A stretch of 54,598 bases of DNA from Candidatus Hydrogenedentota bacterium (GCA_029974275.1 JARKSN010000312.1:1-54598), one strand, 5' to 3'; positions 1-54,598 are shown, numbered from the stretch's first letter. The notes: generated from the letters alone by a model not told the origin. Program-made: numbers and translations.

Positions 1-63
1 TTTGTACTTGATGATCCGAACGGCATACTCGTCGATTCCTTCGTAGCGTTTGTAGAAACCCAT
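1..63 (-). CDS. 5' start of a probable sigma-70/ECF-like RNA polymerase sigma factor of the integrative element (runs off the window)
   Basis: ATG at 63 with AGGAGG RBS (complement of 69-74); reads MGFYKRYEGIDEYAVRIIKYK, which resembles N-termini of sigma-70-like proteins found in DUF2924/recombinase elements. Only 21 codons are visible. Confidence 0.5.
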   Translation of the reverse strand, partial: MGFYKRYEGIDEYAVRIIKYK

Positions 64-245
64 TTTAGCCTCCTCGGGGCCGAGGAGGAGCTCGTGTGGG
101 TGTCGACCTGCGCCGGGACGACCGCTCTATATGAAGCGAGCGGAGGTGTTGCGAGTACGCCGGTATCGGCGACACCCACAACGACCTCCGCTCTGCGGCC
201 AGTCTGTTGTCTGGTGATGGACCGTGCTCTAAGGCCGGGTCTGAA

Positions 246-578
246 TCAGACCCGGACCGCGTCCGCCACGGTCATGCGGACGGGCAATCCGTTGTCGATC
301 ATGAGTTCCTGGATCGAGAGCGAGCGCTCCCGGTCGAAGACCTCGAACAGCTCTGCCACCTTCTTTTTCAGGGCGAAGCCGTCATCGCCGCGGGATTCGT
401 TCGGCCCGTTGTCCTTTCCGAACAAGAACAGCCGCAGCACGGTGGGCGGGGGATCGAAGACCGGCTCGCCGTTTTGGACGCGCAGTCCCTCGATCCGCCC
501 GTAGTTGACCTCCTGCATCAGCTCGACCAGGCGTTTCCTGGCAGGAGTCAGGGCCGCCTTTGTCACAACATTTGGCAT
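246..578 (-). CDS. Hypothetical protein of the integrative element (110 aa)
   Basis: ATG at 578 with GGAGG RBS; MPNVVTKAALTPARKRLVELMQEVNYGRIEGLRVQNGEPVFDPPP; co-oriented with all element genes. Confidence 0.75.
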   Translation of the reverse strand: MPNVVTKAALTPARKRLVELMQEVNYGRIEGLRVQNGEPVFDPPPTVLRLFLFGKDNGPNESRGDDGFALKKKVAELFEVFDRERSLSIQELMIDNGLPVRMTVADAVRV

Positions 579-595
579 GTCACACCTCCGGTCTG

Positions 596-675
596 GCCCT
601 CTGGGCAAAGAAAAACCCCCGAGAGGCTGGCCCGGCGAAAGGCTCTCTCGGGGGTTGCTTCAGCGCCCAGAGGGC
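596..675 (-). terminator. Nested stem-loop with U-rich tail in the leader of the 246-578 gene (terminator/attenuator-like)
   Basis: AACCCCCGAGAG (614-625) pairs with CTCTCGGGGGTT (645-656), followed by TTTCTTT on the - strand. Outer stem GCCCTCTGGGC (596-606) pairs with GCCCAGAGGGC (665-675). Confidence 0.5.
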
Positions 676-722
676 GTTGTTGCCTAAATTGATTGGTCGC
701 CGGACCAAGCCTTCAGAGGGAA

Positions 723-765
723 GGCGTGACAACCGGCGTCGCGGGCGCGACAGGAGGCGTCGCGG
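723..765. repeat. Tandem 21-bp-period repeat of a G(C/T)GAC-N7-GTCGC dyad (candidate operator pair)
   Basis: GGCGTGACAACCGGCGTCGCGG (723-744) and GGCGCGACAGGAGGCGTCGCGG (744-765). Confidence 0.6.
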
Positions 766-782
766 AAGGAAAAATCAGAGAA

Positions 783-2006
783 TTATGTGGTCCAGGAGGT
801 GGGCTGATCGGGTTGGTAGGATAGGAACTCCCCGATCTTTAAGGCGTTTTTCAGATGCTGCCAAAGCGGCTCGTGTTCTTTCTTGATGGCTTTCAGTGCA
901 CGATGGATTGCGGCTGAGACGGACTGGCGAGCGCGTTCTCGGTCACTTGATGCCTCACGGTTTTTCCCGTGGAGGCCGGTGGACCGAGCGATTTCCTCAT
1001 TAAGCACTTCACGCTCTTCATTGAGTTTCTCTTTGCGGGCAAGGTCATTATTGGCCTCGGCTTCCGAAAGTTCCTCGTCTATTTCTGTGATTCGTTCCCT
1101 ATACTCGCGGCGCGCTCGGTCGTCGATGACCTCGCCGGCGGAGCCGAAGACAATGGTGTTGTCCTTGCCTATGCCTGCACCCCTCAGCGTTGCGGCGTGG
1201 ATGTCTTGGCCACCGCTTTGAAGGAGTTGGCAGATGTAGGTCATGCCTACGGAATCCCCGATGCTTTTCGGGACACCGTCATAGACAGCAAGCCAGGTCT
1301 TTCCCTGCTTCTGAAATACCCGTCGATCTTTCGGATGATCTTCGGCCAGTAGAGACTCAATAACACCCAGAATGCCAATCCAATCAATCGAGAAACTCCT
1401 CTGGTCGAAGGCGCTATCCAAGGCTGCAACGATGATCCCCGAAGCGTCCAGTATCCGACGCCCTTCGGGTGAAAGTGCAACGCCACGAGGCGTCAACATA
1501 ACGATTCTTTGGGATTGTGGGGATCGTTCCAAACGTTGACATCTGGATAGGAAATCTTTCTGGTCCGCGTTCAAGATCGAAAAATAAACGTTCAGGCTGC
1601 CGATTCCTTCAACACTCTTCTGCCCCAGCGGAATCAAACCGTCATGATTCTCAAGACCGCTTCCACTGATGCCATTATCGCGACGGATCGCCGCAGCGAG
1701 CTTAGGGAGTGAGATATCATACTGCCGGATGTCGTCTTCGGTGAGTGGTATCGGATCGAAGTAGTCGTCTTCGTCTGCAACCCCGAATATGCCCTTGGAG
1801 GTCCGCCGGACAATCAGGTCACCCCCAGGAGGCAAGTGATTCGGGCGTGGAATCTCCGTGGCCCTTGATGTTTCCCGCAGGATTCCCTCCGCACGAAGAA
1901 CACCGAGTTCTTCATCCGGGAAGCGCTCCAATTCTCTATGGAGAAAGACGGGGCACTCGATCTGGTCGAGGCGCTGGAGCACTAAATGGAGAAGCGTCTC
2001 AGTCAA
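783..2006 (-). CDS. Hypothetical protein with a C-terminal putative DNA-binding/regulatory domain (407 aa)
   Basis: The C-terminus (GMTYICQLL...DDRARREYRERITEIDEELSEAEANND...ERARQSVSAAIHRALKAI...LSYQP) resembles the tail of AAA-ATPase transcriptional regulators; overlaps the upstream gene by 8 nt. Confidence 0.75.
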   Translation of the reverse strand: MTETLLHLVLQRLDQIECPVFLHRELERFPDEELGVLRAEGILRETSRATEIPRPNHLPPGGDLIVRRTSKGIFGVADEDDYFDPIPLTEDDIRQYDISLPKLAAAIRRDNGISGSGLENHDGLIPLGQKSVEGIGSLNVYFSILNADQKDFLSRCQRLERSPQSQRIVMLTPRGVALSPEGRRILDASGIIVAALDSAFDQRSFSIDWIGILGVIESLLAEDHPKDRRVFQKQGKTWLAVYDGVPKSIGDSVGMTYICQLLQSGGQDIHAATLRGAGIGKDNTIVFGSAGEVIDDRARREYRERITEIDEELSEAEANNDLARKEKLNEEREVLNEEIARSTGLHGKNREASSDRERARQSVSAAIHRALKAIKKEHEPLWQHLKNALKIGEFLSYQPDQPTSWTT

Positions 2007-3126
2007 TGATGATCCCCCAGTTTCTCAAATAGCGGAATACGTCTTCGGCATGCGTGGCCCGCTTGAACTTGATCTTGTTGGTGCCGGAGAGTTCGATGCG
2101 TTTTCCCCGCCGGTCGTCGGGGAACATGATCTTGAATACGGCCCGGCGGATCGTGCCTCCTGGCAGACGCTTGCGGAGATAGTTCTTTTCCAGCGTCTCC
2201 ATCACATTCTTGGAGCGAACGACGAAGGATGGGCCGTGCGTTTGTTGGATGTTGAAATGAAGCTCAGCGAGGAAGGCCGAATGATCTTCGTCGACCGGCA
2301 TGTCAAAGTCATCTTCCGCTATCCGCGCGAGATTGATGCGGTCCGCCGATCCAGGCGAGTCGAAAAAGTCTTCGTCCTTGAGGCAGCACTCGGCAAACGC
2401 TTTGCGGAGAGCGGTCTCCTCCTTTTCAAAACCGGCTTCTATTTCCACCTGCCCGGTTTCATTGTTATAGCTGATGAAGTCCTGCTGCGCGGGACGGAGG
2501 ATGGTCGGTGCAACTTTCGGCCTCGTGCGGGTTCCCTTGAAAATCAATTCCGCTTTGACCCGTTTCTCGTGGTAGACGATGAAATTCGTGTATGCACCCT
2601 CTTGATAGTGGCGGACGAGAACCCGGTCACTGTTTTTGTGATCCTTGAAGACTTCGGCGAGTTTTGTTTGGAAGGCGCTGGAAGCCGCATCCGCGTCAAC
2701 GATGCCCGCTGCCGACTTCCCGCGAAAAATGGTGAAGCGTTCGGCGCGCCAGAGGTTATACCGATCATACGCAAGGGTAAAAGCATCCTCGTTCTCGCTT
2801 CTGACCTTCAGACTCATACATTCGACTGGTAAATCTCCATTGCCGTCCGGTGCGTATCCGCATTCGTTGCAAGCGGCCACGAGGTCTTCATGGCCTCGCT
2901 CGGTACAGAGGTCAAAGGCCATGTAGAGGCTTTCGAGCAGATCGTCCTTGCCGTCCCCGTCGCCATCGACAAGGAATTCCTTGAAGCGGGGAACATCAAG
3001 AGATGCGGCGTCAAGCCCGAGTCGACCATCCCAAAGGCCAACGAAGTTGCGGAGGATGGCCTCTTGGCCCTGGAATTTATCCAAAAACCGATCCGCATTG
3101 AACGTTCGATGCTTGAGCTTCCCCAT
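1999..3126 (-). CDS. Hypothetical protein (375 aa) in the lexA operon
   Basis: Long ORF with globular composition; starts 6 nt after the lexA stop and overlaps the next gene; no family recognised. Confidence 0.8.
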   Translation of the reverse strand: MGKLKHRTFNADRFLDKFQGQEAILRNFVGLWDGRLGLDAASLDVPRFKEFLVDGDGDGKDDLLESLYMAFDLCTERGHEDLVAACNECGYAPDGNGDLPVECMSLKVRSENEDAFTLAYDRYNLWRAERFTIFRGKSAAGIVDADAASSAFQTKLAEVFKDHKNSDRVLVRHYQEGAYTNFIVYHEKRVKAELIFKGTRTRPKVAPTILRPAQQDFISYNNETGQVEIEAGFEKEETALRKAFAECCLKDEDFFDSPGSADRINLARIAEDDFDMPVDEDHSAFLAELHFNIQQTHGPSFVVRSKNVMETLEKNYLRKRLPGGTIRRAVFKIMFPDDRRGKRIELSGTNKIKFKRATHAEDVFRYLRNWGIIID

Positions 3127-3132
3127 TCTCTC

Positions 3133-3780
3133 TTACCTCCCTTGTCTGTGCCGGACGGCGATGACCTTGCCGAGAATACGGAGCCCGTCGTCGGGTCCAA
3201 CCGGGATCGGTCGATGCTTCGGATTTTCCGGTCTTAGTTCTATTTTTTCGTCACGAATGAAAAGCCGTTTCACCGTGGCTTCGTCTTCCAATAGGGCGAC
3301 CACGATGTCTCCGTTCTCAGCCACGGGCTGTTCGCGGACCACAACCAGATCGCGTTCTCTGATTCCGGCGTTGACCATGCTGTCTCCGGCAACTTCGAGG
3401 GCGAAGCATCTGCCCGACCGGGCGATCCTGCCTTCGACCATGATCTCGCCGACGATATTCTCCACAGCCAGAATCGGTCGGCCCGCCGCCACGCGTCCGA
3501 CGATGGGAATGGCGGTCATGACGGAGAGTGTGTCCTCCGGTTCGCGGACGATGGCAAGACTCCGGGCTTTTCTCGCCTCGCGTTTCAGGTATCCCTTGCG
3601 GACGAGCTGGTTCACCTGTCCATGCGCACTGGCGTGCGATATCCCGAGAATATCGGCAAGCTCCTTTATGGTCGGGGGGAACCCCCGATGGTTCGTGAAA
3701 CGGCGTATCTCCTTCAAGGCGTTGATCTGTGTGTCGGTTATCTCCTCAACAGGGCGTCGGCCTCTGCCTTTACGTTCCAT
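3133..3780 (-). CDS. lexA: Element-encoded LexA-family repressor (S24 autopeptidase)
   Basis: N-terminal HTH (GFPPTIKELADILGIS), Ala-Gly cleavage site (GRVAAGRP), catalytic Ser (GDSM) and Lys (ATVKRL); ATG at 3780 with GAGG RBS. Confidence 0.92.
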   Translation of the reverse strand: MERKGRGRRPVEEITDTQINALKEIRRFTNHRGFPPTIKELADILGISHASAHGQVNQLVRKGYLKREARKARSLAIVREPEDTLSVMTAIPIVGRVAAGRPILAVENIVGEIMVEGRIARSGRCFALEVAGDSMVNAGIRERDLVVVREQPVAENGDIVVALLEDEATVKRLFIRDEKIELRPENPKHRPIPVGPDDGLRILGKVIAVRHRQGR

Positions 3781-3877
3781 TTCGATGACCTCGGTCTTCC
3801 TGAGTCTTGAAAGCCTCATGAACGACATCGGCCGCGGTGCCGAGTGGAGGCACACTACGGCCACGTTACAAAATGCT

Positions 3878-3907
3878 ATTATATAACCCTGATAGGCGTC
3901 AGGTCAA
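3878..3907 (-). promoter_or_regulatory. Sigma-70 promoter for the lexA operon with a palindromic operator in the spacer
   Basis: TTGACC (3907-3902), 18 nt, TATAAT (3883-3878); CCTGA-N6-TCAGG dyad at 3888-3903. Confidence 0.7.
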
Positions 3908-4017
3908 TTCAAAAAAATGTACACAGACCGAGGGAAGGCTTCAACTAATCGAAAGGAAAGAGATTGAGGGCGATAGAGGCCCTCAAGAATGAGAATGTCG
4001 GCAGACGGGTGGAAGGC

Positions 4018-4452
4018 TTATTCGATGCGGTCTTTGCGCATCTGCGCCCACATTTTGCGCTGACGGTTCCAGTGGGGAACGGCCGCGACGGGCCGGAGGT
4101 CCCTCTCCAGGATCAGGTCGCGGCCCTTGGTTGTATTCGGTAGGAAAAGAATGTCCTCCTGAATGTCCGGAGCGAGATTCAGCAAGTTCATGATCTGGGT
4201 GATGCGCGCCCGGGTCACGTAGCCGAGGCGGGCAAGGTCCGCGTAGTCTTGTACCTCGCCGCGCCGGACCAGCCCGTCGAAGCGGATCGCCAAAGCCAGA
4301 AGCCTGGCGACACGGGGGATGTTCCCTTTGCCGGTTGAACCGCTCTGGTTGTCGGATTGTGCCCCGCCGGACTTGCGTTTGTTTCTCGGCTGGAATGTGA
4401 AGCTCACTTCCAAGTGCCCACCGCCGCCCGAAAGACGTATCGTCGAGGTCAT
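4018..4452 (-). CDS. Recombinase-associated small HTH-like protein (144 aa)
   Basis: ATGA overlap with the recombinase stop; IPRVARLLALAIRFDGLVRRGEVQDYADLARLGYVTRARITQIMNLLNLAPDIQE is typical of the protein that follows large serine recombinases in DUF2924 modules. Confidence 0.75.
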   Translation of the reverse strand: MTSTIRLSGGGGHLEVSFTFQPRNKRKSGGAQSDNQSGSTGKGNIPRVARLLALAIRFDGLVRRGEVQDYADLARLGYVTRARITQIMNLLNLAPDIQEDILFLPNTTKGRDLILERDLRPVAAVPHWNRQRKMWAQMRKDRIE

Positions 4453-6062
4453 GTGCGCTCCTCCACTCCACGGGTTCCGTCTCCCATGCACATTGCCTTG
4501 ATGCCGGGGGATCGGAACGTCACGGTCACTTTGCCGTCGCGTCCATCGTAGGCGACACGCTCGACGAGGGTCTTGATGATCCGCGCCTGCTCGCGTGGGG
4601 CGAGCGATTCCCAAATGGGATCGAAAGCCGTGAGGGCTTTCTCCAGGTCTCCCTCGTCCAGTGTTTCTTTCTGAATGGCGACGGTTTCCTCCCGGATGGC
4701 GGTCATCCGCTGCTCCAGAGACCGTATCTGGTCCTGAAGATCGGCCATCTGATCGGTCACCAGCCGTCGGTCCGTGCTTGATGTGGGCGACTCGGCCACA
4801 AGGGCGCGGAGTCTGACATCCAGCCGTTTGAGTTCGCGCTCGTGGGCCCGACGTTCGGTTTCGAGTTCCGTCAATCGCTTTTGGCTCTGTGCCCGCACCT
4901 CTGATGCCGTCTTCGAAAAGACCTCCGTGCTTGAGCCCAAGCCGCGGATATAGTCGACGACCGCGGTTTCGATCTCATGGGCGTTGAGCGATTTGGTCGG
5001 ACAGGCCGTCCATCCGCGTTGCTGGGCGGTCAGGCAGACGTAGTAGCGGTAGTGCCTTCCGTTCTTGGCGGTGTAGGTATGCACCATGGCGGTTCCACAG
5101 GGCGCGCAGTAGAGCAACCCCCTCAGCAGCGCTCCGTATTTGTTGCGGATATCCTTTCCGCCGGAGCGGCCGTTGTGCCGCAGGGTATCCTGTACCCGCT
5201 GCCAGAGGTCCGGGTCCACGATTCCCTCGTGCTCCCCGCGGTAAATGGTGCCCTTGTAGCAGACGTTGCCTGTGTAGACGACGTTGGTGAGCAACCGAAA
5301 GAGGCTGCTTTTGTTGAACAGATTCCCGCCGCGCACATCCCCTCGCTGGGTGGTCCACTGTTTTGCCCCCCACTTGCGGCGTTCGAGTTCCTGCACGACG
5401 GGGATCAGTGCTTTATGCTCCAGGTAGAGGTCGTAGATGCCCCGCACTTTCAAAGCCTCGTCTTCGTTGACGATCAGCCGTCCACCCTTACGATCCACGT
5501 CATAGCCTAGGACAGGCATGCCCCCGACCCATTTGCCCTTCTTGCGGGCCGCGGACATCTTGTCTCTGGTCCGCTCCGAGATGATCTCCCGCTCGATCTG
5601 GGCGAAGGAAAGTAGGATGTTTAGGGTGAGCCGTCCCATGGAGCTGGTCGTGTTGAACTGCTGGGTGACAGAGACAAAGCTCACGGCGTGCTTGTCGAAG
5701 AGCTCCATCATGCGGGCGAAGTCCAGGAGAGACCGGCTCAGACGGTCCACCTTATATACCACCACGCAGTCGATGCCGCCGGATTCGACATCGGCGAAGA
5801 GCCGCTTGAGGGCCGGGCGCTCCATATTGCCGCCGGTGAAACCACCGTCGTCGTACCGCTCTGAGATGCACAGCCATCCCTCATGCCGCTGGCTCGCGAT
5901 ATAGGCTTCCGCGGACTCCCGCTGGGCATCGAGGCTGTTGAAGTCTTGGTCGAGACCTTCGTCGGTGGATTTCCGGGTATAGATGGCGCAACGCACGGTC
6001 GTCCTGTGAGTCTCCACCGATTGCCGGATGGATGGATTGTTTCTTTCCGCAGGTCTGCTCAT
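4449..6062 (-). CDS. Large serine recombinase (resolvase + recombinase + Zn-ribbon + coiled coil)
   Basis: CAIYTRKST catalytic Ser motif, YDDGGFTGGNMERPAL, VVYKVDRLSRS, Zn ribbon LLYCAPCG...YYVC...C. Confidence 0.95.
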   Translation of the reverse strand: MSRPAERNNPSIRQSVETHRTTVRCAIYTRKSTDEGLDQDFNSLDAQRESAEAYIASQRHEGWLCISERYDDGGFTGGNMERPALKRLFADVESGGIDCVVVYKVDRLSRSLLDFARMMELFDKHAVSFVSVTQQFNTTSSMGRLTLNILLSFAQIEREIISERTRDKMSAARKKGKWVGGMPVLGYDVDRKGGRLIVNEDEALKVRGIYDLYLEHKALIPVVQELERRKWGAKQWTTQRGDVRGGNLFNKSSLFRLLTNVVYTGNVCYKGTIYRGEHEGIVDPDLWQRVQDTLRHNGRSGGKDIRNKYGALLRGLLYCAPCGTAMVHTYTAKNGRHYRYYVCLTAQQRGWTACPTKSLNAHEIETAVVDYIRGLGSSTEVFSKTASEVRAQSQKRLTELETERRAHERELKRLDVRLRALVAESPTSSTDRRLVTDQMADLQDQIRSLEQRMTAIREETVAIQKETLDEGDLEKALTAFDPIWESLAPREQARIIKTLVERVAYDGRDGKVTVTFRSPGIKAMCMGDGTRGVEERT

Positions 6063-6598
6063 TCATTCCTCCTGTTCGGCTCTCCGTTTTGCTTTCGCGG
6101 CTCCTTGGATTCCGCAAGTCCGAAAAAGAGGAATCCGTTCCATTTGCTGCCCGTGGCCTCCTGGGCGATTGCGGAGAGGGACTTGAACCGTCGTCCGTCG
6201 TACTCGAAGCCTTTGTCGAGCACCTTGACCACGATGTCACGGCCCCGGAACTCTCTGGCCAGCAGCGTTCCGGGCAAGGGCAATCTGCGGTCCCGCAATT
6301 GGTGCAACCGGCCGGTCACCGAGCGCTCCCTGACTTCCATCAACCCCGGTTTCAACGGATCGCGTGGTGTGCGGACCCGGAGATCCGCGTCGTTGGCGAT
6401 CTCTTCAGCCCTCCGCTTGGCCCGCTCCGAAAGATCGCCCTCGGCCATGGCTTGAATTCGCCAGGCAATCCGTTTTCGAAGGAAGTCTTTGTGGTACGAC
6501 CTCGTTTCCTCGCCGAAGACATCGATATACCGCTCCCGAAGTTCCCCTACGGTCATCCGGGAAAGTGCCTGCACCTGCTGATAAGTCGTTTCATTCAT
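6059..6598 (-). CDS. DUF2924 family protein
   Basis: LRKRIAWRIQAMAEGDLS...PGTLLAREFRG...GFEYDGRRFKSLSAIAQEATGSKWNGFLFFGL; ATGA-coupled to the recombinase. Confidence 0.9.
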   Translation of the reverse strand: MNETTYQQVQALSRMTVGELRERYIDVFGEETRSYHKDFLRKRIAWRIQAMAEGDLSERAKRRAEEIANDADLRVRTPRDPLKPGLMEVRERSVTGRLHQLRDRRLPLPGTLLAREFRGRDIVVKVLDKGFEYDGRRFKSLSAIAQEATGSKWNGFLFFGLAESKEPRKQNGEPNRRNE

Positions 6599-6662
6599 GG
6601 CAACCTCCTATTTTTCGGACCAACCGCCGAAATCGGCCAGCCGCTCCAGCCGTCTCGTGGCG

Positions 6663-6887
6663 TTAACCACTGCATGAATGAAGGCTTCTATTGGCCGAAC
6701 AATCAAGTCGATTCTCTGTAAACTCTTCGTGTTCTTGGGTTTGCGCCACATGGCCGGCCATATCCGGGCTGGATGGCGGCAGGCGGCGTCCCCTCCGGTA
6801 ACGGAGGTAGCCTTCTCCCAGAATCGAGGCGATCTCTGAAATGGTTTCCTCGAGACGAGGTGCTGAGGATTCTCTACGTTCCATCAT
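6663..6887 (-). CDS. Small hypothetical protein upstream of DUF2924 (74 aa)
   Basis: ATG at 6887 with AAGGAGG RBS; EIASILGEGYLRY motif resembles small ORFs in this position of related elements. Confidence 0.55.
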   Translation of the reverse strand: MMERRESSAPRLEETISEIASILGEGYLRYRRGRRLPPSSPDMAGHVAQTQEHEEFTENRLDCSANRSLHSCSG

Positions 6888-7316
6888 GTCCTCCTTGCGG
6901 CGACCGCAGGGGGCGTCGTGGATGCCGCCGGGAGGATGGGTTCGGCCGTCAAGTCGCCGACCGCGGGTCCACCGATCCGCCCTGAAGGGCGGGCTTGGCG
7001 TCACCCACAACGGTCTCCGTCTCTCTCGGCCGCTTCCGCTGTCTGGCGTTTGTCTTTTGCCGGGCGCTTCCGCTCGGCTTCCGGTCGATACTTACCGGAG
7101 CTCCTTTCGGGGTGTCGGACCTGGGTTGACGACAGGAGAGGCGTTAACAGCGGGCGGAAAAGGAATGGAGAATCGGAGAATCAGGAGGGCACATCCGAAA
7201 GCGGCGGGCGAAAACGTCAGCGTTCATCCGCGAAGCCCGCAGGCTGTGCGGGAATCGGAGAAGAGGAGAGAATGTGTGGGCGGGCGCAAAGCGGCGTGGA
7301 ATCGCCTGAAACAGCA

Positions 7317-7346
7317 AAACCCCGAGGGGATGACCCGACGGGGTTT
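7317..7346 (-). terminator. Probable terminator hairpin downstream of tRNA-Asn
   Basis: AAACCCCG (7317-7324) pairs with CGGGGTTT (7339-7346), followed by TGCTGTTT on the - strand. Confidence 0.4.
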
Positions 7347-7386
7347 CGCGCTAACAAATGACCGCTGAAGTTCAGCGGATTAAATT

Positions 7387-7462
7387 TGGCTCCGCGAGCA
7401 GGACTCGAACCTGCGACCTAGTGGTTAACAGCCACCCGCTCTACCGACTGAGCTATCGCGGA
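7387..7462 (-). tRNA. tRNA-Asn(GTT)
   Basis: TCCGCGATAGCTCAGTCGGTAGAGC...GTGGCT-GTT-AACCAC...GGTTCGAGTCC...CGCGGAGCCA; 76 nt cloverleaf with encoded CCA. Confidence 0.97.
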
Positions 7463-7477
7463 ACGTTTTGGGGGGGC

Positions 7478-8335
<858 letters not shown>

Positions 8336-8372
8336 CGCATAGACGCAAAGGACGGAACCATATGAAGCTCAG

Positions 8373-9053
8373 TTGGATGCCAAGGCAATCGCTGACCTTA
8401 AGGCGCGTGTCGAGAATCAAAGCGCGACGGTCGGGCTAGTTGCTCAAGAAGCCAGTACAGCGAAGGCGTTATCCGAAGAGGTAGCTGATAAGAACCAACA
8501 AGCAGAGACCAAACTCGCCGCAATCGACAAAACCCTTACACAGGCAAGTTCGACTCTCAAGAAATTGGAGTCAGTTACTGAATTCACGATAACGGTTGTA
8601 GCGGCCCAAAACGATGATCGAAAAGCCTTTGACAAACTAAGGGAGTGGGCAGACGATGATACTCACCCGTTTCGCGATAGGGCAGCGCAGGCTCGGGATT
8701 CGATCATAAACGCACTCACTCCCCCGATTCGTCGCGTGCCCCCAAGTTTTCCTTGGAACGAGGGGATAGACCCCTCTGCGTTGTCCCTGGAGGACCTTCG
8801 ATCCCATTATTTAACTGTTGCCTCAAGGTGGCGTCCGTCCCTGATCGACTATATCTGGGGACGCGAGGATATTCCCAAGATTGACCGTTTAGATCTTCTT
8901 ATGAGTGTGATGTTGGAGGACGATAGGCTAAGGGCAGTTGAACACGCTGGGCGCTGCTTCATCTGTGGTATAGACCAGCGAATCCATCCGCTGGCGCTCC
9001 ATTCTTTGAGCGTATGGTGGAGGGAACACAGAGAAGAGTTTGAAGGTAGATGA
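8373..9053 (+). CDS. Hypothetical coiled-coil/helical protein, probably 5'-truncated
   Basis: Open frame from a stop at 8340 with no convincing start or RBS; AT-richer than mfd. Confidence 0.5.
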   Translation: MDAKAIADLKARVENQSATVGLVAQEASTAKALSEEVADKNQQAETKLAAIDKTLTQASSTLKKLESVTEFTITVVAAQNDDRKAFDKLREWADDDTHPFRDRAAQARDSIINALTPPIRRVPPSFPWNEGIDPSALSLEDLRSHYLTVASRWRPSLIDYIWGREDIPKIDRLDLLMSVMLEDDRLRAVEHAGRCFICGIDQRIHPLALHSLSVWWREHREEFEGR

Positions 9054-9118
9054 AGTTCAAATAGAGTTCCATCCCACTTGCACGTTTCCTTCACCTTTAG
9101 GTAGCCTACGCGGACATC

Positions 9119-12100
9119 ATGTCATCCGATCAATTATCTGAACTGAATATTGTCCAGTCGCTTTCCGCTGCGTTGTTGGGCGGGGGGAGTGGTGTGCCGT
9201 GTCTGGTGGAGGTGGTGGGGCCGTGGGGGTGTGGGAAGTCGTTGGTGGCGGTACAGGCGGCGGCGGGGTTGGGACGTCCGGTGTTGTTTGTGGCGGGGGG
9301 GCGGATCGAGAGTGAGGCGGTGTTTGAGGATTTGTGTGCGTTTGCACCGAAGACCGCAAACTTGGTGTTCCCGGCGTGGGAAGTGTTGCCAACGGACCAT
9401 ATGGCGCCGGCCGATGACATCGTCGCGGAACGACTGAATGCGTTGGAACAGATCGCCGCGTCGTCGAAGGAAGGGACGCCGTTTCATCTCGTCGCGCCGG
9501 TGCGGTCGGTGCTGCAGGCGGCGCCGCGTCCGGAACGTCTGACCGCGAACCGCCTCTCGTTGCGCCTGAACACGGAGCGCGATCTCGATGGGCTTCTCGC
9601 GAAACTGACGGAGATGGGCTATGAGCGCGAGCTCATGGTCGAGCAGCGCGGGCAAATGAGCGTGCGCGGCGGCATCTTCGATATCTTCCCGGTGTCGGAA
9701 CCGTTGCCGTATCGCATCGAGTTTTTCGGCGACGAGATCGATTCGATCCGCACCTTCGAACCGGAGACGCAGCGGAGTATCCGGTCGTTGGACGAGATCA
9801 CGATCGGCCCGCGTTCGGAGAAGCCGTTGGTGCTCGATGGCGATGCGGCGCGTGCGCCCGCGACGTTGCTCGATCATTTGCCGCCGGACACGATCGTCGT
9901 GTTCGACGAGCCGCAGGCGTTGGCGGAGGAAGCGGAGGCGGTCGAGCGGGCGTTTGGCGATAGTCCTTATGGGCTGAAGTGGCACGCATTGCGCGAGGCG
10001 GCGCGCCGTTTCCCGAACGTCGCCGTCGCGCAGTTGCCGTTTGCAGGCGAACCAGGCGCGACGCGCCTCAACGTGACGACGCATTCGCTGACGGAGTTGC
10101 AAGGGCGCGTCGAGGATTTCTGGACGCGCTTGCAGGACTGGGACGCCGAGGGCTATACCGTCGCGGTTTTCTGTAACAACACGGGCGAACGTCAGCGCTT
10201 CCTCGAACTCGCCGAGGAAAACGGCTATCGACCCGGCCCGAATGGTTTCCCGCAGTTCGTCCAGATCGGCAGTCCGCGTCCCGGATTCGTGTCGCCCGAC
10301 AACCGGCTCGTAGTGTTGAGCGAGCGCGAAATTTTCGGGCGGAAACATGTCCGCCGCACGCGCCGTCGTTTTGAAGCGGGCGAGTCCATCAGCGGGTTCG
10401 GCGATCTGCGCGCCGGCGATTACGTCGTGCATGTGGTCCACGGCATCGGGCGCTACCTCGGCCTCCGACGCTTCTCTGGCAAGTCCGGCGATTTTCTCGC
10501 GCTGCAATACGCAGGCGGCGACACGCTCTATGTGCCCATCACGCACATCGACATGGTCCAGAAATTTTCGACGGGCGAGGGTGCGCTGCCGAAGATGGAC
10601 CGGATCGGCGGCGCGACGTGGGCCAAGACGAAGGCGCGCGTCAAGAAGGCCGTGAAGGACATGACCGAGGAGCTCGTCACGTTGTACGCTGCGCGGCAAT
10701 CGCGTGAGGGCCACGCGTACACGCCCGACACGCCGTGGCAGACAGAGTTCGAGGACGCCTTCGAATACGACGAGACGCCGGACCAGCTTCGCGCAATTGC
10801 AGAAGTGAAGCGCGACATGCAGTCGACGCGTCCGATGGACCGGCTCGTGTGCGGCGACGTGGGCTTCGGCAAGACGGAGGTCGCGTTGCGTGCGGCATTC
10901 AAGGCGGTGATGGATGGCAAGCAGGTCGTGGTGCTTGCGCCGACCACGGTGCTCGCCGAACAGCATTACCTGACGTTTTCAGAGCGCATGGCGGATTTTC
11001 CCGTGCGGATCGCGATGTTGAGCCGGTTCCGCACGATGAAGGAACAGAAGGAAGCGCTCGAAAAACTCCAGGCAGGCGAGGTCGACATCGTGATTGGCAC
11101 GCACCGCGTCACGTCGAAGGACATGAAGTTCAAGGACCTCGGACTCGTGATCATCGACGAGGAGCAGCGCTTTGGCGTCGCGCAGAAAGAACGCCTCAAA
11201 CACATGCGCACAACCGTCGACACGCTGGTTATGTCCGCCACGCCCATCCCGCGCACATTGAACATGGCATTGCTCGGCGTGCGCGACATGAGCGTCATCA
11301 ACACCGCGCCGAACGACCGGCTGCCGATTCACACGTGCATCGAGAACTTCGACGCAGGGATCGTGAAGGAAGCCATCGAACGCGAACTTGCGCGTGAAGG
11401 CCAGGTGTTTTTCGTGCACAACCGCGTGCAGACCATCCTCCCCGTCGCCGAACTCGTCCACCAACTCGTGCCGCGCGCCCGCGTCGGCGTCGGGCACGGC
11501 CAGATGCACGAACGCGATCTCGAAGACGTCATGACGAAATTCATCCGGCGCGATCTCGACGTGCTCGTATGCACGACGATCATCGGCTCCGGCATCGACA
11601 TTCCCAACGCGAACACGATCATCATCAACAACGCCGACCGCTTCGGGCTGTCCGAGTTGTACCAACTGCGCGGGCGCGTCGGGCGCTACAAACACCGTGC
11701 GTTCGCGTATCTCCTCGTGCCCGGCGACAAGGCCCTCACCGAAGATGCGATGAAACGCCTCAAGGCCCTCGAGGAATTCTCGACGCTCGGATCCGGGTTC
11801 CGCATTGCCATGCGCGACCTCGAGATTCGCGGCTGCGGCAACATCCTCGGCGGCCAACAACACGGGCACATCGAGGCCGTCGGCTTCGACACCTACACGC
11901 AACTCGTCGAGGAGGCCGTCGCCGAACTCAAGGGCGAGCCGATCGTCCGGCGCGTGCTGCCGCCGTTCGACGTCGCCGCCGACGCATTCATTCCCGAGGA
12001 GTACGTGCCGTCCGAGTCGCAGAAAATGACGTTGTACAAACGCATCGCGACGCTCAAAACCGTCGAGGAAGTCGACGAAATGTTCGCCGAACTCGGCGAC

Positions 12101-12403
12101 CGCTTTGGCCGCCCCCCCGCGCCCGTCAAACGCCTGCTCGACATTGTTCGCGTCCGCGCCGCAGCGATTGATCTCGGTGTTACCAAACTCGCCGCCGCAA
12201 AGGGCAAGCTGACCCTCGAATTCGACTCCGCCCACATCCTCGACCGCCGCACCCGCGGCATCCTCATGCAACACCTCGGCGATCGCCTCGCCTTCGCCTG
12301 GCAAAGCACCCCCGCCATGACCATTGCTCTCCCCGAACACGCCCCCGACCCCATCCCCGCTGCATTGGATTTGCTCAAGCAGATCGCGGAAGCGGCAGGA
12401 TAG
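9119..12403 (+). CDS. mfd: Transcription-repair coupling factor Mfd
   Basis: UvrB-like N-module (RGGIFDIFP), CarD/RID domain (GDYVVHVVHGIGRY), CGDVGFGKTEVA, IIDEEQRFGV, SATPIPRT, QLRGRVGR, TRG motif RDLEIRG. Confidence 0.98.
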   Translation: MSSDQLSELNIVQSLSAALLGGGSGVPCLVEVVGPWGCGKSLVAVQAAAGLGRPVLFVAGGRIESEAVFEDLCAFAPKTANLVFPAWEVLPTDHMAPADDIVAERLNALEQIAASSKEGTPFHLVAPVRSVLQAAPRPERLTANRLSLRLNTERDLDGLLAKLTEMGYERELMVEQRGQMSVRGGIFDIFPVSEPLPYRIEFFGDEIDSIRTFEPETQRSIRSLDEITIGPRSEKPLVLDGDAARAPATLLDHLPPDTIVVFDEPQALAEEAEAVERAFGDSPYGLKWHALREAARRFPNVAVAQLPFAGEPGATRLNVTTHSLTELQGRVEDFWTRLQDWDAEGYTVAVFCNNTGERQRFLELAEENGYRPGPNGFPQFVQIGSPRPGFVSPDNRLVVLSEREIFGRKHVRRTRRRFEAGESISGFGDLRAGDYVVHVVHGIGRYLGLRRFSGKSGDFLALQYAGGDTLYVPITHIDMVQKFSTGEGALPKMDRIGGATWAKTKARVKKAVKDMTEELVTLYAARQSREGHAYTPDTPWQTEFEDAFEYDETPDQLRAIAEVKRDMQSTRPMDRLVCGDVGFGKTEVALRAAFKAVMDGKQVVVLAPTTVLAEQHYLTFSERMADFPVRIAMLSRFRTMKEQKEALEKLQAGEVDIVIGTHRVTSKDMKFKDLGLVIIDEEQRFGVAQKERLKHMRTTVDTLVMSATPIPRTLNMALLGVRDMSVINTAPNDRLPIHTCIENFDAGIVKEAIERELAREGQVFFVHNRVQTILPVAELVHQLVPRARVGVGHGQMHERDLEDVMTKFIRRDLDVLVCTTIIGSGIDIPNANTIIINNADRFGLSELYQLRGRVGRYKHRAFAYLLVPGDKALTEDAMKRLKALEEFSTLGSGFRIAMRDLEIRGCGNILGGQQHGHIEAVGFDTYTQLVEEAVAELKGEPIVRRVLPPFDVAADAFIPEEYVPSESQKMTLYKRIATLKTVEEVDEMFAELGDRFGRPPAPVKRLLDIVRVRAAAIDLGVTKLAAAKGKLTLEFDSAHILDRRTRGILMQHLGDRLAFAWQSTPAMTIALPEHAPDPIPAALDLLKQIAEAAG

Positions 12404-12500
12404 ATAGCAACGAAACTCGCTCTTCAGATCGGGTTGCGCCGAGGGCGCGTGATCTATAGCATGGGGCGAGAGCGCTTGTGCGGCTATGGGGATGCAATGA

Positions 12501-13721
12501 ATGCTGAAAGGACCGAGCGTGCTCCTGGGCGGCGTTCCGTTTGGGTGCGACAATGTAGGCGACGAGGCGATCCTCGAATGTGCGGTGCGCATTTTCCGCG
12601 AGGTCTGTCCGCGATGTAAGTTGACCGTCGCCACCGGAGATCCCCGGAACACCTCGGCCAAGCTCGATGTGCGCACGTGTGAGTTGCTGGGGTTTGTTCC
12701 CGCGCAGGACCCGAGACGCTTGGAGTCGATCCTGCGCGAGCATGATGTTTTCGTATGGTGCGGCGCAACGGGCCTATCGGACTATCCCGAAACCCCGGCC
12801 CGCCTCATGTTGACGGCGCAGCGGGCCGGCCTCAAAACCATCGTGTGGGGCGTCGGCATGAACGACGAACTCAATCCGGCCTTGTACCGCTTGACTTCGG
12901 GCAGACGCCGCGCCGTGCTGACGTGGCTGCGACGCGGCTCGTTCGGCTTGTTCGATGCCGTGGGCCATGCGGAGCGGCGGCGTGCGCGGCGCGCGCGCAC
13001 AGCCATAGCCCAATCGCTCAACGCGGCCGATCTGGTTGTGGCGCGGGATCCTGAAACCAAGGAGGAGATTCGGCGATGCGGCGCGACGTGCGCGGTGACC
13101 GTAGGCGCCGATTCCGCACTGACGCTTGACCCCGAGCCGGTGGAGAGCATTTCCTTGCCTTCGCCGGTGCGGAGGCTGTTGGAAATGGACATGCGCAAGA
13201 TCGGGGTCTGCATCTCGGCGCAACGGAGGGTGACGGACCGGACCCGACTCATTGAGACCTTGAATCGCTTGTGCGCGGACAACGCCGCATGCATTCTTTT
13301 CATTCCCATGAATCCGATTACGGACGCGGAGTTGATGCGCGACCTCCATGCGGGCATGGCGTTTCCGGAACGCGCCGCTCTCTTGGAAGGACGGTATGCG
13401 CCTGCGGAGGTTCTCGCGGTAACGGCGCAGATGAATCTGATCGTAAGCAGCCGCCTGCATTTGCTCATCTTTGCTTCCCTGGCGGATGTGCCCATGATCG
13501 GCGTGAGTCGCGGGTCGAAAGTGGACAGTTTTTTGCGCCCAATGGGGCTGAAATCCGCCGGAAGCGCCGAGGAATGCGACTTCGCCTTTCTCGAGGCGGA
13601 GGCAACCCGACTGCTCGAGCACAGCGAGGAATTCGCGCAGACGTGCCGGGAAAACCGATCTCGTCTGCTCGATCGACTGACCCGCGCCAAGCAACGTCTG
13701 CGGGAGACGATCGCCCCATGA
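12501..13721 (+). CDS. Polysaccharide pyruvyl transferase family protein
   Basis: FGCDNVGDEAIL, VWGVGM, VARDPET, SSRLHLLIFA motifs. Confidence 0.85.
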   Translation: MLKGPSVLLGGVPFGCDNVGDEAILECAVRIFREVCPRCKLTVATGDPRNTSAKLDVRTCELLGFVPAQDPRRLESILREHDVFVWCGATGLSDYPETPARLMLTAQRAGLKTIVWGVGMNDELNPALYRLTSGRRRAVLTWLRRGSFGLFDAVGHAERRRARRARTAIAQSLNAADLVVARDPETKEEIRRCGATCAVTVGADSALTLDPEPVESISLPSPVRRLLEMDMRKIGVCISAQRRVTDRTRLIETLNRLCADNAACILFIPMNPITDAELMRDLHAGMAFPERAALLEGRYAPAEVLAVTAQMNLIVSSRLHLLIFASLADVPMIGVSRGSKVDSFLRPMGLKSAGSAEECDFAFLEAEATRLLEHSEEFAQTCRENRSRLLDRLTRAKQRLRETIAP

Positions 13722-14962
13722 ACCCTATCCATTCCGTACAGGTGCCCCGCCGCTTTGTGCGCCATGAATGGGGCGGCACCGAAACCGTGGTCTTCGAGAC
13801 CAGCAAACGGCTTGTCGCCATGGGCAACGACTGCGAAATCATCTGCCCCAACGCCTTGGCGGAGCAAAATTACGAGTTTATGGAAGGCATCCGCATTATG
13901 CGCACGCCTTATTTTTACCCCTATTGGGGCCTTAGCGAGGAGAGCCGTCGGCAACTCGACAAGAAGGGGGGCAATATGTTCTCCTTCAGCCTGCTCAACC
14001 TCCTGCTGCACATCCCCGCGTTGCACATCATCCACCTGCATACCGGAAACCGCATTGGAGGCATCGGCCGTTTCGCGGCGCGGCGACGGCGCATTCCGTA
14101 TCTGATTTCGTTGCACGGGGGCATGTTCGACATGCCCAAGGACGAAGCGGCCTCCTTGACCGCGCCCGCCCGCGGATCCTTTGAATGGGGCAAGGCCTTG
14201 GGATGGTGCGTGGGATCGCGGCGCGTATTGGACGATGCTGCGGCGATTGTGTGCGTCGGCAAGGGCGAGCAGTTGCTTGTCCAACGCCGATACCCCAACA
14301 AACGGGTGGAGTATTTGCCCAACGGCGTCGATCTGACGAAGTTTCGAGCGGGCGACGGGGCCCGGTTCCGTCGCGCACACGACATCCCCCCCGATGCTCG
14401 CCTATACATGACGGTGGGCCGGATCGACCCGCAGAAAAATCAGGCGACGGCCATCCAAGCCCTGCGCATCTTGCGCGAAACGCAACCGAACGCGCACTGG
14501 GCGTTTATGGGGCCCGTCACGAACGAAACCTATCGCCAATCCTTGCTCCGCGATATCCGCGAATCGGGTCTCGAAAACGTCGTGCGCATGATTCCCGGAG
14601 TCTCGCAAGGCGATCCGGCCCTATGCGACGCATACCGCGCCGCCGACGTCTTCGTGCTGCCGTCCATTCATGAGCCCTTCGGCATCGTCGTGCTCGAAGC
14701 GTGGGCGGCGGGGCTTCCTGTCATCGCCGCGAACGTGGGCGGAGTGCCTCACGTGATCACGCACGGCGAAGAGGGGCTTCTCTTCGATCCCCGCGATCCG
14801 TATTCGCTAGCGCAGACGTGCCGCGATCTCACGCCCGAACACGCCCGCCGCCTCGCGGAAAAAGGCCGCGCCAAGGCCGAACGCGAATTCACGTGGGACA
14901 TCATCGCAGCGCGTCTGCTGAAGATTTACGAAGAGGTGATCGATGCGTATCCTGTTCGTTAA
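13718..14962 (+). CDS. Glycosyltransferase family 4 (GT-B)
   Basis: ATGA overlap at 13718; WGGTETVV, VGRIDPQKNQ, FVLPSIHEPFGIVVLEAWAAGLPVIA (EX7E). Confidence 0.92.
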   Translation: MNPIHSVQVPRRFVRHEWGGTETVVFETSKRLVAMGNDCEIICPNALAEQNYEFMEGIRIMRTPYFYPYWGLSEESRRQLDKKGGNMFSFSLLNLLLHIPALHIIHLHTGNRIGGIGRFAARRRRIPYLISLHGGMFDMPKDEAASLTAPARGSFEWGKALGWCVGSRRVLDDAAAIVCVGKGEQLLVQRRYPNKRVEYLPNGVDLTKFRAGDGARFRRAHDIPPDARLYMTVGRIDPQKNQATAIQALRILRETQPNAHWAFMGPVTNETYRQSLLRDIRESGLENVVRMIPGVSQGDPALCDAYRAADVFVLPSIHEPFGIVVLEAWAAGLPVIAANVGGVPHVITHGEEGLLFDPRDPYSLAQTCRDLTPEHARRLAEKGRAKAEREFTWDIIAARLLKIYEEVIDAYPVR

Positions 14963-16157
14963 CGAGCGGCTGGGCCACTTCGGCGGCGTCGAGCAGAACG
15001 TGGCCCTGACGGCGGCCGCCCTTCGCGCACGAGGCCACGCCTGTTTCCTCGCGTACGGCATGCGCACCGGTCGCGACGAAGCGACCTACGCCGAATCCTT
15101 TGACGGCTGCTACGCGTGCGCCGATCTCGCCGCGAACGCTTCCGTAGCGGACGCGCGCGCAATGCCAGACATCCTGGAAAAAACGACGCCGCATGCGATC
15201 TATGTCCACAAAGCGCCGCGCATCGCGCCGTTTACAGCGTTTCAAGGCGCCGTGCGGGTGGTCCGCATGGTGCACGATCACGATCTATGCTGTCCTCGCA
15301 GCTACAAATATTACGCGTGGAATGGCGTCATCTGCCAGCACCCTGCCGGGTGGCGATGCTGGCTGGACGCCGCCTTCGCGGCTCGCGACCGGACATCTCC
15401 CTTCGGGATTCGGTGGGTAAGCATTTCGCAGCGCATCGCGGAAATGCGGGCCAACTGGGGACTCGACGCCCTCTTGGCAGGCAGTCGCTTCATGCGCCAT
15501 GAGCTTATCCAGAACGGATTCCCCCCCGAGCGGGTCCACATTGTTCCTCCTTGCGTACACGATCAGAAAGAACCGGCCACGCCGGTCCCCGAGGCGCCCA
15601 ACATTCTCTATGTCGGGCAATTTCTGCGCGGCAAAGGGGTGGATCTCCTGTTGCAGGCCTTGGCGCGCCTCAAGACGCCGTTCCAGGCGCGTTTGGCAGG
15701 CGTGGGCAACGCTGAAACGTCGCTGCGACGCCTGTGCGCCGATCTCGGCCTGGCGCACAACGTCTCGTTCGTCGGCTGGCTGGACAATGAGGGTCTGAAC
15801 TCGCTATACCAATGGGCGAAAATCGTGGCGGTCCCGTCGCGATGGGCCGAACCCTTCGGCATGGTCGGAATCGAAGCCATGCAACGGGGCAGGCCGGTTG
15901 TCGCCTTCGACGTTGGCGGCATCCCCGATTGGCTGACTGACGGCGAGACCGGCTTGCTCGTTCGCGAACTCGACCCGGCCTGCCTGGCCGCCGCGATCGA
16001 GACCTTGCTGAACGATGCGCCGCGGGCTGCGGATATGGGGCGAAACGCCCGGGAACATGTCGCCCGGCGGTTTGGATTTGCGCAGTATGTGGACTCGATC
16101 GAACGGCATCTGGGCGCACACGACCCCTGCAGGAGCAACCTATGCGGATCGGCGTGA
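14943..16157 (+). CDS. Glycosyltransferase family 4 (GT-B)
   Basis: MRILFVN..GGVEQ, YVGQFLRGKGVD, VPSRWAEPFGMVGIEAMQRGRPVVAF; Cys-rich insert (HDLCCP...CQHPAGWRC). Confidence 0.92.
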   Translation: MRILFVNERLGHFGGVEQNVALTAAALRARGHACFLAYGMRTGRDEATYAESFDGCYACADLAANASVADARAMPDILEKTTPHAIYVHKAPRIAPFTAFQGAVRVVRMVHDHDLCCPRSYKYYAWNGVICQHPAGWRCWLDAAFAARDRTSPFGIRWVSISQRIAEMRANWGLDALLAGSRFMRHELIQNGFPPERVHIVPPCVHDQKEPATPVPEAPNILYVGQFLRGKGVDLLLQALARLKTPFQARLAGVGNAETSLRRLCADLGLAHNVSFVGWLDNEGLNSLYQWAKIVAVPSRWAEPFGMVGIEAMQRGRPVVAFDVGGIPDWLTDGETGLLVRELDPACLAAAIETLLNDAPRAADMGRNAREHVARRFGFAQYVDSIERHLGAHDPCRSNLCGSA

Positions 16158-17314
16158 CAACATTCGGCGGCGACAGCGGAAAATCCGGCATCAGCCAATA
16201 CATGTCGCACCTGCTCCAACGGTTTCCCGCCATCGCGCCGGACATCGAGTTCGAAGTCATCCTGTACAAGGATGAGACGGACATGTTCCTGGAAGGCGTG
16301 ACCGGAGCCGGCGTTTGTCACGCCTGCGAGTTGTTTCGCCCTCCCACCCTCAACCTTCTCTGGCACCAGATCGGCTTGCCGCTGCTATGCGTCCGACGCG
16401 GCTACGACCTGCTCTTCATCCCGGCGGGCAACCGCCGGCTTCCGTTCTGGACGCCGTGCCCCATCGTGGCGAACGTCATGGACTTGTCGGCGCTGCATAT
16501 CGCCGGAAAATACGATCGGCTTCACTCGTTCTACAACCTGCGCGTTCTCCCAATGCTCATTCGCCGGTTGACGGGCATCCTGACGCTTAGCGAGAGCAGC
16601 AAACAGGACATCATCGAGTACGTCGGCGCGCCCGAGGAATCCATTTGCGTAGTGCCGCTCGCCGCGGACCCTGTCCGCTATTTCCCGAGCGACAAGCAAG
16701 AAGCGCAGCAGCGCATACGGCAACGGTACGGCGTCGAGCCGCCGTATATCCTGTACATCTCGCGCATCGAGCACCCCGGCAAAAACCACGTGCGCCTGAT
16801 TCGCGCCTTTGAAAAGATCAAAACCGCAGACCGCCTGCCCCATCGTCTCGTAATCGCCGGTAGCGACTGGACCCGAGCCGAGGAGGTCCACCGCCAAGCC
16901 GAGGCCTCTCCGTGCCGACAGGATATCGTATTCACGGGCTTCGCGCCCCAGTCCGATCTGCCCGACCTGTATCGTGGAGCCGACGTGTTCTGTTTTCCTT
17001 CCCTCTTTGAAGGTTTCGGCATGCCCGTGCTGGAGGCCATGGCATGCGGCACGCCCGTCGCCTGTTCGAACTGCTCCTCCATTCCCGAAGTGGCAGGCAA
17101 CGCCGGCGTCCTCTTCGATCCGCTCAGCGAAGAGTCCATCGCCGAAGCCTTGTCCGACCTTCTCGCCCACGAAGACAAACGCCAACGCTGCCGCGAGGAG
17201 GGAATTGCGCGAAGCAAGGAATACAGTTGGGAAAACACGGCCTCGCGCACCATCGAAGCCCTGTTGCGATTCGCCCGGCAACCGTCCGGTTCAACGCGCC
17301 ATCGGCCTCGGTAG
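16142..17314 (+). CDS. Glycosyltransferase family 4 (mannosyltransferase-like subgroup)
   Basis: SGISQY, SRIEHPGKN, FPSLFEGFGMPVLEAMACGTPV, YSWENTA. Confidence 0.92.
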   Translation: MRIGVTTFGGDSGKSGISQYMSHLLQRFPAIAPDIEFEVILYKDETDMFLEGVTGAGVCHACELFRPPTLNLLWHQIGLPLLCVRRGYDLLFIPAGNRRLPFWTPCPIVANVMDLSALHIAGKYDRLHSFYNLRVLPMLIRRLTGILTLSESSKQDIIEYVGAPEESICVVPLAADPVRYFPSDKQEAQQRIRQRYGVEPPYILYISRIEHPGKNHVRLIRAFEKIKTADRLPHRLVIAGSDWTRAEEVHRQAEASPCRQDIVFTGFAPQSDLPDLYRGADVFCFPSLFEGFGMPVLEAMACGTPVACSNCSSIPEVAGNAGVLFDPLSEESIAEALSDLLAHEDKRQRCREEGIARSKEYSWENTASRTIEALLRFARQPSGSTRHRPR

Positions 17315-18835
17315 GCGGGAAGAAGAAATCGCCCGCGCCGCCGCAGGCGAAACCAGCGAACGGCCTCCTGGGGACTCCGGCGCGCCTCCTTGAGATTCGG
17401 CGCGCCGTTTCTCGGACAGGCGAGCGTGTTCTTCAATCGCCAGATGCCGCATCGAAACGGTCATCGCCATTAGAAACCAGTACGGCTCCATCACGCGAAT
17501 GATGAGAAAGGAAATCGTTCCCGCCGAATGCACCATCAGCCCCATCGTCACCGCGAACGTTCCCAGGGCAAGCCCCTTGACCACCCAGTCCCGCGACCAG
17601 CGATAGCCCTCGTACGCGGTGCGCACTAGCCGGAATTGGAGGAAAAGAAACGCGGCCATCCCAATCAGGCCGGTTTCAATAATTACGCGAGCATACTGAC
17701 TATCCAACACGGTGTCCCAGCCAACCCCTCCCCCGAGCCACGGCCAGACATGCAGGTTGTATTGCACCTTCTTCCACACGTAAATGCGCTCATACGTCGA
17801 TTTGTCCACTTGAATCCCCGTGCTCATGCCCCCGACGGTGACGTGCTCGCCATCGGGCTGGAAGGTGTAGTTCACCCGCCGGGTGACGTCCTCGGGCATA
17901 AGGAAAGGAGACGAGACCAGCACCGCACACAGCACGGACGCCAGCAGCACGCTTCGCTTGGCGATAGTTAGCGCCAACACGGCGCACAACATCGCCAGGT
18001 AGGAGGCGCGCGAAAGCGTATACAGGAAGGGAATAAAGGCAACGCATGCGATCAGCCCCAAGATCGCCTTCGCGGCCTTCGTCCGGGCGTGCAACAACAG
18101 CGACAGGGCCATCACCATCACTATCATCAAATAGCCGCCCAGCGTATTGGGCTCCGTATCGCCCAACTCGAACGGAGCGCCAACGCGCGCTTCCTTGCCC
18201 ACCATCGCAATGCCGTACGCCGCCACAATCATGGCCGTGACGAAGAAAACAGCCAATTGACGCCGGACTTGCCGCGAATCGCGAATGGCCGTGCCCACGA
18301 GAAAGAAAATCATATAGAACTCCGCCATCTTGAGCATCACGAAAAAGGCGGCCTTCCGGTCCCACATGGGCACGCCGCGCTGCAAGGCGAGAAGACAGGA
18401 AACAAGCGCTATGGCGTAATAGATCAAAATGGCGACGTTGATGGGACTGGGCAGAAAAAAACGCCGCCGCCCTTCGAACGCCTGCTTCACCATAACCCCC
18501 AAAAAGATGACGGCAATGAGCACGTCGTCGTAGCGCATGGTGATGTTGCGCCAGCCGCCGCCCCCTCCGCGAACCGTGCCGCTTGATATCTCGGGCGACA
18601 GCAGCATGGCGATGACGAGAACGTAGACGCCGAGTTCGACGCGCAGCACGGTCGCTGCAAACACGAACATGCTGACGCCTACGGCGATGGTGATGTGGGG
18701 AACTTGCACGTAGACGTGAAGAACAAACAGACTCAGGGCCGAAAAGACCACAAAAAGCGCGAAAAAAGGAGCCTCGACGCGGCTTTCCGGCGTCTCTCCG
18801 CGACCAATTTTGTATTCGGATCGAAACAATCCCAC
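17291..18835 (-). CDS. Wzy polymerase / O-antigen ligase family polytopic membrane protein
   Basis: Roughly a dozen hydrophobic segments; EPNTLGGYL, YTLSRASYLA, STYERIYVW, WLGGGVG, DSQYARVIIETGLIG match the Wzy_C/O-antigen ligase pattern. Confidence 0.85.
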   Translation of the reverse strand: MGLFRSEYKIGRGETPESRVEAPFFALFVVFSALSLFVLHVYVQVPHITIAVGVSMFVFAATVLRVELGVYVLVIAMLLSPEISSGTVRGGGGGWRNITMRYDDVLIAVIFLGVMVKQAFEGRRRFFLPSPINVAILIYYAIALVSCLLALQRGVPMWDRKAAFFVMLKMAEFYMIFFLVGTAIRDSRQVRRQLAVFFVTAMIVAAYGIAMVGKEARVGAPFELGDTEPNTLGGYLMIVMVMALSLLLHARTKAAKAILGLIACVAFIPFLYTLSRASYLAMLCAVLALTIAKRSVLLASVLCAVLVSSPFLMPEDVTRRVNYTFQPDGEHVTVGGMSTGIQVDKSTYERIYVWKKVQYNLHVWPWLGGGVGWDTVLDSQYARVIIETGLIGMAAFLFLQFRLVRTAYEGYRWSRDWVVKGLALGTFAVTMGLMVHSAGTISFLIIRVMEPYWFLMAMTVSMRHLAIEEHARLSEKRRAESQGGAPESPGGRSLVSPAAARAISSSRLPRPMAR

Positions 18836-18971
18836 GAATCAGTCCACTCGTCGGCGCGAGGCCCTTGAAACGCCGGTTCCGCCATGTCCCGCACGGTTGC
18901 CGCTTCTGGTTCGCGGCGCGCGCACCAGGCGTGATGACGATGTTGCAGCAAAGCGTTTGCGGGAATTCGCC

Positions 18972-21221
18972 CTACAAATGATACCAGTTCTTTTTGCGGC
19001 GCGTGGCTTCCTCGTCGTAATAGTAATAGTAGTAATAGTAATGCCGACGGGTCGCCTCGAGTCCGTTCAACACGATTCCCGCCACCCGCGCCTGCGCGGC
19101 GTCCAGCAACCGGCGCGCACGCAGGATCGTCTCTCGGCGCGCGTTGTTGACCGACACAACCAGAATCACCATGTCCACGTGCGAGGCAAGCAGGACAGGG
19201 TCCGTCACGACAAGAATCGACGGAGCATCGAAGATGATCATGTCGAACTCGTGCCGCAACTGGTCCATCAAACGCTGCATGCGCTCGGACCCGATCAATT
19301 CGCTGGGATTGGGAGGAACCCGACCGCTCGACACAATCGTCAAGTTCTCGACGCGCGTTGGACGAACGACGTTATGAAAATCGATGCCCTCGCGCAACAC
19401 GTCCGCCAGCCCCGGCCCACGCTCCATCTTGAGCACATGATGGACGTGCGGCCGCCGCAGATCGGTGTCGATGAGCAGCACCTTCACCCCGCTGTCCGCC
19501 AGGGTGATGGCCAAATTGACGGCCGTGGTCGTCTTGCCTTCGCCCGGCACGGCGCTGGTCACCATGACCAGGCGGGCCTTGCTTTGGATGTTCGCGAATT
19601 GAAAATTGGTGCGCAACGCGCGATACGCCTCGGAAATTGGCGACTTGGGGTCGTGCAACGTCACAATGCAGGCGTCGGCCTGTTCGTCGTTCTCGAGAAC
19701 CACGTAATTGCCGCGCCGGCGCACCCGGCCATACCGCGTGAATTTCATCTCGGGAATGGTGCCGATGACTTCGAGGCCGATATAGTCGTTGACGTCCTCA
19801 ATGCCGCGAATGGACGTATCCAACATCTCCAGGATGATGGACAGTCCGAAGCCAACGCCTAGCCCCACGAGCGCGCCCAATAGCCAGGTAATCCAGTATT
19901 TAAGGCCGTTGCCGGCCACATTGGACTGCCGGACGTCGACCGGACTGTACCACTCGACGTGCCCCAGCCCACGCTGCAACTGCGTGCGCACCTCGAATTC
20001 CTTCTCGATCAGCTTTTTGAACTGTGCGCGCAGTTGTTCGACTTCCTGCTCCGTCTGACGGTACTCGAGGTTCTTTTCCGCCAATGCGGGAAGTTCGTCG
20101 ACATGCGCCTGCAGCAGTTTTTGCGTGGTCGCGGTGCGGATATCCAATGACGTCAGGTCGAGTTGCAGTTGAAGGTACTGCTGCCGCAGGGTCTGTCGCT
20201 CCTCCCATACGCTGGAGCCTCCGAGGGGGCCGTCCTGCAGTTTGCCAACGGCTTCGAGAATGGCGCGTTTTTTCTCCCGTATCTCCTCTTCGATCTCCTG
20301 AAGCCCTGGATATTCGGACGTATAGACAATGCTCATGGACAATTGCTGCTGCAGTAAATTGTCGAGCTCGCCCAAGAGCTGCCTAACCACGTCGTCGGTG
20401 ATTTGCCCCAGCGATTCCGGCAACTGCTCGTTCTTCGATCGAAGCGTGTTGCCGATTTCCTCCACTTTCGCCAAAAGCTGGGTGCGTTGCTCGCTCGCGT
20501 CCAATAGCTCTTGCCGCTTGCGCTCCATATCTTCCACGATGCGATCGCGCGTGCGAAAGCCCATGGCCTGGCGCATTTCCCATTCCTTTTTTTCGGCGGC
20601 GTCGAGATCCTTGCGCATCAATTCCAATTGTTGCTGCACAAAGTCATGCGTCGCGGCGATGTCGTCTTTCATGCTTTGGACGTTCGTGTCGATGAAAACG
20701 CGCGCCGCGGCTTCCGCTGTCTCGCGGGCCTCTTCCGGGGTGCTGCCCTGAACCCGCAGGGCGATAAGGTCCTTGCCCGGGATGGACTCGAACGCCAGGG
20801 TGGACTGGACGGCGCTTCCTCGGCGCTGCAAGTCCTCCTCGGTCGCCAGGGCGGCCCCCGCCCGCGATTTCTCGATGTCGCGTTGCACCAGCGCCCGCGC
20901 CACTTTTTCCGCGAATGGACGCAGGTTGTTTTCGATTTCCTTGACGACGATTTCGGCGGTGATGTCGCGCGCAGGGCTTCCGCCGATGTCGCGCAGGTCC
21001 TGCCATGGCGACTTCACCACGCGGAACTGCGTCGAAGCCTCGAATCCAAGGGGGCTTTCCAGGTTGATCGTTCCGAAGACGCCAAACAAGATCAGCCCCG
21101 TCAGGGTGCAGGCAAAAATGAGACGCCATCTCCTCAATCCCACGTTCAGGAGAAAACGGAGCTGATTTTCGCCTCGGCCCTGCGGCGTGGCCTGATCCAG
21201 AGGGGGCGTGTCAGACACCAT
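18972..21221 (-). CDS. wzc: Polysaccharide co-polymerase / BY-kinase (Wzc-like, PCP-2a)
   Basis: N-terminal TM, long periplasmic coiled coil, second TM, PKSPISEAYRALRTN, Walker A PGEGKTT, A' IDTDLRRP, B IIFDAP, C-terminal YYYYYYYY cluster. Confidence 0.93.
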   Translation of the reverse strand: MVSDTPPLDQATPQGRGENQLRFLLNVGLRRWRLIFACTLTGLILFGVFGTINLESPLGFEASTQFRVVKSPWQDLRDIGGSPARDITAEIVVKEIENNLRPFAEKVARALVQRDIEKSRAGAALATEEDLQRRGSAVQSTLAFESIPGKDLIALRVQGSTPEEARETAEAAARVFIDTNVQSMKDDIAATHDFVQQQLELMRKDLDAAEKKEWEMRQAMGFRTRDRIVEDMERKRQELLDASEQRTQLLAKVEEIGNTLRSKNEQLPESLGQITDDVVRQLLGELDNLLQQQLSMSIVYTSEYPGLQEIEEEIREKKRAILEAVGKLQDGPLGGSSVWEERQTLRQQYLQLQLDLTSLDIRTATTQKLLQAHVDELPALAEKNLEYRQTEQEVEQLRAQFKKLIEKEFEVRTQLQRGLGHVEWYSPVDVRQSNVAGNGLKYWITWLLGALVGLGVGFGLSIILEMLDTSIRGIEDVNDYIGLEVIGTIPEMKFTRYGRVRRRGNYVVLENDEQADACIVTLHDPKSPISEAYRALRTNFQFANIQSKARLVMVTSAVPGEGKTTTAVNLAITLADSGVKVLLIDTDLRRPHVHHVLKMERGPGLADVLREGIDFHNVVRPTRVENLTIVSSGRVPPNPSELIGSERMQRLMDQLRHEFDMIIFDAPSILVVTDPVLLASHVDMVILVVSVNNARRETILRARRLLDAAQARVAGIVLNGLEATRRHYYYYYYYYDEEATRRKKNWYHL

Positions 21222-21227
21222 GCTCTG

Positions 21228-22706
21228 CTAATCCTTCCGGTTCTCGCGCGGCGTATCCGGCGCGACGGCCTTTGAAGCTTTCGATTCCGCCGCAACGGCG
21301 CTGACGTCCAACATGCGATCCCATGTCACCGTATCAGGAGTTGGGTGAACCGTCGGGGTGACGAAAACCATGAGTTCGGTCTGCACCTTGGCCCGTTCCG
21401 TCCGCTTGAACAAATTTCCTACGACGGGGATGCTGCCAAGCCCCGGAACGCGCTGCTCCACGTTTGTGGAGTCGTTGCGGTATATCCCGCCGATAACAAG
21501 CGTTTGGCCGTCGCGGACGCGGGCCTCTCCGCTGGAACTGCGAACGGATCGGATGGGAATGCCGTTGCTGGTTCCGACGGTGGAAGAGACTTCCGGCGCG
21601 AGTTCGAGGCGCACGCAAGGGCTTCCTTCGAATTCGTACACGTGCGGCGTCACCGCCAACTTGATGCCGGTGTCGATGAACTTCGTGCTGAACGTGGCGA
21701 CGCCCGACAGTTCCGTGCCGTATTCCGTGTACGGGAACTCCTCGGTGCTGCGGATTTCGGCCTTTTTGTGGTTGACCGTCAGCACGTTTGGGTTCGCCAG
21801 CAGCTGGGCCTTGTTGTCGGCGACGAGCGCATCCAACATCACGCCGATATCGATGCCGTTTCTCAGGCCTCCCAGGAATATCTGACCCGCTTTCGGCACG
21901 TGAACCGGCGCATTCAGGCGGCGATCAAACTTGCCATTGTTCACGTATTGGCGCCCCAAATTCCCCACGTTGTTTCCGTTCAGTCCGCCCACGTGCTCGT
22001 TGCTCATCGGATCCGCCTGGGATCCGCGCAGCGCGTTGATGCCGACGGTCTGCGTGGGCATGGCGTAATATCCTCCCAGCAAATCCTCGCCCTGAACAAA
22101 CCAGCGCACGCCCAGCTCTTTCATGGCGCCGATTTGCACCTCGGCGATCTTCGCCTCGATGCGGACCTGCGTGAGCTGGCTTTGCATCTGATCGAGACGC
22201 TGGATGATCGACAGGATGTTGTTGATCGCTTCGGGCGAATCGGTGACGATGAGCGAATTGGTGTCGGGATCAAAGGAAACGGATCCGCCCTCGCTGCTGA
22301 TGTTTTGCAGGTTTCTGCTGAGTTGTTCGGCATTGGCGTTCTCAAGCGGCACGATTTCGGTGCGCATTTCGGTTTTGCGGTAGGCGCTGGGCGCCGTCGG
22401 GCTAGCGCTTCGGGACACGGTGGCGCGGGGGTTCTTGAGAATCTTGGTCAGGGCAGCCGTCACCCGTTCGGATGCGTCTTTCTCGGTAAGTCCCGCCAGG
22501 TTCACGTTGCCCACATAGGGAAGGGAAAGGTTGCCGTTGCCATCCACTTGCCCCGTTGTGGAGAGTTCGGGGTGCCGGTACACCTCGACATAGACCAAAT
22601 CGCTGGTCTTGATCGCTCCTCCGCCCGTCTGTTGGGCAAACGCGGGCAGTGTCGCGCATGCCCACAGGAGCGTCCAGCCGCCCAATATTCCGCGCAACAT
22701 CTTCAT
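21228..22706 (-). CDS. Secretin (N3 + secretin barrel) with an N-terminal Wza-type Poly_export domain
   Basis: ATG at 22706 with GAGGAG RBS; signal peptide ending AFA-QQ. Poly_export-like SDLVYVEVYRHPELSTTGQVDGNGNLSLPYVGNVNLAGLT...ILKNPRATV; N3-like TEIVPLENANAEQL...DPDTNSLIVTDSPEAINNILSIIQRLD; secretin QVRIEAKIAEV, LLANPNVLTVNHKKAEI, DTGIKLAVTPHV, VRDGQTLVIGG, VPGLGSIPVVGNLFKRT, TELMVFVTP. Confidence 0.9.
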   Translation of the reverse strand: MKMLRGILGGWTLLWACATLPAFAQQTGGGAIKTSDLVYVEVYRHPELSTTGQVDGNGNLSLPYVGNVNLAGLTEKDASERVTAALTKILKNPRATVSRSASPTAPSAYRKTEMRTEIVPLENANAEQLSRNLQNISSEGGSVSFDPDTNSLIVTDSPEAINNILSIIQRLDQMQSQLTQVRIEAKIAEVQIGAMKELGVRWFVQGEDLLGGYYAMPTQTVGINALRGSQADPMSNEHVGGLNGNNVGNLGRQYVNNGKFDRRLNAPVHVPKAGQIFLGGLRNGIDIGVMLDALVADNKAQLLANPNVLTVNHKKAEIRSTEEFPYTEYGTELSGVATFSTKFIDTGIKLAVTPHVYEFEGSPCVRLELAPEVSSTVGTSNGIPIRSVRSSSGEARVRDGQTLVIGGIYRNDSTNVEQRVPGLGSIPVVGNLFKRTERAKVQTELMVFVTPTVHPTPDTVTWDRMLDVSAVAAESKASKAVAPDTPRENRKD

Positions 22707-22817
22707 GACGCTCTCTCCTCGCTTCAGACATCCATCGGCATTCACGACGTTTCATCCCCTGCGCCCCGGCGCTCATACATCACCCGACCCCATGCTGGCG
22801 CCGCGGACAATCGCCCG

Positions 22818-25800
22818 CTAGTCTGCCGCGGAAGCCCCCTCCGCGGCGGCGGTTGCCTCGCTTTCTTCGGGATCGATGGCCGGTATTTTGGCGTATTCCG
22901 GCGTTTCTTCCTCGGCTTCGACGGGCGTCGCCGACGCCGTGTCAACGGCCGGCGTTGTAGCTTCCGGGGGCTTGGCGAGCGCGGCAAGATGACCGCGAAC
23001 GCTCTTCATTTTCGCGTTGATCTGCTCGCGAACGCCGGGAGAGATTCCCGAAACCTGCAACGCCCGCGCATACTCGTCCATCGCCGCATTCCAATGCGTC
23101 TTGCGATCGGCGTCGCTTGGGGACTGTTCCGCCATCGCTTCACACAAGGCCCCAAGGGTTATCCGGTCCTGTTCGGGATTGATGTTCGCATGGGAAGCAA
23201 TCGCCAACAGACAGCTCGCCTTGGCAGCGGCAAGGTCGCCCAACGCCGCCTGGGCTTGGGCCAGCATGCGCAACATCGGCAGTTCCGCGACGGGATCGCT
23301 TTCCCGCAGATCGGGATTCGAGAGGATGCGCACGGCCTCCGCATGGTTTCCCAAGCGGAAATGCAAAATGCCCATCAGTCCTTGAGCGCGCGCTGCCCTG
23401 GGATCGGACGGGTGGTTTTTCAAAAACGCCTCGAACAACGCCAAAGAACGCGCGGAGGTCTCCCGTTGCCGCCCGGAAGCGGCGCGCGGATCCATCTGAA
23501 GAACCGCCGCCGCATTGAACTCGGCGTCGGCGCGGCGGGGATGGTCGGGATACCGTTGGCACAAATCGAGGTAAAGAGCCGCCGCTTCTTCATAACGTCC
23601 TTGCGTCGTGAGAACAGACGCTTGGGAGAACAGCCCCTCGGGAGTGGCCGTCCATCCTCGATACAAGACCATGCCTCCGTGCATCGCGCCCAAACATACA
23701 AGCGCCACCGCCGCCCACAAGGCATACCGCACGATTTTTCGGCGCCCCCCCCCGAGCGCCTTGGAACGTCGCCTGTACATGGCGCGCCGCGTCGGCAAGT
23801 CCTGTCCCAAATCGTCGGCGTCCCGATCCTCCAACGAAGGCTCGAAGCGGCCCTGCGCCAAAGGGGGAATGCTCGCACGAAGATCGGAATCGCACGCCGC
23901 CGCGGCAAAGCTTTCGGCGGGCGCGGGCTCTGTCTGCATGCGGGCTGGAGAATTATCGATATCCGTCGTGAACACCTTGCCGGGCGCCGAAGATTGGGTG
24001 CTGGCCCAGACTGGCGACGGCGCTTCCTCGCTCCCTTCCTGGCAAATAACGCCAGCAATAGGCGCGAAGTCTTCAGGATCGGGAACAGCCGCAACAGGGA
24101 GATCGGCGGGCCCGGAAAGGTCCTCGCGGGCACACTCTTCCAACTCTTCCAACTCTTCTAAAACGGCGGCCTTTTCCTCCTCTATCTCCTCATCGGCGTC
24201 GACCTGCTCCGTTTCGATGCACGCCTCTTCGATCGCTTCGTCCGCCGAAGAAACCGCCGATTGCTCCACAGCGGCCTCTGCCCATGACTCCGGAACCAAC
24301 GTCTGCCCTTCCATCTCCTCGGTTCGCTCGGCTTCGGATGGCGGTTCAGGCTCGCACCAAGCTGGAACCGGCATTTCCGGGACAAGGTCCGCCGGCGCCT
24401 GTTCGATCTCTTCGGCAACACGATCTTCGTTCCGACAAGGCATCGGCATTTCCGGCGCCGGCTCCGGAACATCGGGACGCGATTCCGCAAACGTCTCTTG
24501 AAGCGGCGCGGCATCGTCACGCGGCAGTTCCGCCTCGTTTTGCGGAATGGTCGGGTGCTCCAGCTGCCGGAGATATATCTCGGCCTGGGCCAGATCCGCG
24601 TCGGGAAAAGCGGAATCCAAAACATCGGCATCGGCTTCGCTCTCAGTCACGGGAATTTCCGATGAGACGGTTTGTTCGTCCAGAGCAATTTCGGTCGGCA
24701 CGGAGGCTTGCTCGTCGCGCGTTTCCAGCGGCGTTTCCTGCATGCCGGATATCTGCTGCTCAAGTGCGTCGAGATACGTCTCCGCATCCAGCAGCGCCGA
24801 ATCGGACGAAAACCGTACGTCCCCGGACACGAGATCGACCGGAGACGTCATGTCCCCGGTTTCGAGAAACGTCTCGGGAGAGACATCGAGCCCCGTGAAC
24901 ACGGGGACAACATCCGGCGGTTCCTTGTATTCCTGCGATGTTTCCTCGACATCGAATCCCTCGACAAACGATCCCCGCGTTTCTTCCGAATCCAACGGCG
25001 CGCTGACGGTTTCAGGGGAAGCGCACTGCGGTGGCGCAATTGCCTCGCCGGTTAACGCGACGGCATCCGGCTCCTGGGATTCGTCCGCGGCAATTCCCTC
25101 GTCGGCGATTCCGCCATCTCCGACCGTCGCATACGCCATAGAGGCGTCACAAACGGGCACGGCCTCTTCCATTCCCATCGAGTCCGGCGCTTCAATGACT
25201 TGGAGGTCGCGATCGCCAGTGGCAGACGCGCACTCCGCAACGATGGAGAAACGATCGCCGCCGTTTGCCGATTCTTCTCCCTCGCCGGTCTCCATCTGCT
25301 CTTCGCAGGAAAGAAACGGCGCCGCGCTCTCCTCTTGCGGGAATGATTCAGAAAACGCCAAGGCTTCTTCGCTCGGCATCGGCTCCGCCAACGGCTCCGG
25401 CATCGGCGCGGCGGACTGGGTCAATTCTTCGGTCAAACGGGAAATGATCGTGCGCAAATCCTCGATGGGCGAAGAGACCGAAGCGTCAAAGGATCGCGCC
25501 GACGTTTCCAGAGGCGACGAACCCAGGACATCGTCTTCTTCCCCGTCGACGTCCGCAACCCCCTTCTCGTAAAAGCTGATGGGGCGGGCAAGTTCCTCGT
25601 CGCAGGGAGAAGCCGCGACAGACGGCGCGTGCGGCGCCACGGCGTCGGGCCGGGTAAGCCCTGTCATTTGGATGAATTCGAGATCGTTGCCCCGCATTTC
25701 TTCGGGCACTCCGCTCTCCAATCGCGGATCGCCATGAATGCGATCAAAAAGGTCTTCGTCTATCCAGCGATCCGGGATCAAGGGCTCCGGCTCGCCTCCT

Positions 25801-25838
25801 GCGCGAGGACGATCCGTATGCTGCGAGTCCATCGTCAT
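22818..25838 (-). CDS. Large bitopic membrane protein: about 700-aa acidic low-complexity N-region, one TM helix, C-terminal TPR domain
   Basis: E/D/P/A-rich N-region; RRRSK..RRK basic patch then IVRYALWAAVALVCLGAMHGGMVLY; TPR pairs such as GRYEEAAALYLDLCQRYPDHPRRADAEF and LFEAFLKNHPSDPRAARA; ATGA-coupled to the ATPase. Confidence 0.85.
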   Translation of the reverse strand: MTMDSQHTDRPRAGGEPEPLIPDRWIDEDLFDRIHGDPRLESGVPEEMRGNDLEFIQMTGLTRPDAVAPHAPSVAASPCDEELARPISFYEKGVADVDGEEDDVLGSSPLETSARSFDASVSSPIEDLRTIISRLTEELTQSAAPMPEPLAEPMPSEEALAFSESFPQEESAAPFLSCEEQMETGEGEESANGGDRFSIVAECASATGDRDLQVIEAPDSMGMEEAVPVCDASMAYATVGDGGIADEGIAADESQEPDAVALTGEAIAPPQCASPETVSAPLDSEETRGSFVEGFDVEETSQEYKEPPDVVPVFTGLDVSPETFLETGDMTSPVDLVSGDVRFSSDSALLDAETYLDALEQQISGMQETPLETRDEQASVPTEIALDEQTVSSEIPVTESEADADVLDSAFPDADLAQAEIYLRQLEHPTIPQNEAELPRDDAAPLQETFAESRPDVPEPAPEMPMPCRNEDRVAEEIEQAPADLVPEMPVPAWCEPEPPSEAERTEEMEGQTLVPESWAEAAVEQSAVSSADEAIEEACIETEQVDADEEIEEEKAAVLEELEELEECAREDLSGPADLPVAAVPDPEDFAPIAGVICQEGSEEAPSPVWASTQSSAPGKVFTTDIDNSPARMQTEPAPAESFAAAACDSDLRASIPPLAQGRFEPSLEDRDADDLGQDLPTRRAMYRRRSKALGGGRRKIVRYALWAAVALVCLGAMHGGMVLYRGWTATPEGLFSQASVLTTQGRYEEAAALYLDLCQRYPDHPRRADAEFNAAAVLQMDPRAASGRQRETSARSLALFEAFLKNHPSDPRAARAQGLMGILHFRLGNHAEAVRILSNPDLRESDPVAELPMLRMLAQAQAALGDLAAAKASCLLAIASHANINPEQDRITLGALCEAMAEQSPSDADRKTHWNAAMDEYARALQVSGISPGVREQINAKMKSVRGHLAALAKPPEATTPAVDTASATPVEAEEETPEYAKIPAIDPEESEATAAAEGASAAD

Positions 25839-26881
25839 GAAGCGCCGCCTGTTCCGGGCTTATGAGGCTGCGAACGCGCCGCGCGCAACAGCAACTGGTT
25901 GGCTCGCTCCTCCCGGGTCAGGGCAACGGCGCGCTTGGGATCCTGCGCGGAAAACTCCTCCCGGACAGGCGGTCTCGGAGGCGTCGGCTGTTCCCGCCGG
26001 GAATCCGAGGCGGTCAAGGCGGCCAAAACCTGGGCCCGCTTTTCCTGATCGGGCAACATGGTCTTTTGTATCGTATGCAGGATAATTTCCTGGCCGATGC
26101 GCGGCATGCGCAATTGCGAGGCCAGAATGACGGCATTGCGGCACAGCGTGATGATGATGCGCGGGCTTCCTTGCGCATATGCGTGGATGGCGCGCACCGC
26201 CGCGTCGTCGAATTGAAGCGTCTCCGGGGCGGCGCCGGCTTGCGCCAGACGGAACTCGATCATGTCGCGCGTCTCGGCGGCATCCAACGGTCCCAGGGTA
26301 TAGGTCATGTTGATGCGTTGCAGGAAATTGGGGGCGGCCTTCAACACGGCCGTCCACTCCATCTGCGCAAACAACACTAAATTCAGCAATTTATGCTGGG
26401 GCAACTCCAAATTCTGAACCAATCGCAACAGTTCAAGTTGCCCGCGCTTGTTCAGATTTTGCGCGTCGTCGATGATGAGCGTGTTGATGCGCGCACGGTT
26501 CTGGATCAGGTATTGGTTGAGGGACTCCATGTACGCCACGAACGATCGTTTGTCCGGGCGCAACGAGAACTGGGCGATAATGCTTTCCAGCAGAGAGAAA
26601 CTCGTCCAGGAAGGAATGGGAGAACCAATCACCGCCGTATTGTAGCGTTCCGGCTGGGCGCCCATTCCCGTCAACAATTTACGAAGCAACGTCGTCTTGC
26701 CGGTTCCATAATCCCCGAGCACCACGGCAATGCCGTGTCGCTCGTCCACGCTGCTCCATAGACGAAACAAGCACTCGCGATGTCCCCGCGTAGCGTAAAA
26801 ATACGCCGGATCCGCCGTCGGGGCAAACGGCTGTTCGCGCAACCCCAATTGCTTCAGCACGGGTTCCATCTCAACGCTCAT
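25835..26881 (-). CDS. ExeA/GspA/MshM-family AAA+ ATPase (no TM or peptidoglycan-binding tail visible)
   Basis: LGLREQPFAPTADPAYFY (ExeA N-motif), GDYGTGKTTL, LIIDDAQNL, LELLRL, QRI, GSPRII; likely start MSVEME at 26881. Confidence 0.9.
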   Translation of the reverse strand: MSVEMEPVLKQLGLREQPFAPTADPAYFYATRGHRECLFRLWSSVDERHGIAVVLGDYGTGKTTLLRKLLTGMGAQPERYNTAVIGSPIPSWTSFSLLESIIAQFSLRPDKRSFVAYMESLNQYLIQNRARINTLIIDDAQNLNKRGQLELLRLVQNLELPQHKLLNLVLFAQMEWTAVLKAAPNFLQRINMTYTLGPLDAAETRDMIEFRLAQAGAAPETLQFDDAAVRAIHAYAQGSPRIIITLCRNAVILASQLRMPRIGQEIILHTIQKTMLPDQEKRAQVLAALTASDSRREQPTPPRPPVREEFSAQDPKRAVALTREERANQLLLRAARSQPHKPGTGGAS

Positions 26882-27247
26882 GAGGCCCCACCCCGACCCT
26901 CGCCTAGGAACACACCATACTGCCATCCATTCCGTCTCGCCGGCATCCAAGAAAACCGATGCTCGCCCCCGCCGCACGCGTGTCACCGTCATGCGAAACG
27001 TCTATCTCGGGAAACACTTTTCCTCTATCGTCATATGCCGCCGAAACCTTATACGCCGCATCGAAAAGCCGCGACGCCCGAATCGCCGGTCATACCTCAC
27101 GCCACCATCAACATCCTTTCCGAGACGTCCATTGTATCACTTCCGTGATTTCTCACTCTGGCAATCCTTTCACCGTCGCCGATGGGAGAACTCGATCCAG
27201 CAAGCGATTGTAATTCTTCCCTATATCGGCATCTCGCCGCCGGATTG

Positions 27248-27276
27248 ATTCTATACCAGACAACATATGGTGTCAA
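27248..27276 (-). promoter_or_regulatory. Near-consensus sigma-70 promoter for the ATPase-TPR-secretin-wzc-wzy operon
   Basis: TTGACA (27276-27271), 17 nt, TAGAAT (27253-27248). Confidence 0.7.
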
Positions 27277-27527
27277 GCCGTCAGTCACCATTTATTGTGC
27301 AATATCTTCCCGTTCCCACAAAATATTGTGGTTGATATTGTCGTTCTGTGACAACAGAACACATTTTTCACAATTCCCACTCTTCGGGATGATTTACACC
27401 GGCAGAACGGGCGGATATTGTCGGCAAAACTACCCGTTCCTTCATACCGGGAAAAAGAGTGCGCGTCCATCCCCCCTACATCGGGCGCGCCCCCCTCATC
27501 GCGCAACGATTCGAGAACAGGAAACGG

Positions 27528-28196
27528 TCAACAGCGCGATTCGGGAAAATAGTGGGCTTCGATCAGCGCGCAGAAGGTGTGGTACAGCACGACGTGCGAC
27601 TCCTGAACCACCTTGGTGCTGTCGCCGGGGGCTTTGATGGCGATGTCGGCGAACTCGGCCATGCGCCCGCCCTTGGGGCCGGTCAAGGAAACGGCTGTCG
27701 CGCCGATGGCCTTGGCGAGGCTGAGCGCCATGAGGCAGTTCGCGGCGTTGCCGGAGGTACTGATGCCGAGAACGATGTCGCCGGGTTTGGCCAGCGCAAA
27801 GACCTCTTGCGCGAAGGAGATGTCGCGCAGGGGCACGTCGTTCTCGACGGCGGTGTTGAGCGAGCCGTTGAAACCGATCGAGATTGCGGACAAGCCTGCC
27901 TCAAGATTCGCGGCGAGTTCCACCCCCATCGGCAACGATTGCAGTCGTTCCGCAATCTTCGGGTCGACAGGACGCTTGCGCTCGAAGCTCTTGCAGAGTT
28001 CGCCGGCGATATGCATCGCGTCGGCGTTACTGCCGCCGTTGCCGCAGAGCAACAACGTGCCGCCGTTGTCGTAACAACGGACCAACGCCGCGTGCAACGA
28101 CAACAGCGCAGGCACACAGTCCTTCAAATCGGGACGACGCGCCAGCATAGCATCCAGGACTTCTTGTTCCACCGCGTTCAGCGTAACATCGGCCAT
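27528..28196 (-). CDS. gmhA: SIS-domain sedoheptulose-7-phosphate isomerase (GmhA-like)
   Basis: LLLCGNGGSNADAMHIAGEL, TAVEND, GISTSGNAAN, LTGPKGG, VQESH. Confidence 0.8.
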   Translation of the reverse strand: MADVTLNAVEQEVLDAMLARRPDLKDCVPALLSLHAALVRCYDNGGTLLLCGNGGSNADAMHIAGELCKSFERKRPVDPKIAERLQSLPMGVELAANLEAGLSAISIGFNGSLNTAVENDVPLRDISFAQEVFALAKPGDIVLGISTSGNAANCLMALSLAKAIGATAVSLTGPKGGRMAEFADIAIKAPGDSTKVVQESHVVLYHTFCALIEAHYFPESRC

Positions 28197-28199
28197 GAC

Positions 28200-29306
28200 T
28201 TAGTTCCCTTCCAGACCGTGCAACAGCGCCAACAGGAAATCGCGGTTGTCCGACGACAAGTACCGCATCGTGCCGCCCATACGCGCGAAGGTCTTATTGT
28301 AGCGCAAGTAGTAATCGGGGTTGTCCATCGGCGGCTCGCCCTTGGTCCAGTCCCAATGCGATTTTGCGAGGTCGACGATCAGCATGTAGTGATTGTCGAT
28401 GTGTTTGCCCTGCTGAATCCAAAGGTTTTGCGACATCGACAGGGATTTTTCGAAAATCATCGGCGACATCACCGCGGAACCGATGGACATGTATACGCCG
28501 CCTTCGAGGCCCGATACGTTCTGTGCGAACGCGAGGAAATCACGTTGTGCCGCGCGACCAATCGCCGGGCAATGGTTCATCGGGTGGACGTAGATGATGT
28601 CGTGACCGATCATTGGGTGGCCCGTGAACGGCACGCCCAATCGATACGCCGCCGATTGCAGGCCGAAGCGCTTGAACGGGTGTGGCACGGACAACCAGCC
28701 GGGATTGAGGTCAAAGCGGCGAATGATCGCGATGAGGTCCGCCGCTGCCGCCGCACGTTCCGGATCCGTCGCGAGCGAATCGTTGATGACTCCGCGCAAT
28801 TCGTCCTCGGAGGGGATCATGAGCCCTTCCTTCTCCACAAACGCGCCGACGGACTCGCCATAGCCGAGACCCTCGTACGCGCCAACAACGATCGCGAGGT
28901 TGATGTTGAAGCCGGTCTCTTGCCACACGCCGAACTGCCCCTGCGTGACATTCGCGCGCACGTCTTCACTGCTATGTCCTTGGAACGCAAACTCCCAATC
29001 GTGAATGATGCCCGCGCCGTTCGTGGCGAGGTGCGTGATCCATCCACTCTCGATCAGCTTGATGAACACCGGGCTCAAGCAGTTCTTGATGCTGTGTGCG
29101 CCGAAGGTCAACATACGCGGCTTGCCCGCTTCGCGCGCCGCCTTGATCCGTGCGATGGTCTCATCGAGCACGTCCTTCGCCATATCCGAAAACTCCGGCG
29201 CAGGCGTCTCCGGCGCGATGAATTCCTTCTCGATATACACCTTGTCCTTGCGATCGGACAGCGGCTTGATGTTCAGTTTCATGCGGTCCAGTTGTTCAAA
29301 CGGCAT
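28200..29306 (-). CDS. Conserved hypothetical protein, deoxyhypusine-synthase-like fold suspected
   Basis: TFGAHSIK, ITHLATNGAGIIHDWE, SEDV, GLGYGE, IGHDII, IGSAVMSPMIFEKSLS; 3 nt from the gmhA-like gene. Confidence 0.7.
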   Translation of the reverse strand: MPFEQLDRMKLNIKPLSDRKDKVYIEKEFIAPETPAPEFSDMAKDVLDETIARIKAAREAGKPRMLTFGAHSIKNCLSPVFIKLIESGWITHLATNGAGIIHDWEFAFQGHSSEDVRANVTQGQFGVWQETGFNINLAIVVGAYEGLGYGESVGAFVEKEGLMIPSEDELRGVINDSLATDPERAAAAADLIAIIRRFDLNPGWLSVPHPFKRFGLQSAAYRLGVPFTGHPMIGHDIIYVHPMNHCPAIGRAAQRDFLAFAQNVSGLEGGVYMSIGSAVMSPMIFEKSLSMSQNLWIQQGKHIDNHYMLIVDLAKSHWDWTKGEPPMDNPDYYLRYNKTFARMGGTMRYLSSDNRDFLLALLHGLEGN

Positions 29307-29334
29307 ATCAAAACTCCTTCACGTTACTCTATGT

Positions 29335-30306
29335 CTAGCGGCTCAATTCTTGGCATACGATGTCATCGAGGACAGCGCGAACATCATCCAGGGACAGAAC
29401 TTCAACTTTCCACGGGCCGGGACACTCAGCGATTCTCTTGCGTATACGGTCGCGATCTCCATTGCTAGTTACCAACAGCATTATCGTCATGTCTTTCAAG
29501 AATAGTTGGATAGCCTTCAGTGTTTGTGCATTCATAGAGAACAAGCCAAGGTCAGCCCTCTCCGGAACAGAGTTAAATCTGGCGACAATTATGTTCTCCA
29601 ACTTCTTCAACCGCCACAGAACCACTTCTGGGCGAAGAAAAGTAAAATTCCCAAAATAAGAATAGCGCATGCCATCGAAAGTTGCCAGAAGACTAAAGCC
29701 CAAAGGCTTGCCCAACTCGTAAAGGTTCGTATCGCCCTCATTGTTTAGGGGCAATACCATCAAGTCTCGAGATAGCAAGAAAATCTCCAGTATCTGGTCT
29801 CCGCTAAAGATAGAACCGTCGTCGGTTTGTGTCGTTTCCTTGATTGCTAAATCGATAGCCTTTGCAGCTTTGTCTTCGAAGGAGTTCTGATCGTATTTCA
29901 CGGTATCGAGAGGCGCAAAATTAAAAGGAAGCTCTTGCGACTCACGCTGAAACGGGATCACGTATTTGTTGAATCCAAGCATCAACCCATACTCCATATT
30001 TACATTCGCATTGGGCATCTCTGCATTTTCTTTGACATCGTGATTCGCAAGTACAATACAAAACTGAGACGTGATGATCTTCGAGCAAATCTTGCTGCAA
30101 AAAGCAAACTGTCCCGGAGCCGATGTTTCACTTGCTTCGATAGCTTCTATCCCTCTCTTCTCCAGAAGATTCTTGATGATCCTCATTTCAAGAGGGCTTT
30201 CCCTAAAGCCATACGCGATAAAGCAAGAACGTGTTGAAGAGAACACAAAATCACACCGAGGTGAACCGACCACACAAAACTCATTACGTCGCATTCGTTT
30301 ATCCAT
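29335..30306 (-). CDS. AT-richer hypothetical protein with a nucleoside 2-deoxyribosyltransferase/TIR-like domain
   Basis: ATG at 30306 with GGAGG RBS; SCFIAYGF...KICSKIITSQFCIV...NANVNMEYGLMLGFNKYVIP...LPFNF fits the NPNV.YELG...LPFD pattern; codon usage differs from neighbours. Confidence 0.7.
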   Translation of the reverse strand: MDKRMRRNEFCVVGSPRCDFVFSSTRSCFIAYGFRESPLEMRIIKNLLEKRGIEAIEASETSAPGQFAFCSKICSKIITSQFCIVLANHDVKENAEMPNANVNMEYGLMLGFNKYVIPFQRESQELPFNFAPLDTVKYDQNSFEDKAAKAIDLAIKETTQTDDGSIFSGDQILEIFLLSRDLMVLPLNNEGDTNLYELGKPLGFSLLATFDGMRYSYFGNFTFLRPEVVLWRLKKLENIIVARFNSVPERADLGLFSMNAQTLKAIQLFLKDMTIMLLVTSNGDRDRIRKRIAECPGPWKVEVLSLDDVRAVLDDIVCQELSR

Positions 30307-30385
30307 CGTGGCCTCCAATCCAACACGATCTGCTTATCGAATCGCGTGTTTGATGTGTTGTCCTCATTAAGATTGCCGTGTTTCG

Positions 30386-30615
30386 GAGCCCCGATAGGGG
30401 CGTTCGAATATAGCCCCGGGTGGAGCGAAACGGCAACGCCGTGAAGCGCAACCCGGGGGTAATGGCCCCTTCTGTATCAACCCTCGAAGAGGGTGTTAGA
30501 AATCAAGCGTAGCGATTCTAACACCCTCTTCGAGGGTTACCGAAAACACATTCCTGATCCCCGGGTTCCGTTTCGCTCCACCCGGGGCTATATTCGAACG
30601 CCCCTATCGGGGCTC
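30386..30615. repeat. Nested palindromic REP/MITE-like element (230 bp)
   Basis: Perfect 48-bp inverted repeat (30386-30433 / 30568-30615) enclosing a perfect 23-bp inverted repeat (30479-30501 / 30516-30538); arms contain mini-hairpins GCCCC-GATA-GGGGC and ACCCTC-GAA-GAGGGT. Confidence 0.9.
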
Positions 30616-30652
30616 AATATACCGGCGCATTGTCTCGGTGTTTTTTGCGTTC

Positions 30653-33436
30653 CTACTCGAACTCGATCGTGACAATCTTCTTTTTGCCGACAGCGACTTT
30701 GATTTCTTTCGTGACGGGCTTGATCTCTTTCTGCCGGTCTTCGTTCAGGTTGGTGAACCAGGCGCGCTTGGGCTTCTTGTGGAGCACGATGGAGCCGTTC
30801 ACTGTTTTGTCGGTCGGGTTGAAGACGCGGACGATATACGAGTTCGGGCGGTCTTCCGCGCGTTTGAGTGCGGAGATCTGGAGGTTGTTGCCTTTCACCT
30901 CGACAAAGCTCATGGCCTTGGGCAGCGTGCCTTTGTGCGGGCCGGCCTGTGCGGCTTCGAGCGGCACGTTGAGGTCTTCGGCCTCATTGAATACGCCGTT
31001 GGTCCAGTCGCCGGTGTGGGGGTAGATCGCATAGGTCCACTCATGCTGGCCGATGCACTGCGCGAGTTCCATCTCGGGGTAGACTTCCCAACGCCCAAAG
31101 ATCGGGCAGTTGCGGTAGGTGAACGCGCGCAGCAACGTGATCGCCAGCGAACGTTCGACGTTGTCCATCGCCTCGTACTCGCGGATGCCGGTGTTCAGCA
31201 CGGCAAAGCCCATCTTCTTGTCGTGCATGTCGACGAAGCGGTACATCGGGTACTGCGGGTTCGGGCGTCCGTAGTAGGCGTTGCCCTTCTTCACGGTGAT
31301 GTCGCGCGACACGACGTCGAACGCGACCTCCGCCTCGCTGGTCTCGGCCTTCAGGCGCGTGGGGAACACGACGCGCAGACGGTGGTTGCGGCAGGTGTTG
31401 TCGAAGGAGGTCGTGACGTCCAGGCGTTTCGACCCCGCGCGCAAGGTGAAGCGGCTGGTGACGACGATTTCCGTGCGTTGCTTCCTGCGTCGCGTGTGGT
31501 TCATTTCGGATTCGCGGAACTGCCCTGTGAGTTCGTCCTCGATGCCCACGGGGACCTGCATGTGGTAATCGACGCGCATGCGCGCGAACAGCGGACCGAA
31601 TTCCTCGAGGGTAATCGCGCAGGGCAGACCGTGCGAGGTGATCGTCTCGTTCTCGTCCGGCTCCATGTGCACCCACGAATGACCGGTCTCGCCGGTATCT
31701 TCGAGGTAATGCAGGCCGGAGAAGGTGTGGCCGTTCGCCTTGTGCGTCATGTCGAGCGTGCCGTCGCTATTGAACTTCACACGCAGGTGTTCGTTTTCGA
31801 GGACGTTCGTCTCGGGCGCGAGGGTGCCCGGCACGTACGCGAACGCGTTCTCGCGCACGATGTGGTAGGTCTTGTAGCCGAACGCGGGGATGTTGTCCAC
31901 TTCGATGTGGCACTGCACGCGCTCGGACGGCATCTCGATGGAGATGTCCTGCAAATTGCGGATGAGCGTGGCCCACTTGAACTGCTGCTTGCGCTGGATG
32001 CGCCCGACCTTCTTGCCGTCGGGCGTGCGGATCGAGAACGCCTCGTAGCCCATGTTCTGCGGCATGTCGACGTAGCACGAGATGACGCCGTTACGCGGAA
32101 ACGCGCAGCCGTTGAACACGGTGAGTACCGAGTCCTTCGCGTCGAGATCGCTGTTGTCGATGTTGATTTGCACGGACGCCATGCCGCGCCGCGCGAGGCC
32201 TTCGCTGATGATGTCGACCTGGTCGTAGCGGAAGAGCGAGTCCTTCTCCATCTGATCGATGCCCGCGCCGGTGATGGTGTCGTGCGGGTGGTTCTGCAAC
32301 AGCATCTTCCACGCGCGGTCAATGGCGCTCTTGATGTATTCGCCGCCGAGCATCGAACCGATTGCGCTCCACGGCTCGGCCCAACGTTGCAGGTTCAGTT
32401 CCGCGCGGTGGTTGGCGCGCTTCAGCCGTGTGCGCGCGCTGATGACGTCGCCGAAGAGGTGCGTCCACTTGCCCGTCGAACCGGGGTCGCGGCTTTCGCC
32501 TTTGAGCAAGGTTGGGTTCTTGACCTCCTTGCGCATCGCCTCCATGTACTCGCCGAGGGTCGAGAACTTGATGTCGTGCTCGGGCAAGAGCTTCTGGCAC
32601 AGCGCCATGATCTCCGATTCCTTGGGATCGGGATTGGAGGTGTCGAAGCCTTGCATTGAGCAAATCTGACTCGTGGAGAAATGCTCGGATTCATCTTTAA
32701 CCAGCTTTAACAACTGTTCGCGGATCGGCGCGTCGTTCCACTGCTTCTTTGAATCGTCGAGCACGTAGTAATGCGCGCGCGGGTTGCGGTCCGTGGCCAA
32801 ACGGAACGGCGCCGCGCCGCGGTCCCAGTCGTAGCGCGCGAAGACGTCGTCCGAACCGTAGCGCAACACGCGATAGATGTAGACATAGTAGCTGAACCGA
32901 CTCATGCAACCGAACCGCATGCCGAGCAGGCGCGAGCCGTCGGCGCCTTCCCATTCATACTCACAGTTCGGCGTGTTGATGCCGCGATAGAAGATGATTG
33001 TGTCGATGTCGAAGCCTTTATAGATCTGCGGCATCTGCGAGGTCTGGCCGTAGCCGAAAGGCGTGTAGCCGACCTTTGCGACCTTGCCGTAGGCCTCGCT
33101 CACGCGATGGCCGACAAGCAGGTTGCGGGTGATGGACTCCGCGTTGACGAGGTATTCCTCCGGCAGGCTGTACCACGGTCCGATGATGAGGCGGCCTGCT
33201 TTGACATGTTTTTCGACCGTCACGCGCTTTTCCGGGCGCAGCTCGAGATAATCTTCGACACACAGGACCTGCGAGTCCATCGTAAACGACGTGAATTTCG
33301 GGTCCGTGTCGAGCAGGTTCAGGAGTTCATCCATGAACTTCAGCAGCAGCAGCCGCGTTTCCTCGAACGGATAGCCCCATTCGCGGTCCCAGTGAGAATT
33401 CGACACAACATGAATGGTCTTGCGCTTCGACGCCAT
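30653..33436 (-). CDS. Glycoside hydrolase family 38 alpha-mannosidase (MngB-like)
   Basis: IHVVSNSHWDREW, GRLIIGPWY, ESITRNLL, PFGYGQTSQMPQI, WEGADGS, NHPHDTITG, LENEHLRV. Confidence 0.92.
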   Translation of the reverse strand: MASKRKTIHVVSNSHWDREWGYPFEETRLLLLKFMDELLNLLDTDPKFTSFTMDSQVLCVEDYLELRPEKRVTVEKHVKAGRLIIGPWYSLPEEYLVNAESITRNLLVGHRVSEAYGKVAKVGYTPFGYGQTSQMPQIYKGFDIDTIIFYRGINTPNCEYEWEGADGSRLLGMRFGCMSRFSYYVYIYRVLRYGSDDVFARYDWDRGAAPFRLATDRNPRAHYYVLDDSKKQWNDAPIREQLLKLVKDESEHFSTSQICSMQGFDTSNPDPKESEIMALCQKLLPEHDIKFSTLGEYMEAMRKEVKNPTLLKGESRDPGSTGKWTHLFGDVISARTRLKRANHRAELNLQRWAEPWSAIGSMLGGEYIKSAIDRAWKMLLQNHPHDTITGAGIDQMEKDSLFRYDQVDIISEGLARRGMASVQINIDNSDLDAKDSVLTVFNGCAFPRNGVISCYVDMPQNMGYEAFSIRTPDGKKVGRIQRKQQFKWATLIRNLQDISIEMPSERVQCHIEVDNIPAFGYKTYHIVRENAFAYVPGTLAPETNVLENEHLRVKFNSDGTLDMTHKANGHTFSGLHYLEDTGETGHSWVHMEPDENETITSHGLPCAITLEEFGPLFARMRVDYHMQVPVGIEDELTGQFRESEMNHTRRRKQRTEIVVTSRFTLRAGSKRLDVTTSFDNTCRNHRLRVVFPTRLKAETSEAEVAFDVVSRDITVKKGNAYYGRPNPQYPMYRFVDMHDKKMGFAVLNTGIREYEAMDNVERSLAITLLRAFTYRNCPIFGRWEVYPEMELAQCIGQHEWTYAIYPHTGDWTNGVFNEAEDLNVPLEAAQAGPHKGTLPKAMSFVEVKGNNLQISALKRAEDRPNSYIVRVFNPTDKTVNGSIVLHKKPKRAWFTNLNEDRQKEIKPVTKEIKVAVGKKKIVTIEFE

Positions 33437-33677
33437 AATAGGCACTCCCCGTTACGACTCACCTTGCTCCGGGAAAGAAGTTCCCGCGAGAAACATCTTC
33501 ACGGCATCCGCGTTCGTGCGTGATCCTATTCACGAACATGCCGCCGGACTCGATGCGCATCCTACAGCACGCTGCAGCCACGCATCTTCCAGAAAGGCGG
33601 ATTCTACCACCCGAAGGAAAAGATGTAAAAATGCGGGCGCCGACGGCCGAGAACGAAGCTCCTGACAACGCGTTCTT

Positions 33678-34580
33678 CTACGATGCGGCGCTTGCGGTCT
33701 CTTCCTTATCGATAAAAAAGGGCTGGGTCCAGGCCATGGACTCGCCGCGCCCAAAACATTCAAAACGAACGTACGTCATGTCGACGGCAAACTCATCCGG
33801 AACTCGGAAAGTCGCCGCCGGGCCCTCGAAAGTCTGCGCGCGCCACCCCCAATTCGTGATCGCCGCAATGCTATCCGCGTTTCGCGTCTCGACAGCGATA
33901 TGGCGGCCATGAACGCCTATCGACGTTATCGTCACGCCGGTGCTCGCATAACAACGCCCCTCCCGCAACGCAGCCACAATGCTCTCCGGATCGCGATCCA
34001 TCGATTGGGCCACGTTCCACGCCACGCCAAAATCCGATCGCTCGTGACAATCGTCGTTCGCGTATCCCCAACAATGCCGTCCGCCGCTGAGCATGCGGTC
34101 CCACCGGTCCGTCGTCAGAGGATTGCCATCGGCCCGCCGCACAACGCCGTTGTAAATCTCGATTCCATCATACCGCTGGAGAGATTCCAATCGCTCGATG
34201 GGACAATGATTGAAATGCCGCTCCCACGCAGGATGATTGAGGATCGCGACCCCGTTTTCGGCCCGTATCGCATCGATGACTTTTTGTCGATCGCGATCGG
34301 GAGGAATGCACGTCTTCGCGCCGACATGCAGCAGATGAGGCCCGTATTCGGTGATCTCGTTTCCGGGAATCAACGTCATGCCGCGCGAATCAAGACCTTT
34401 GACGTCGGTCAGCATGTCGTGATCGCTCAACACCAGGAAATCGTAGCCGCGCGCCGCATAGGCGTCGACGGTTTCCTGGGGCGAAAGGCAGCCGTCGCTC
34501 AACAAAGTATGGGCATGAAGATTGCCCCGCAGCCAAGAGGAGACATCGTTTCGGTAAGACGTGCGAACCGTAATGTTCAT
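33678..34580 (-). CDS. PHP-domain metallohydrolase (CehA/McbA-like)
   Basis: WLRGNLHAHTLLSDG, YDFLVLSDHD, LNHP, IEIYN, NDDCH, ALREGRCYAS. Confidence 0.88.
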   Translation of the reverse strand: MNITVRTSYRNDVSSWLRGNLHAHTLLSDGCLSPQETVDAYAARGYDFLVLSDHDMLTDVKGLDSRGMTLIPGNEITEYGPHLLHVGAKTCIPPDRDRQKVIDAIRAENGVAILNHPAWERHFNHCPIERLESLQRYDGIEIYNGVVRRADGNPLTTDRWDRMLSGGRHCWGYANDDCHERSDFGVAWNVAQSMDRDPESIVAALREGRCYASTGVTITSIGVHGRHIAVETRNADSIAAITNWGWRAQTFEGPAATFRVPDEFAVDMTYVRFECFGRGESMAWTQPFFIDKEETASAAS

Positions 34581-34826
34581 CGGAGTCCTTTCCGCGGGAT
34601 CGCCCGTTTGGACGTCCCAAAAACCAGACAATATGCATCCGAATCTGAATATTCGCTCGGAAAAAGGCGCGGCATGCGCGCAGACAATCCACGAGCATAG
34701 CCAACCCGCTCTCTGCGAGCAAATCCGAATCCGCGAAAAAATGGCGGCAGGGTCCTGTCGAAAAGCTCGGCGCGAGAACGCCCCAGGGGAGGCAGGATGA
34801 TGCGCCGGGTTCTTTTTCCAAACGCC

Positions 34827-35891
34827 CTAGAACCGAAGATCCCGAAGCCGGTCGAGGTAATAGCGGTACTGATCGAGCGGCGTGTCGGGCGTGATCAAGT
34901 GATCGGGCAGCGGAATGTAGCCGCCGTCCGCCATGAGCGGCTTGCGCCGTTCGATTTCCGCATCTATCGCCTCGCGCCCCCGCTCAAGGACAAGCTTGTC
35001 GATACCGCCGATAATCCGCAAGTCCTTTCCAAATTGACGCCGGAATGCCATGGGATCGGCGTTCCATGCGCCAATTTCGAGGGGGAACATGACATTGACG
35101 CCGCAATCAAGCCAGATGGGAAGCAGAAGATCTATGCAACCGTCACAATCCACGAGATAAAGGTCGCAGCCATACGAACGCAATTTCTCCGCTATCTTCC
35201 GGTATCCCGGAGCCATCGCCTGGCGGAAAAGATCGGGGCTGACAAGAGGCCCGGAACGGAAACAGATATCCTCCCATCCCCAGCCGATATCCACTTTCAC
35301 CTTGGGCAGAATCTGGTCCAGATTCCAGCACACGAGATCGGCAATCGCGCCCGCCATCTCGGCAATGAAATCCGGATCCGTGACCGAGGTCATGCAAAAA
35401 TTCTCCACGCCCATCCAATCGCGAAGCCATCCTGCAAGGCTGCCGACGTCGATGGCCAACGGAAGCTCCGTCGCGACAAGCCGGGCAATCACTTCGTCGA
35501 GATCAGGCGGAATGCGATCCGGCGAAGGCTGCAGCCTGCGATGGTATTCGGGCCATGTCGCCCGATCCTTCAACGTGAAATCGACGTAATGCGGCAACGC
35601 AGACCTTCCCTTGAAATGCTGCGCGACAACGCCGTCGGCCTGACGAAAAATGCGGAAGGCATCGGTTTCTTCGAGGACTTCCTCGTCAAAACGCGGCAAG
35701 AGAAAATTGTAACAGGGAATGCCGGGGGGCAACGACTCCACCCCGAAAAAAGCCGCCTGATCGGCGTTTCGCGGCATGCCTTCCCGCTCCCATCGCGCCT
35801 CGGTCTCCGGCCATCCTTTCCAGTGCCACACCGGCATCCGATCAAACGATCCGTAATGCATCACGGAATGAAAAAGCTCTCTGGAATTCAT
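34827..35891 (-). CDS. Uroporphyrinogen decarboxylase superfamily protein (URO-D/MtaA-like)
   Basis: WLRDWMGVEN, WEDICFRSGPLVSP, VDCDG, MFPLEIG, IIGGIDK, GGYIPLPDH. Confidence 0.88.
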   Translation of the reverse strand: MNSRELFHSVMHYGSFDRMPVWHWKGWPETEARWEREGMPRNADQAAFFGVESLPPGIPCYNFLLPRFDEEVLEETDAFRIFRQADGVVAQHFKGRSALPHYVDFTLKDRATWPEYHRRLQPSPDRIPPDLDEVIARLVATELPLAIDVGSLAGWLRDWMGVENFCMTSVTDPDFIAEMAGAIADLVCWNLDQILPKVKVDIGWGWEDICFRSGPLVSPDLFRQAMAPGYRKIAEKLRSYGCDLYLVDCDGCIDLLLPIWLDCGVNVMFPLEIGAWNADPMAFRRQFGKDLRIIGGIDKLVLERGREAIDAEIERRKPLMADGGYIPLPDHLITPDTPLDQYRYYLDRLRDLRF

Positions 35892-35957
35892 GCGCGTTCC
35901 TCTGTACGTTGCTCGCCCGGACACATGCCGGCCCCCCTGCTCCGGGGCTCGGCGCTT

Positions 35958-36521
35958 TCACATCGATCTGCCGATAAGACTCAAAAACTCCATGCGGGTG
36001 GCGTCGTCATTATGAAAACTGCCCAGCACGGACGATGTGGTCATGACGGAATTCTGCTTTTCGACGCCGCGCATCATCATGCAGAGGTGGCGGCATTCCA
36101 TGACCACGCCGACGCCTTCGGCCTGCGTGATCCCCATGATTTCCTTGGCGATCTGCGCCGTCAGCCGTTCTTGAATTTGAAGGCGCCGCGCATAGCCGTC
36201 AACGATGCGCGCGAGCTTGCTCAGCCCCAGCACCTTTTTCTGCGCGATGTAGCCGACATGGCACCGCCCGAAAAAGGGGAGCATGTGGTGCTCGCACATG
36301 CTGTACACCTCAACATCGCGCAGGATGATCATGTTGTTCGCGTGCGACTCAAACACGGCGTCGTTGATGACATCCCGCATGTTCGTCGTGTAGCCGCTCA
36401 TAAGAAATTCATAGGCCGCGGCGACGCGGTCGGGAGTCTTGGCGAGCCCCTCCCGCTCCGGGTCTTCGCCCAATTCCACGAGCAGTGCGCGAATCAATCC
36501 TGCAATGCGTTCCTTGTTCAT
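35958..36521 (-). CDS. folE: GTP cyclohydrolase I
   Basis: [54 protein letters not shown]. Confidence 0.97.
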
Positions 36522-37003
36522 TTCGCAAACATCTCCTGCGCCGTTCGGGTGAACAGCTCGTCAATTTCCAGCGGCGCGTCCGAAAAACGTCGAACCACGT
36601 CCGCGATCCGCGCGCCAGTGTCCGCCAATACCAACTCCGGCGCCAAATCATACAGCGCCCTTGCCAAAAAAGCCCGCGCATACACATCCGGATCGACCTG
36701 CTCGCCATACGCCGCAATGTCCAAATCCATCGTGCGCGGCGCATAGGCATCCGCCGTGCGCAAACGCCCCGTCGCATCCTCGATGCGCCGCAACACGTCG
36801 CGCTTGAGCCGTTCGGCCGGCAATTCCGTGTCGAGTGCGCATGCTCCGTTGAGAAACGCCGGATCATCGGGCCTGCCGATCGCGGCGGTTCGATAAAACC
36901 GCGAAACCGCCCGCACCGATGTTTGTTCCGCCAGCAGCCGCAATGCCCGGAGGATGTTCGCCTCGGGCTCTATGTTGGACCCGATAGCAACAAACGCGCG
37001 CAT
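36518..37003 (-). CDS. folK: 6-hydroxymethyl-7,8-dihydropterin pyrophosphokinase
   Basis: [37 protein letters not shown]; overlaps the folE start by 4 nt. Confidence 0.9.
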
Positions 37004-37008
37004 GGATT

Positions 37009-37392
37009 CTACTCCCGGGCGGCGTTTGGCTGCTCGCGCGTTATGCCGATCGCCACGCTTCGGGCAAAACGGAGCGCGCCCGGTTTGTCCACCGACACCT
37101 CGCAGCGGCGCACGCGCGCATCTTCGAGGCAGATGTCCGCGGCGCGTTGGGCCAATCGCTCCACCAGCAAATACGACGATTCCTGCGCCATCGCGAGGAC
37201 GCGTTTCTTGATCGCTTTGTAATCCACGGTGTCGTCGAGCCGATCCGATTGGCATGCCCGGCGAAGATCGACGTGCATCGTGATGTTGAACACCACGTCC
37301 TGCGCGTTATTTCGCTCCTCGGGATTCACGCCGACGACGCAGCGCACCAGCAGATCGCGGATGTGAATACGGTCCAGCGCTTCCTCACTCAT
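37009..37392 (-). CDS. folB: Dihydroneopterin aldolase/epimerase (FolB/FolX family)
   Basis: DRIHIRDL..VGVNPEER, DTVDY, LVERLA, VDKPGALRFARSVAI. Confidence 0.88.
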   Translation of the reverse strand: MSEEALDRIHIRDLLVRCVVGVNPEERNNAQDVVFNITMHVDLRRACQSDRLDDTVDYKAIKKRVLAMAQESSYLLVERLAQRAADICLEDARVRRCEVSVDKPGALRFARSVAIGITREQPNAARE

Positions 37393-38125
37393 ACATGCGT
37401 CCTCGCAGATGTCTGCCCCCGTCCACATACAGCACCTGACCCGTGATAAAACGGCTCTCCAGCAAAAACACCGCCGCCTGCGCCACATCTTCCGGATCGC
37501 CATGAGCGTTCAACGGATTCGTATGGGCGAGATCGGCCAAATACGCCGCATCCTTCCCCTGAGGCGGCAGGATAAGCCCCGGCGCGACCGCATTCACGCG
37601 GATTCGCGGCGCATAGGCAACGGCCATCATGCTGGTCAGCGAGGCGAGCATGCGCTTGCTGAGATGATAGGCCGCATGCTCCCCGTCATGGTCCGTCATG
37701 CGCGCGTCCAACAGGTTGACGATCGCCCCGGCGCGGCCCTGCGCCGCAAACGACCGCGCGATCAACGCAGGAGCCAGCGCGTTGATCCCGATGTTCGCCG
37801 CCAAATCCTCCGGCGAAAAGGAGTCCACCCGCGACTCCGTGAAAATGGACGCGTTGTTCACCAGCCAGTCGATCGAAGTTCCGGACGCATCCGCCGCGCG
37901 CGACACAAGCCCAGCCGCGGCTTCCGGCAACGCTAGATCGGCCTGAACCGCCCAGGCTCCCGCACCGATCTTTCGTAGTTCTTCCACGAACGCCGCCGCC
38001 TCCGCAGCCGACGTCCTATGATGCACCACGACGCCGGCGCCCCGTCGGGCAAGCGCCAGCGCTATGGCCTTGCCCAAACGCCGCGCACCGCCCGTAACCA
38101 ATGCGGTCTTTCCTTGAAAATCCAT
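37385..38125 (-). CDS. Pteridine reductase-like SDR (FolM/PTR1-like)
   Basis: ALVTGGARRLGKAIA, LVNNASIF, YHLSK (YxxxK), RVNAVAPG, ITGQVLYVDGGRHL; heads the fol operon. Confidence 0.88.
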   Translation of the reverse strand: MDFQGKTALVTGGARRLGKAIALALARRGAGVVVHHRTSAAEAAAFVEELRKIGAGAWAVQADLALPEAAAGLVSRAADASGTSIDWLVNNASIFTESRVDSFSPEDLAANIGINALAPALIARSFAAQGRAGAIVNLLDARMTDHDGEHAAYHLSKRMLASLTSMMAVAYAPRIRVNAVAPGLILPPQGKDAAYLADLAHTNPLNAHGDPEDVAQAAVFLLESRFITGQVLYVDGGRHLRGRMYE

Positions 38126-38166
38126 TGCTGTAAAGCCTCCCGCGAAACGGGCAAGCGACGGGCGCG

Positions 38167-39069
38167 CTACTGGGCCGCCTCGGAAACGGCCGGCGGTTCC
38201 GACGTTGCGGCGGCGCCGGCCTCAGACGCCGAATCGGCGCTCGCCAACGGCGCAGGCTCAGGCGCGCTTTCGTACGATGGGGCCTGCTTGGCCGCCTCTA
38301 CAATGTCATCCGCCGGCAAAATAACGATGATCGGGGAGTTTTCCCCCATGAATCCGGACGCCCCCCCAACGCTCTTGGTCATACGCAGCAACGTGATGCC
38401 CACCACCCTGCCATCGAGTGCAAACACCGGAACGCCAATCTCGTTCGTGATGTCTCCAGCGTTCGGAATGTAAAACGTGCGCGGCTTCTCCATGATGGCG
38501 GCAATGCGGCCGACAGAAGCCGAATACGAATGGTTCGCCACCTTGCCCATCCGGTTCAAAATGACCAACGGGTCCAGCACTTCGGGCTTGGCGCCCTGTG
38601 CAAAATCGACGAACGCATACGTTTCGCCCTCCTTGGCCTGCGGGCGCACGAAAGCCAAATCCAGGTCCTTGTCGCGCAGGACGATCTTGGCGGGCGTCTC
38701 GCCGCCGCCATCCTTGAGGATTTTCACATCGCTCACCGTGCTCTCGATCCGCGGACCGCCCTCCTCGCCGCCATGAGACATCATCTCCTGATACACGGCG
38801 GCCGGATCGGTCGCAGACAGCGACACCACCGTCAGCCCCGAAGCGTCTATCACCGTGCCCGAAACCTCTGACTTCATTTCGTTTTGTTGAGAGCCGGCGC
38901 CCGCCATGCTGTATTGCATCTTGATGACGAGTTCGACGGTGACGACGGCCTGCTTGTTCTTCTCAAGGATGCCGCGCCCAGCAAGGGCGACCTCGTCTGC
39001 GGATGCAGGACAGACCCAACCGGCGATGGCCACTGCGACAATGACCGGAATCGAGAGGATGTGACGCAT
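38167..39069 (-). CDS. Exported trypsin-like (HtrA-type) domain protein lacking catalytic His and Ser
   Basis: Signal peptide; SGTVIDASGLTVVSLS (no TNxH), DKDLDLAFV, NEIGVPVFALDGRVVGI (no GNSGG). Confidence 0.75.
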   Translation of the reverse strand: MRHILSIPVIVAVAIAGWVCPASADEVALAGRGILEKNKQAVVTVELVIKMQYSMAGAGSQQNEMKSEVSGTVIDASGLTVVSLSATDPAAVYQEMMSHGGEEGGPRIESTVSDVKILKDGGGETPAKIVLRDKDLDLAFVRPQAKEGETYAFVDFAQGAKPEVLDPLVILNRMGKVANHSYSASVGRIAAIMEKPRTFYIPNAGDITNEIGVPVFALDGRVVGITLLRMTKSVGGASGFMGENSPIIVILPADDIVEAAKQAPSYESAPEPAPLASADSASEAGAAATSEPPAVSEAAQ

Positions 39070-39109
39070 GATGTTCTCCTTGTTGCGCGGTTAAACCGCC
39101 TTGAGGCGA

Positions 39110-41149
39110 TTATTCTTTCCACTTAGGCTCGGATTCAAGAAATAGCTGATGGATGCCGCGCTTGACGCGAAACACCACGACCTTCGGGGCCGCCCGTTCC
39201 ATGTCTTTCATCCGTTTCTCGAAGGACGCGGCATCCGTCACCGACGCGCCGTTCACCTCGACAACGAGATCGCCCACGTACAATTCGCCCAATGCGGCCC
39301 ACCCGCCCGACGTCACCTCCTCGACCATCACGCCTTGTTGCGTCTCCGCCCATTTCTGAGCGTTTTTGTCGAAAAACGTGATGTCGCGAACCGTGAACTC
39401 AAAATTGTGATCGCGGCACTTCCGCATCTCCCGACTCAACTTGGGCGAGGCGGCCAACGTGACCGGAACCTTCTGCGTCTGACCGTCACGATGGATGGAA
39501 AGCTCGACGACCGAACCGATTTTATACTGCCGGATACGGGTCGGAAGCTCCTCATAGTTCTCGGGAGACGATGCCGTCAACGCCTCGCCATCCAGCGCCA
39601 AAATAAAATCGCCCACGCAAAGACCCGCCTGCGCCGCCGTGCTATCAGGATACACCTGAACAATGCGAAACCCCGTCATCTCCGGCGCGCCAAGCTGCCG
39701 CGCCATATCGCGCGTGATCACCTGCGCGTCCACCGGAAGCCATGCCTTGGTGACCTCCAGGCCCGGGTCCTCCAATTCCTTAATGCCCACCTTGACGACC
39801 GTCAGGTACTTGCCGTTCCGGCGCTCGAAACCAACCAGCGTCGGAACTGGGTCCTTCTGATCCTTGACGAGGGCATCGGTTATGGCGCGCAAATCGGAAA
39901 CCTTGTCCACCGCCTTGCCTGCCGCCTCGACAATCACGTCTTTCCCTTGAATCTGCGGCTTGGCCTCGCCCGCCGGGCCGCCCGGACGCACCGACGTCAC
40001 CAGCACGCCGTTCGTATTATCCCGCTTCATTTCCAACGCCAACGCAGGAGAAATAGGGCGCACGGTCACCCCCCATTCCTTGAATTCCGATTCCCTGGGC
40101 AACATCTCCTCGCGCTCCGCCGTCTTGACGCGAAACACCCTTTCCTCCGTTCCGCGCAACACTCTCACCTCCACTTCCTCGCCAAGAGGCAAATCGCACA
40201 CCATCTGATTGAACGCCGGCATCTCCTCGCGGAATCGGGCATAGGTTTCCTTGTCGGCGACCTGAACCACCTTGTCGCCGGGAAGAATCCCGGCCACCGC
40301 CGCCGGACCGCCTTCGATCACCGTGTTCACCAGCACGCCGCGACGCCCCTCGTCGGACTTGAGCAGCGGCTGCACGCCCATCCCCATCCAACTGCGCTTG
40401 ACCTTGCCCTGAGCGATGAGCGTCTCGGCCACCGCCTTGGCCTGATTGCCGGGGATGGCGCCCGCCAAGGCCATGCTAATCTCATTGATGCCGATGATTT
40501 CCCCATCCAAATTGACCAACGGCCCCCCCGAATTGCCGCCGTAGATCGACGCGTCATGGCCGATCCACCGAACAATGCTGCCCACGTCCTCGCCGTCCAA
40601 CTTGATCTCCGCATACGGACCCAGCATCGCCGGCATCACCATCTCGGTGTTGCTGACAATGCCCTTCGTCACCGATTGCGACAACGCCATGGGACTCCCC
40701 ATCGCCAATACCGTCTCGCCCACCTTCATCCGCGACGAATCGCCAAACGACGCCACGGGATATTCCCGCGTCCCATCGTTCTTCAGCTTGATGACGGCGA
40801 CGTCCACCATCGGATCCGTCCCGACCAATTCCGCCTCCACCTCTTCGCGCGTCGAAAGCGTGCACACCAGCCTCTTGGCATGCCCCGCTACGTGATGGTT
40901 CGTGACGACATGCCCCTCCTTCGTGATAATCACCCCGCTGCCGCTGGTTTCATCCTTGATCTCGCGCCCGTCCGAATAATTCGCCTCAACCACCTGAATG
41001 CGCACCAAAGCCGGCTTCACCCTCGCCACCGCCTGTTCGGTCGACGCCTGTTCCAGCCCCTCCTCCTGCGCAACAGCCCCCCAGACACACCCCCAAAACA
41101 CAACAACGCCCCACATGCCGCGATACGCACACCGGGGAACCATGTTCAT
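39110..41149 (-). CDS. HtrA/DegP-family serine protease with multiple PDZ domains
   Basis: Signal peptide; GSGVII, VVTNHHV (His), DVAVIK (Asp), GNSGGPLVN (Ser); about four PDZ-like repeats (GGPAAVAGI, GGPAGEA, DSTAAQAGL, GGWAALGEL). Confidence 0.92.
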   Translation of the reverse strand: MNMVPRCAYRGMWGVVVFWGCVWGAVAQEEGLEQASTEQAVARVKPALVRIQVVEANYSDGREIKDETSGSGVIITKEGHVVTNHHVAGHAKRLVCTLSTREEVEAELVGTDPMVDVAVIKLKNDGTREYPVASFGDSSRMKVGETVLAMGSPMALSQSVTKGIVSNTEMVMPAMLGPYAEIKLDGEDVGSIVRWIGHDASIYGGNSGGPLVNLDGEIIGINEISMALAGAIPGNQAKAVAETLIAQGKVKRSWMGMGVQPLLKSDEGRRGVLVNTVIEGGPAAVAGILPGDKVVQVADKETYARFREEMPAFNQMVCDLPLGEEVEVRVLRGTEERVFRVKTAEREEMLPRESEFKEWGVTVRPISPALALEMKRDNTNGVLVTSVRPGGPAGEAKPQIQGKDVIVEAAGKAVDKVSDLRAITDALVKDQKDPVPTLVGFERRNGKYLTVVKVGIKELEDPGLEVTKAWLPVDAQVITRDMARQLGAPEMTGFRIVQVYPDSTAAQAGLCVGDFILALDGEALTASSPENYEELPTRIRQYKIGSVVELSIHRDGQTQKVPVTLAASPKLSREMRKCRDHNFEFTVRDITFFDKNAQKWAETQQGVMVEEVTSGGWAALGELYVGDLVVEVNGASVTDAASFEKRMKDMERAAPKVVVFRVKRGIHQLFLESEPKWKE

Positions 41150-41450
41150 CGGAATCTCCTTCCCTATGCAATGGGCCGCGAAACTTCTCGTCGATCGCCC
41201 CATTCGAGCTTGCGCGCCATTTCACGCAAATCGGCTCGATTATCGACACCCTCTCGTTGACTGTCAAGGACCGTCAAGGCGATCGCTCCCATTCGGTTGA
41301 ACGGACGACCTGTCCCCCAAACGTTGGCTGGTTGACATACGGCGTGGGCGATGCTAGCGTTTACCCGGGCTTTGGCGCTTGATGTCGGCAATTGCACGCG
41401 TCCATGAAAGCGCCCCAAACCTTGTGAAAAGAGCAAGGAGTTGTTGTCGC

Positions 41451-42377
41451 ATGATTTCTTTTGGCATCGTCGTAGCCTTCGTGGCCGAAATCGTCGCCTA
41501 TTCCCTGCTGTGCGCGATCCTCTGGAAAATCCACCTGTTCGGCATGCCGATCGGAGCCGCCGCAGCATCACTTGTCACCCTGATCCTCGCAGCGCGCGCG
41601 GCGATCGCGCCGCTCTCATTCGCGGCCGCATGGCTTTGGGGAACGCCTCGTCCTCTCGAACTGCGTCTTCGGTGGCCGCGCGCAATCGCCATGGTGGCCG
41701 CGGAAACCGGGGCCTTTCTCATTGCCATATTTTTACTGATGCCCTTTGCCCGCCGCTTGACCCTGCAACGCCGGGGGCACGTAAGCGCCACATCGCAGCC
41801 GCCGGTTCTATTCCTCCATGGGTACGGCGCCAATTCGGGCGTATGGGCCCCCATGCTGCGATCCCTGTCGGCTCGGGGAGTCGCCAACCTTTTCACCATC
41901 GACCTGGAGCCCCGCTTCGGCAGCATCGATGCACACGCCCAGCAAGTCGCCGCCCTTGTCACGCGCCTATGCAGCACGACACGATCCCCAAAAGTCATCC
42001 TCGTAGCGCACAGCATGGGCGGCCTGGTCGCCCGCGCCTACGTCGAACGCTGCGGCGGAACGTCCCGCGTCGCCAAAGTCATCACCATCGCCACGCCGCA
42101 CCACGGCAGCCTTTTGGCGCGCTTCGCCCCAGGCGCCAACGGAGCCCAGATGCGCCCAGGCAGCGCCTGGCTCGACGATCTCAACCGCGAAGAGAACACG
42201 TCCCACGATGTGCGCTACGTCTCTATTTACAGCGCTCACGACAACATGGTGGTTCCCTATGCGAGCGCCGAACTCGGCAAGGCCCGCAACATCCTGTTCC
42301 CGGCTCGCGGCCATTTCGACCTCCTGTTCTGCAAGGACGTCGGCCAAATCGTCTACCGCGAACTGACCGGTCACTAA
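41451..42377 (+). CDS. Membrane-anchored alpha/beta hydrolase (lipase/esterase)
   Basis: N-terminal TM helices; PVLFLHGYG, VAHSMGGLVAR nucleophile elbow, IATPHHGS, HDNMV, GHFDLL; AAGGAG RBS. Confidence 0.85.
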   Translation: MISFGIVVAFVAEIVAYSLLCAILWKIHLFGMPIGAAAASLVTLILAARAAIAPLSFAAAWLWGTPRPLELRLRWPRAIAMVAAETGAFLIAIFLLMPFARRLTLQRRGHVSATSQPPVLFLHGYGANSGVWAPMLRSLSARGVANLFTIDLEPRFGSIDAHAQQVAALVTRLCSTTRSPKVILVAHSMGGLVARAYVERCGGTSRVAKVITIATPHHGSLLARFAPGANGAQMRPGSAWLDDLNREENTSHDVRYVSIYSAHDNMVVPYASAELGKARNILFPARGHFDLLFCKDVGQIVYRELTGH

Positions 42378-42434
42378 ACCTCCAGACGGCCCGGCGGCGC
42401 AGCGCGCAAGCAAGTGGCGGACATCGCGGCGATT

Positions 42435-42443
42435 TGCTATACT
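42435..42443 (+). promoter_or_regulatory. Extended -10 promoter for tRNA-Pro
   Basis: TGcTATACT ending 10 nt before the tRNA. Confidence 0.5.
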
Positions 42444-42453
42444 GCGCTCGGAT

Positions 42454-42530
42454 CGGGGCGTGGCGCAGCCCGGTAGCGCACCTGCTTTGGGAGCAGGGGG
42501 CCGCTGGTTCAAATCCAGTCGCCCCGACCA
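42454..42530 (+). tRNA. tRNA-Pro(TGG)
   Basis: CGGGGCGTGGCGCAGCCCGGTAGCGCA CCTGC-TT-TGG-GA-GCAGG ...GGTTCAAATCC...CGCCCCGACCA; 77 nt with CCA. Confidence 0.97.
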
Positions 42531-42660
42531 TTTTCCTTTCTTAAGAAATTCTCTTCCTCAAGAACCTGCCCGTACCCCTTTTCACTGAACAGTCCCACGT
42601 CTCAGGCTTTGTCTGTGCCCTTTTCCTGATGTGCGCTATTTACCGCCTCCCGCCTGCAAG

Positions 42661-43320
42661 CACACGCCCTTCACCGGACGGTTACGGTGATGCAAAGGTC
42701 GAGGAGATCGTGGTCAAGACCTTGGAGAGCAAGCCGGAGAACGCCACGCAGTGGAGCACGCGCCTCATGGCGAAAGATACGCAGGTTTCGCAAAACACGA
42801 TCGTCCGGATATGGCACGCCTTCGGCTTGAAGCCACATATGGAGGAGACGTTCAAACTTTCCAAAGACCCGTTCTTCATCGAGAAGGTGCGCGATATCGT
42901 GGGTTTGTATATGGCCCCTCCGGACAAAGCGGTGGTTTTGTGCGTTGACGAGAAGTCGCAGGTTCAGGCCTTGGACCGAACACAACCGTTGTTGCCGATG
43001 TCGCCGGGTTATCCCGAACGCCGATGTCATGACTATGTCCGCAACGGGACAACCTCCTTGTTCGCCGCACTGGACGTCGCCACGGGCGAAGTCATCGGGA
43101 AATGCCACCGGCAACACCGCCATCAGGAATTCCTGCAGTTCCTTAGAACGATTGAGTCCGGTGTTCCTCAAGGGCTGGACGTGCATCTGGTCATGGACAA
43201 CTACGGCGCCCACAAGACGCCGAAAATCAAGAATTGGCTTGCCCGGCGCCCGCATTGGCACGTTCACTTCACGCCGACCGGGACGTCGTGGCTCAACATG
43301 GTGGAACGATTCTTCGGCCA
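42661..43320 (+). mobile_element. IS630-family transposase remnant, truncated at both ends
   Basis: [83 protein letters not shown]-terminal HTH and C-terminal tail are missing. Confidence 0.88.
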
Positions 43321-43639
43321 ACTCTACCTCAAACTCCCGCGAGGTCATCCCCACGCCTGCGCCATGCGCGCCGCGCTGGCATAGACCATCCTTGCCGACC
43401 GCATACACCCACAACGCCACCGGGACCGCGAGCCCCGCGCCCCCGCCATAACGACTCGCCAGAGCCACGGTTGACCCCAAAGCGTCGCGACAAACCCACA
43501 CAACGACTCCATGCCCCACACGAAAGCCGCCACTCACCTCTTGCCCGGCGATTTGGGATGTTGAGCATCGTTGAACCCTGCCCGGTCGAGACCGTAAGCT
43601 CAGTGACGCCAACGAGTGCAATTAGATGCGAGGCACAGT

Positions 43640-44989
43640 ATGTATCAACGCGAGTCCATTCTGAATGTCCTGGTTGTGGATGACGAGATCAACATCCGCA
43701 AGACGCTCTCCGTATGCCTCGATATGGACGGCCACCGGACAATTGCCGTCAGCAACTTTCAGGACGCGCTTGCAGAGGCGTCTCGTCGGTCGTTTGATAT
43801 TGCTTTCCTCGATCTGCGCTTGGGCGCTGCGAACGGAATGGATCTCATCCCGGCACTGCTATCGTCGGCGCCGTGGCTCAAGATCATTGTGATCACAGCG
43901 TACGCCTCCATCGATACGGCAGTCGAGGCCATTCGGCGCGGCGCGACGGACTACATTCCCAAACCCTTCACGCCGGAGCAGGTGCGATTGGCGGTAGAGA
44001 AGGCCTCGCAGGTCCGTCTCTTGGAGCAGCGGATTGCCGCGTTGCAGGAGGACCTCGGGCGCACAAATCCGGAAGCGAATCTCACCACCCACACACCAGC
44101 GATACAGCGCGTGCTTGACCTCGCACGCCAGGTGGCTGACTCGGACGCCACAGTCCTCATTCGCGGAGAGAGCGGCACGGGCAAAGGCGTGTTGGCGCGG
44201 GCCATCCACGCTTGGAGCAAACGCACGGCAAAGCCGCTAGGCGTCGTGTCTTGTCCGTCGTTGCCGTCGGATCTGTTGGAAAGCGAATTGTTTGGCCATG
44301 TCAAAGGGGCCTTTACGGGAGCCGTGCGGGACAACCCGGGACGCATTGCCGCGTGTGAAGGCGGGACGCTGTTGTTGGACGAGATCGGGGACCTTCCCCT
44401 GTCGCTGCAACCGAAGTTGCTGCGTTTCATTCAGGATCGCGAGTACGAGCGCGTGGGCGATTACCGGCCTCGCACGGCAGACGTCAGACTACTCGCGGCG
44501 ACGAACGTCGATCTGGAACTGGCCGTGAAGGAAGGGCGATTTCGCGGGGACCTCTTCTACCGTTTGAACGTCGTCCAGCTGGAGATGCCGCCGTTGCGCG
44601 AGCGACAGGAGGACATTGTCGCCCTTGCGGAACACTTGTTGGTGTTCTTCGGAAAGACGCATCACCGCTCTTTTCACGGATTCACGGAAGACGCCAAGGA
44701 TGCGTTGCGGCAGTACCCTTGGCCCGGCAATCTTAGGGAGCTTCGCAACACCGTCGAGCGCGCAACCATTCTCGCGCGCGGCCACGATATTGGCGTGGAG
44801 CACCTTCCCGAAAACATCGCCGGTTTTGGGAGCATCCCTAGAATGGCAGAACCTCTTACGTTGCAGGACGTCGAGGAACGCCACATCCGGCGCGTACTCG
44901 CCATATCGAAGACATTGCAGGAAGCGGCGGACGCCCTGGGCATAGACCAAGCAACCCTCTGGCGCAAACGCAAACAGTACGGTATCTGA
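43640..44989 (+). CDS. Sigma-54-dependent response regulator (NtrC/AlgB-like enhancer-binding protein)
   Basis: Receiver (LVVDDE, FLDLRL, YIPKPF), GESGTGK, ELFGHVKGAFTGA, LLDEIGD, DLFYRLNV, WPGNLREL, Fis-type HTH. Confidence 0.95.
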   Translation: MYQRESILNVLVVDDEINIRKTLSVCLDMDGHRTIAVSNFQDALAEASRRSFDIAFLDLRLGAANGMDLIPALLSSAPWLKIIVITAYASIDTAVEAIRRGATDYIPKPFTPEQVRLAVEKASQVRLLEQRIAALQEDLGRTNPEANLTTHTPAIQRVLDLARQVADSDATVLIRGESGTGKGVLARAIHAWSKRTAKPLGVVSCPSLPSDLLESELFGHVKGAFTGAVRDNPGRIAACEGGTLLLDEIGDLPLSLQPKLLRFIQDREYERVGDYRPRTADVRLLAATNVDLELAVKEGRFRGDLFYRLNVVQLEMPPLRERQEDIVALAEHLLVFFGKTHHRSFHGFTEDAKDALRQYPWPGNLRELRNTVERATILARGHDIGVEHLPENIAGFGSIPRMAEPLTLQDVEERHIRRVLAISKTLQEAADALGIDQATLWRKRKQYGI

Positions 44990-45021
44990 AGTTCTTTTTT
45001 TGTCTCTTTCGTCGCGCAGCT

Positions 45022-45070
45022 CCTTGCATAATGCAAGGCATTTCTTGCCCCGATCCTTAACGCTGCAAGG
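45022..45070 (+). promoter_or_regulatory. Candidate upstream activator sites for the sigma-54 regulator
   Basis: Perfect dyad CCTTGCAT-A-ATGCAAGG (45022-45038) and a degenerate copy CCTTAACGCTGCAAGG (45055-45070), about 60-110 bp upstream of the -24/-12 site. Confidence 0.65.
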
Positions 45071-45129
45071 CGCCTTGCCCTGTACTCTTCAAAATGGTCC
45101 ACTTTGCGGTCATTCCCTTCTTCTCCTGT

Positions 45130-45145
45130 TGGCACTGGTCTTGCA
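45130..45145 (+). promoter_or_regulatory. Sigma-54 -24/-12 promoter for the kinase-kdp operon
   Basis: TGGCAC-TGGTC-TTGCA matches the TGGCAC-N5-TTGCW consensus exactly. Confidence 0.85.
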
Positions 45146-45179
45146 CTTTACAGACAGGAAACAGAGGAGACTCCGCGCG

Positions 45180-47024
45180 ATGTTTGGACTGCGCTCGAAA
45201 CTATCCCTAGGATTTGGCGGTCTACTGCTGATCATTTTGATCATCGGCATCCAAGGGATTATTCGCGTAAACGAACTAGGCCAATCGATCGACGTCATCT
45301 TGCGCGAAAACTATCGCAGCGTGATTGCGTGCCAGGAGATGAAGGAGAGCCTGGAGCGAATGGATAGCGGCGTTCTGTTTGTCCTTCTCGGCTATGAGAC
45401 CCAGGGCAAGGCGCAAATCGACGCGTATCGGGTCAAATTCGACAAGGCCATGCGTATAGAGGGCGGCAATATCACACTATCCGACGAAGGAGAGAGCTTC
45501 TCGGGTTTGGCATCCAGCTATTCGCGATACCAAGATGTCCTTAAGGAAGTTACCGACACATCAATGCCTATTGATGAGCGTCGAGACAGCTATTTCACGG
45601 AACTGTTCCCGCTCTTTCAGTCTGTCAAGGAGTCCGCGAATCGGATTCTTCAAATGAATCAGCAGAATATGGCCGACGCGAACATGGTCGCGCGCGACAA
45701 AGCGGCGAAGGCGAGCCAGCGAATGTACCTGCTTTTGATTTGCGGCGTAGGCATTGCCAGCATGTTCATTTACTACACCGGACGCTGGATATTGCGCCCC
45801 ATTACCACATTGACCCATTCCGCGAACGAGATCGCCCACGGCAATTTGGATTTGGTCGTAGGCTCGGGCTCCCACGACGAGATGGGGCAATTGGCTCGCA
45901 CCTTCGACGCCATGGCATCGAGTCTGCGGGAGTATCGTCGGACCAACGAAGCCAAAGTGCTCAACCTGCAACGCGCCACGCAACAGGCCCTGGAAGACTT
46001 GTCCGCCGCAATTGTCGTTGCCAACCTCGATGGCGCCGCGGAAGTAGTAAGCAGGGCCGCCCACGATGCATTTGGTGTGGAGGTTGGCCGTCGCGTTCAG
46101 GAATGCAAGCATCCGTGGATCGGCGAGTTGCTGGAACGTGTTGTCCAGTCGGGACAACGAGAACAATTCGGTCAAGGTGACTACCCGGTGCAGATTTTTG
46201 TCGGCGGACAGGAGAGATTCTTCCGCCCCGAGGCCTTGCCGGTTCTAGACGGGTTTGGAAAACCGACAGGGGTAGCATTCGTGTTGCACGATGCGACGCA
46301 AGCCAAGCAACAAGACGAACTCAAACGCGGCCTCGTCTCGACGGTGTCGCATCAGTTGAAAACTCCCTTGACCTCGATCCGTATGGCGCTCTATCTGTTG
46401 TTGGACGATAAGATCGGGCCGCTGACACCCAAACAGGAAGAGCTGCTCGTTACAGCACGCGAGGACAGCGAGCGATTGTATGCCATCGTCGAAGACCTTC
46501 TGGACATTGCGCGCATTCAGTCCGGTCGCATTCAAATGGACCTTCAACGCGTTGATGCATCGACTTTGGCTCTTGACTCGATCGAGTCGTTCAAAGCCCA
46601 GGCCCAAGGCTGCGGTGTCACGCTGACCGCTTCCATTCCGGCAGGACTGCCCGATGTGCAGGCGGACACCACGCGCGTCCCGCACGTCTTTGCCAACCTC
46701 CTGTCGAACGCCATCAAGTATACATCACCCGGAGGTAGCGTGACAGTGGCGGCACGTGCAGGCAATGAGGCGGTCTGGTATTCCGTGACTGATACCGGTT
46801 GCGGAATTGCGCCGGAATATTTGCCGCGTGTGTTTGAGCAGTTTTTTCGCGCGCCTCAGCAAGGGCGTGCTTCCGGGGCAGGACTCGGACTCGCCATCGC
46901 GAAGGAGATCGTGACGGCGCACGGCGGTGAAATTTTCGCGGAAAGCGACTTGGGAAGCGGAAGCACGTTCTCGTTTTCGCTCAGGCAGGCGGAGCACGTG
47001 GCCGCGTCGGAGAAGCACACATGA
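45180..47024 (+). CDS. Sensor histidine kinase (periplasmic helical sensor, HAMP, PAS-like, HisKA, HATPase; KinB-like)
   Basis: GAGGAG RBS; two TMs; HAMP (RPITTL...DEMGQLARTFD); STVSHQLKTPLTSI, NLLSNAIKY, DTGCGI, GAGLGLAI. Confidence 0.93.
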   Translation: MFGLRSKLSLGFGGLLLIILIIGIQGIIRVNELGQSIDVILRENYRSVIACQEMKESLERMDSGVLFVLLGYETQGKAQIDAYRVKFDKAMRIEGGNITLSDEGESFSGLASSYSRYQDVLKEVTDTSMPIDERRDSYFTELFPLFQSVKESANRILQMNQQNMADANMVARDKAAKASQRMYLLLICGVGIASMFIYYTGRWILRPITTLTHSANEIAHGNLDLVVGSGSHDEMGQLARTFDAMASSLREYRRTNEAKVLNLQRATQQALEDLSAAIVVANLDGAAEVVSRAAHDAFGVEVGRRVQECKHPWIGELLERVVQSGQREQFGQGDYPVQIFVGGQERFFRPEALPVLDGFGKPTGVAFVLHDATQAKQQDELKRGLVSTVSHQLKTPLTSIRMALYLLLDDKIGPLTPKQEELLVTAREDSERLYAIVEDLLDIARIQSGRIQMDLQRVDASTLALDSIESFKAQAQGCGVTLTASIPAGLPDVQADTTRVPHVFANLLSNAIKYTSPGGSVTVAARAGNEAVWYSVTDTGCGIAPEYLPRVFEQFFRAPQQGRASGAGLGLAIAKEIVTAHGGEIFAESDLGSGSTFSFSLRQAEHVAASEKHT

Positions 47025-47104
47025 TGGACATCGTTTATATCTTGTTGGGCCTTGATTTCTTTGGCTTGTGCGTTCTGTACGCGTTGGCATGCGAAAGGTT
47101 GTGA
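47021..47104 (+). CDS. 27-aa single-TM microprotein preceding kdpF
   Basis: MMDIVYILLGLDFFGLCVLYALACERL; ATGA-coupled to the kinase stop; below the ORF track threshold. Confidence 0.65.
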   Translation: MMDIVYILLGLDFFGLCVLYALACERL

Positions 47105-47109
47105 ACACT

Positions 47110-47190
47110 ATGAATGCAGTTGTCAGCATAATCGTGGTTTCGTTGATCGTGTATTTGTTTGTCTCAGTGCTTAGGCCGGAATGGTTTTGA
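47110..47190 (+). CDS. kdpF: K+-transporting ATPase subunit F
   Basis: MNAVVSIIVVSLIVYLFVSVLRPEWF matches the KdpF YL....L.PE.F motif, directly before kdpA. Confidence 0.85.
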   Translation: MNAVVSIIVVSLIVYLFVSVLRPEWF

Positions 47191-47200
47191 AGGAATTGGC

Positions 47201-48934
47201 ATGGAACTCTATGGCTGGATACAGTTGGCGCTCTTTGTCGGCATCCTCTGGGCGATGACCAAACCAATGGGCAACTATCTTGTCGCCGTGCTCGACGCGC
47301 AGGGAAAGACATTTCTTGACCCCGCAGTAAAACCCGTAGAGCGTTTTCTATATCGCGCGTGCCGCATCGAACCGCAACAGGAGCAGACGTGGAAAGGTTA
47401 CGCGCTGTCGTTGGGTTTGTTTAGTGTCGTAGGGATGCTGTTCACCTATGCGGTTCTTCGTCTCCAGCAATATCTTCCGCTCAATCCGCAACATCTTGCG
47501 GGTATCGCCCCTGACTTGGCGTTCAACACAGCCGTCAGCTTCACGACCAACACAAATTGGCAGAGTTACGGCGGCGAGTCCGCCATGTCCTGCTTCTCGC
47601 AGATGGTGGCGCTGACCTTTCACAACTTCACCAGCGCGGCAGCCGGCATCGCGGTCGCGGCCGTATTGGTGCGGGGACTCGCACGCGCGACTGCGCAAAC
47701 GTTGGGAAACTTCTGGGTCGACATGGTGCGTGTAACGCTGTACTTGCTCGTTCCTTTTTGTCTGGTCTTTGCGCTTTTCCTGGTGTCACAAGGAGTCGTG
47801 CAGAACCTTAACGCCTACACCAAGCTTACATCTGTCGAGACGCTGAGCGGAGAAGCCGACGCGACCCCGCAGGCCATCCCGCAAGGTCCCATCGCATCGC
47901 AAGAAGCGATCAAGATGTTGGGCACCAATGGAGGCGGGTTCCTTAACGCCAACTCGTCGCATCCGTTTGAGAACCCGAACCCACTGACGAACTTCATCCA
48001 AATGCTATCGATCTTTCTCGTCCCGAGTGGTCTTACCTACTACCTCGGTCGAATGGTCAAGAACCAACGTCACGGGTGGACCGTATGGGCCGCTATGCTT
48101 GCCCTGTTCCTTTTAGGGGTGCTTGCCTGTTGGTCCTTCGAATCGGCTGGTAACCCACGGATAACGGCATGGGGAGTTGCGGACGATGGGAATATGGAGG
48201 GCAAGGAAGTCCGTTTCGGGGTTTTCAATTCAGCCTTGTTCGCTACTGTAACGACGGACGCCTCCTGCGGCGCGGTGAATGCGATGCACGACTCATTCAC
48301 GCCGTTGGGTGGGCTAGTCCCGCTCCTCAATATTCATCTCGGCGAGATCATATTTGGCGGGGTAGGGGCGGGATTGTACGGCATGCTCATCTTCATCATC
48401 CTGACGGTCTTTCTGGCGGGGCTAATGGTAGGCAGGACGCCCGCGTACTTAGAGAAAAAGATTGAGGCGTATGACGTAAAGCTCAGCGTGCTATTTATTT
48501 TCGTGGGAGCGATCGGCATCCTCGGATTCGCGGCATGGGCATGCGTCAGCGCATGGGGCGTGGCCGGTCTCACCAACCGAGGCCCGCACGGCCTCAGCGA
48601 GATTCTCTATGCGTTTTCGTCTGCCGTCGGAAACAACGGCAGCGCATTCGCCGGTTTATCTACAAATACGCCGATGTATAACACGACGCTTGCACTGGCC
48701 ATGTTGGCCGGACGCTTCCTTATGATCGTGCCCGTGTTGGCGCTTGCCGGGAATCTCGCCCAAAAGAAGAAAGTAGCCACAGACACCGGCAGCTTTCCCG
48801 TGTCCGGCGTGACCTTCGGCGTGTTGCTTGTTGGCACGATCCTTATCGTTGGCGCGCTGACATTCTTTCCTGTGTTGGCGCTTGGGCCGATTGTCGAGCA
48901 TTTCATCATGACAACATCCAACATCGTGTATTGA
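47201..48934 (+). CDS. kdpA: K+-transporting ATPase subunit A
   Basis: AFNTAVSFTTNTNWQSYGGE, LGTNGGGF.NANSSHPFENP, MEGKEVRFG, GNNGSAFAG. Confidence 0.98.
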   Translation: MELYGWIQLALFVGILWAMTKPMGNYLVAVLDAQGKTFLDPAVKPVERFLYRACRIEPQQEQTWKGYALSLGLFSVVGMLFTYAVLRLQQYLPLNPQHLAGIAPDLAFNTAVSFTTNTNWQSYGGESAMSCFSQMVALTFHNFTSAAAGIAVAAVLVRGLARATAQTLGNFWVDMVRVTLYLLVPFCLVFALFLVSQGVVQNLNAYTKLTSVETLSGEADATPQAIPQGPIASQEAIKMLGTNGGGFLNANSSHPFENPNPLTNFIQMLSIFLVPSGLTYYLGRMVKNQRHGWTVWAAMLALFLLGVLACWSFESAGNPRITAWGVADDGNMEGKEVRFGVFNSALFATVTTDASCGAVNAMHDSFTPLGGLVPLLNIHLGEIIFGGVGAGLYGMLIFIILTVFLAGLMVGRTPAYLEKKIEAYDVKLSVLFIFVGAIGILGFAAWACVSAWGVAGLTNRGPHGLSEILYAFSSAVGNNGSAFAGLSTNTPMYNTTLALAMLAGRFLMIVPVLALAGNLAQKKKVATDTGSFPVSGVTFGVLLVGTILIVGALTFFPVLALGPIVEHFIMTTSNIVY

Positions 48935-48943
48935 GGTCGAGAT

Positions 48944-50962
48944 ATGGCAACGCGAAAACATCGATCATTCGAGCGAGACATTATGCGGCGGTCCGTGAAG
49001 GACGCATTCGCAAAGCTTAACCCCGTGTCCATGATGCGCAACCCCGTTATGTTTGTGACGGAAGTGGGCGCGCTCATCACGACGCTCTATCTGTTCGTGG
49101 GTGCGCACGAGTCCTTGGGGTTCACTCTCCAGATCGCGCTTTGGCTTTGGTTCACCGTGTTGTTTGCGAACTTCGCCGAGGCGCTCGCCGAGAGTCGCGG
49201 CAAGGCACAGGCGGATTCACTCCGCAAAACGCGCACCCAAACCGCGGGCAATCGTCTGCGGCCCGATGGCAGCATCGAACAGGTGTCGGCAGAGAACCTG
49301 CGAAAAGGCGATCGGGTTATAGTGTCCGCGGGTGAGGTCATCCCCGCCGACGGCGAGATTGTCGAAGGCATTGCGACGGTAGACGAGTCCGCCATCACCG
49401 GCGAGTCCGCTCCTGTCATTCGCGAAGCCGGAGGCGACCGCAGCGCCGTTACCGGTGGTACTCGCGTTCTATCCGACCAGATTAAAGTCCGGGTGACGGC
49501 GGACCCTGGTGAAAGTTTCTTGGACAGAATGATTCGGCTGGTGGAGGGGGCGCGTCGGCAAAAAACCCCCAACGAAATCGCGTTGACCATTCTACTCTCT
49601 GCGTTGACGATCATCTTTCTCGTTGCCATTGCCACGCTGAAACTCTTTGGTGTCTACTCGCACGTCGACTTTTCCATCACGGTCCTCGTGGCACTGTTGG
49701 TGTGCCTGATACCCACCACTATTGGTGGACTGCTCAGCGCCATTGGGATTGCCGGAATTGATCGCCTCGTGCAGACGAATGTCCTGGCCATGAGTGGACG
49801 CGCCGTCGAGGCAGCCGGAGACGTGAACGTCCTGCTGCTGGACAAGACCGGGACGATTACCCTCGGGAATCGCGAAGCCTTTCAGTTCATCCCTGCACCC
49901 GGCGTTGCTCCCGAGCAACTTGCCGACGCCGCGCAGTTGGCGTCGTTGGCCGACGAGACGCCCGAGGGGCGAAGCATCGTTGTGCTTGCGAAGCAATATG
50001 GCCTTCGCGGGCGCGCCATGTCGGAAATGCCCCACGCCGAGTTCGTGGCCTTTTCTGCGCAAACCCGCATGAGCGGCGTCGATCTTGACGGCAGACACAT
50101 ACGGAAAGGCGCGGCCCAGGCCATACGCGAGTTCGTGGGGACGGGCTTGCCCGACGAAGTGGAAGACGCGGTTGGCGCCGTGTCGCGGGCGGGCGGCACG
50201 CCGTTGGTTGTGGCGGAAAAAGGCCGTGTCTTGGGCGTCATTTACCTGAAGGATATCGTCAAAGGCGGCCTGCGCGACCGGTTCGAGCGGTTTCGCGCGA
50301 TGGGGATCAAGACCGTCATGATCACCGGCGACAACAAGTTGACCGCCGCCGCTATTGCCCAAGAAGCGGGCGTCGACGATTTTCTCGCCGAGGCGAAGCC
50401 CGAGGATAAGCTGGCCCTTATCCGCAAGGAACAGGCATCGGGGCACTTGGTCGCCATGACCGGCGACGGCACAAACGACGCCCCTGCCTTGGCCCAAGCG
50501 GACGTCGGCGTGGCTATGAACACCGGCACGCAAGCCGCCAAGGAGGCCGGCAACATGGTTGACTTGGACTCCAATCCGACGAAACTCATCGAGATCGTCG
50601 AAATCGGAAAACAGATGCTGATGACGCGCGGCGCCTTGACTACGTTCAGCATCGCCAACGATGTCGCCAAGTACTTTGCGATCATCCCGGCGATGCTCAT
50701 CGGGGCATTCCCCATGATCGCGCCGCTCAACATCATGCGGCTTGCGTCGCCTTCGAGCGCCATCTTGAGCGCCGTCATCTTCAATGCCCTTATCATCATC
50801 GCCCTGATTCCCTTGGCGTTGCGAGGCGTGACGTTTCGTCCTCTGGCGGCGCAAGCCCTTCTGCGGCGCAACCTGCTCATCTACGGCGGCGGCGGACTCG
50901 TCGCGCCGTTTGTCGGAATCAAGATCATCGATTTGCTCGTGAACGCGATGCATATTATCTAA
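48944..50962 (+). CDS. kdpB: K+-transporting ATPase subunit B (P-type ATPase)
   Basis: [41 protein letters not shown]. Confidence 0.98.
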
Positions 50963-50973
50963 AGGAACGAGAC

Positions 50974-51567
50974 ATGAGAGTCTTCGCCAAAGAATTGCTG
51001 GTCGCCTTGCTAATGACGGCTGTTCTAGTTCTCATCGTGTGTGGTGCTTATCCAATCGCGACCCTTGTCATCGCGCAAGGGTTGTTTCCCAAGAAGGCCA
51101 ACGGCTCGATTATCTACCACAACGGCGCCGCCGTGGGCTCCCGTCTGTTGGGGCAGCCGTTCAAAGGCCCGCAGTATTTTCACCCTAGACCGTCCGCAGC
51201 TGGCGATGGCTACGATGGGACCGCCTCGGGCGGGAGCAACCTTGGACCAACTTCAAAGAACTTGATTGACAAAGTTGCAGAACGCGTCAAAGAATACCGC
51301 GAAGAGAACGATCTATCCGAAACGGTCTCCGTGCCCGCCGATGCCGTCACGGCTTCTGGTAGTGGGCTCGACCCACATATCAGCGTCGGGAATGCTTTGC
51401 TGCAAGCGCCCCGTGTGGCCAAGGCCCGAGGGTGGAATGTAAATATCGTGAACCAGGAAATCCGCGCGCACATCGAGGGACGCACACTGGGCGTCTTGGG
51501 CGAGCCACGCGTGAACGTGTTGTTGTTGAATCTCGCGCTGAACGATAGAGCGACAATGGGGAAATGA
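50974..51567 (+). CDS. kdpC: K+-transporting ATPase subunit C
   Basis: KANGS, YFHPRPS, SGGSNLGP, DAVTASGSGLDPHIS, GEPRVNVLLLNLAL. Confidence 0.97.
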   Translation: MRVFAKELLVALLMTAVLVLIVCGAYPIATLVIAQGLFPKKANGSIIYHNGAAVGSRLLGQPFKGPQYFHPRPSAAGDGYDGTASGGSNLGPTSKNLIDKVAERVKEYREENDLSETVSVPADAVTASGSGLDPHISVGNALLQAPRVAKARGWNVNIVNQEIRAHIEGRTLGVLGEPRVNVLLLNLALNDRATMGK

Positions 51568-51570
51568 GTC

Positions 51571-53247
51571 ATGGCGCTTGACGACAAAGCCAACAGCTTT
51601 CTGCGCATGATCCGCAGCAGCCAACGCGGGCGACTCAAGGTCTATCTGGGCTATTGCGCAGGGGTTGGAAAGACCTATCAGATGTTGTTGGAAGGACATC
51701 GCCTGAGGAAAGAAGGCGTCGATGTCGTTGTAGGACTTGTCGAAAGCCACGGGCGCGAAGACACGGCAAGATTGGTGGACGGTTTGGAGGTAGTCCCGCG
51801 ATTGCGTCAGGAGTATCGGGGCGTGACGTTGGAGGAGATGGACGCGGACGCCGTGTTGGCGCGAAAACCCGCAGTCGTACTCGTCGACGAATTGGCGCAC
51901 ACGAACGTGCCGGGCAGTAGAAACAAAAAGCGCTATGAAGATGTGCAAGATATATTGGAAGCGGGGATTCACGTCATCACCACGCTTAACGTTCAGCATC
52001 TGGAGAGCCTGTACGATACCGTCGAGTCGGCGGTTGGCATCAAGGTGCGCGAGCGTCTGCCGGACAGTGTGTTGATGGAAGCCGATCAGATTGTGAACGT
52101 GGATGTCACGACACAAGACCTGCGCCGCCGGCTGGAGCAGGGCAAGATATACCCGGTTGAGCGCATTCAAACTGCGCTGGGCAATTTTTTCACCGGCCCC
52201 AACCTTGAACAGCTTCGTGAGATCGCACTCAGGGAGCTGGCTTCGCAAATTGATTCCAGACGTCGCGCCCCTGAGGAACAGGAAATGTCGTTAACGCCCG
52301 ACCAGGTCATGGTGTGTCTGAGTTCCGCTGGTCCCAATAGCGATACGCTCCTTCGTTATGCGTCTCGCCTCGCGGGGCGGCTGAACCGCAATTGGTACGC
52401 ACTGTATGTCCAGACTCCCTCGGAAGAACCGACCGCTATCGACGCGGAAACGCAACGCGTCCTTGCAGGGACATTAACTCTTGCCAAACAACTCGGAGCG
52501 ATGGTGTTCACGTACAAAGGCGCAGACATACCGGACACCATCCTGCGGTTTGCCCGCGAATACCAGGTCGGGCACATCGTGGTTGGCTCTCCGTCAAGAC
52601 TGTCGTTGTGGAACAAACTCCGTGGCAGAAAAAGCGTGGTGGAGCGGTTGATGGAAGATGCCGGCGGCATTACCGTGGTTGTCCTCGATACACACAAGAT
52701 GGACGCCAAGACTTCGCTCCCCTCCGAACCACCCGTGCGCGCGACCGTTGTGACGCAGCCTACGCCGAGCCTGCCCATGCTCACGCATTTCCTGTCCCCG
52801 GGCAACATCATCATTTGGGACGAGCCCGTCCTGAAAGAAGAAGTGCTGAATGCCCTTGCAAAAGCGGCGCTCAGCAACAGCGAACAAGGGCGCTTATCCG
52901 AGGCATCGCAGAAAATATGGGAACGCGAGCAATTGGGATCGACCTTTTTCAACGAAGGAGTGGCCTTCCCGCATGCCCGCCTGGATGGCTTGGCTTCACC
53001 TCGGCTCGCGCTAGGTCTGACGCGCCATGGCATCGTGGATGTAACGACGGAACAGCCTATCGAGTCCGTCTTTCTGATTCTGACCCCGGCGCAATCGCCC
53101 ACGGCCCAGCTTCAAATGCTGGCACTAACGAGCAAATCTGCGCAAAATCGCCATTTTCTTCAGCGTCTGCGATCCGCACCGACACCGGACGCCGCCATGA
53201 AGATCATCGAGGATTGGGAGCGCATGCGCGAAGACATTGTCCCATAG
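51571..53247 (+). CDS. kdpD: Kinase-less KdpD (KdpD N-domain + Usp) fused to a PTS EIIA(Ntr/Fru-type) domain
   Basis: GRLKVYLGYCAGVGKTY, LVDELAHTN, TTLNVQHLESL; Usp-like VMVCLS...RFAREYQVGHIVVG; C-terminal WEREQLGSTFFNEGVAFPHARL; no TM, H-box or HATPase. Confidence 0.88.
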   Translation: MALDDKANSFLRMIRSSQRGRLKVYLGYCAGVGKTYQMLLEGHRLRKEGVDVVVGLVESHGREDTARLVDGLEVVPRLRQEYRGVTLEEMDADAVLARKPAVVLVDELAHTNVPGSRNKKRYEDVQDILEAGIHVITTLNVQHLESLYDTVESAVGIKVRERLPDSVLMEADQIVNVDVTTQDLRRRLEQGKIYPVERIQTALGNFFTGPNLEQLREIALRELASQIDSRRRAPEEQEMSLTPDQVMVCLSSAGPNSDTLLRYASRLAGRLNRNWYALYVQTPSEEPTAIDAETQRVLAGTLTLAKQLGAMVFTYKGADIPDTILRFAREYQVGHIVVGSPSRLSLWNKLRGRKSVVERLMEDAGGITVVVLDTHKMDAKTSLPSEPPVRATVVTQPTPSLPMLTHFLSPGNIIIWDEPVLKEEVLNALAKAALSNSEQGRLSEASQKIWEREQLGSTFFNEGVAFPHARLDGLASPRLALGLTRHGIVDVTTEQPIESVFLILTPAQSPTAQLQMLALTSKSAQNRHFLQRLRSAPTPDAAMKIIEDWERMREDIVP

Positions 53248-53845
53248 TGCAACACAGCGGGTCTCTCCCCACTCCACCACAGCCGATCGCCGCCGTCGCC
53301 CAAGAACGCCACGCGCGCGTGCGCCGAGCGCCGTGAGGATATCTTTGGCGCTCACATCGCCTGCAACGCGCTGGATCATCCGTTGGCCTTCTTGCGCGCA
53401 GATCACGTCGTAACGTGTGCCTGGGCAATCCGTACGGTTCGGGCGTTTGGCTCGTCGGCCTAGCCACGGAAGGCGTCATTGTGCTACCGCACGCGCCGTT
53501 TCGTCAACTGCCGACTTGCCTCTCAACAAAACTACCTGACGGGTTTGGGCGTTTTGCCCTCCACGGAAAACGCGGAGGCAGGTCATGAGGTTGGCCATGT
53601 AGAACGCAAGACGTTGACGAAGGCGCTGGCGAATCGTATCGGCGCGGCCGCAGGGGATCGTCTTGGACCCGCTCGTGAGCGCGACGATCCTGCGGCGTTG
53701 GCTGTTGGCTGCCATACGACGAGCGGGTCCTCGCCTCCCGTTTGGGAACTCATGGGCTATCCCGCGGGCAAAGCCCTGATCCCAGAAAACTTCTCGCGTT
53801 TCCGCTCTCTTGCGATGCAGCTTGCAGGCGCGCCCAGTAAACATG

Positions 53846-53880
53846 CATCAGGGCGTCTTCTCGCCGAAGACGCCCTGATG
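53846..53880. terminator. Strong hairpin, probable terminator between convergent units
   Basis: CATCAGGGCGTCTTC-TCGCC-GAAGACGCCCTGATG, a perfect 15-bp stem 29 nt past the stop of the - strand gene. Confidence 0.7.
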
Positions 53881-53909
53881 TTTCGAAGAAACAATCGCCT
53901 GAGAAACGT

Positions 53910-54598
53910 TTACGGGATGACTTTGACCGTCCGTGTCACCACCGCCGCGGAGTTGTTGGAGCTGTCTTTCACGGCATACTTGACGGTGTACGTGCCGACT
54001 GCGGCCGTGTTCACGGTGCTTGTCGCCACGGTGTTCGCCGTGATGTCGCCGTCGTAGTTGTCCATCGCCGTCGCGCCCGCATCGACATACGCGGCGCCGA
54101 CATGCAGCGTGATGGGCGTCGTGCCGATCATCGTGATGACCGGCTTGACCTTGTCCACGACCTTGATCGTGCGCTTGGCCGTGGCCGTGTTGTTCGAGGA
54201 ATCCTTCACCGTGTAGGTGATGTAATACGTGCCGACGACGTTCGGGTCTACGGAGCCCGCCATGACGATGCTCGCGGTCAGATCGCCGTCATAGTTGTCC
54301 ATCGCCGTCGCACCCGGCTCCGTGTAGGCGTCGACGAGCACGTTGAGCGTCATCGGGTTCGTGCCGAGCATGGTGATCACGGGCTTGATCTTGTCCACAA
54401 TCTTGACCGTGCGGATCTTCTGCGCGGCGACGTTGCCCATCGAGTCGCTGACGTTGTAGTAAAGGTAATACGTGCCGACGACGTTCGGATCGACCGATCC
54501 CGTCACGACGATGTTGGCGGTGATGTCGCCGTCGAGATTGTCGATCGCGGTCGCGCCGGGATCGCTGAACGGCGAGAAAACGCTCAGCGTAATGCCGC
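53910..54598 (-). CDS. C-terminus of a large surface protein with tandem DUF5011/bacterial Ig-like repeats (5' part outside the window)
   Basis: Frame is open to the window edge; about three 80-aa repeats D..KPVIT..G.....L.V...Y.(D/E).GATA.DN.DGD(L/I)T....V....VGTY...Y.V.DS..N....RT(V/I).V. Confidence 0.9.
   Translation of the reverse strand, partial: GITLSVFSPFSDPGATAIDNLDGDITANIVVTGSVDPNVVGTYYLYYNVSDSMGNVAAQKIRTVKIVDKIKPVITMLGTNPMTLNVLVDAYTEPGATAMDNYDGDLTASIVMAGSVDPNVVGTYYITYTVKDSSNNTATAKRTIKVVDKVKPVITMIGTTPITLHVGAAYVDAGATAMDNYDGDITANTVATSTVNTAAVGTYTVKYAVKDSSNNSAAVVTRTVKVIP

Follow-up and report, generated by a model that had tools for sequence, protein, structure and literature searches.

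Results

Gene content of the locus

The window analysed in this work is the whole stretch of 54,598 nucleotides from Candidatus Hydrogenedentota bacterium (GCA_029974275.1 JARKSN010000312.1:1-54598), in which a five-gene minus-strand cassette encodes, in this order, an ExeA-like ATPase, an acidic TM-TPR protein, a Poly_export(D1)-N3-secretin fusion, Wzc and a Wzy/WaaL-like protein (cf. Table 1). All nine ORFs claimed by an initial annotation, i.e. the cassette and a convergent plus-strand block, were found at the positions it had given, and the two units indeed overlap by 24 nt (GT4 end at 17314, wzy-like end at 17291). The promoter that it had placed at 27276 (TTGACA-17-TAGAAT) was present as well; taken by itself, it belongs to a set of 4 such sites, with 4.0 expected by chance, while a site with at least 10/12 matches preceded the ATPase gene in 52 of 53 relative loci but in just 23 of 1060 shuffles. 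An Rfam scan of positions 12000-28000 gave zero matches, and a terminator scan gave 16 where 17.7 were expected by chance.

Table 1. Positions of the cassette genes, their promoter and the convergent neighbours.
Feature	Position	Strand	Remarks
sigma70-type promoter TTGACA-17-TAGAAT	27248..27276	-	heads cassette
ExeA/MshM/TIGR03015-like AAA ATPase, cytoplasmic	25835..26881 (probable ATG 26881; longest ORF from 26992)	-	AAA_22, Walker A/B
bitopic TM-TPR protein	22818..25838	-	one TM, periplasmic TPR domain
OPX D1 (Poly_export)-N3-secretin fusion	21228..22706 (probable ATG 22706; longest ORF from 22745)	-	three Pfam domains
wzc, PCP-2a co-polymerase (BY-kinase, Tyr cluster)	18972..21221	-	TIGR01007
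Wzy/WaaL-like GT-C membrane protein	17291..18835	-	PF04932 weak; WaaL fold match
polysaccharide pyruvyltransferase	12501..13721	+	convergent neighbour of cassette
three GT4 genes	13718..14962, 14943..16157, 16142..17314	+	convergent neighbours of cassette

As had been annotated, a Pfam search of the window (40 + 15 ORFs) revealed no GspE/PilB, GspF/PilC, pilin, prepilin peptidase or stand-alone Wza, and no Wzx, priming transferase or Wzb. Candidates for some of the parts missing from the window lie elsewhere in the genome, which contains Wzx-like genes (6 matches), Bac_transf (4 genes, 5 matches) and one LMW phosphatase. It also contains two OPX genes of the conventional Wza type, both of them next to a PCP gene of their own. 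Furthermore, the genome yielded 7 other secretin-domain matches, 18 PF00437 matches (T2SS/T4P ATPases), 8 PEP-CTERM matches and one exosortase, located on a contig other than that of the cassette, while PF10082 (porin) had no match in the genome and no porin gene was found in the cassette across 63 relative loci. None of the scanned neighbours of a third wzc-like gene (C143) was an OPX gene, so that Wzc/OPX pairing is here not strictly by adjacency.

Domain architecture, fold and relatives of the fusion protein

The fusion comprises 492 aa from the probable ATG and 505 aa in the longest ORF, in which Pfam places Poly_export at 44-111, Secretin_N at 129-190 and Secretin at 306-466. With 59.8 bits against a cut-off of 28, PF02563 assigns the first of these to the D1 domain of the OPX family, and both PF03958 and PF00263 scored above cut-off, identifying N3 and the secretin beta-domain. 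The monomer model (pLDDT 86) matched secretins (Foldseek E 4e-23 to PilQ; VIA Z 18.2 to ExeD, 6i1x), and the solved secretins among the fold matches are, by their titles, 12- to 15-mers. Its D1 matched that of WzaB (9n9a) with Z 13.2 and an rmsd of 1.1 Å over 71, and superposition on WzaB/Wza D1 gave 1.1-1.3 Å. Pfam detected no SLBB domain in the fusion, in which N3 follows D1 via a short linker, and no N0/STN/AMIN domain. The Wza_C helical pore is absent from the protein, which ends in the secretin domain, the 11-residue tyrosine-ring insert of Wza is missing from its D1, as in class-3 WzaB, and it has no conserved lipoprotein cysteine.

Among the 120 homologs listed, 115 were full-length or near full-length and 117 had all three Pfam domains, the remaining 3 being proteins of 280-387 aa named as partial. 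P0262 carries N3 and Poly_export but no secretin domain, and was not accepted as belonging to this type of fusion; Poly_export domains were also seen in unrelated architectures, e.g. BlaR-type proteins. In an alignment of 113 sequences, the D1 positions R44 (111), E/D47 (109), K/R91 (111) and R/K94 (109) were kept. These are the equivalents of Wza D99/E102 and WzaB R106, which contact Wzc at the interfaces described in PMC12881504 and PMC12819527. A control-free prediction of the complex between the Wzc periplasmic domain (56-440) and D1 (28-102), with 49 paired fusion/Wzc sequences, scored 0.16 vs a mark of 0.32, a result that speaks neither for nor against binding.

A D1+N3 profile was searched against 1.84 billion representatives; repeat-rich giant secretins and multi-D1 proteins dominated the 150 matches listed, and more distant fusions may lie beyond these. 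In two quick trees, all 23 fusions sampled formed one branch vs 51 other secretins (SH-aLRT 94 and 88), which suggests a single origin of the fusion at a support below 95. Two loci, L091 and L092, harboured fusions of a second clade, 29-30% identical to the first. In both, the fusion was followed by a PCP and then a BY-kinase gene, downstream of which lay a wzy-like gene in L092, and wzm/wzt with glycosyltransferases in L091, where no WaaL-like gene was found in the 21.6 kb examined. Upstream of both fusions lay a TM-TPR gene whose product differs at its N-terminus (with a small ORF between in L091), and the ATPase gene adjoined neither of them. Look-ups of this clade in the Atlas gave generic secretin clusters. 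A literature search retrieved no paper describing an OPX D1-secretin fusion.

Synteny and joint loss of the cassette genes

Synteny was followed in 63 relative loci, a set from which two fusion genomes (G103 and G000) were left out. The five-gene order was kept in 63 of 63 as far as the contigs reach, with a single exception for wzy: in G031 (98% complete), the fusion and wzc were kept and no match to the cassette wzy was detected. The wzc gene lay downstream of the fusion in all 58 loci with DNA extending that way, at a median gap of 5.5 nt (6 nt here), and the TM-TPR gene lay upstream in 62 of 63. No pilin, platform or substrate gene was conserved in the cassette across the 63 loci, and a PF00437 ATPase was close to it in 19.

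Across 135 genomes of the phylum, the fusion was present, as a single copy, in 65, wzc in 66 (63 in common with the fusion) and wzy in 66 (64 in common). The ATPase was retained in 23 genomes without the fusion; five of these were left out of the locus reading, as were L233 and L250 from the 29 gene-called loci. Where the sequence continued for 4 kb or more past the orphan ATPase, as it did at 11 loci, the fusion and wzy were missing in 11 and wzc in 10, and the sole wzc left there had lost its Tyr cluster. The minus-strand unit is thus supported as a conserved operon-like cassette, in which the secretin is genetically tied to Wzc/Wzy; a loss of gene order among relatives, by which the initial annotation would have been refuted, was not observed.

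Wzc and the Wzy/WaaL-like enzyme

The wzc product scored 193 bits with TIGR01007, above cut-off, and has two TMs, a Walker A motif and a seven-Tyr C-terminal tail, which identifies it as a PCP-2a BY-kinase (Wzc). The Wzy-like protein matched PF04932 with an E of 2e-4, below cut-off, and a PDB sequence search with its profile gave zero matches, while its model showed a GT-C fold and matched WaaL (7tpj; Z 24.2, rmsd 4.0 Å over 355). Since no Wzy polymerase structure was among the fold matches, the WaaL match does not separate ligase from polymerase, and the modelled protein could be a ligase.

In that case, the secretin might export a glycoprotein or a glycosylated filament, with the WaaL-like enzyme ligating a Wzc-controlled glycan to protein (e.g. 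PEP-CTERM), D1 tethering the pore to Wzc, and possibly a T2SS/T4P motor encoded elsewhere. This alternative draws on WaaL as the structure that the membrane enzyme matched best, on weak matches of 21 of 45 Wzy-like members to TIGR03097 (exosortase-associated O-glycosylation ligase), on the XrtA/PEP-CTERM-associated family as the sole NCBIfam match of the ATPase, on the 8 PEP-CTERM matches, the exosortase and the many PF00437 ATPases of the genome, and on protein export as the established role of secretins. However, the WaaL match is equivocal, the TIGR matches are all far below cut-off, the cassette has no conserved pilin, platform or substrate gene, and L091 combines wzm/wzt with the lack of a WaaL-like gene in its 21.6 kb. 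Moreover, the fusion is devoid of N0/STN/AMIN, the domain on which GspC/PilP dock. We consider export of a glycosylated protein unlikely.

The ATPase, the TM-TPR protein and the pyruvyltransferase/GT4 block

The ATPase (348 aa from the probable ATG; homologs of about 340 aa) had a single NCBIfam match, TIGR03015 (XrtA/PEP-CTERM-associated ATPase), at 151 bits vs a cut-off of 324.5, and a PDB sequence search with it gave zero matches. TM prediction and Pfam found neither a TM nor a peptidoglycan-binding domain in it, and its identification as ExeA proper was rejected for this reason; a separate AAA + PG-binding protein is encoded in the same genome. The TM-TPR protein consists of a conserved N-terminal motif, a long acidic low-complexity cytoplasmic region (24% D+E in the first 690 aa), a single TM at 707-725 and a periplasmic TPR domain.

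The initial annotation had proposed a dedicated system exporting a probably pyruvylated polysaccharide through a secretin with its own assembly factors, and it is the conserved secretin/Wzc/Wzy cassette that stands from this proposal. As to the assembly factors, ExeA has a TM and a periplasmic peptidoglycan-binding domain, and ExeB binds secretin N0N1, according to PMC4098917, whereas the present ATPase lacks both features and the fusion lacks N0. Furthermore, the ATPase persists in the 23 fusion-less genomes, is apart from the fusion in the two distant-clade loci, and has relatives in Rhodobacterales that adjoin Wzc-type genes at loci without an annotated secretin. We would rather regard the ATPase and the TM-TPR protein as accessory partners, acting in positioning or regulation, than as ExeAB-type secretin assembly factors.

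Pyruvylation fared no better: in none of the 63 relative loci did the pyruvyltransferase adjoin the cassette, and searches for it gave no match in 51 of 65 fusion genomes. The gene occurred in 16 of 135 genomes, far away or on other contigs and, where the flanks were readable, mostly inside Wzx/GT clusters, such as that of the fusion-less G033, which comes with a kinase, a Wzx and a Wzy-like gene of its own. The third GT4 gene (GT4c) lay beside the cassette in 1 of 63 loci. Given the 0/63 synteny, the pyruvyltransferase/GT4 block was rejected as part of the conserved system; it seems to be a fragment of a Wzx-type cluster for repeat units, which is variable. A single system of all nine genes, dedicated to a pyruvylated polymer and with ExeAB-like assembly factors, would agree with their physical adjacency in the source genome, with the fusion being present in 14 of the 16 pyruvyltransferase genomes (kin, and not independent), and with the likeness of the ATPase-TPR-secretin trio to MshM-MshN-MshL (PMC4624765), and the block may still supply repeat units in trans in the source strain. 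However, the block is syntenic in 0 of 63 relative loci and absent from 51 of 65 fusion genomes, the cluster of G033 is equipped without the fusion, the features of ExeA are lacking, and in V. cholerae, according to the same paper, deletion of mshM or mshN left pili unreduced, which makes the nine-gene system improbable.

Discussion

Three architectures of OPX-dependent polysaccharide export have been described. Like the class-3 composite translocon (M. xanthus WzaB/EpsY, an 18-stranded beta-barrel and WzcB, as presented in PMC12819527, bioRxiv 2022.04.04.486985 and PMC9603273), which provides the best structural match of its N-terminal domain, the fusion has a D1 that is devoid of the tyrosine gating loop and basic at the position of Arg106, a PCP-2 partner and a beta-barrel outer-membrane pore. 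Unlike class 3, it lacks SLBB/D2 and the conserved lipoprotein cysteine, and the separate monomeric porin is replaced by a predicted multimeric gated secretin within the same polypeptide. With class-1 Wza-Wzc (E. coli; PMC12881504), it shares D1, an operon with a full Wzc and the conserved Wza-Wzc interface positions, but N3 and secretin take the place of D2, D3 and the alpha-helical D4 pore, there is no tyrosine ring and no wzb in the operon, and the expected ring is 12-15-fold, not 8-fold.

The T2SS/T4P secretins GspD/ExeD/PilQ with ExeAB or MshM/MshN have the same N3 + secretin barrel fold, a neighbouring ExeA-like ATPase and a membrane-anchored TPR protein. In contrast to these, the fusion has no N0-N2/STN/AMIN and forms a separate secretin branch, and the cassette comes without platform, motor, pilin or peptidase and with an ATPase devoid of TM and peptidoglycan-binding domain. 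PilQ of cyanobacteria and GspD of myxobacteria have been reported as slime nozzles, through which exopolymer is proposed to exit; according to PMC12475490, these secretins are required for slime, the synthesis machine served is not told and an indirect role is possible. Whereas they are ordinary, shared secretins without a known link to a synthesis machine, the fusion is dedicated, has an OPX docking domain as a covalent part of the protein and lies in one cassette with Wzc/Wzy. The XrtA/PEP-CTERM EPS loci (TIGR03015 ATPase, TIGR03007/03018 PCP + kinase, TIGR03097 ligase) have the same set of ExeA-like ATPase, TPR, PCP/kinase and ligase-like GT-C proteins, and PEP-CTERM proteins and an exosortase are found in the present genome too; however, the TIGR03015/03007/03018/03027/03097 scores are all below cut-off, the exosortase is unlinked, and the export protein is a secretin fusion, not a short OPX.

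We propose, with a probability of roughly 0.7 and judging from sequences and models, that a Wzc-coupled (Wzx/Wzy-type) glycan exporter uses the secretin as its outer-membrane pore. This reading is based on domain architecture, fold, gene order, promoter, co-occurrence and co-loss. Repeat units would come from variable sets of glycosyltransferase/Wzx genes at other sites in the genome and be polymerised by the Wzy-like enzyme under control of the Wzc kinase cycle. The helical arms of Wzc would dock on the D1 domains, as they do on D1 of Wza and WzaB, and these domains would be suspended beneath the secretin ring, replacing N0-N2. The glycan chain would then cross the N3 ring and, beyond it, the gate of the secretin, which would provide the gating missing from the loop-less, class-3-like D1.

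In favour of export through the secretin, we count the adjacency to a PCP in both clades, the joint loss, the union of an intact D1 with a complete secretin, the conserved D1 positions, the common branch of the fusions, the reported slime nozzles and the fact that the conventional OPX genes have PCPs of their own. Against it stand the absence of an SLBB domain and the ring symmetry, since secretins are 12- to 15-mers and Wzc and Wza octamers, so that a mismatch has to be accommodated. The T2SS/T4P ATPases and PEP-CTERM/exosortase genes elsewhere could use the secretin in trans, and the PF00437 ATPase found close by in 19 of 63 loci, C143, the possible ligase nature of the Wzy-like protein, G031 and the single-origin support below 95 count in the same direction. 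That D1 is a co-opted structural ring or spacer of an ordinary protein or pilus secretin, the glycan leaving via conventional Wza and the linkage reflecting co-regulation only, would suit the two conventional OPX genes, the class-1 OPX proteins listed for Hydrogenedentes (PMC9603273), the BlaR-type architectures and the symmetry mismatch, but is very doubtful in view of the tight PCP adjacency in two clades about 30% identical, the common loss of fusion, wzc and wzy, with the Tyr cluster gone from the sole wzc left without the fusion, and the conservation of the Wzc-facing D1 positions.

On balance, we favour the view that this secretin subfamily, with one fusion origin, constitutes a fourth, so far undescribed class of outer-membrane polysaccharide translocon, which would dock directly on Wzc across a 12-15 to 8 mismatch and gate polysaccharide for Wzy-type and possibly ABC-transporter-type pathways. 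The cassette points to a way out of the cell for a surface sugar polymer that has not been described before and, if this is true, it would be the first secretin-mediated polysaccharide export hard-wired to a known synthesis machine. It also poses new questions, namely how an octameric co-polymerase is coupled to a 12-15-mer and how the gate opens, and it shows that T2SS/T4P labels on secretins, like secretin-assembly labels on ExeA-like ATPases, can be misleading. Since a single polypeptide joins a Wzc-docking domain and a secretin, the passage of polysaccharide through secretins becomes testable with defined parts.

Gene content of the locus

The nine genes of the initial annotation, their 24-nt convergent overlap and the promoter were all present in the sequence. 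Pfam and NCBIfam searches confirmed a pyruvyltransferase (PS_pyruv_trans) and three GT4 genes in the plus-strand block, and assigned to the minus-strand cassette an AAA_22 ATPase and a TPR protein (Pfam), wzc (NCBIfam TIGR01007, over cut-off) and a protein, hereafter the fusion, whose Poly_export, Secretin_N and Secretin domains each scored over cut-off (Pfam). The sole NCBIfam match of the ATPase (TIGR03015) and the weak Wzy_C match of the wzy-like gene (Pfam, E 2e-4) fell under cut-off. The modelled wzy-like membrane enzyme has a WaaL/GT-C fold (Z 24.2), a match that does not separate polymerase from ligase. As had been noted, the window contains neither a T2SS/pilus motor, platform, pilin or peptidase nor a Wzx, priming transferase, Wzb or stand-alone Wza (scans of 40 + 15 ORFs).

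Features of the window, of relative loci (L) and of other contigs (C) of the source genome, G000
Feature	Sequence	Position	Strand	Remark
Mobile-element-like stretch	Window	783-8335		Also contains DUF2924
Two ORFs without family label	Window	783-3126		In mobile-element-like stretch
LexA/S24 repressor	Window	3133-3864		In mobile-element-like stretch
Serine recombinase with zinc ribbon	Window	4449-6062		In mobile-element-like stretch
Short AcrB fragment	Window	7943-8335		In mobile-element-like stretch
Promoter-to-ATPase interval	Window	26881-27248	minus	About 360 nt from conserved promoter to probable ATPase start (in relatives, some 125-440 nt); Rfam gave no match
TIR-like ORF, 327 aa	Window	29335-30318	minus	Weak CAP12/Pycsar-type TIR match, narrowly under cut-off (E 4e-5); GSU2086-family and gmhA-like genes lie downstream
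DDE transposase, then sigma54 response regulator, sensor kinase, kdpABC	Window	42629-53247	plus	With KdpD-Usp-PTS EIIA fusion
PF00437 ATPase near cassette	L065	14396-15919		
PF00437 ATPase near cassette	L066	3824-5362		
wzc of orphan-ATPase locus	L225	6452-8620		
Distant-clade TM-TPR protein	L091	7526-9418		
Distant-clade TM-TPR protein	L092	2-1243		
OPX with repeated Poly_export domains	C257 (L083)	3215-4567		Beside PCP
Second wza-wzc-wecG locus	C331 (L082)	9815-11029		With two giant TPR genes
wzc-like gene	C143 (L205)	2721-4829		Beside giant TPR gene; no OPX among neighbours scanned

Domain architecture of the fusion

Counted from a probable ATG at 22706, the fusion has 492 aa and comprises, after a signal-like N-terminus, D1, a short linker modelled at low confidence, a single N3, the secretin domain and, at its C-terminus, a helix; the Pfam scan gave no match to SLBB, Wza_C, N0, STN or AMIN. 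In a structure model built from 113 sequences (pLDDT 86), Foldseek and VIA matched the C-terminal part to PilQ/GspD/ExeD (E 4e-23; Z 18.2, rmsd 5.3 Å over 309). The N-terminal part matched the D1 domains of WzaB from M. xanthus (Z 13.2, rmsd 1.1 Å over 71) and of Wza from E. coli (Z 11.3, rmsd 1.3 Å over 72). In the alignment, D1 of the fusion lacks the 11-residue insert that forms the tyrosine gate of Wza, as does class-3 WzaB (PMC12819527). D99 and E102 of Wza are described as part of the Wzc interface (PMC12881504) and R106 of WzaB as required for WzcB binding (PMC12819527). Counting along the pairwise alignments, these correspond to R44, E47 and K91 of the fusion, respectively; WzaB R107 corresponds to N92, so that the twin-arginine motif is just half kept. 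Among 113 homologs, R44 is conserved in 111, E/D47 in 109, K/R91 in 111 and R/K94 in 109, and these D1 residues may bind Wzc in this system. Within the secretin domain there is also a lineage-specific insert (residues about 205-270 in the 492-aa numbering), modelled at lower confidence, in which N-E and F-D-R-R-L segments are conserved; it may serve as a cap or as a loop that contacts the glycan.

Conservation and joint loss of the cassette

Of 135 phylum genomes, 65 carry exactly one copy of the fusion by a D1+N3 profile search (45 of the 86 of good quality), and the relatives that have it bear the title Candidatus Hydrogenedentota. The cassette is real and conserved: the synteny check, made on 63 of 64 relative loci with the fusion, found order and orientation always as in the window, with the TPR gene seen alongside in 62, wzc in 58, the ATPase in 55 and wzy in 49, all absences lying at contig ends save in L079, which is without wzy. 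The fusion-wzc gap had a median of 5.5 nt (58 loci), and a promoter matching at 10 or more of 12 positions preceded the ATPase in 52 of the 53 loci with enough DNA, versus 23 of 1060 shuffles. The cassette type of wzy occurs in 66 of 135 genomes (64 with the fusion) and the periplasmic domain of its wzc likewise in 66 (63 with the fusion), although, since the genomes are kin and not independent, such co-occurrence counts are descriptions, not tests.

Two neighbours recur. A divergent FHA-GAF-HD gene, presumably HD-GYP-like and a possible c-di-GMP phosphodiesterase, flanks the cassette upstream of the ATPase in 39 of the 63 loci (within L060-L080 and L164-L203); it is absent from the window and remains beside the ATPase after fusion loss. 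The other neighbour is a PilT-like PF00437 ATPase, about 500 aa long, which was seen near the cassette in 19 of the 63, in 18 of them on the opposite strand, after wzy.

Of the 135 genomes, 87 carry the cassette ATPase itself; the fusion is missing from 23 of these, and 20 of the 23 also lack both wzc and wzy. Loci were examined for 18 of the 23. The 11 whose genes could be read and whose DNA reached at least 4 kb beyond the ATPase all lack fusion and wzy, and 10 of them lack wzc. The exception, L225 of genome G003, holds a cassette wzc that has diverged (28% in the periplasmic part) and lost its tyrosine cluster. Several orphan-ATPase loci keep flanking genes of intact loci, namely the DsbH/DsbD pair in L228, L234 and L237, as in intact L074, and the opposite-strand PF00437 gene in L222, and the pattern therefore reads as deletion of the block. 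The joint loss indicates that the secretin travels with Wzc and Wzy, and that the ATPase outlives the secretin. Orphan ATPases after loss of all three genes occur in L226-L228, L230, L231, L234 and L236-L238; in L228 and L231 the TPR protein is reduced to its cytoplasmic N-terminal part. These observations suggest that the ATPase and its acidic partner are a module with a function of its own.

The pyruvyltransferase block and the putative assembly factors

Two additions of the initial annotation did not hold. The exported polysaccharide had been called probably pyruvylated, which is not a property of the system: the pyruvyltransferase adjoins the cassette in 0 of 63 relative loci (one GT4 match in 1 of 63), and its orthologs occur in 16 of 135 genomes, 14 of them with the fusion, leaving 51 fusion genomes without it. 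In 8 of 9 readable ortholog loci it lies within variable clusters; the gene just upstream scores as Wzx in three loci and is Wzx-like by BLAST in one more, and in genome G033 a Wzx lies two genes upstream. In G000, the counterparts of these neighbouring genes map to contigs C158 and C11. The block is therefore best read as a relocated piece of a repeat-unit cluster, one that may feed into the cassette of this strain.

The ATPase and TPR protein had been taken as the secretin's own assembly factors, a role that is possible but not supported. ExeA carries both a TM and a peptidoglycan-binding domain, and its partner ExeB attaches to the N0N1 portion of ExeD (PMC4098917). The cassette ATPase has neither ExeA feature and persists after loss of the fusion, and the fusion itself is without N0. 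A separate AAA + PG-binding protein is encoded on contig C99 of G000. Among analogues linked to a secretin, MshM/MshN comes closest, and its deletion left pilus production undiminished (PMC4624765). Four plasmid matches of the ATPase were read: one was an ExeA-GspB pair, one was uninformative, and in two, from Rhodovulum and Ruegeria, chain-length/kinase genes follow directly on a similar short ATPase; a TPR gene is close by, and no secretin is annotated within 18.8 kb.

Distant relatives and origin of the fusion

Profile and homolog searches revealed at least six further D1-N3-secretin proteins, only about 30-35% identical to the Hydrogenedentota group. Among 62 metagenome loci returned, the three with full-length matches were examined, and the copy in L103 proved to be of Hydrogenedentota type. 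In L091 (43% GC) the gene order is TM-TPR, small ORF, fusion, PCP, BY-kinase, radical SAM, wzm, wzt and glycosyltransferases, with a histidine kinase and a response regulator just upstream; in L092 it is TM-TPR, fusion, PCP, BY-kinase and then a wzy-like gene, identified by eye from its translation and cut by the contig end. An ExeA-like ATPase is not directly ahead of the TPR gene in either (L092 starts within that gene), and an N-terminal HATPase_c_4 (RecG C-terminal-like) domain replaces the acidic region of the TM-TPR protein. In two quick trees of the secretin domain (74 rows), 23 fusions formed one branch versus 51 other secretins (SH-aLRT 94 and 88), which makes a single origin likely. 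Both domains are mobile modules, since many proteins among profile-search matches P0121-P0266 have 2000-5500 aa with 12-31 N3-like repeats, and Poly_export repeats are fused to BlaR1 peptidase or sigma-70 domains (P0152, P0166, P0203 and P0262 among the proteins read).

Proposed export mechanism

We favour, at a probability of roughly 0.7, a mechanism in which Wzc arms would dock on D1 below the secretin and the polymer would leave through N3 and the secretin gate. Symmetry is its main difficulty, since the secretins among the fold matches assemble from 12 to 15 subunits and Wzc from eight. The flexible D1-N3 linker may absorb the mismatch, and a partial set of Wzc arms might suffice by analogy with Wza, which four arms are enough to hold (PMC12881504). 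Elsewhere, G000 has 6 Wzx-like matches, 4 priming-transferase genes and 1 LMW phosphatase, so that missing pathway steps would be supplied in trans; it also has two conventional OPX genes, each adjoining its own PCP, and no PF10082 barrel. Export of a glycoprotein or filament through the secretin, kept alive by 8 PEP-CTERM matches, 1 exosortase, 7 other secretin matches and 18 PF00437 matches elsewhere in G000, seems unlikely; the fusion lacks N0, on which GspC/PilP dock. Mere co-regulation as the basis of the linkage of secretin, wzc and wzy is more doubtful still, given their joint loss.

No description of a D1-N3-secretin fusion was found in the literature searched, a set with most subscription papers outside it. 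The covered rows of the PMC9603273 supplement include at least 27 for Hydrogenedentes, all class 1, and the word secretin does not occur in them; class-2/3 rows may hold such proteins. Stripped of pyruvylation and dedicated assembly factors, the core idea of the initial annotation stands, and the proposed Wzc-coupled polysaccharide export through a secretin pore is apparently a variant undescribed so far.
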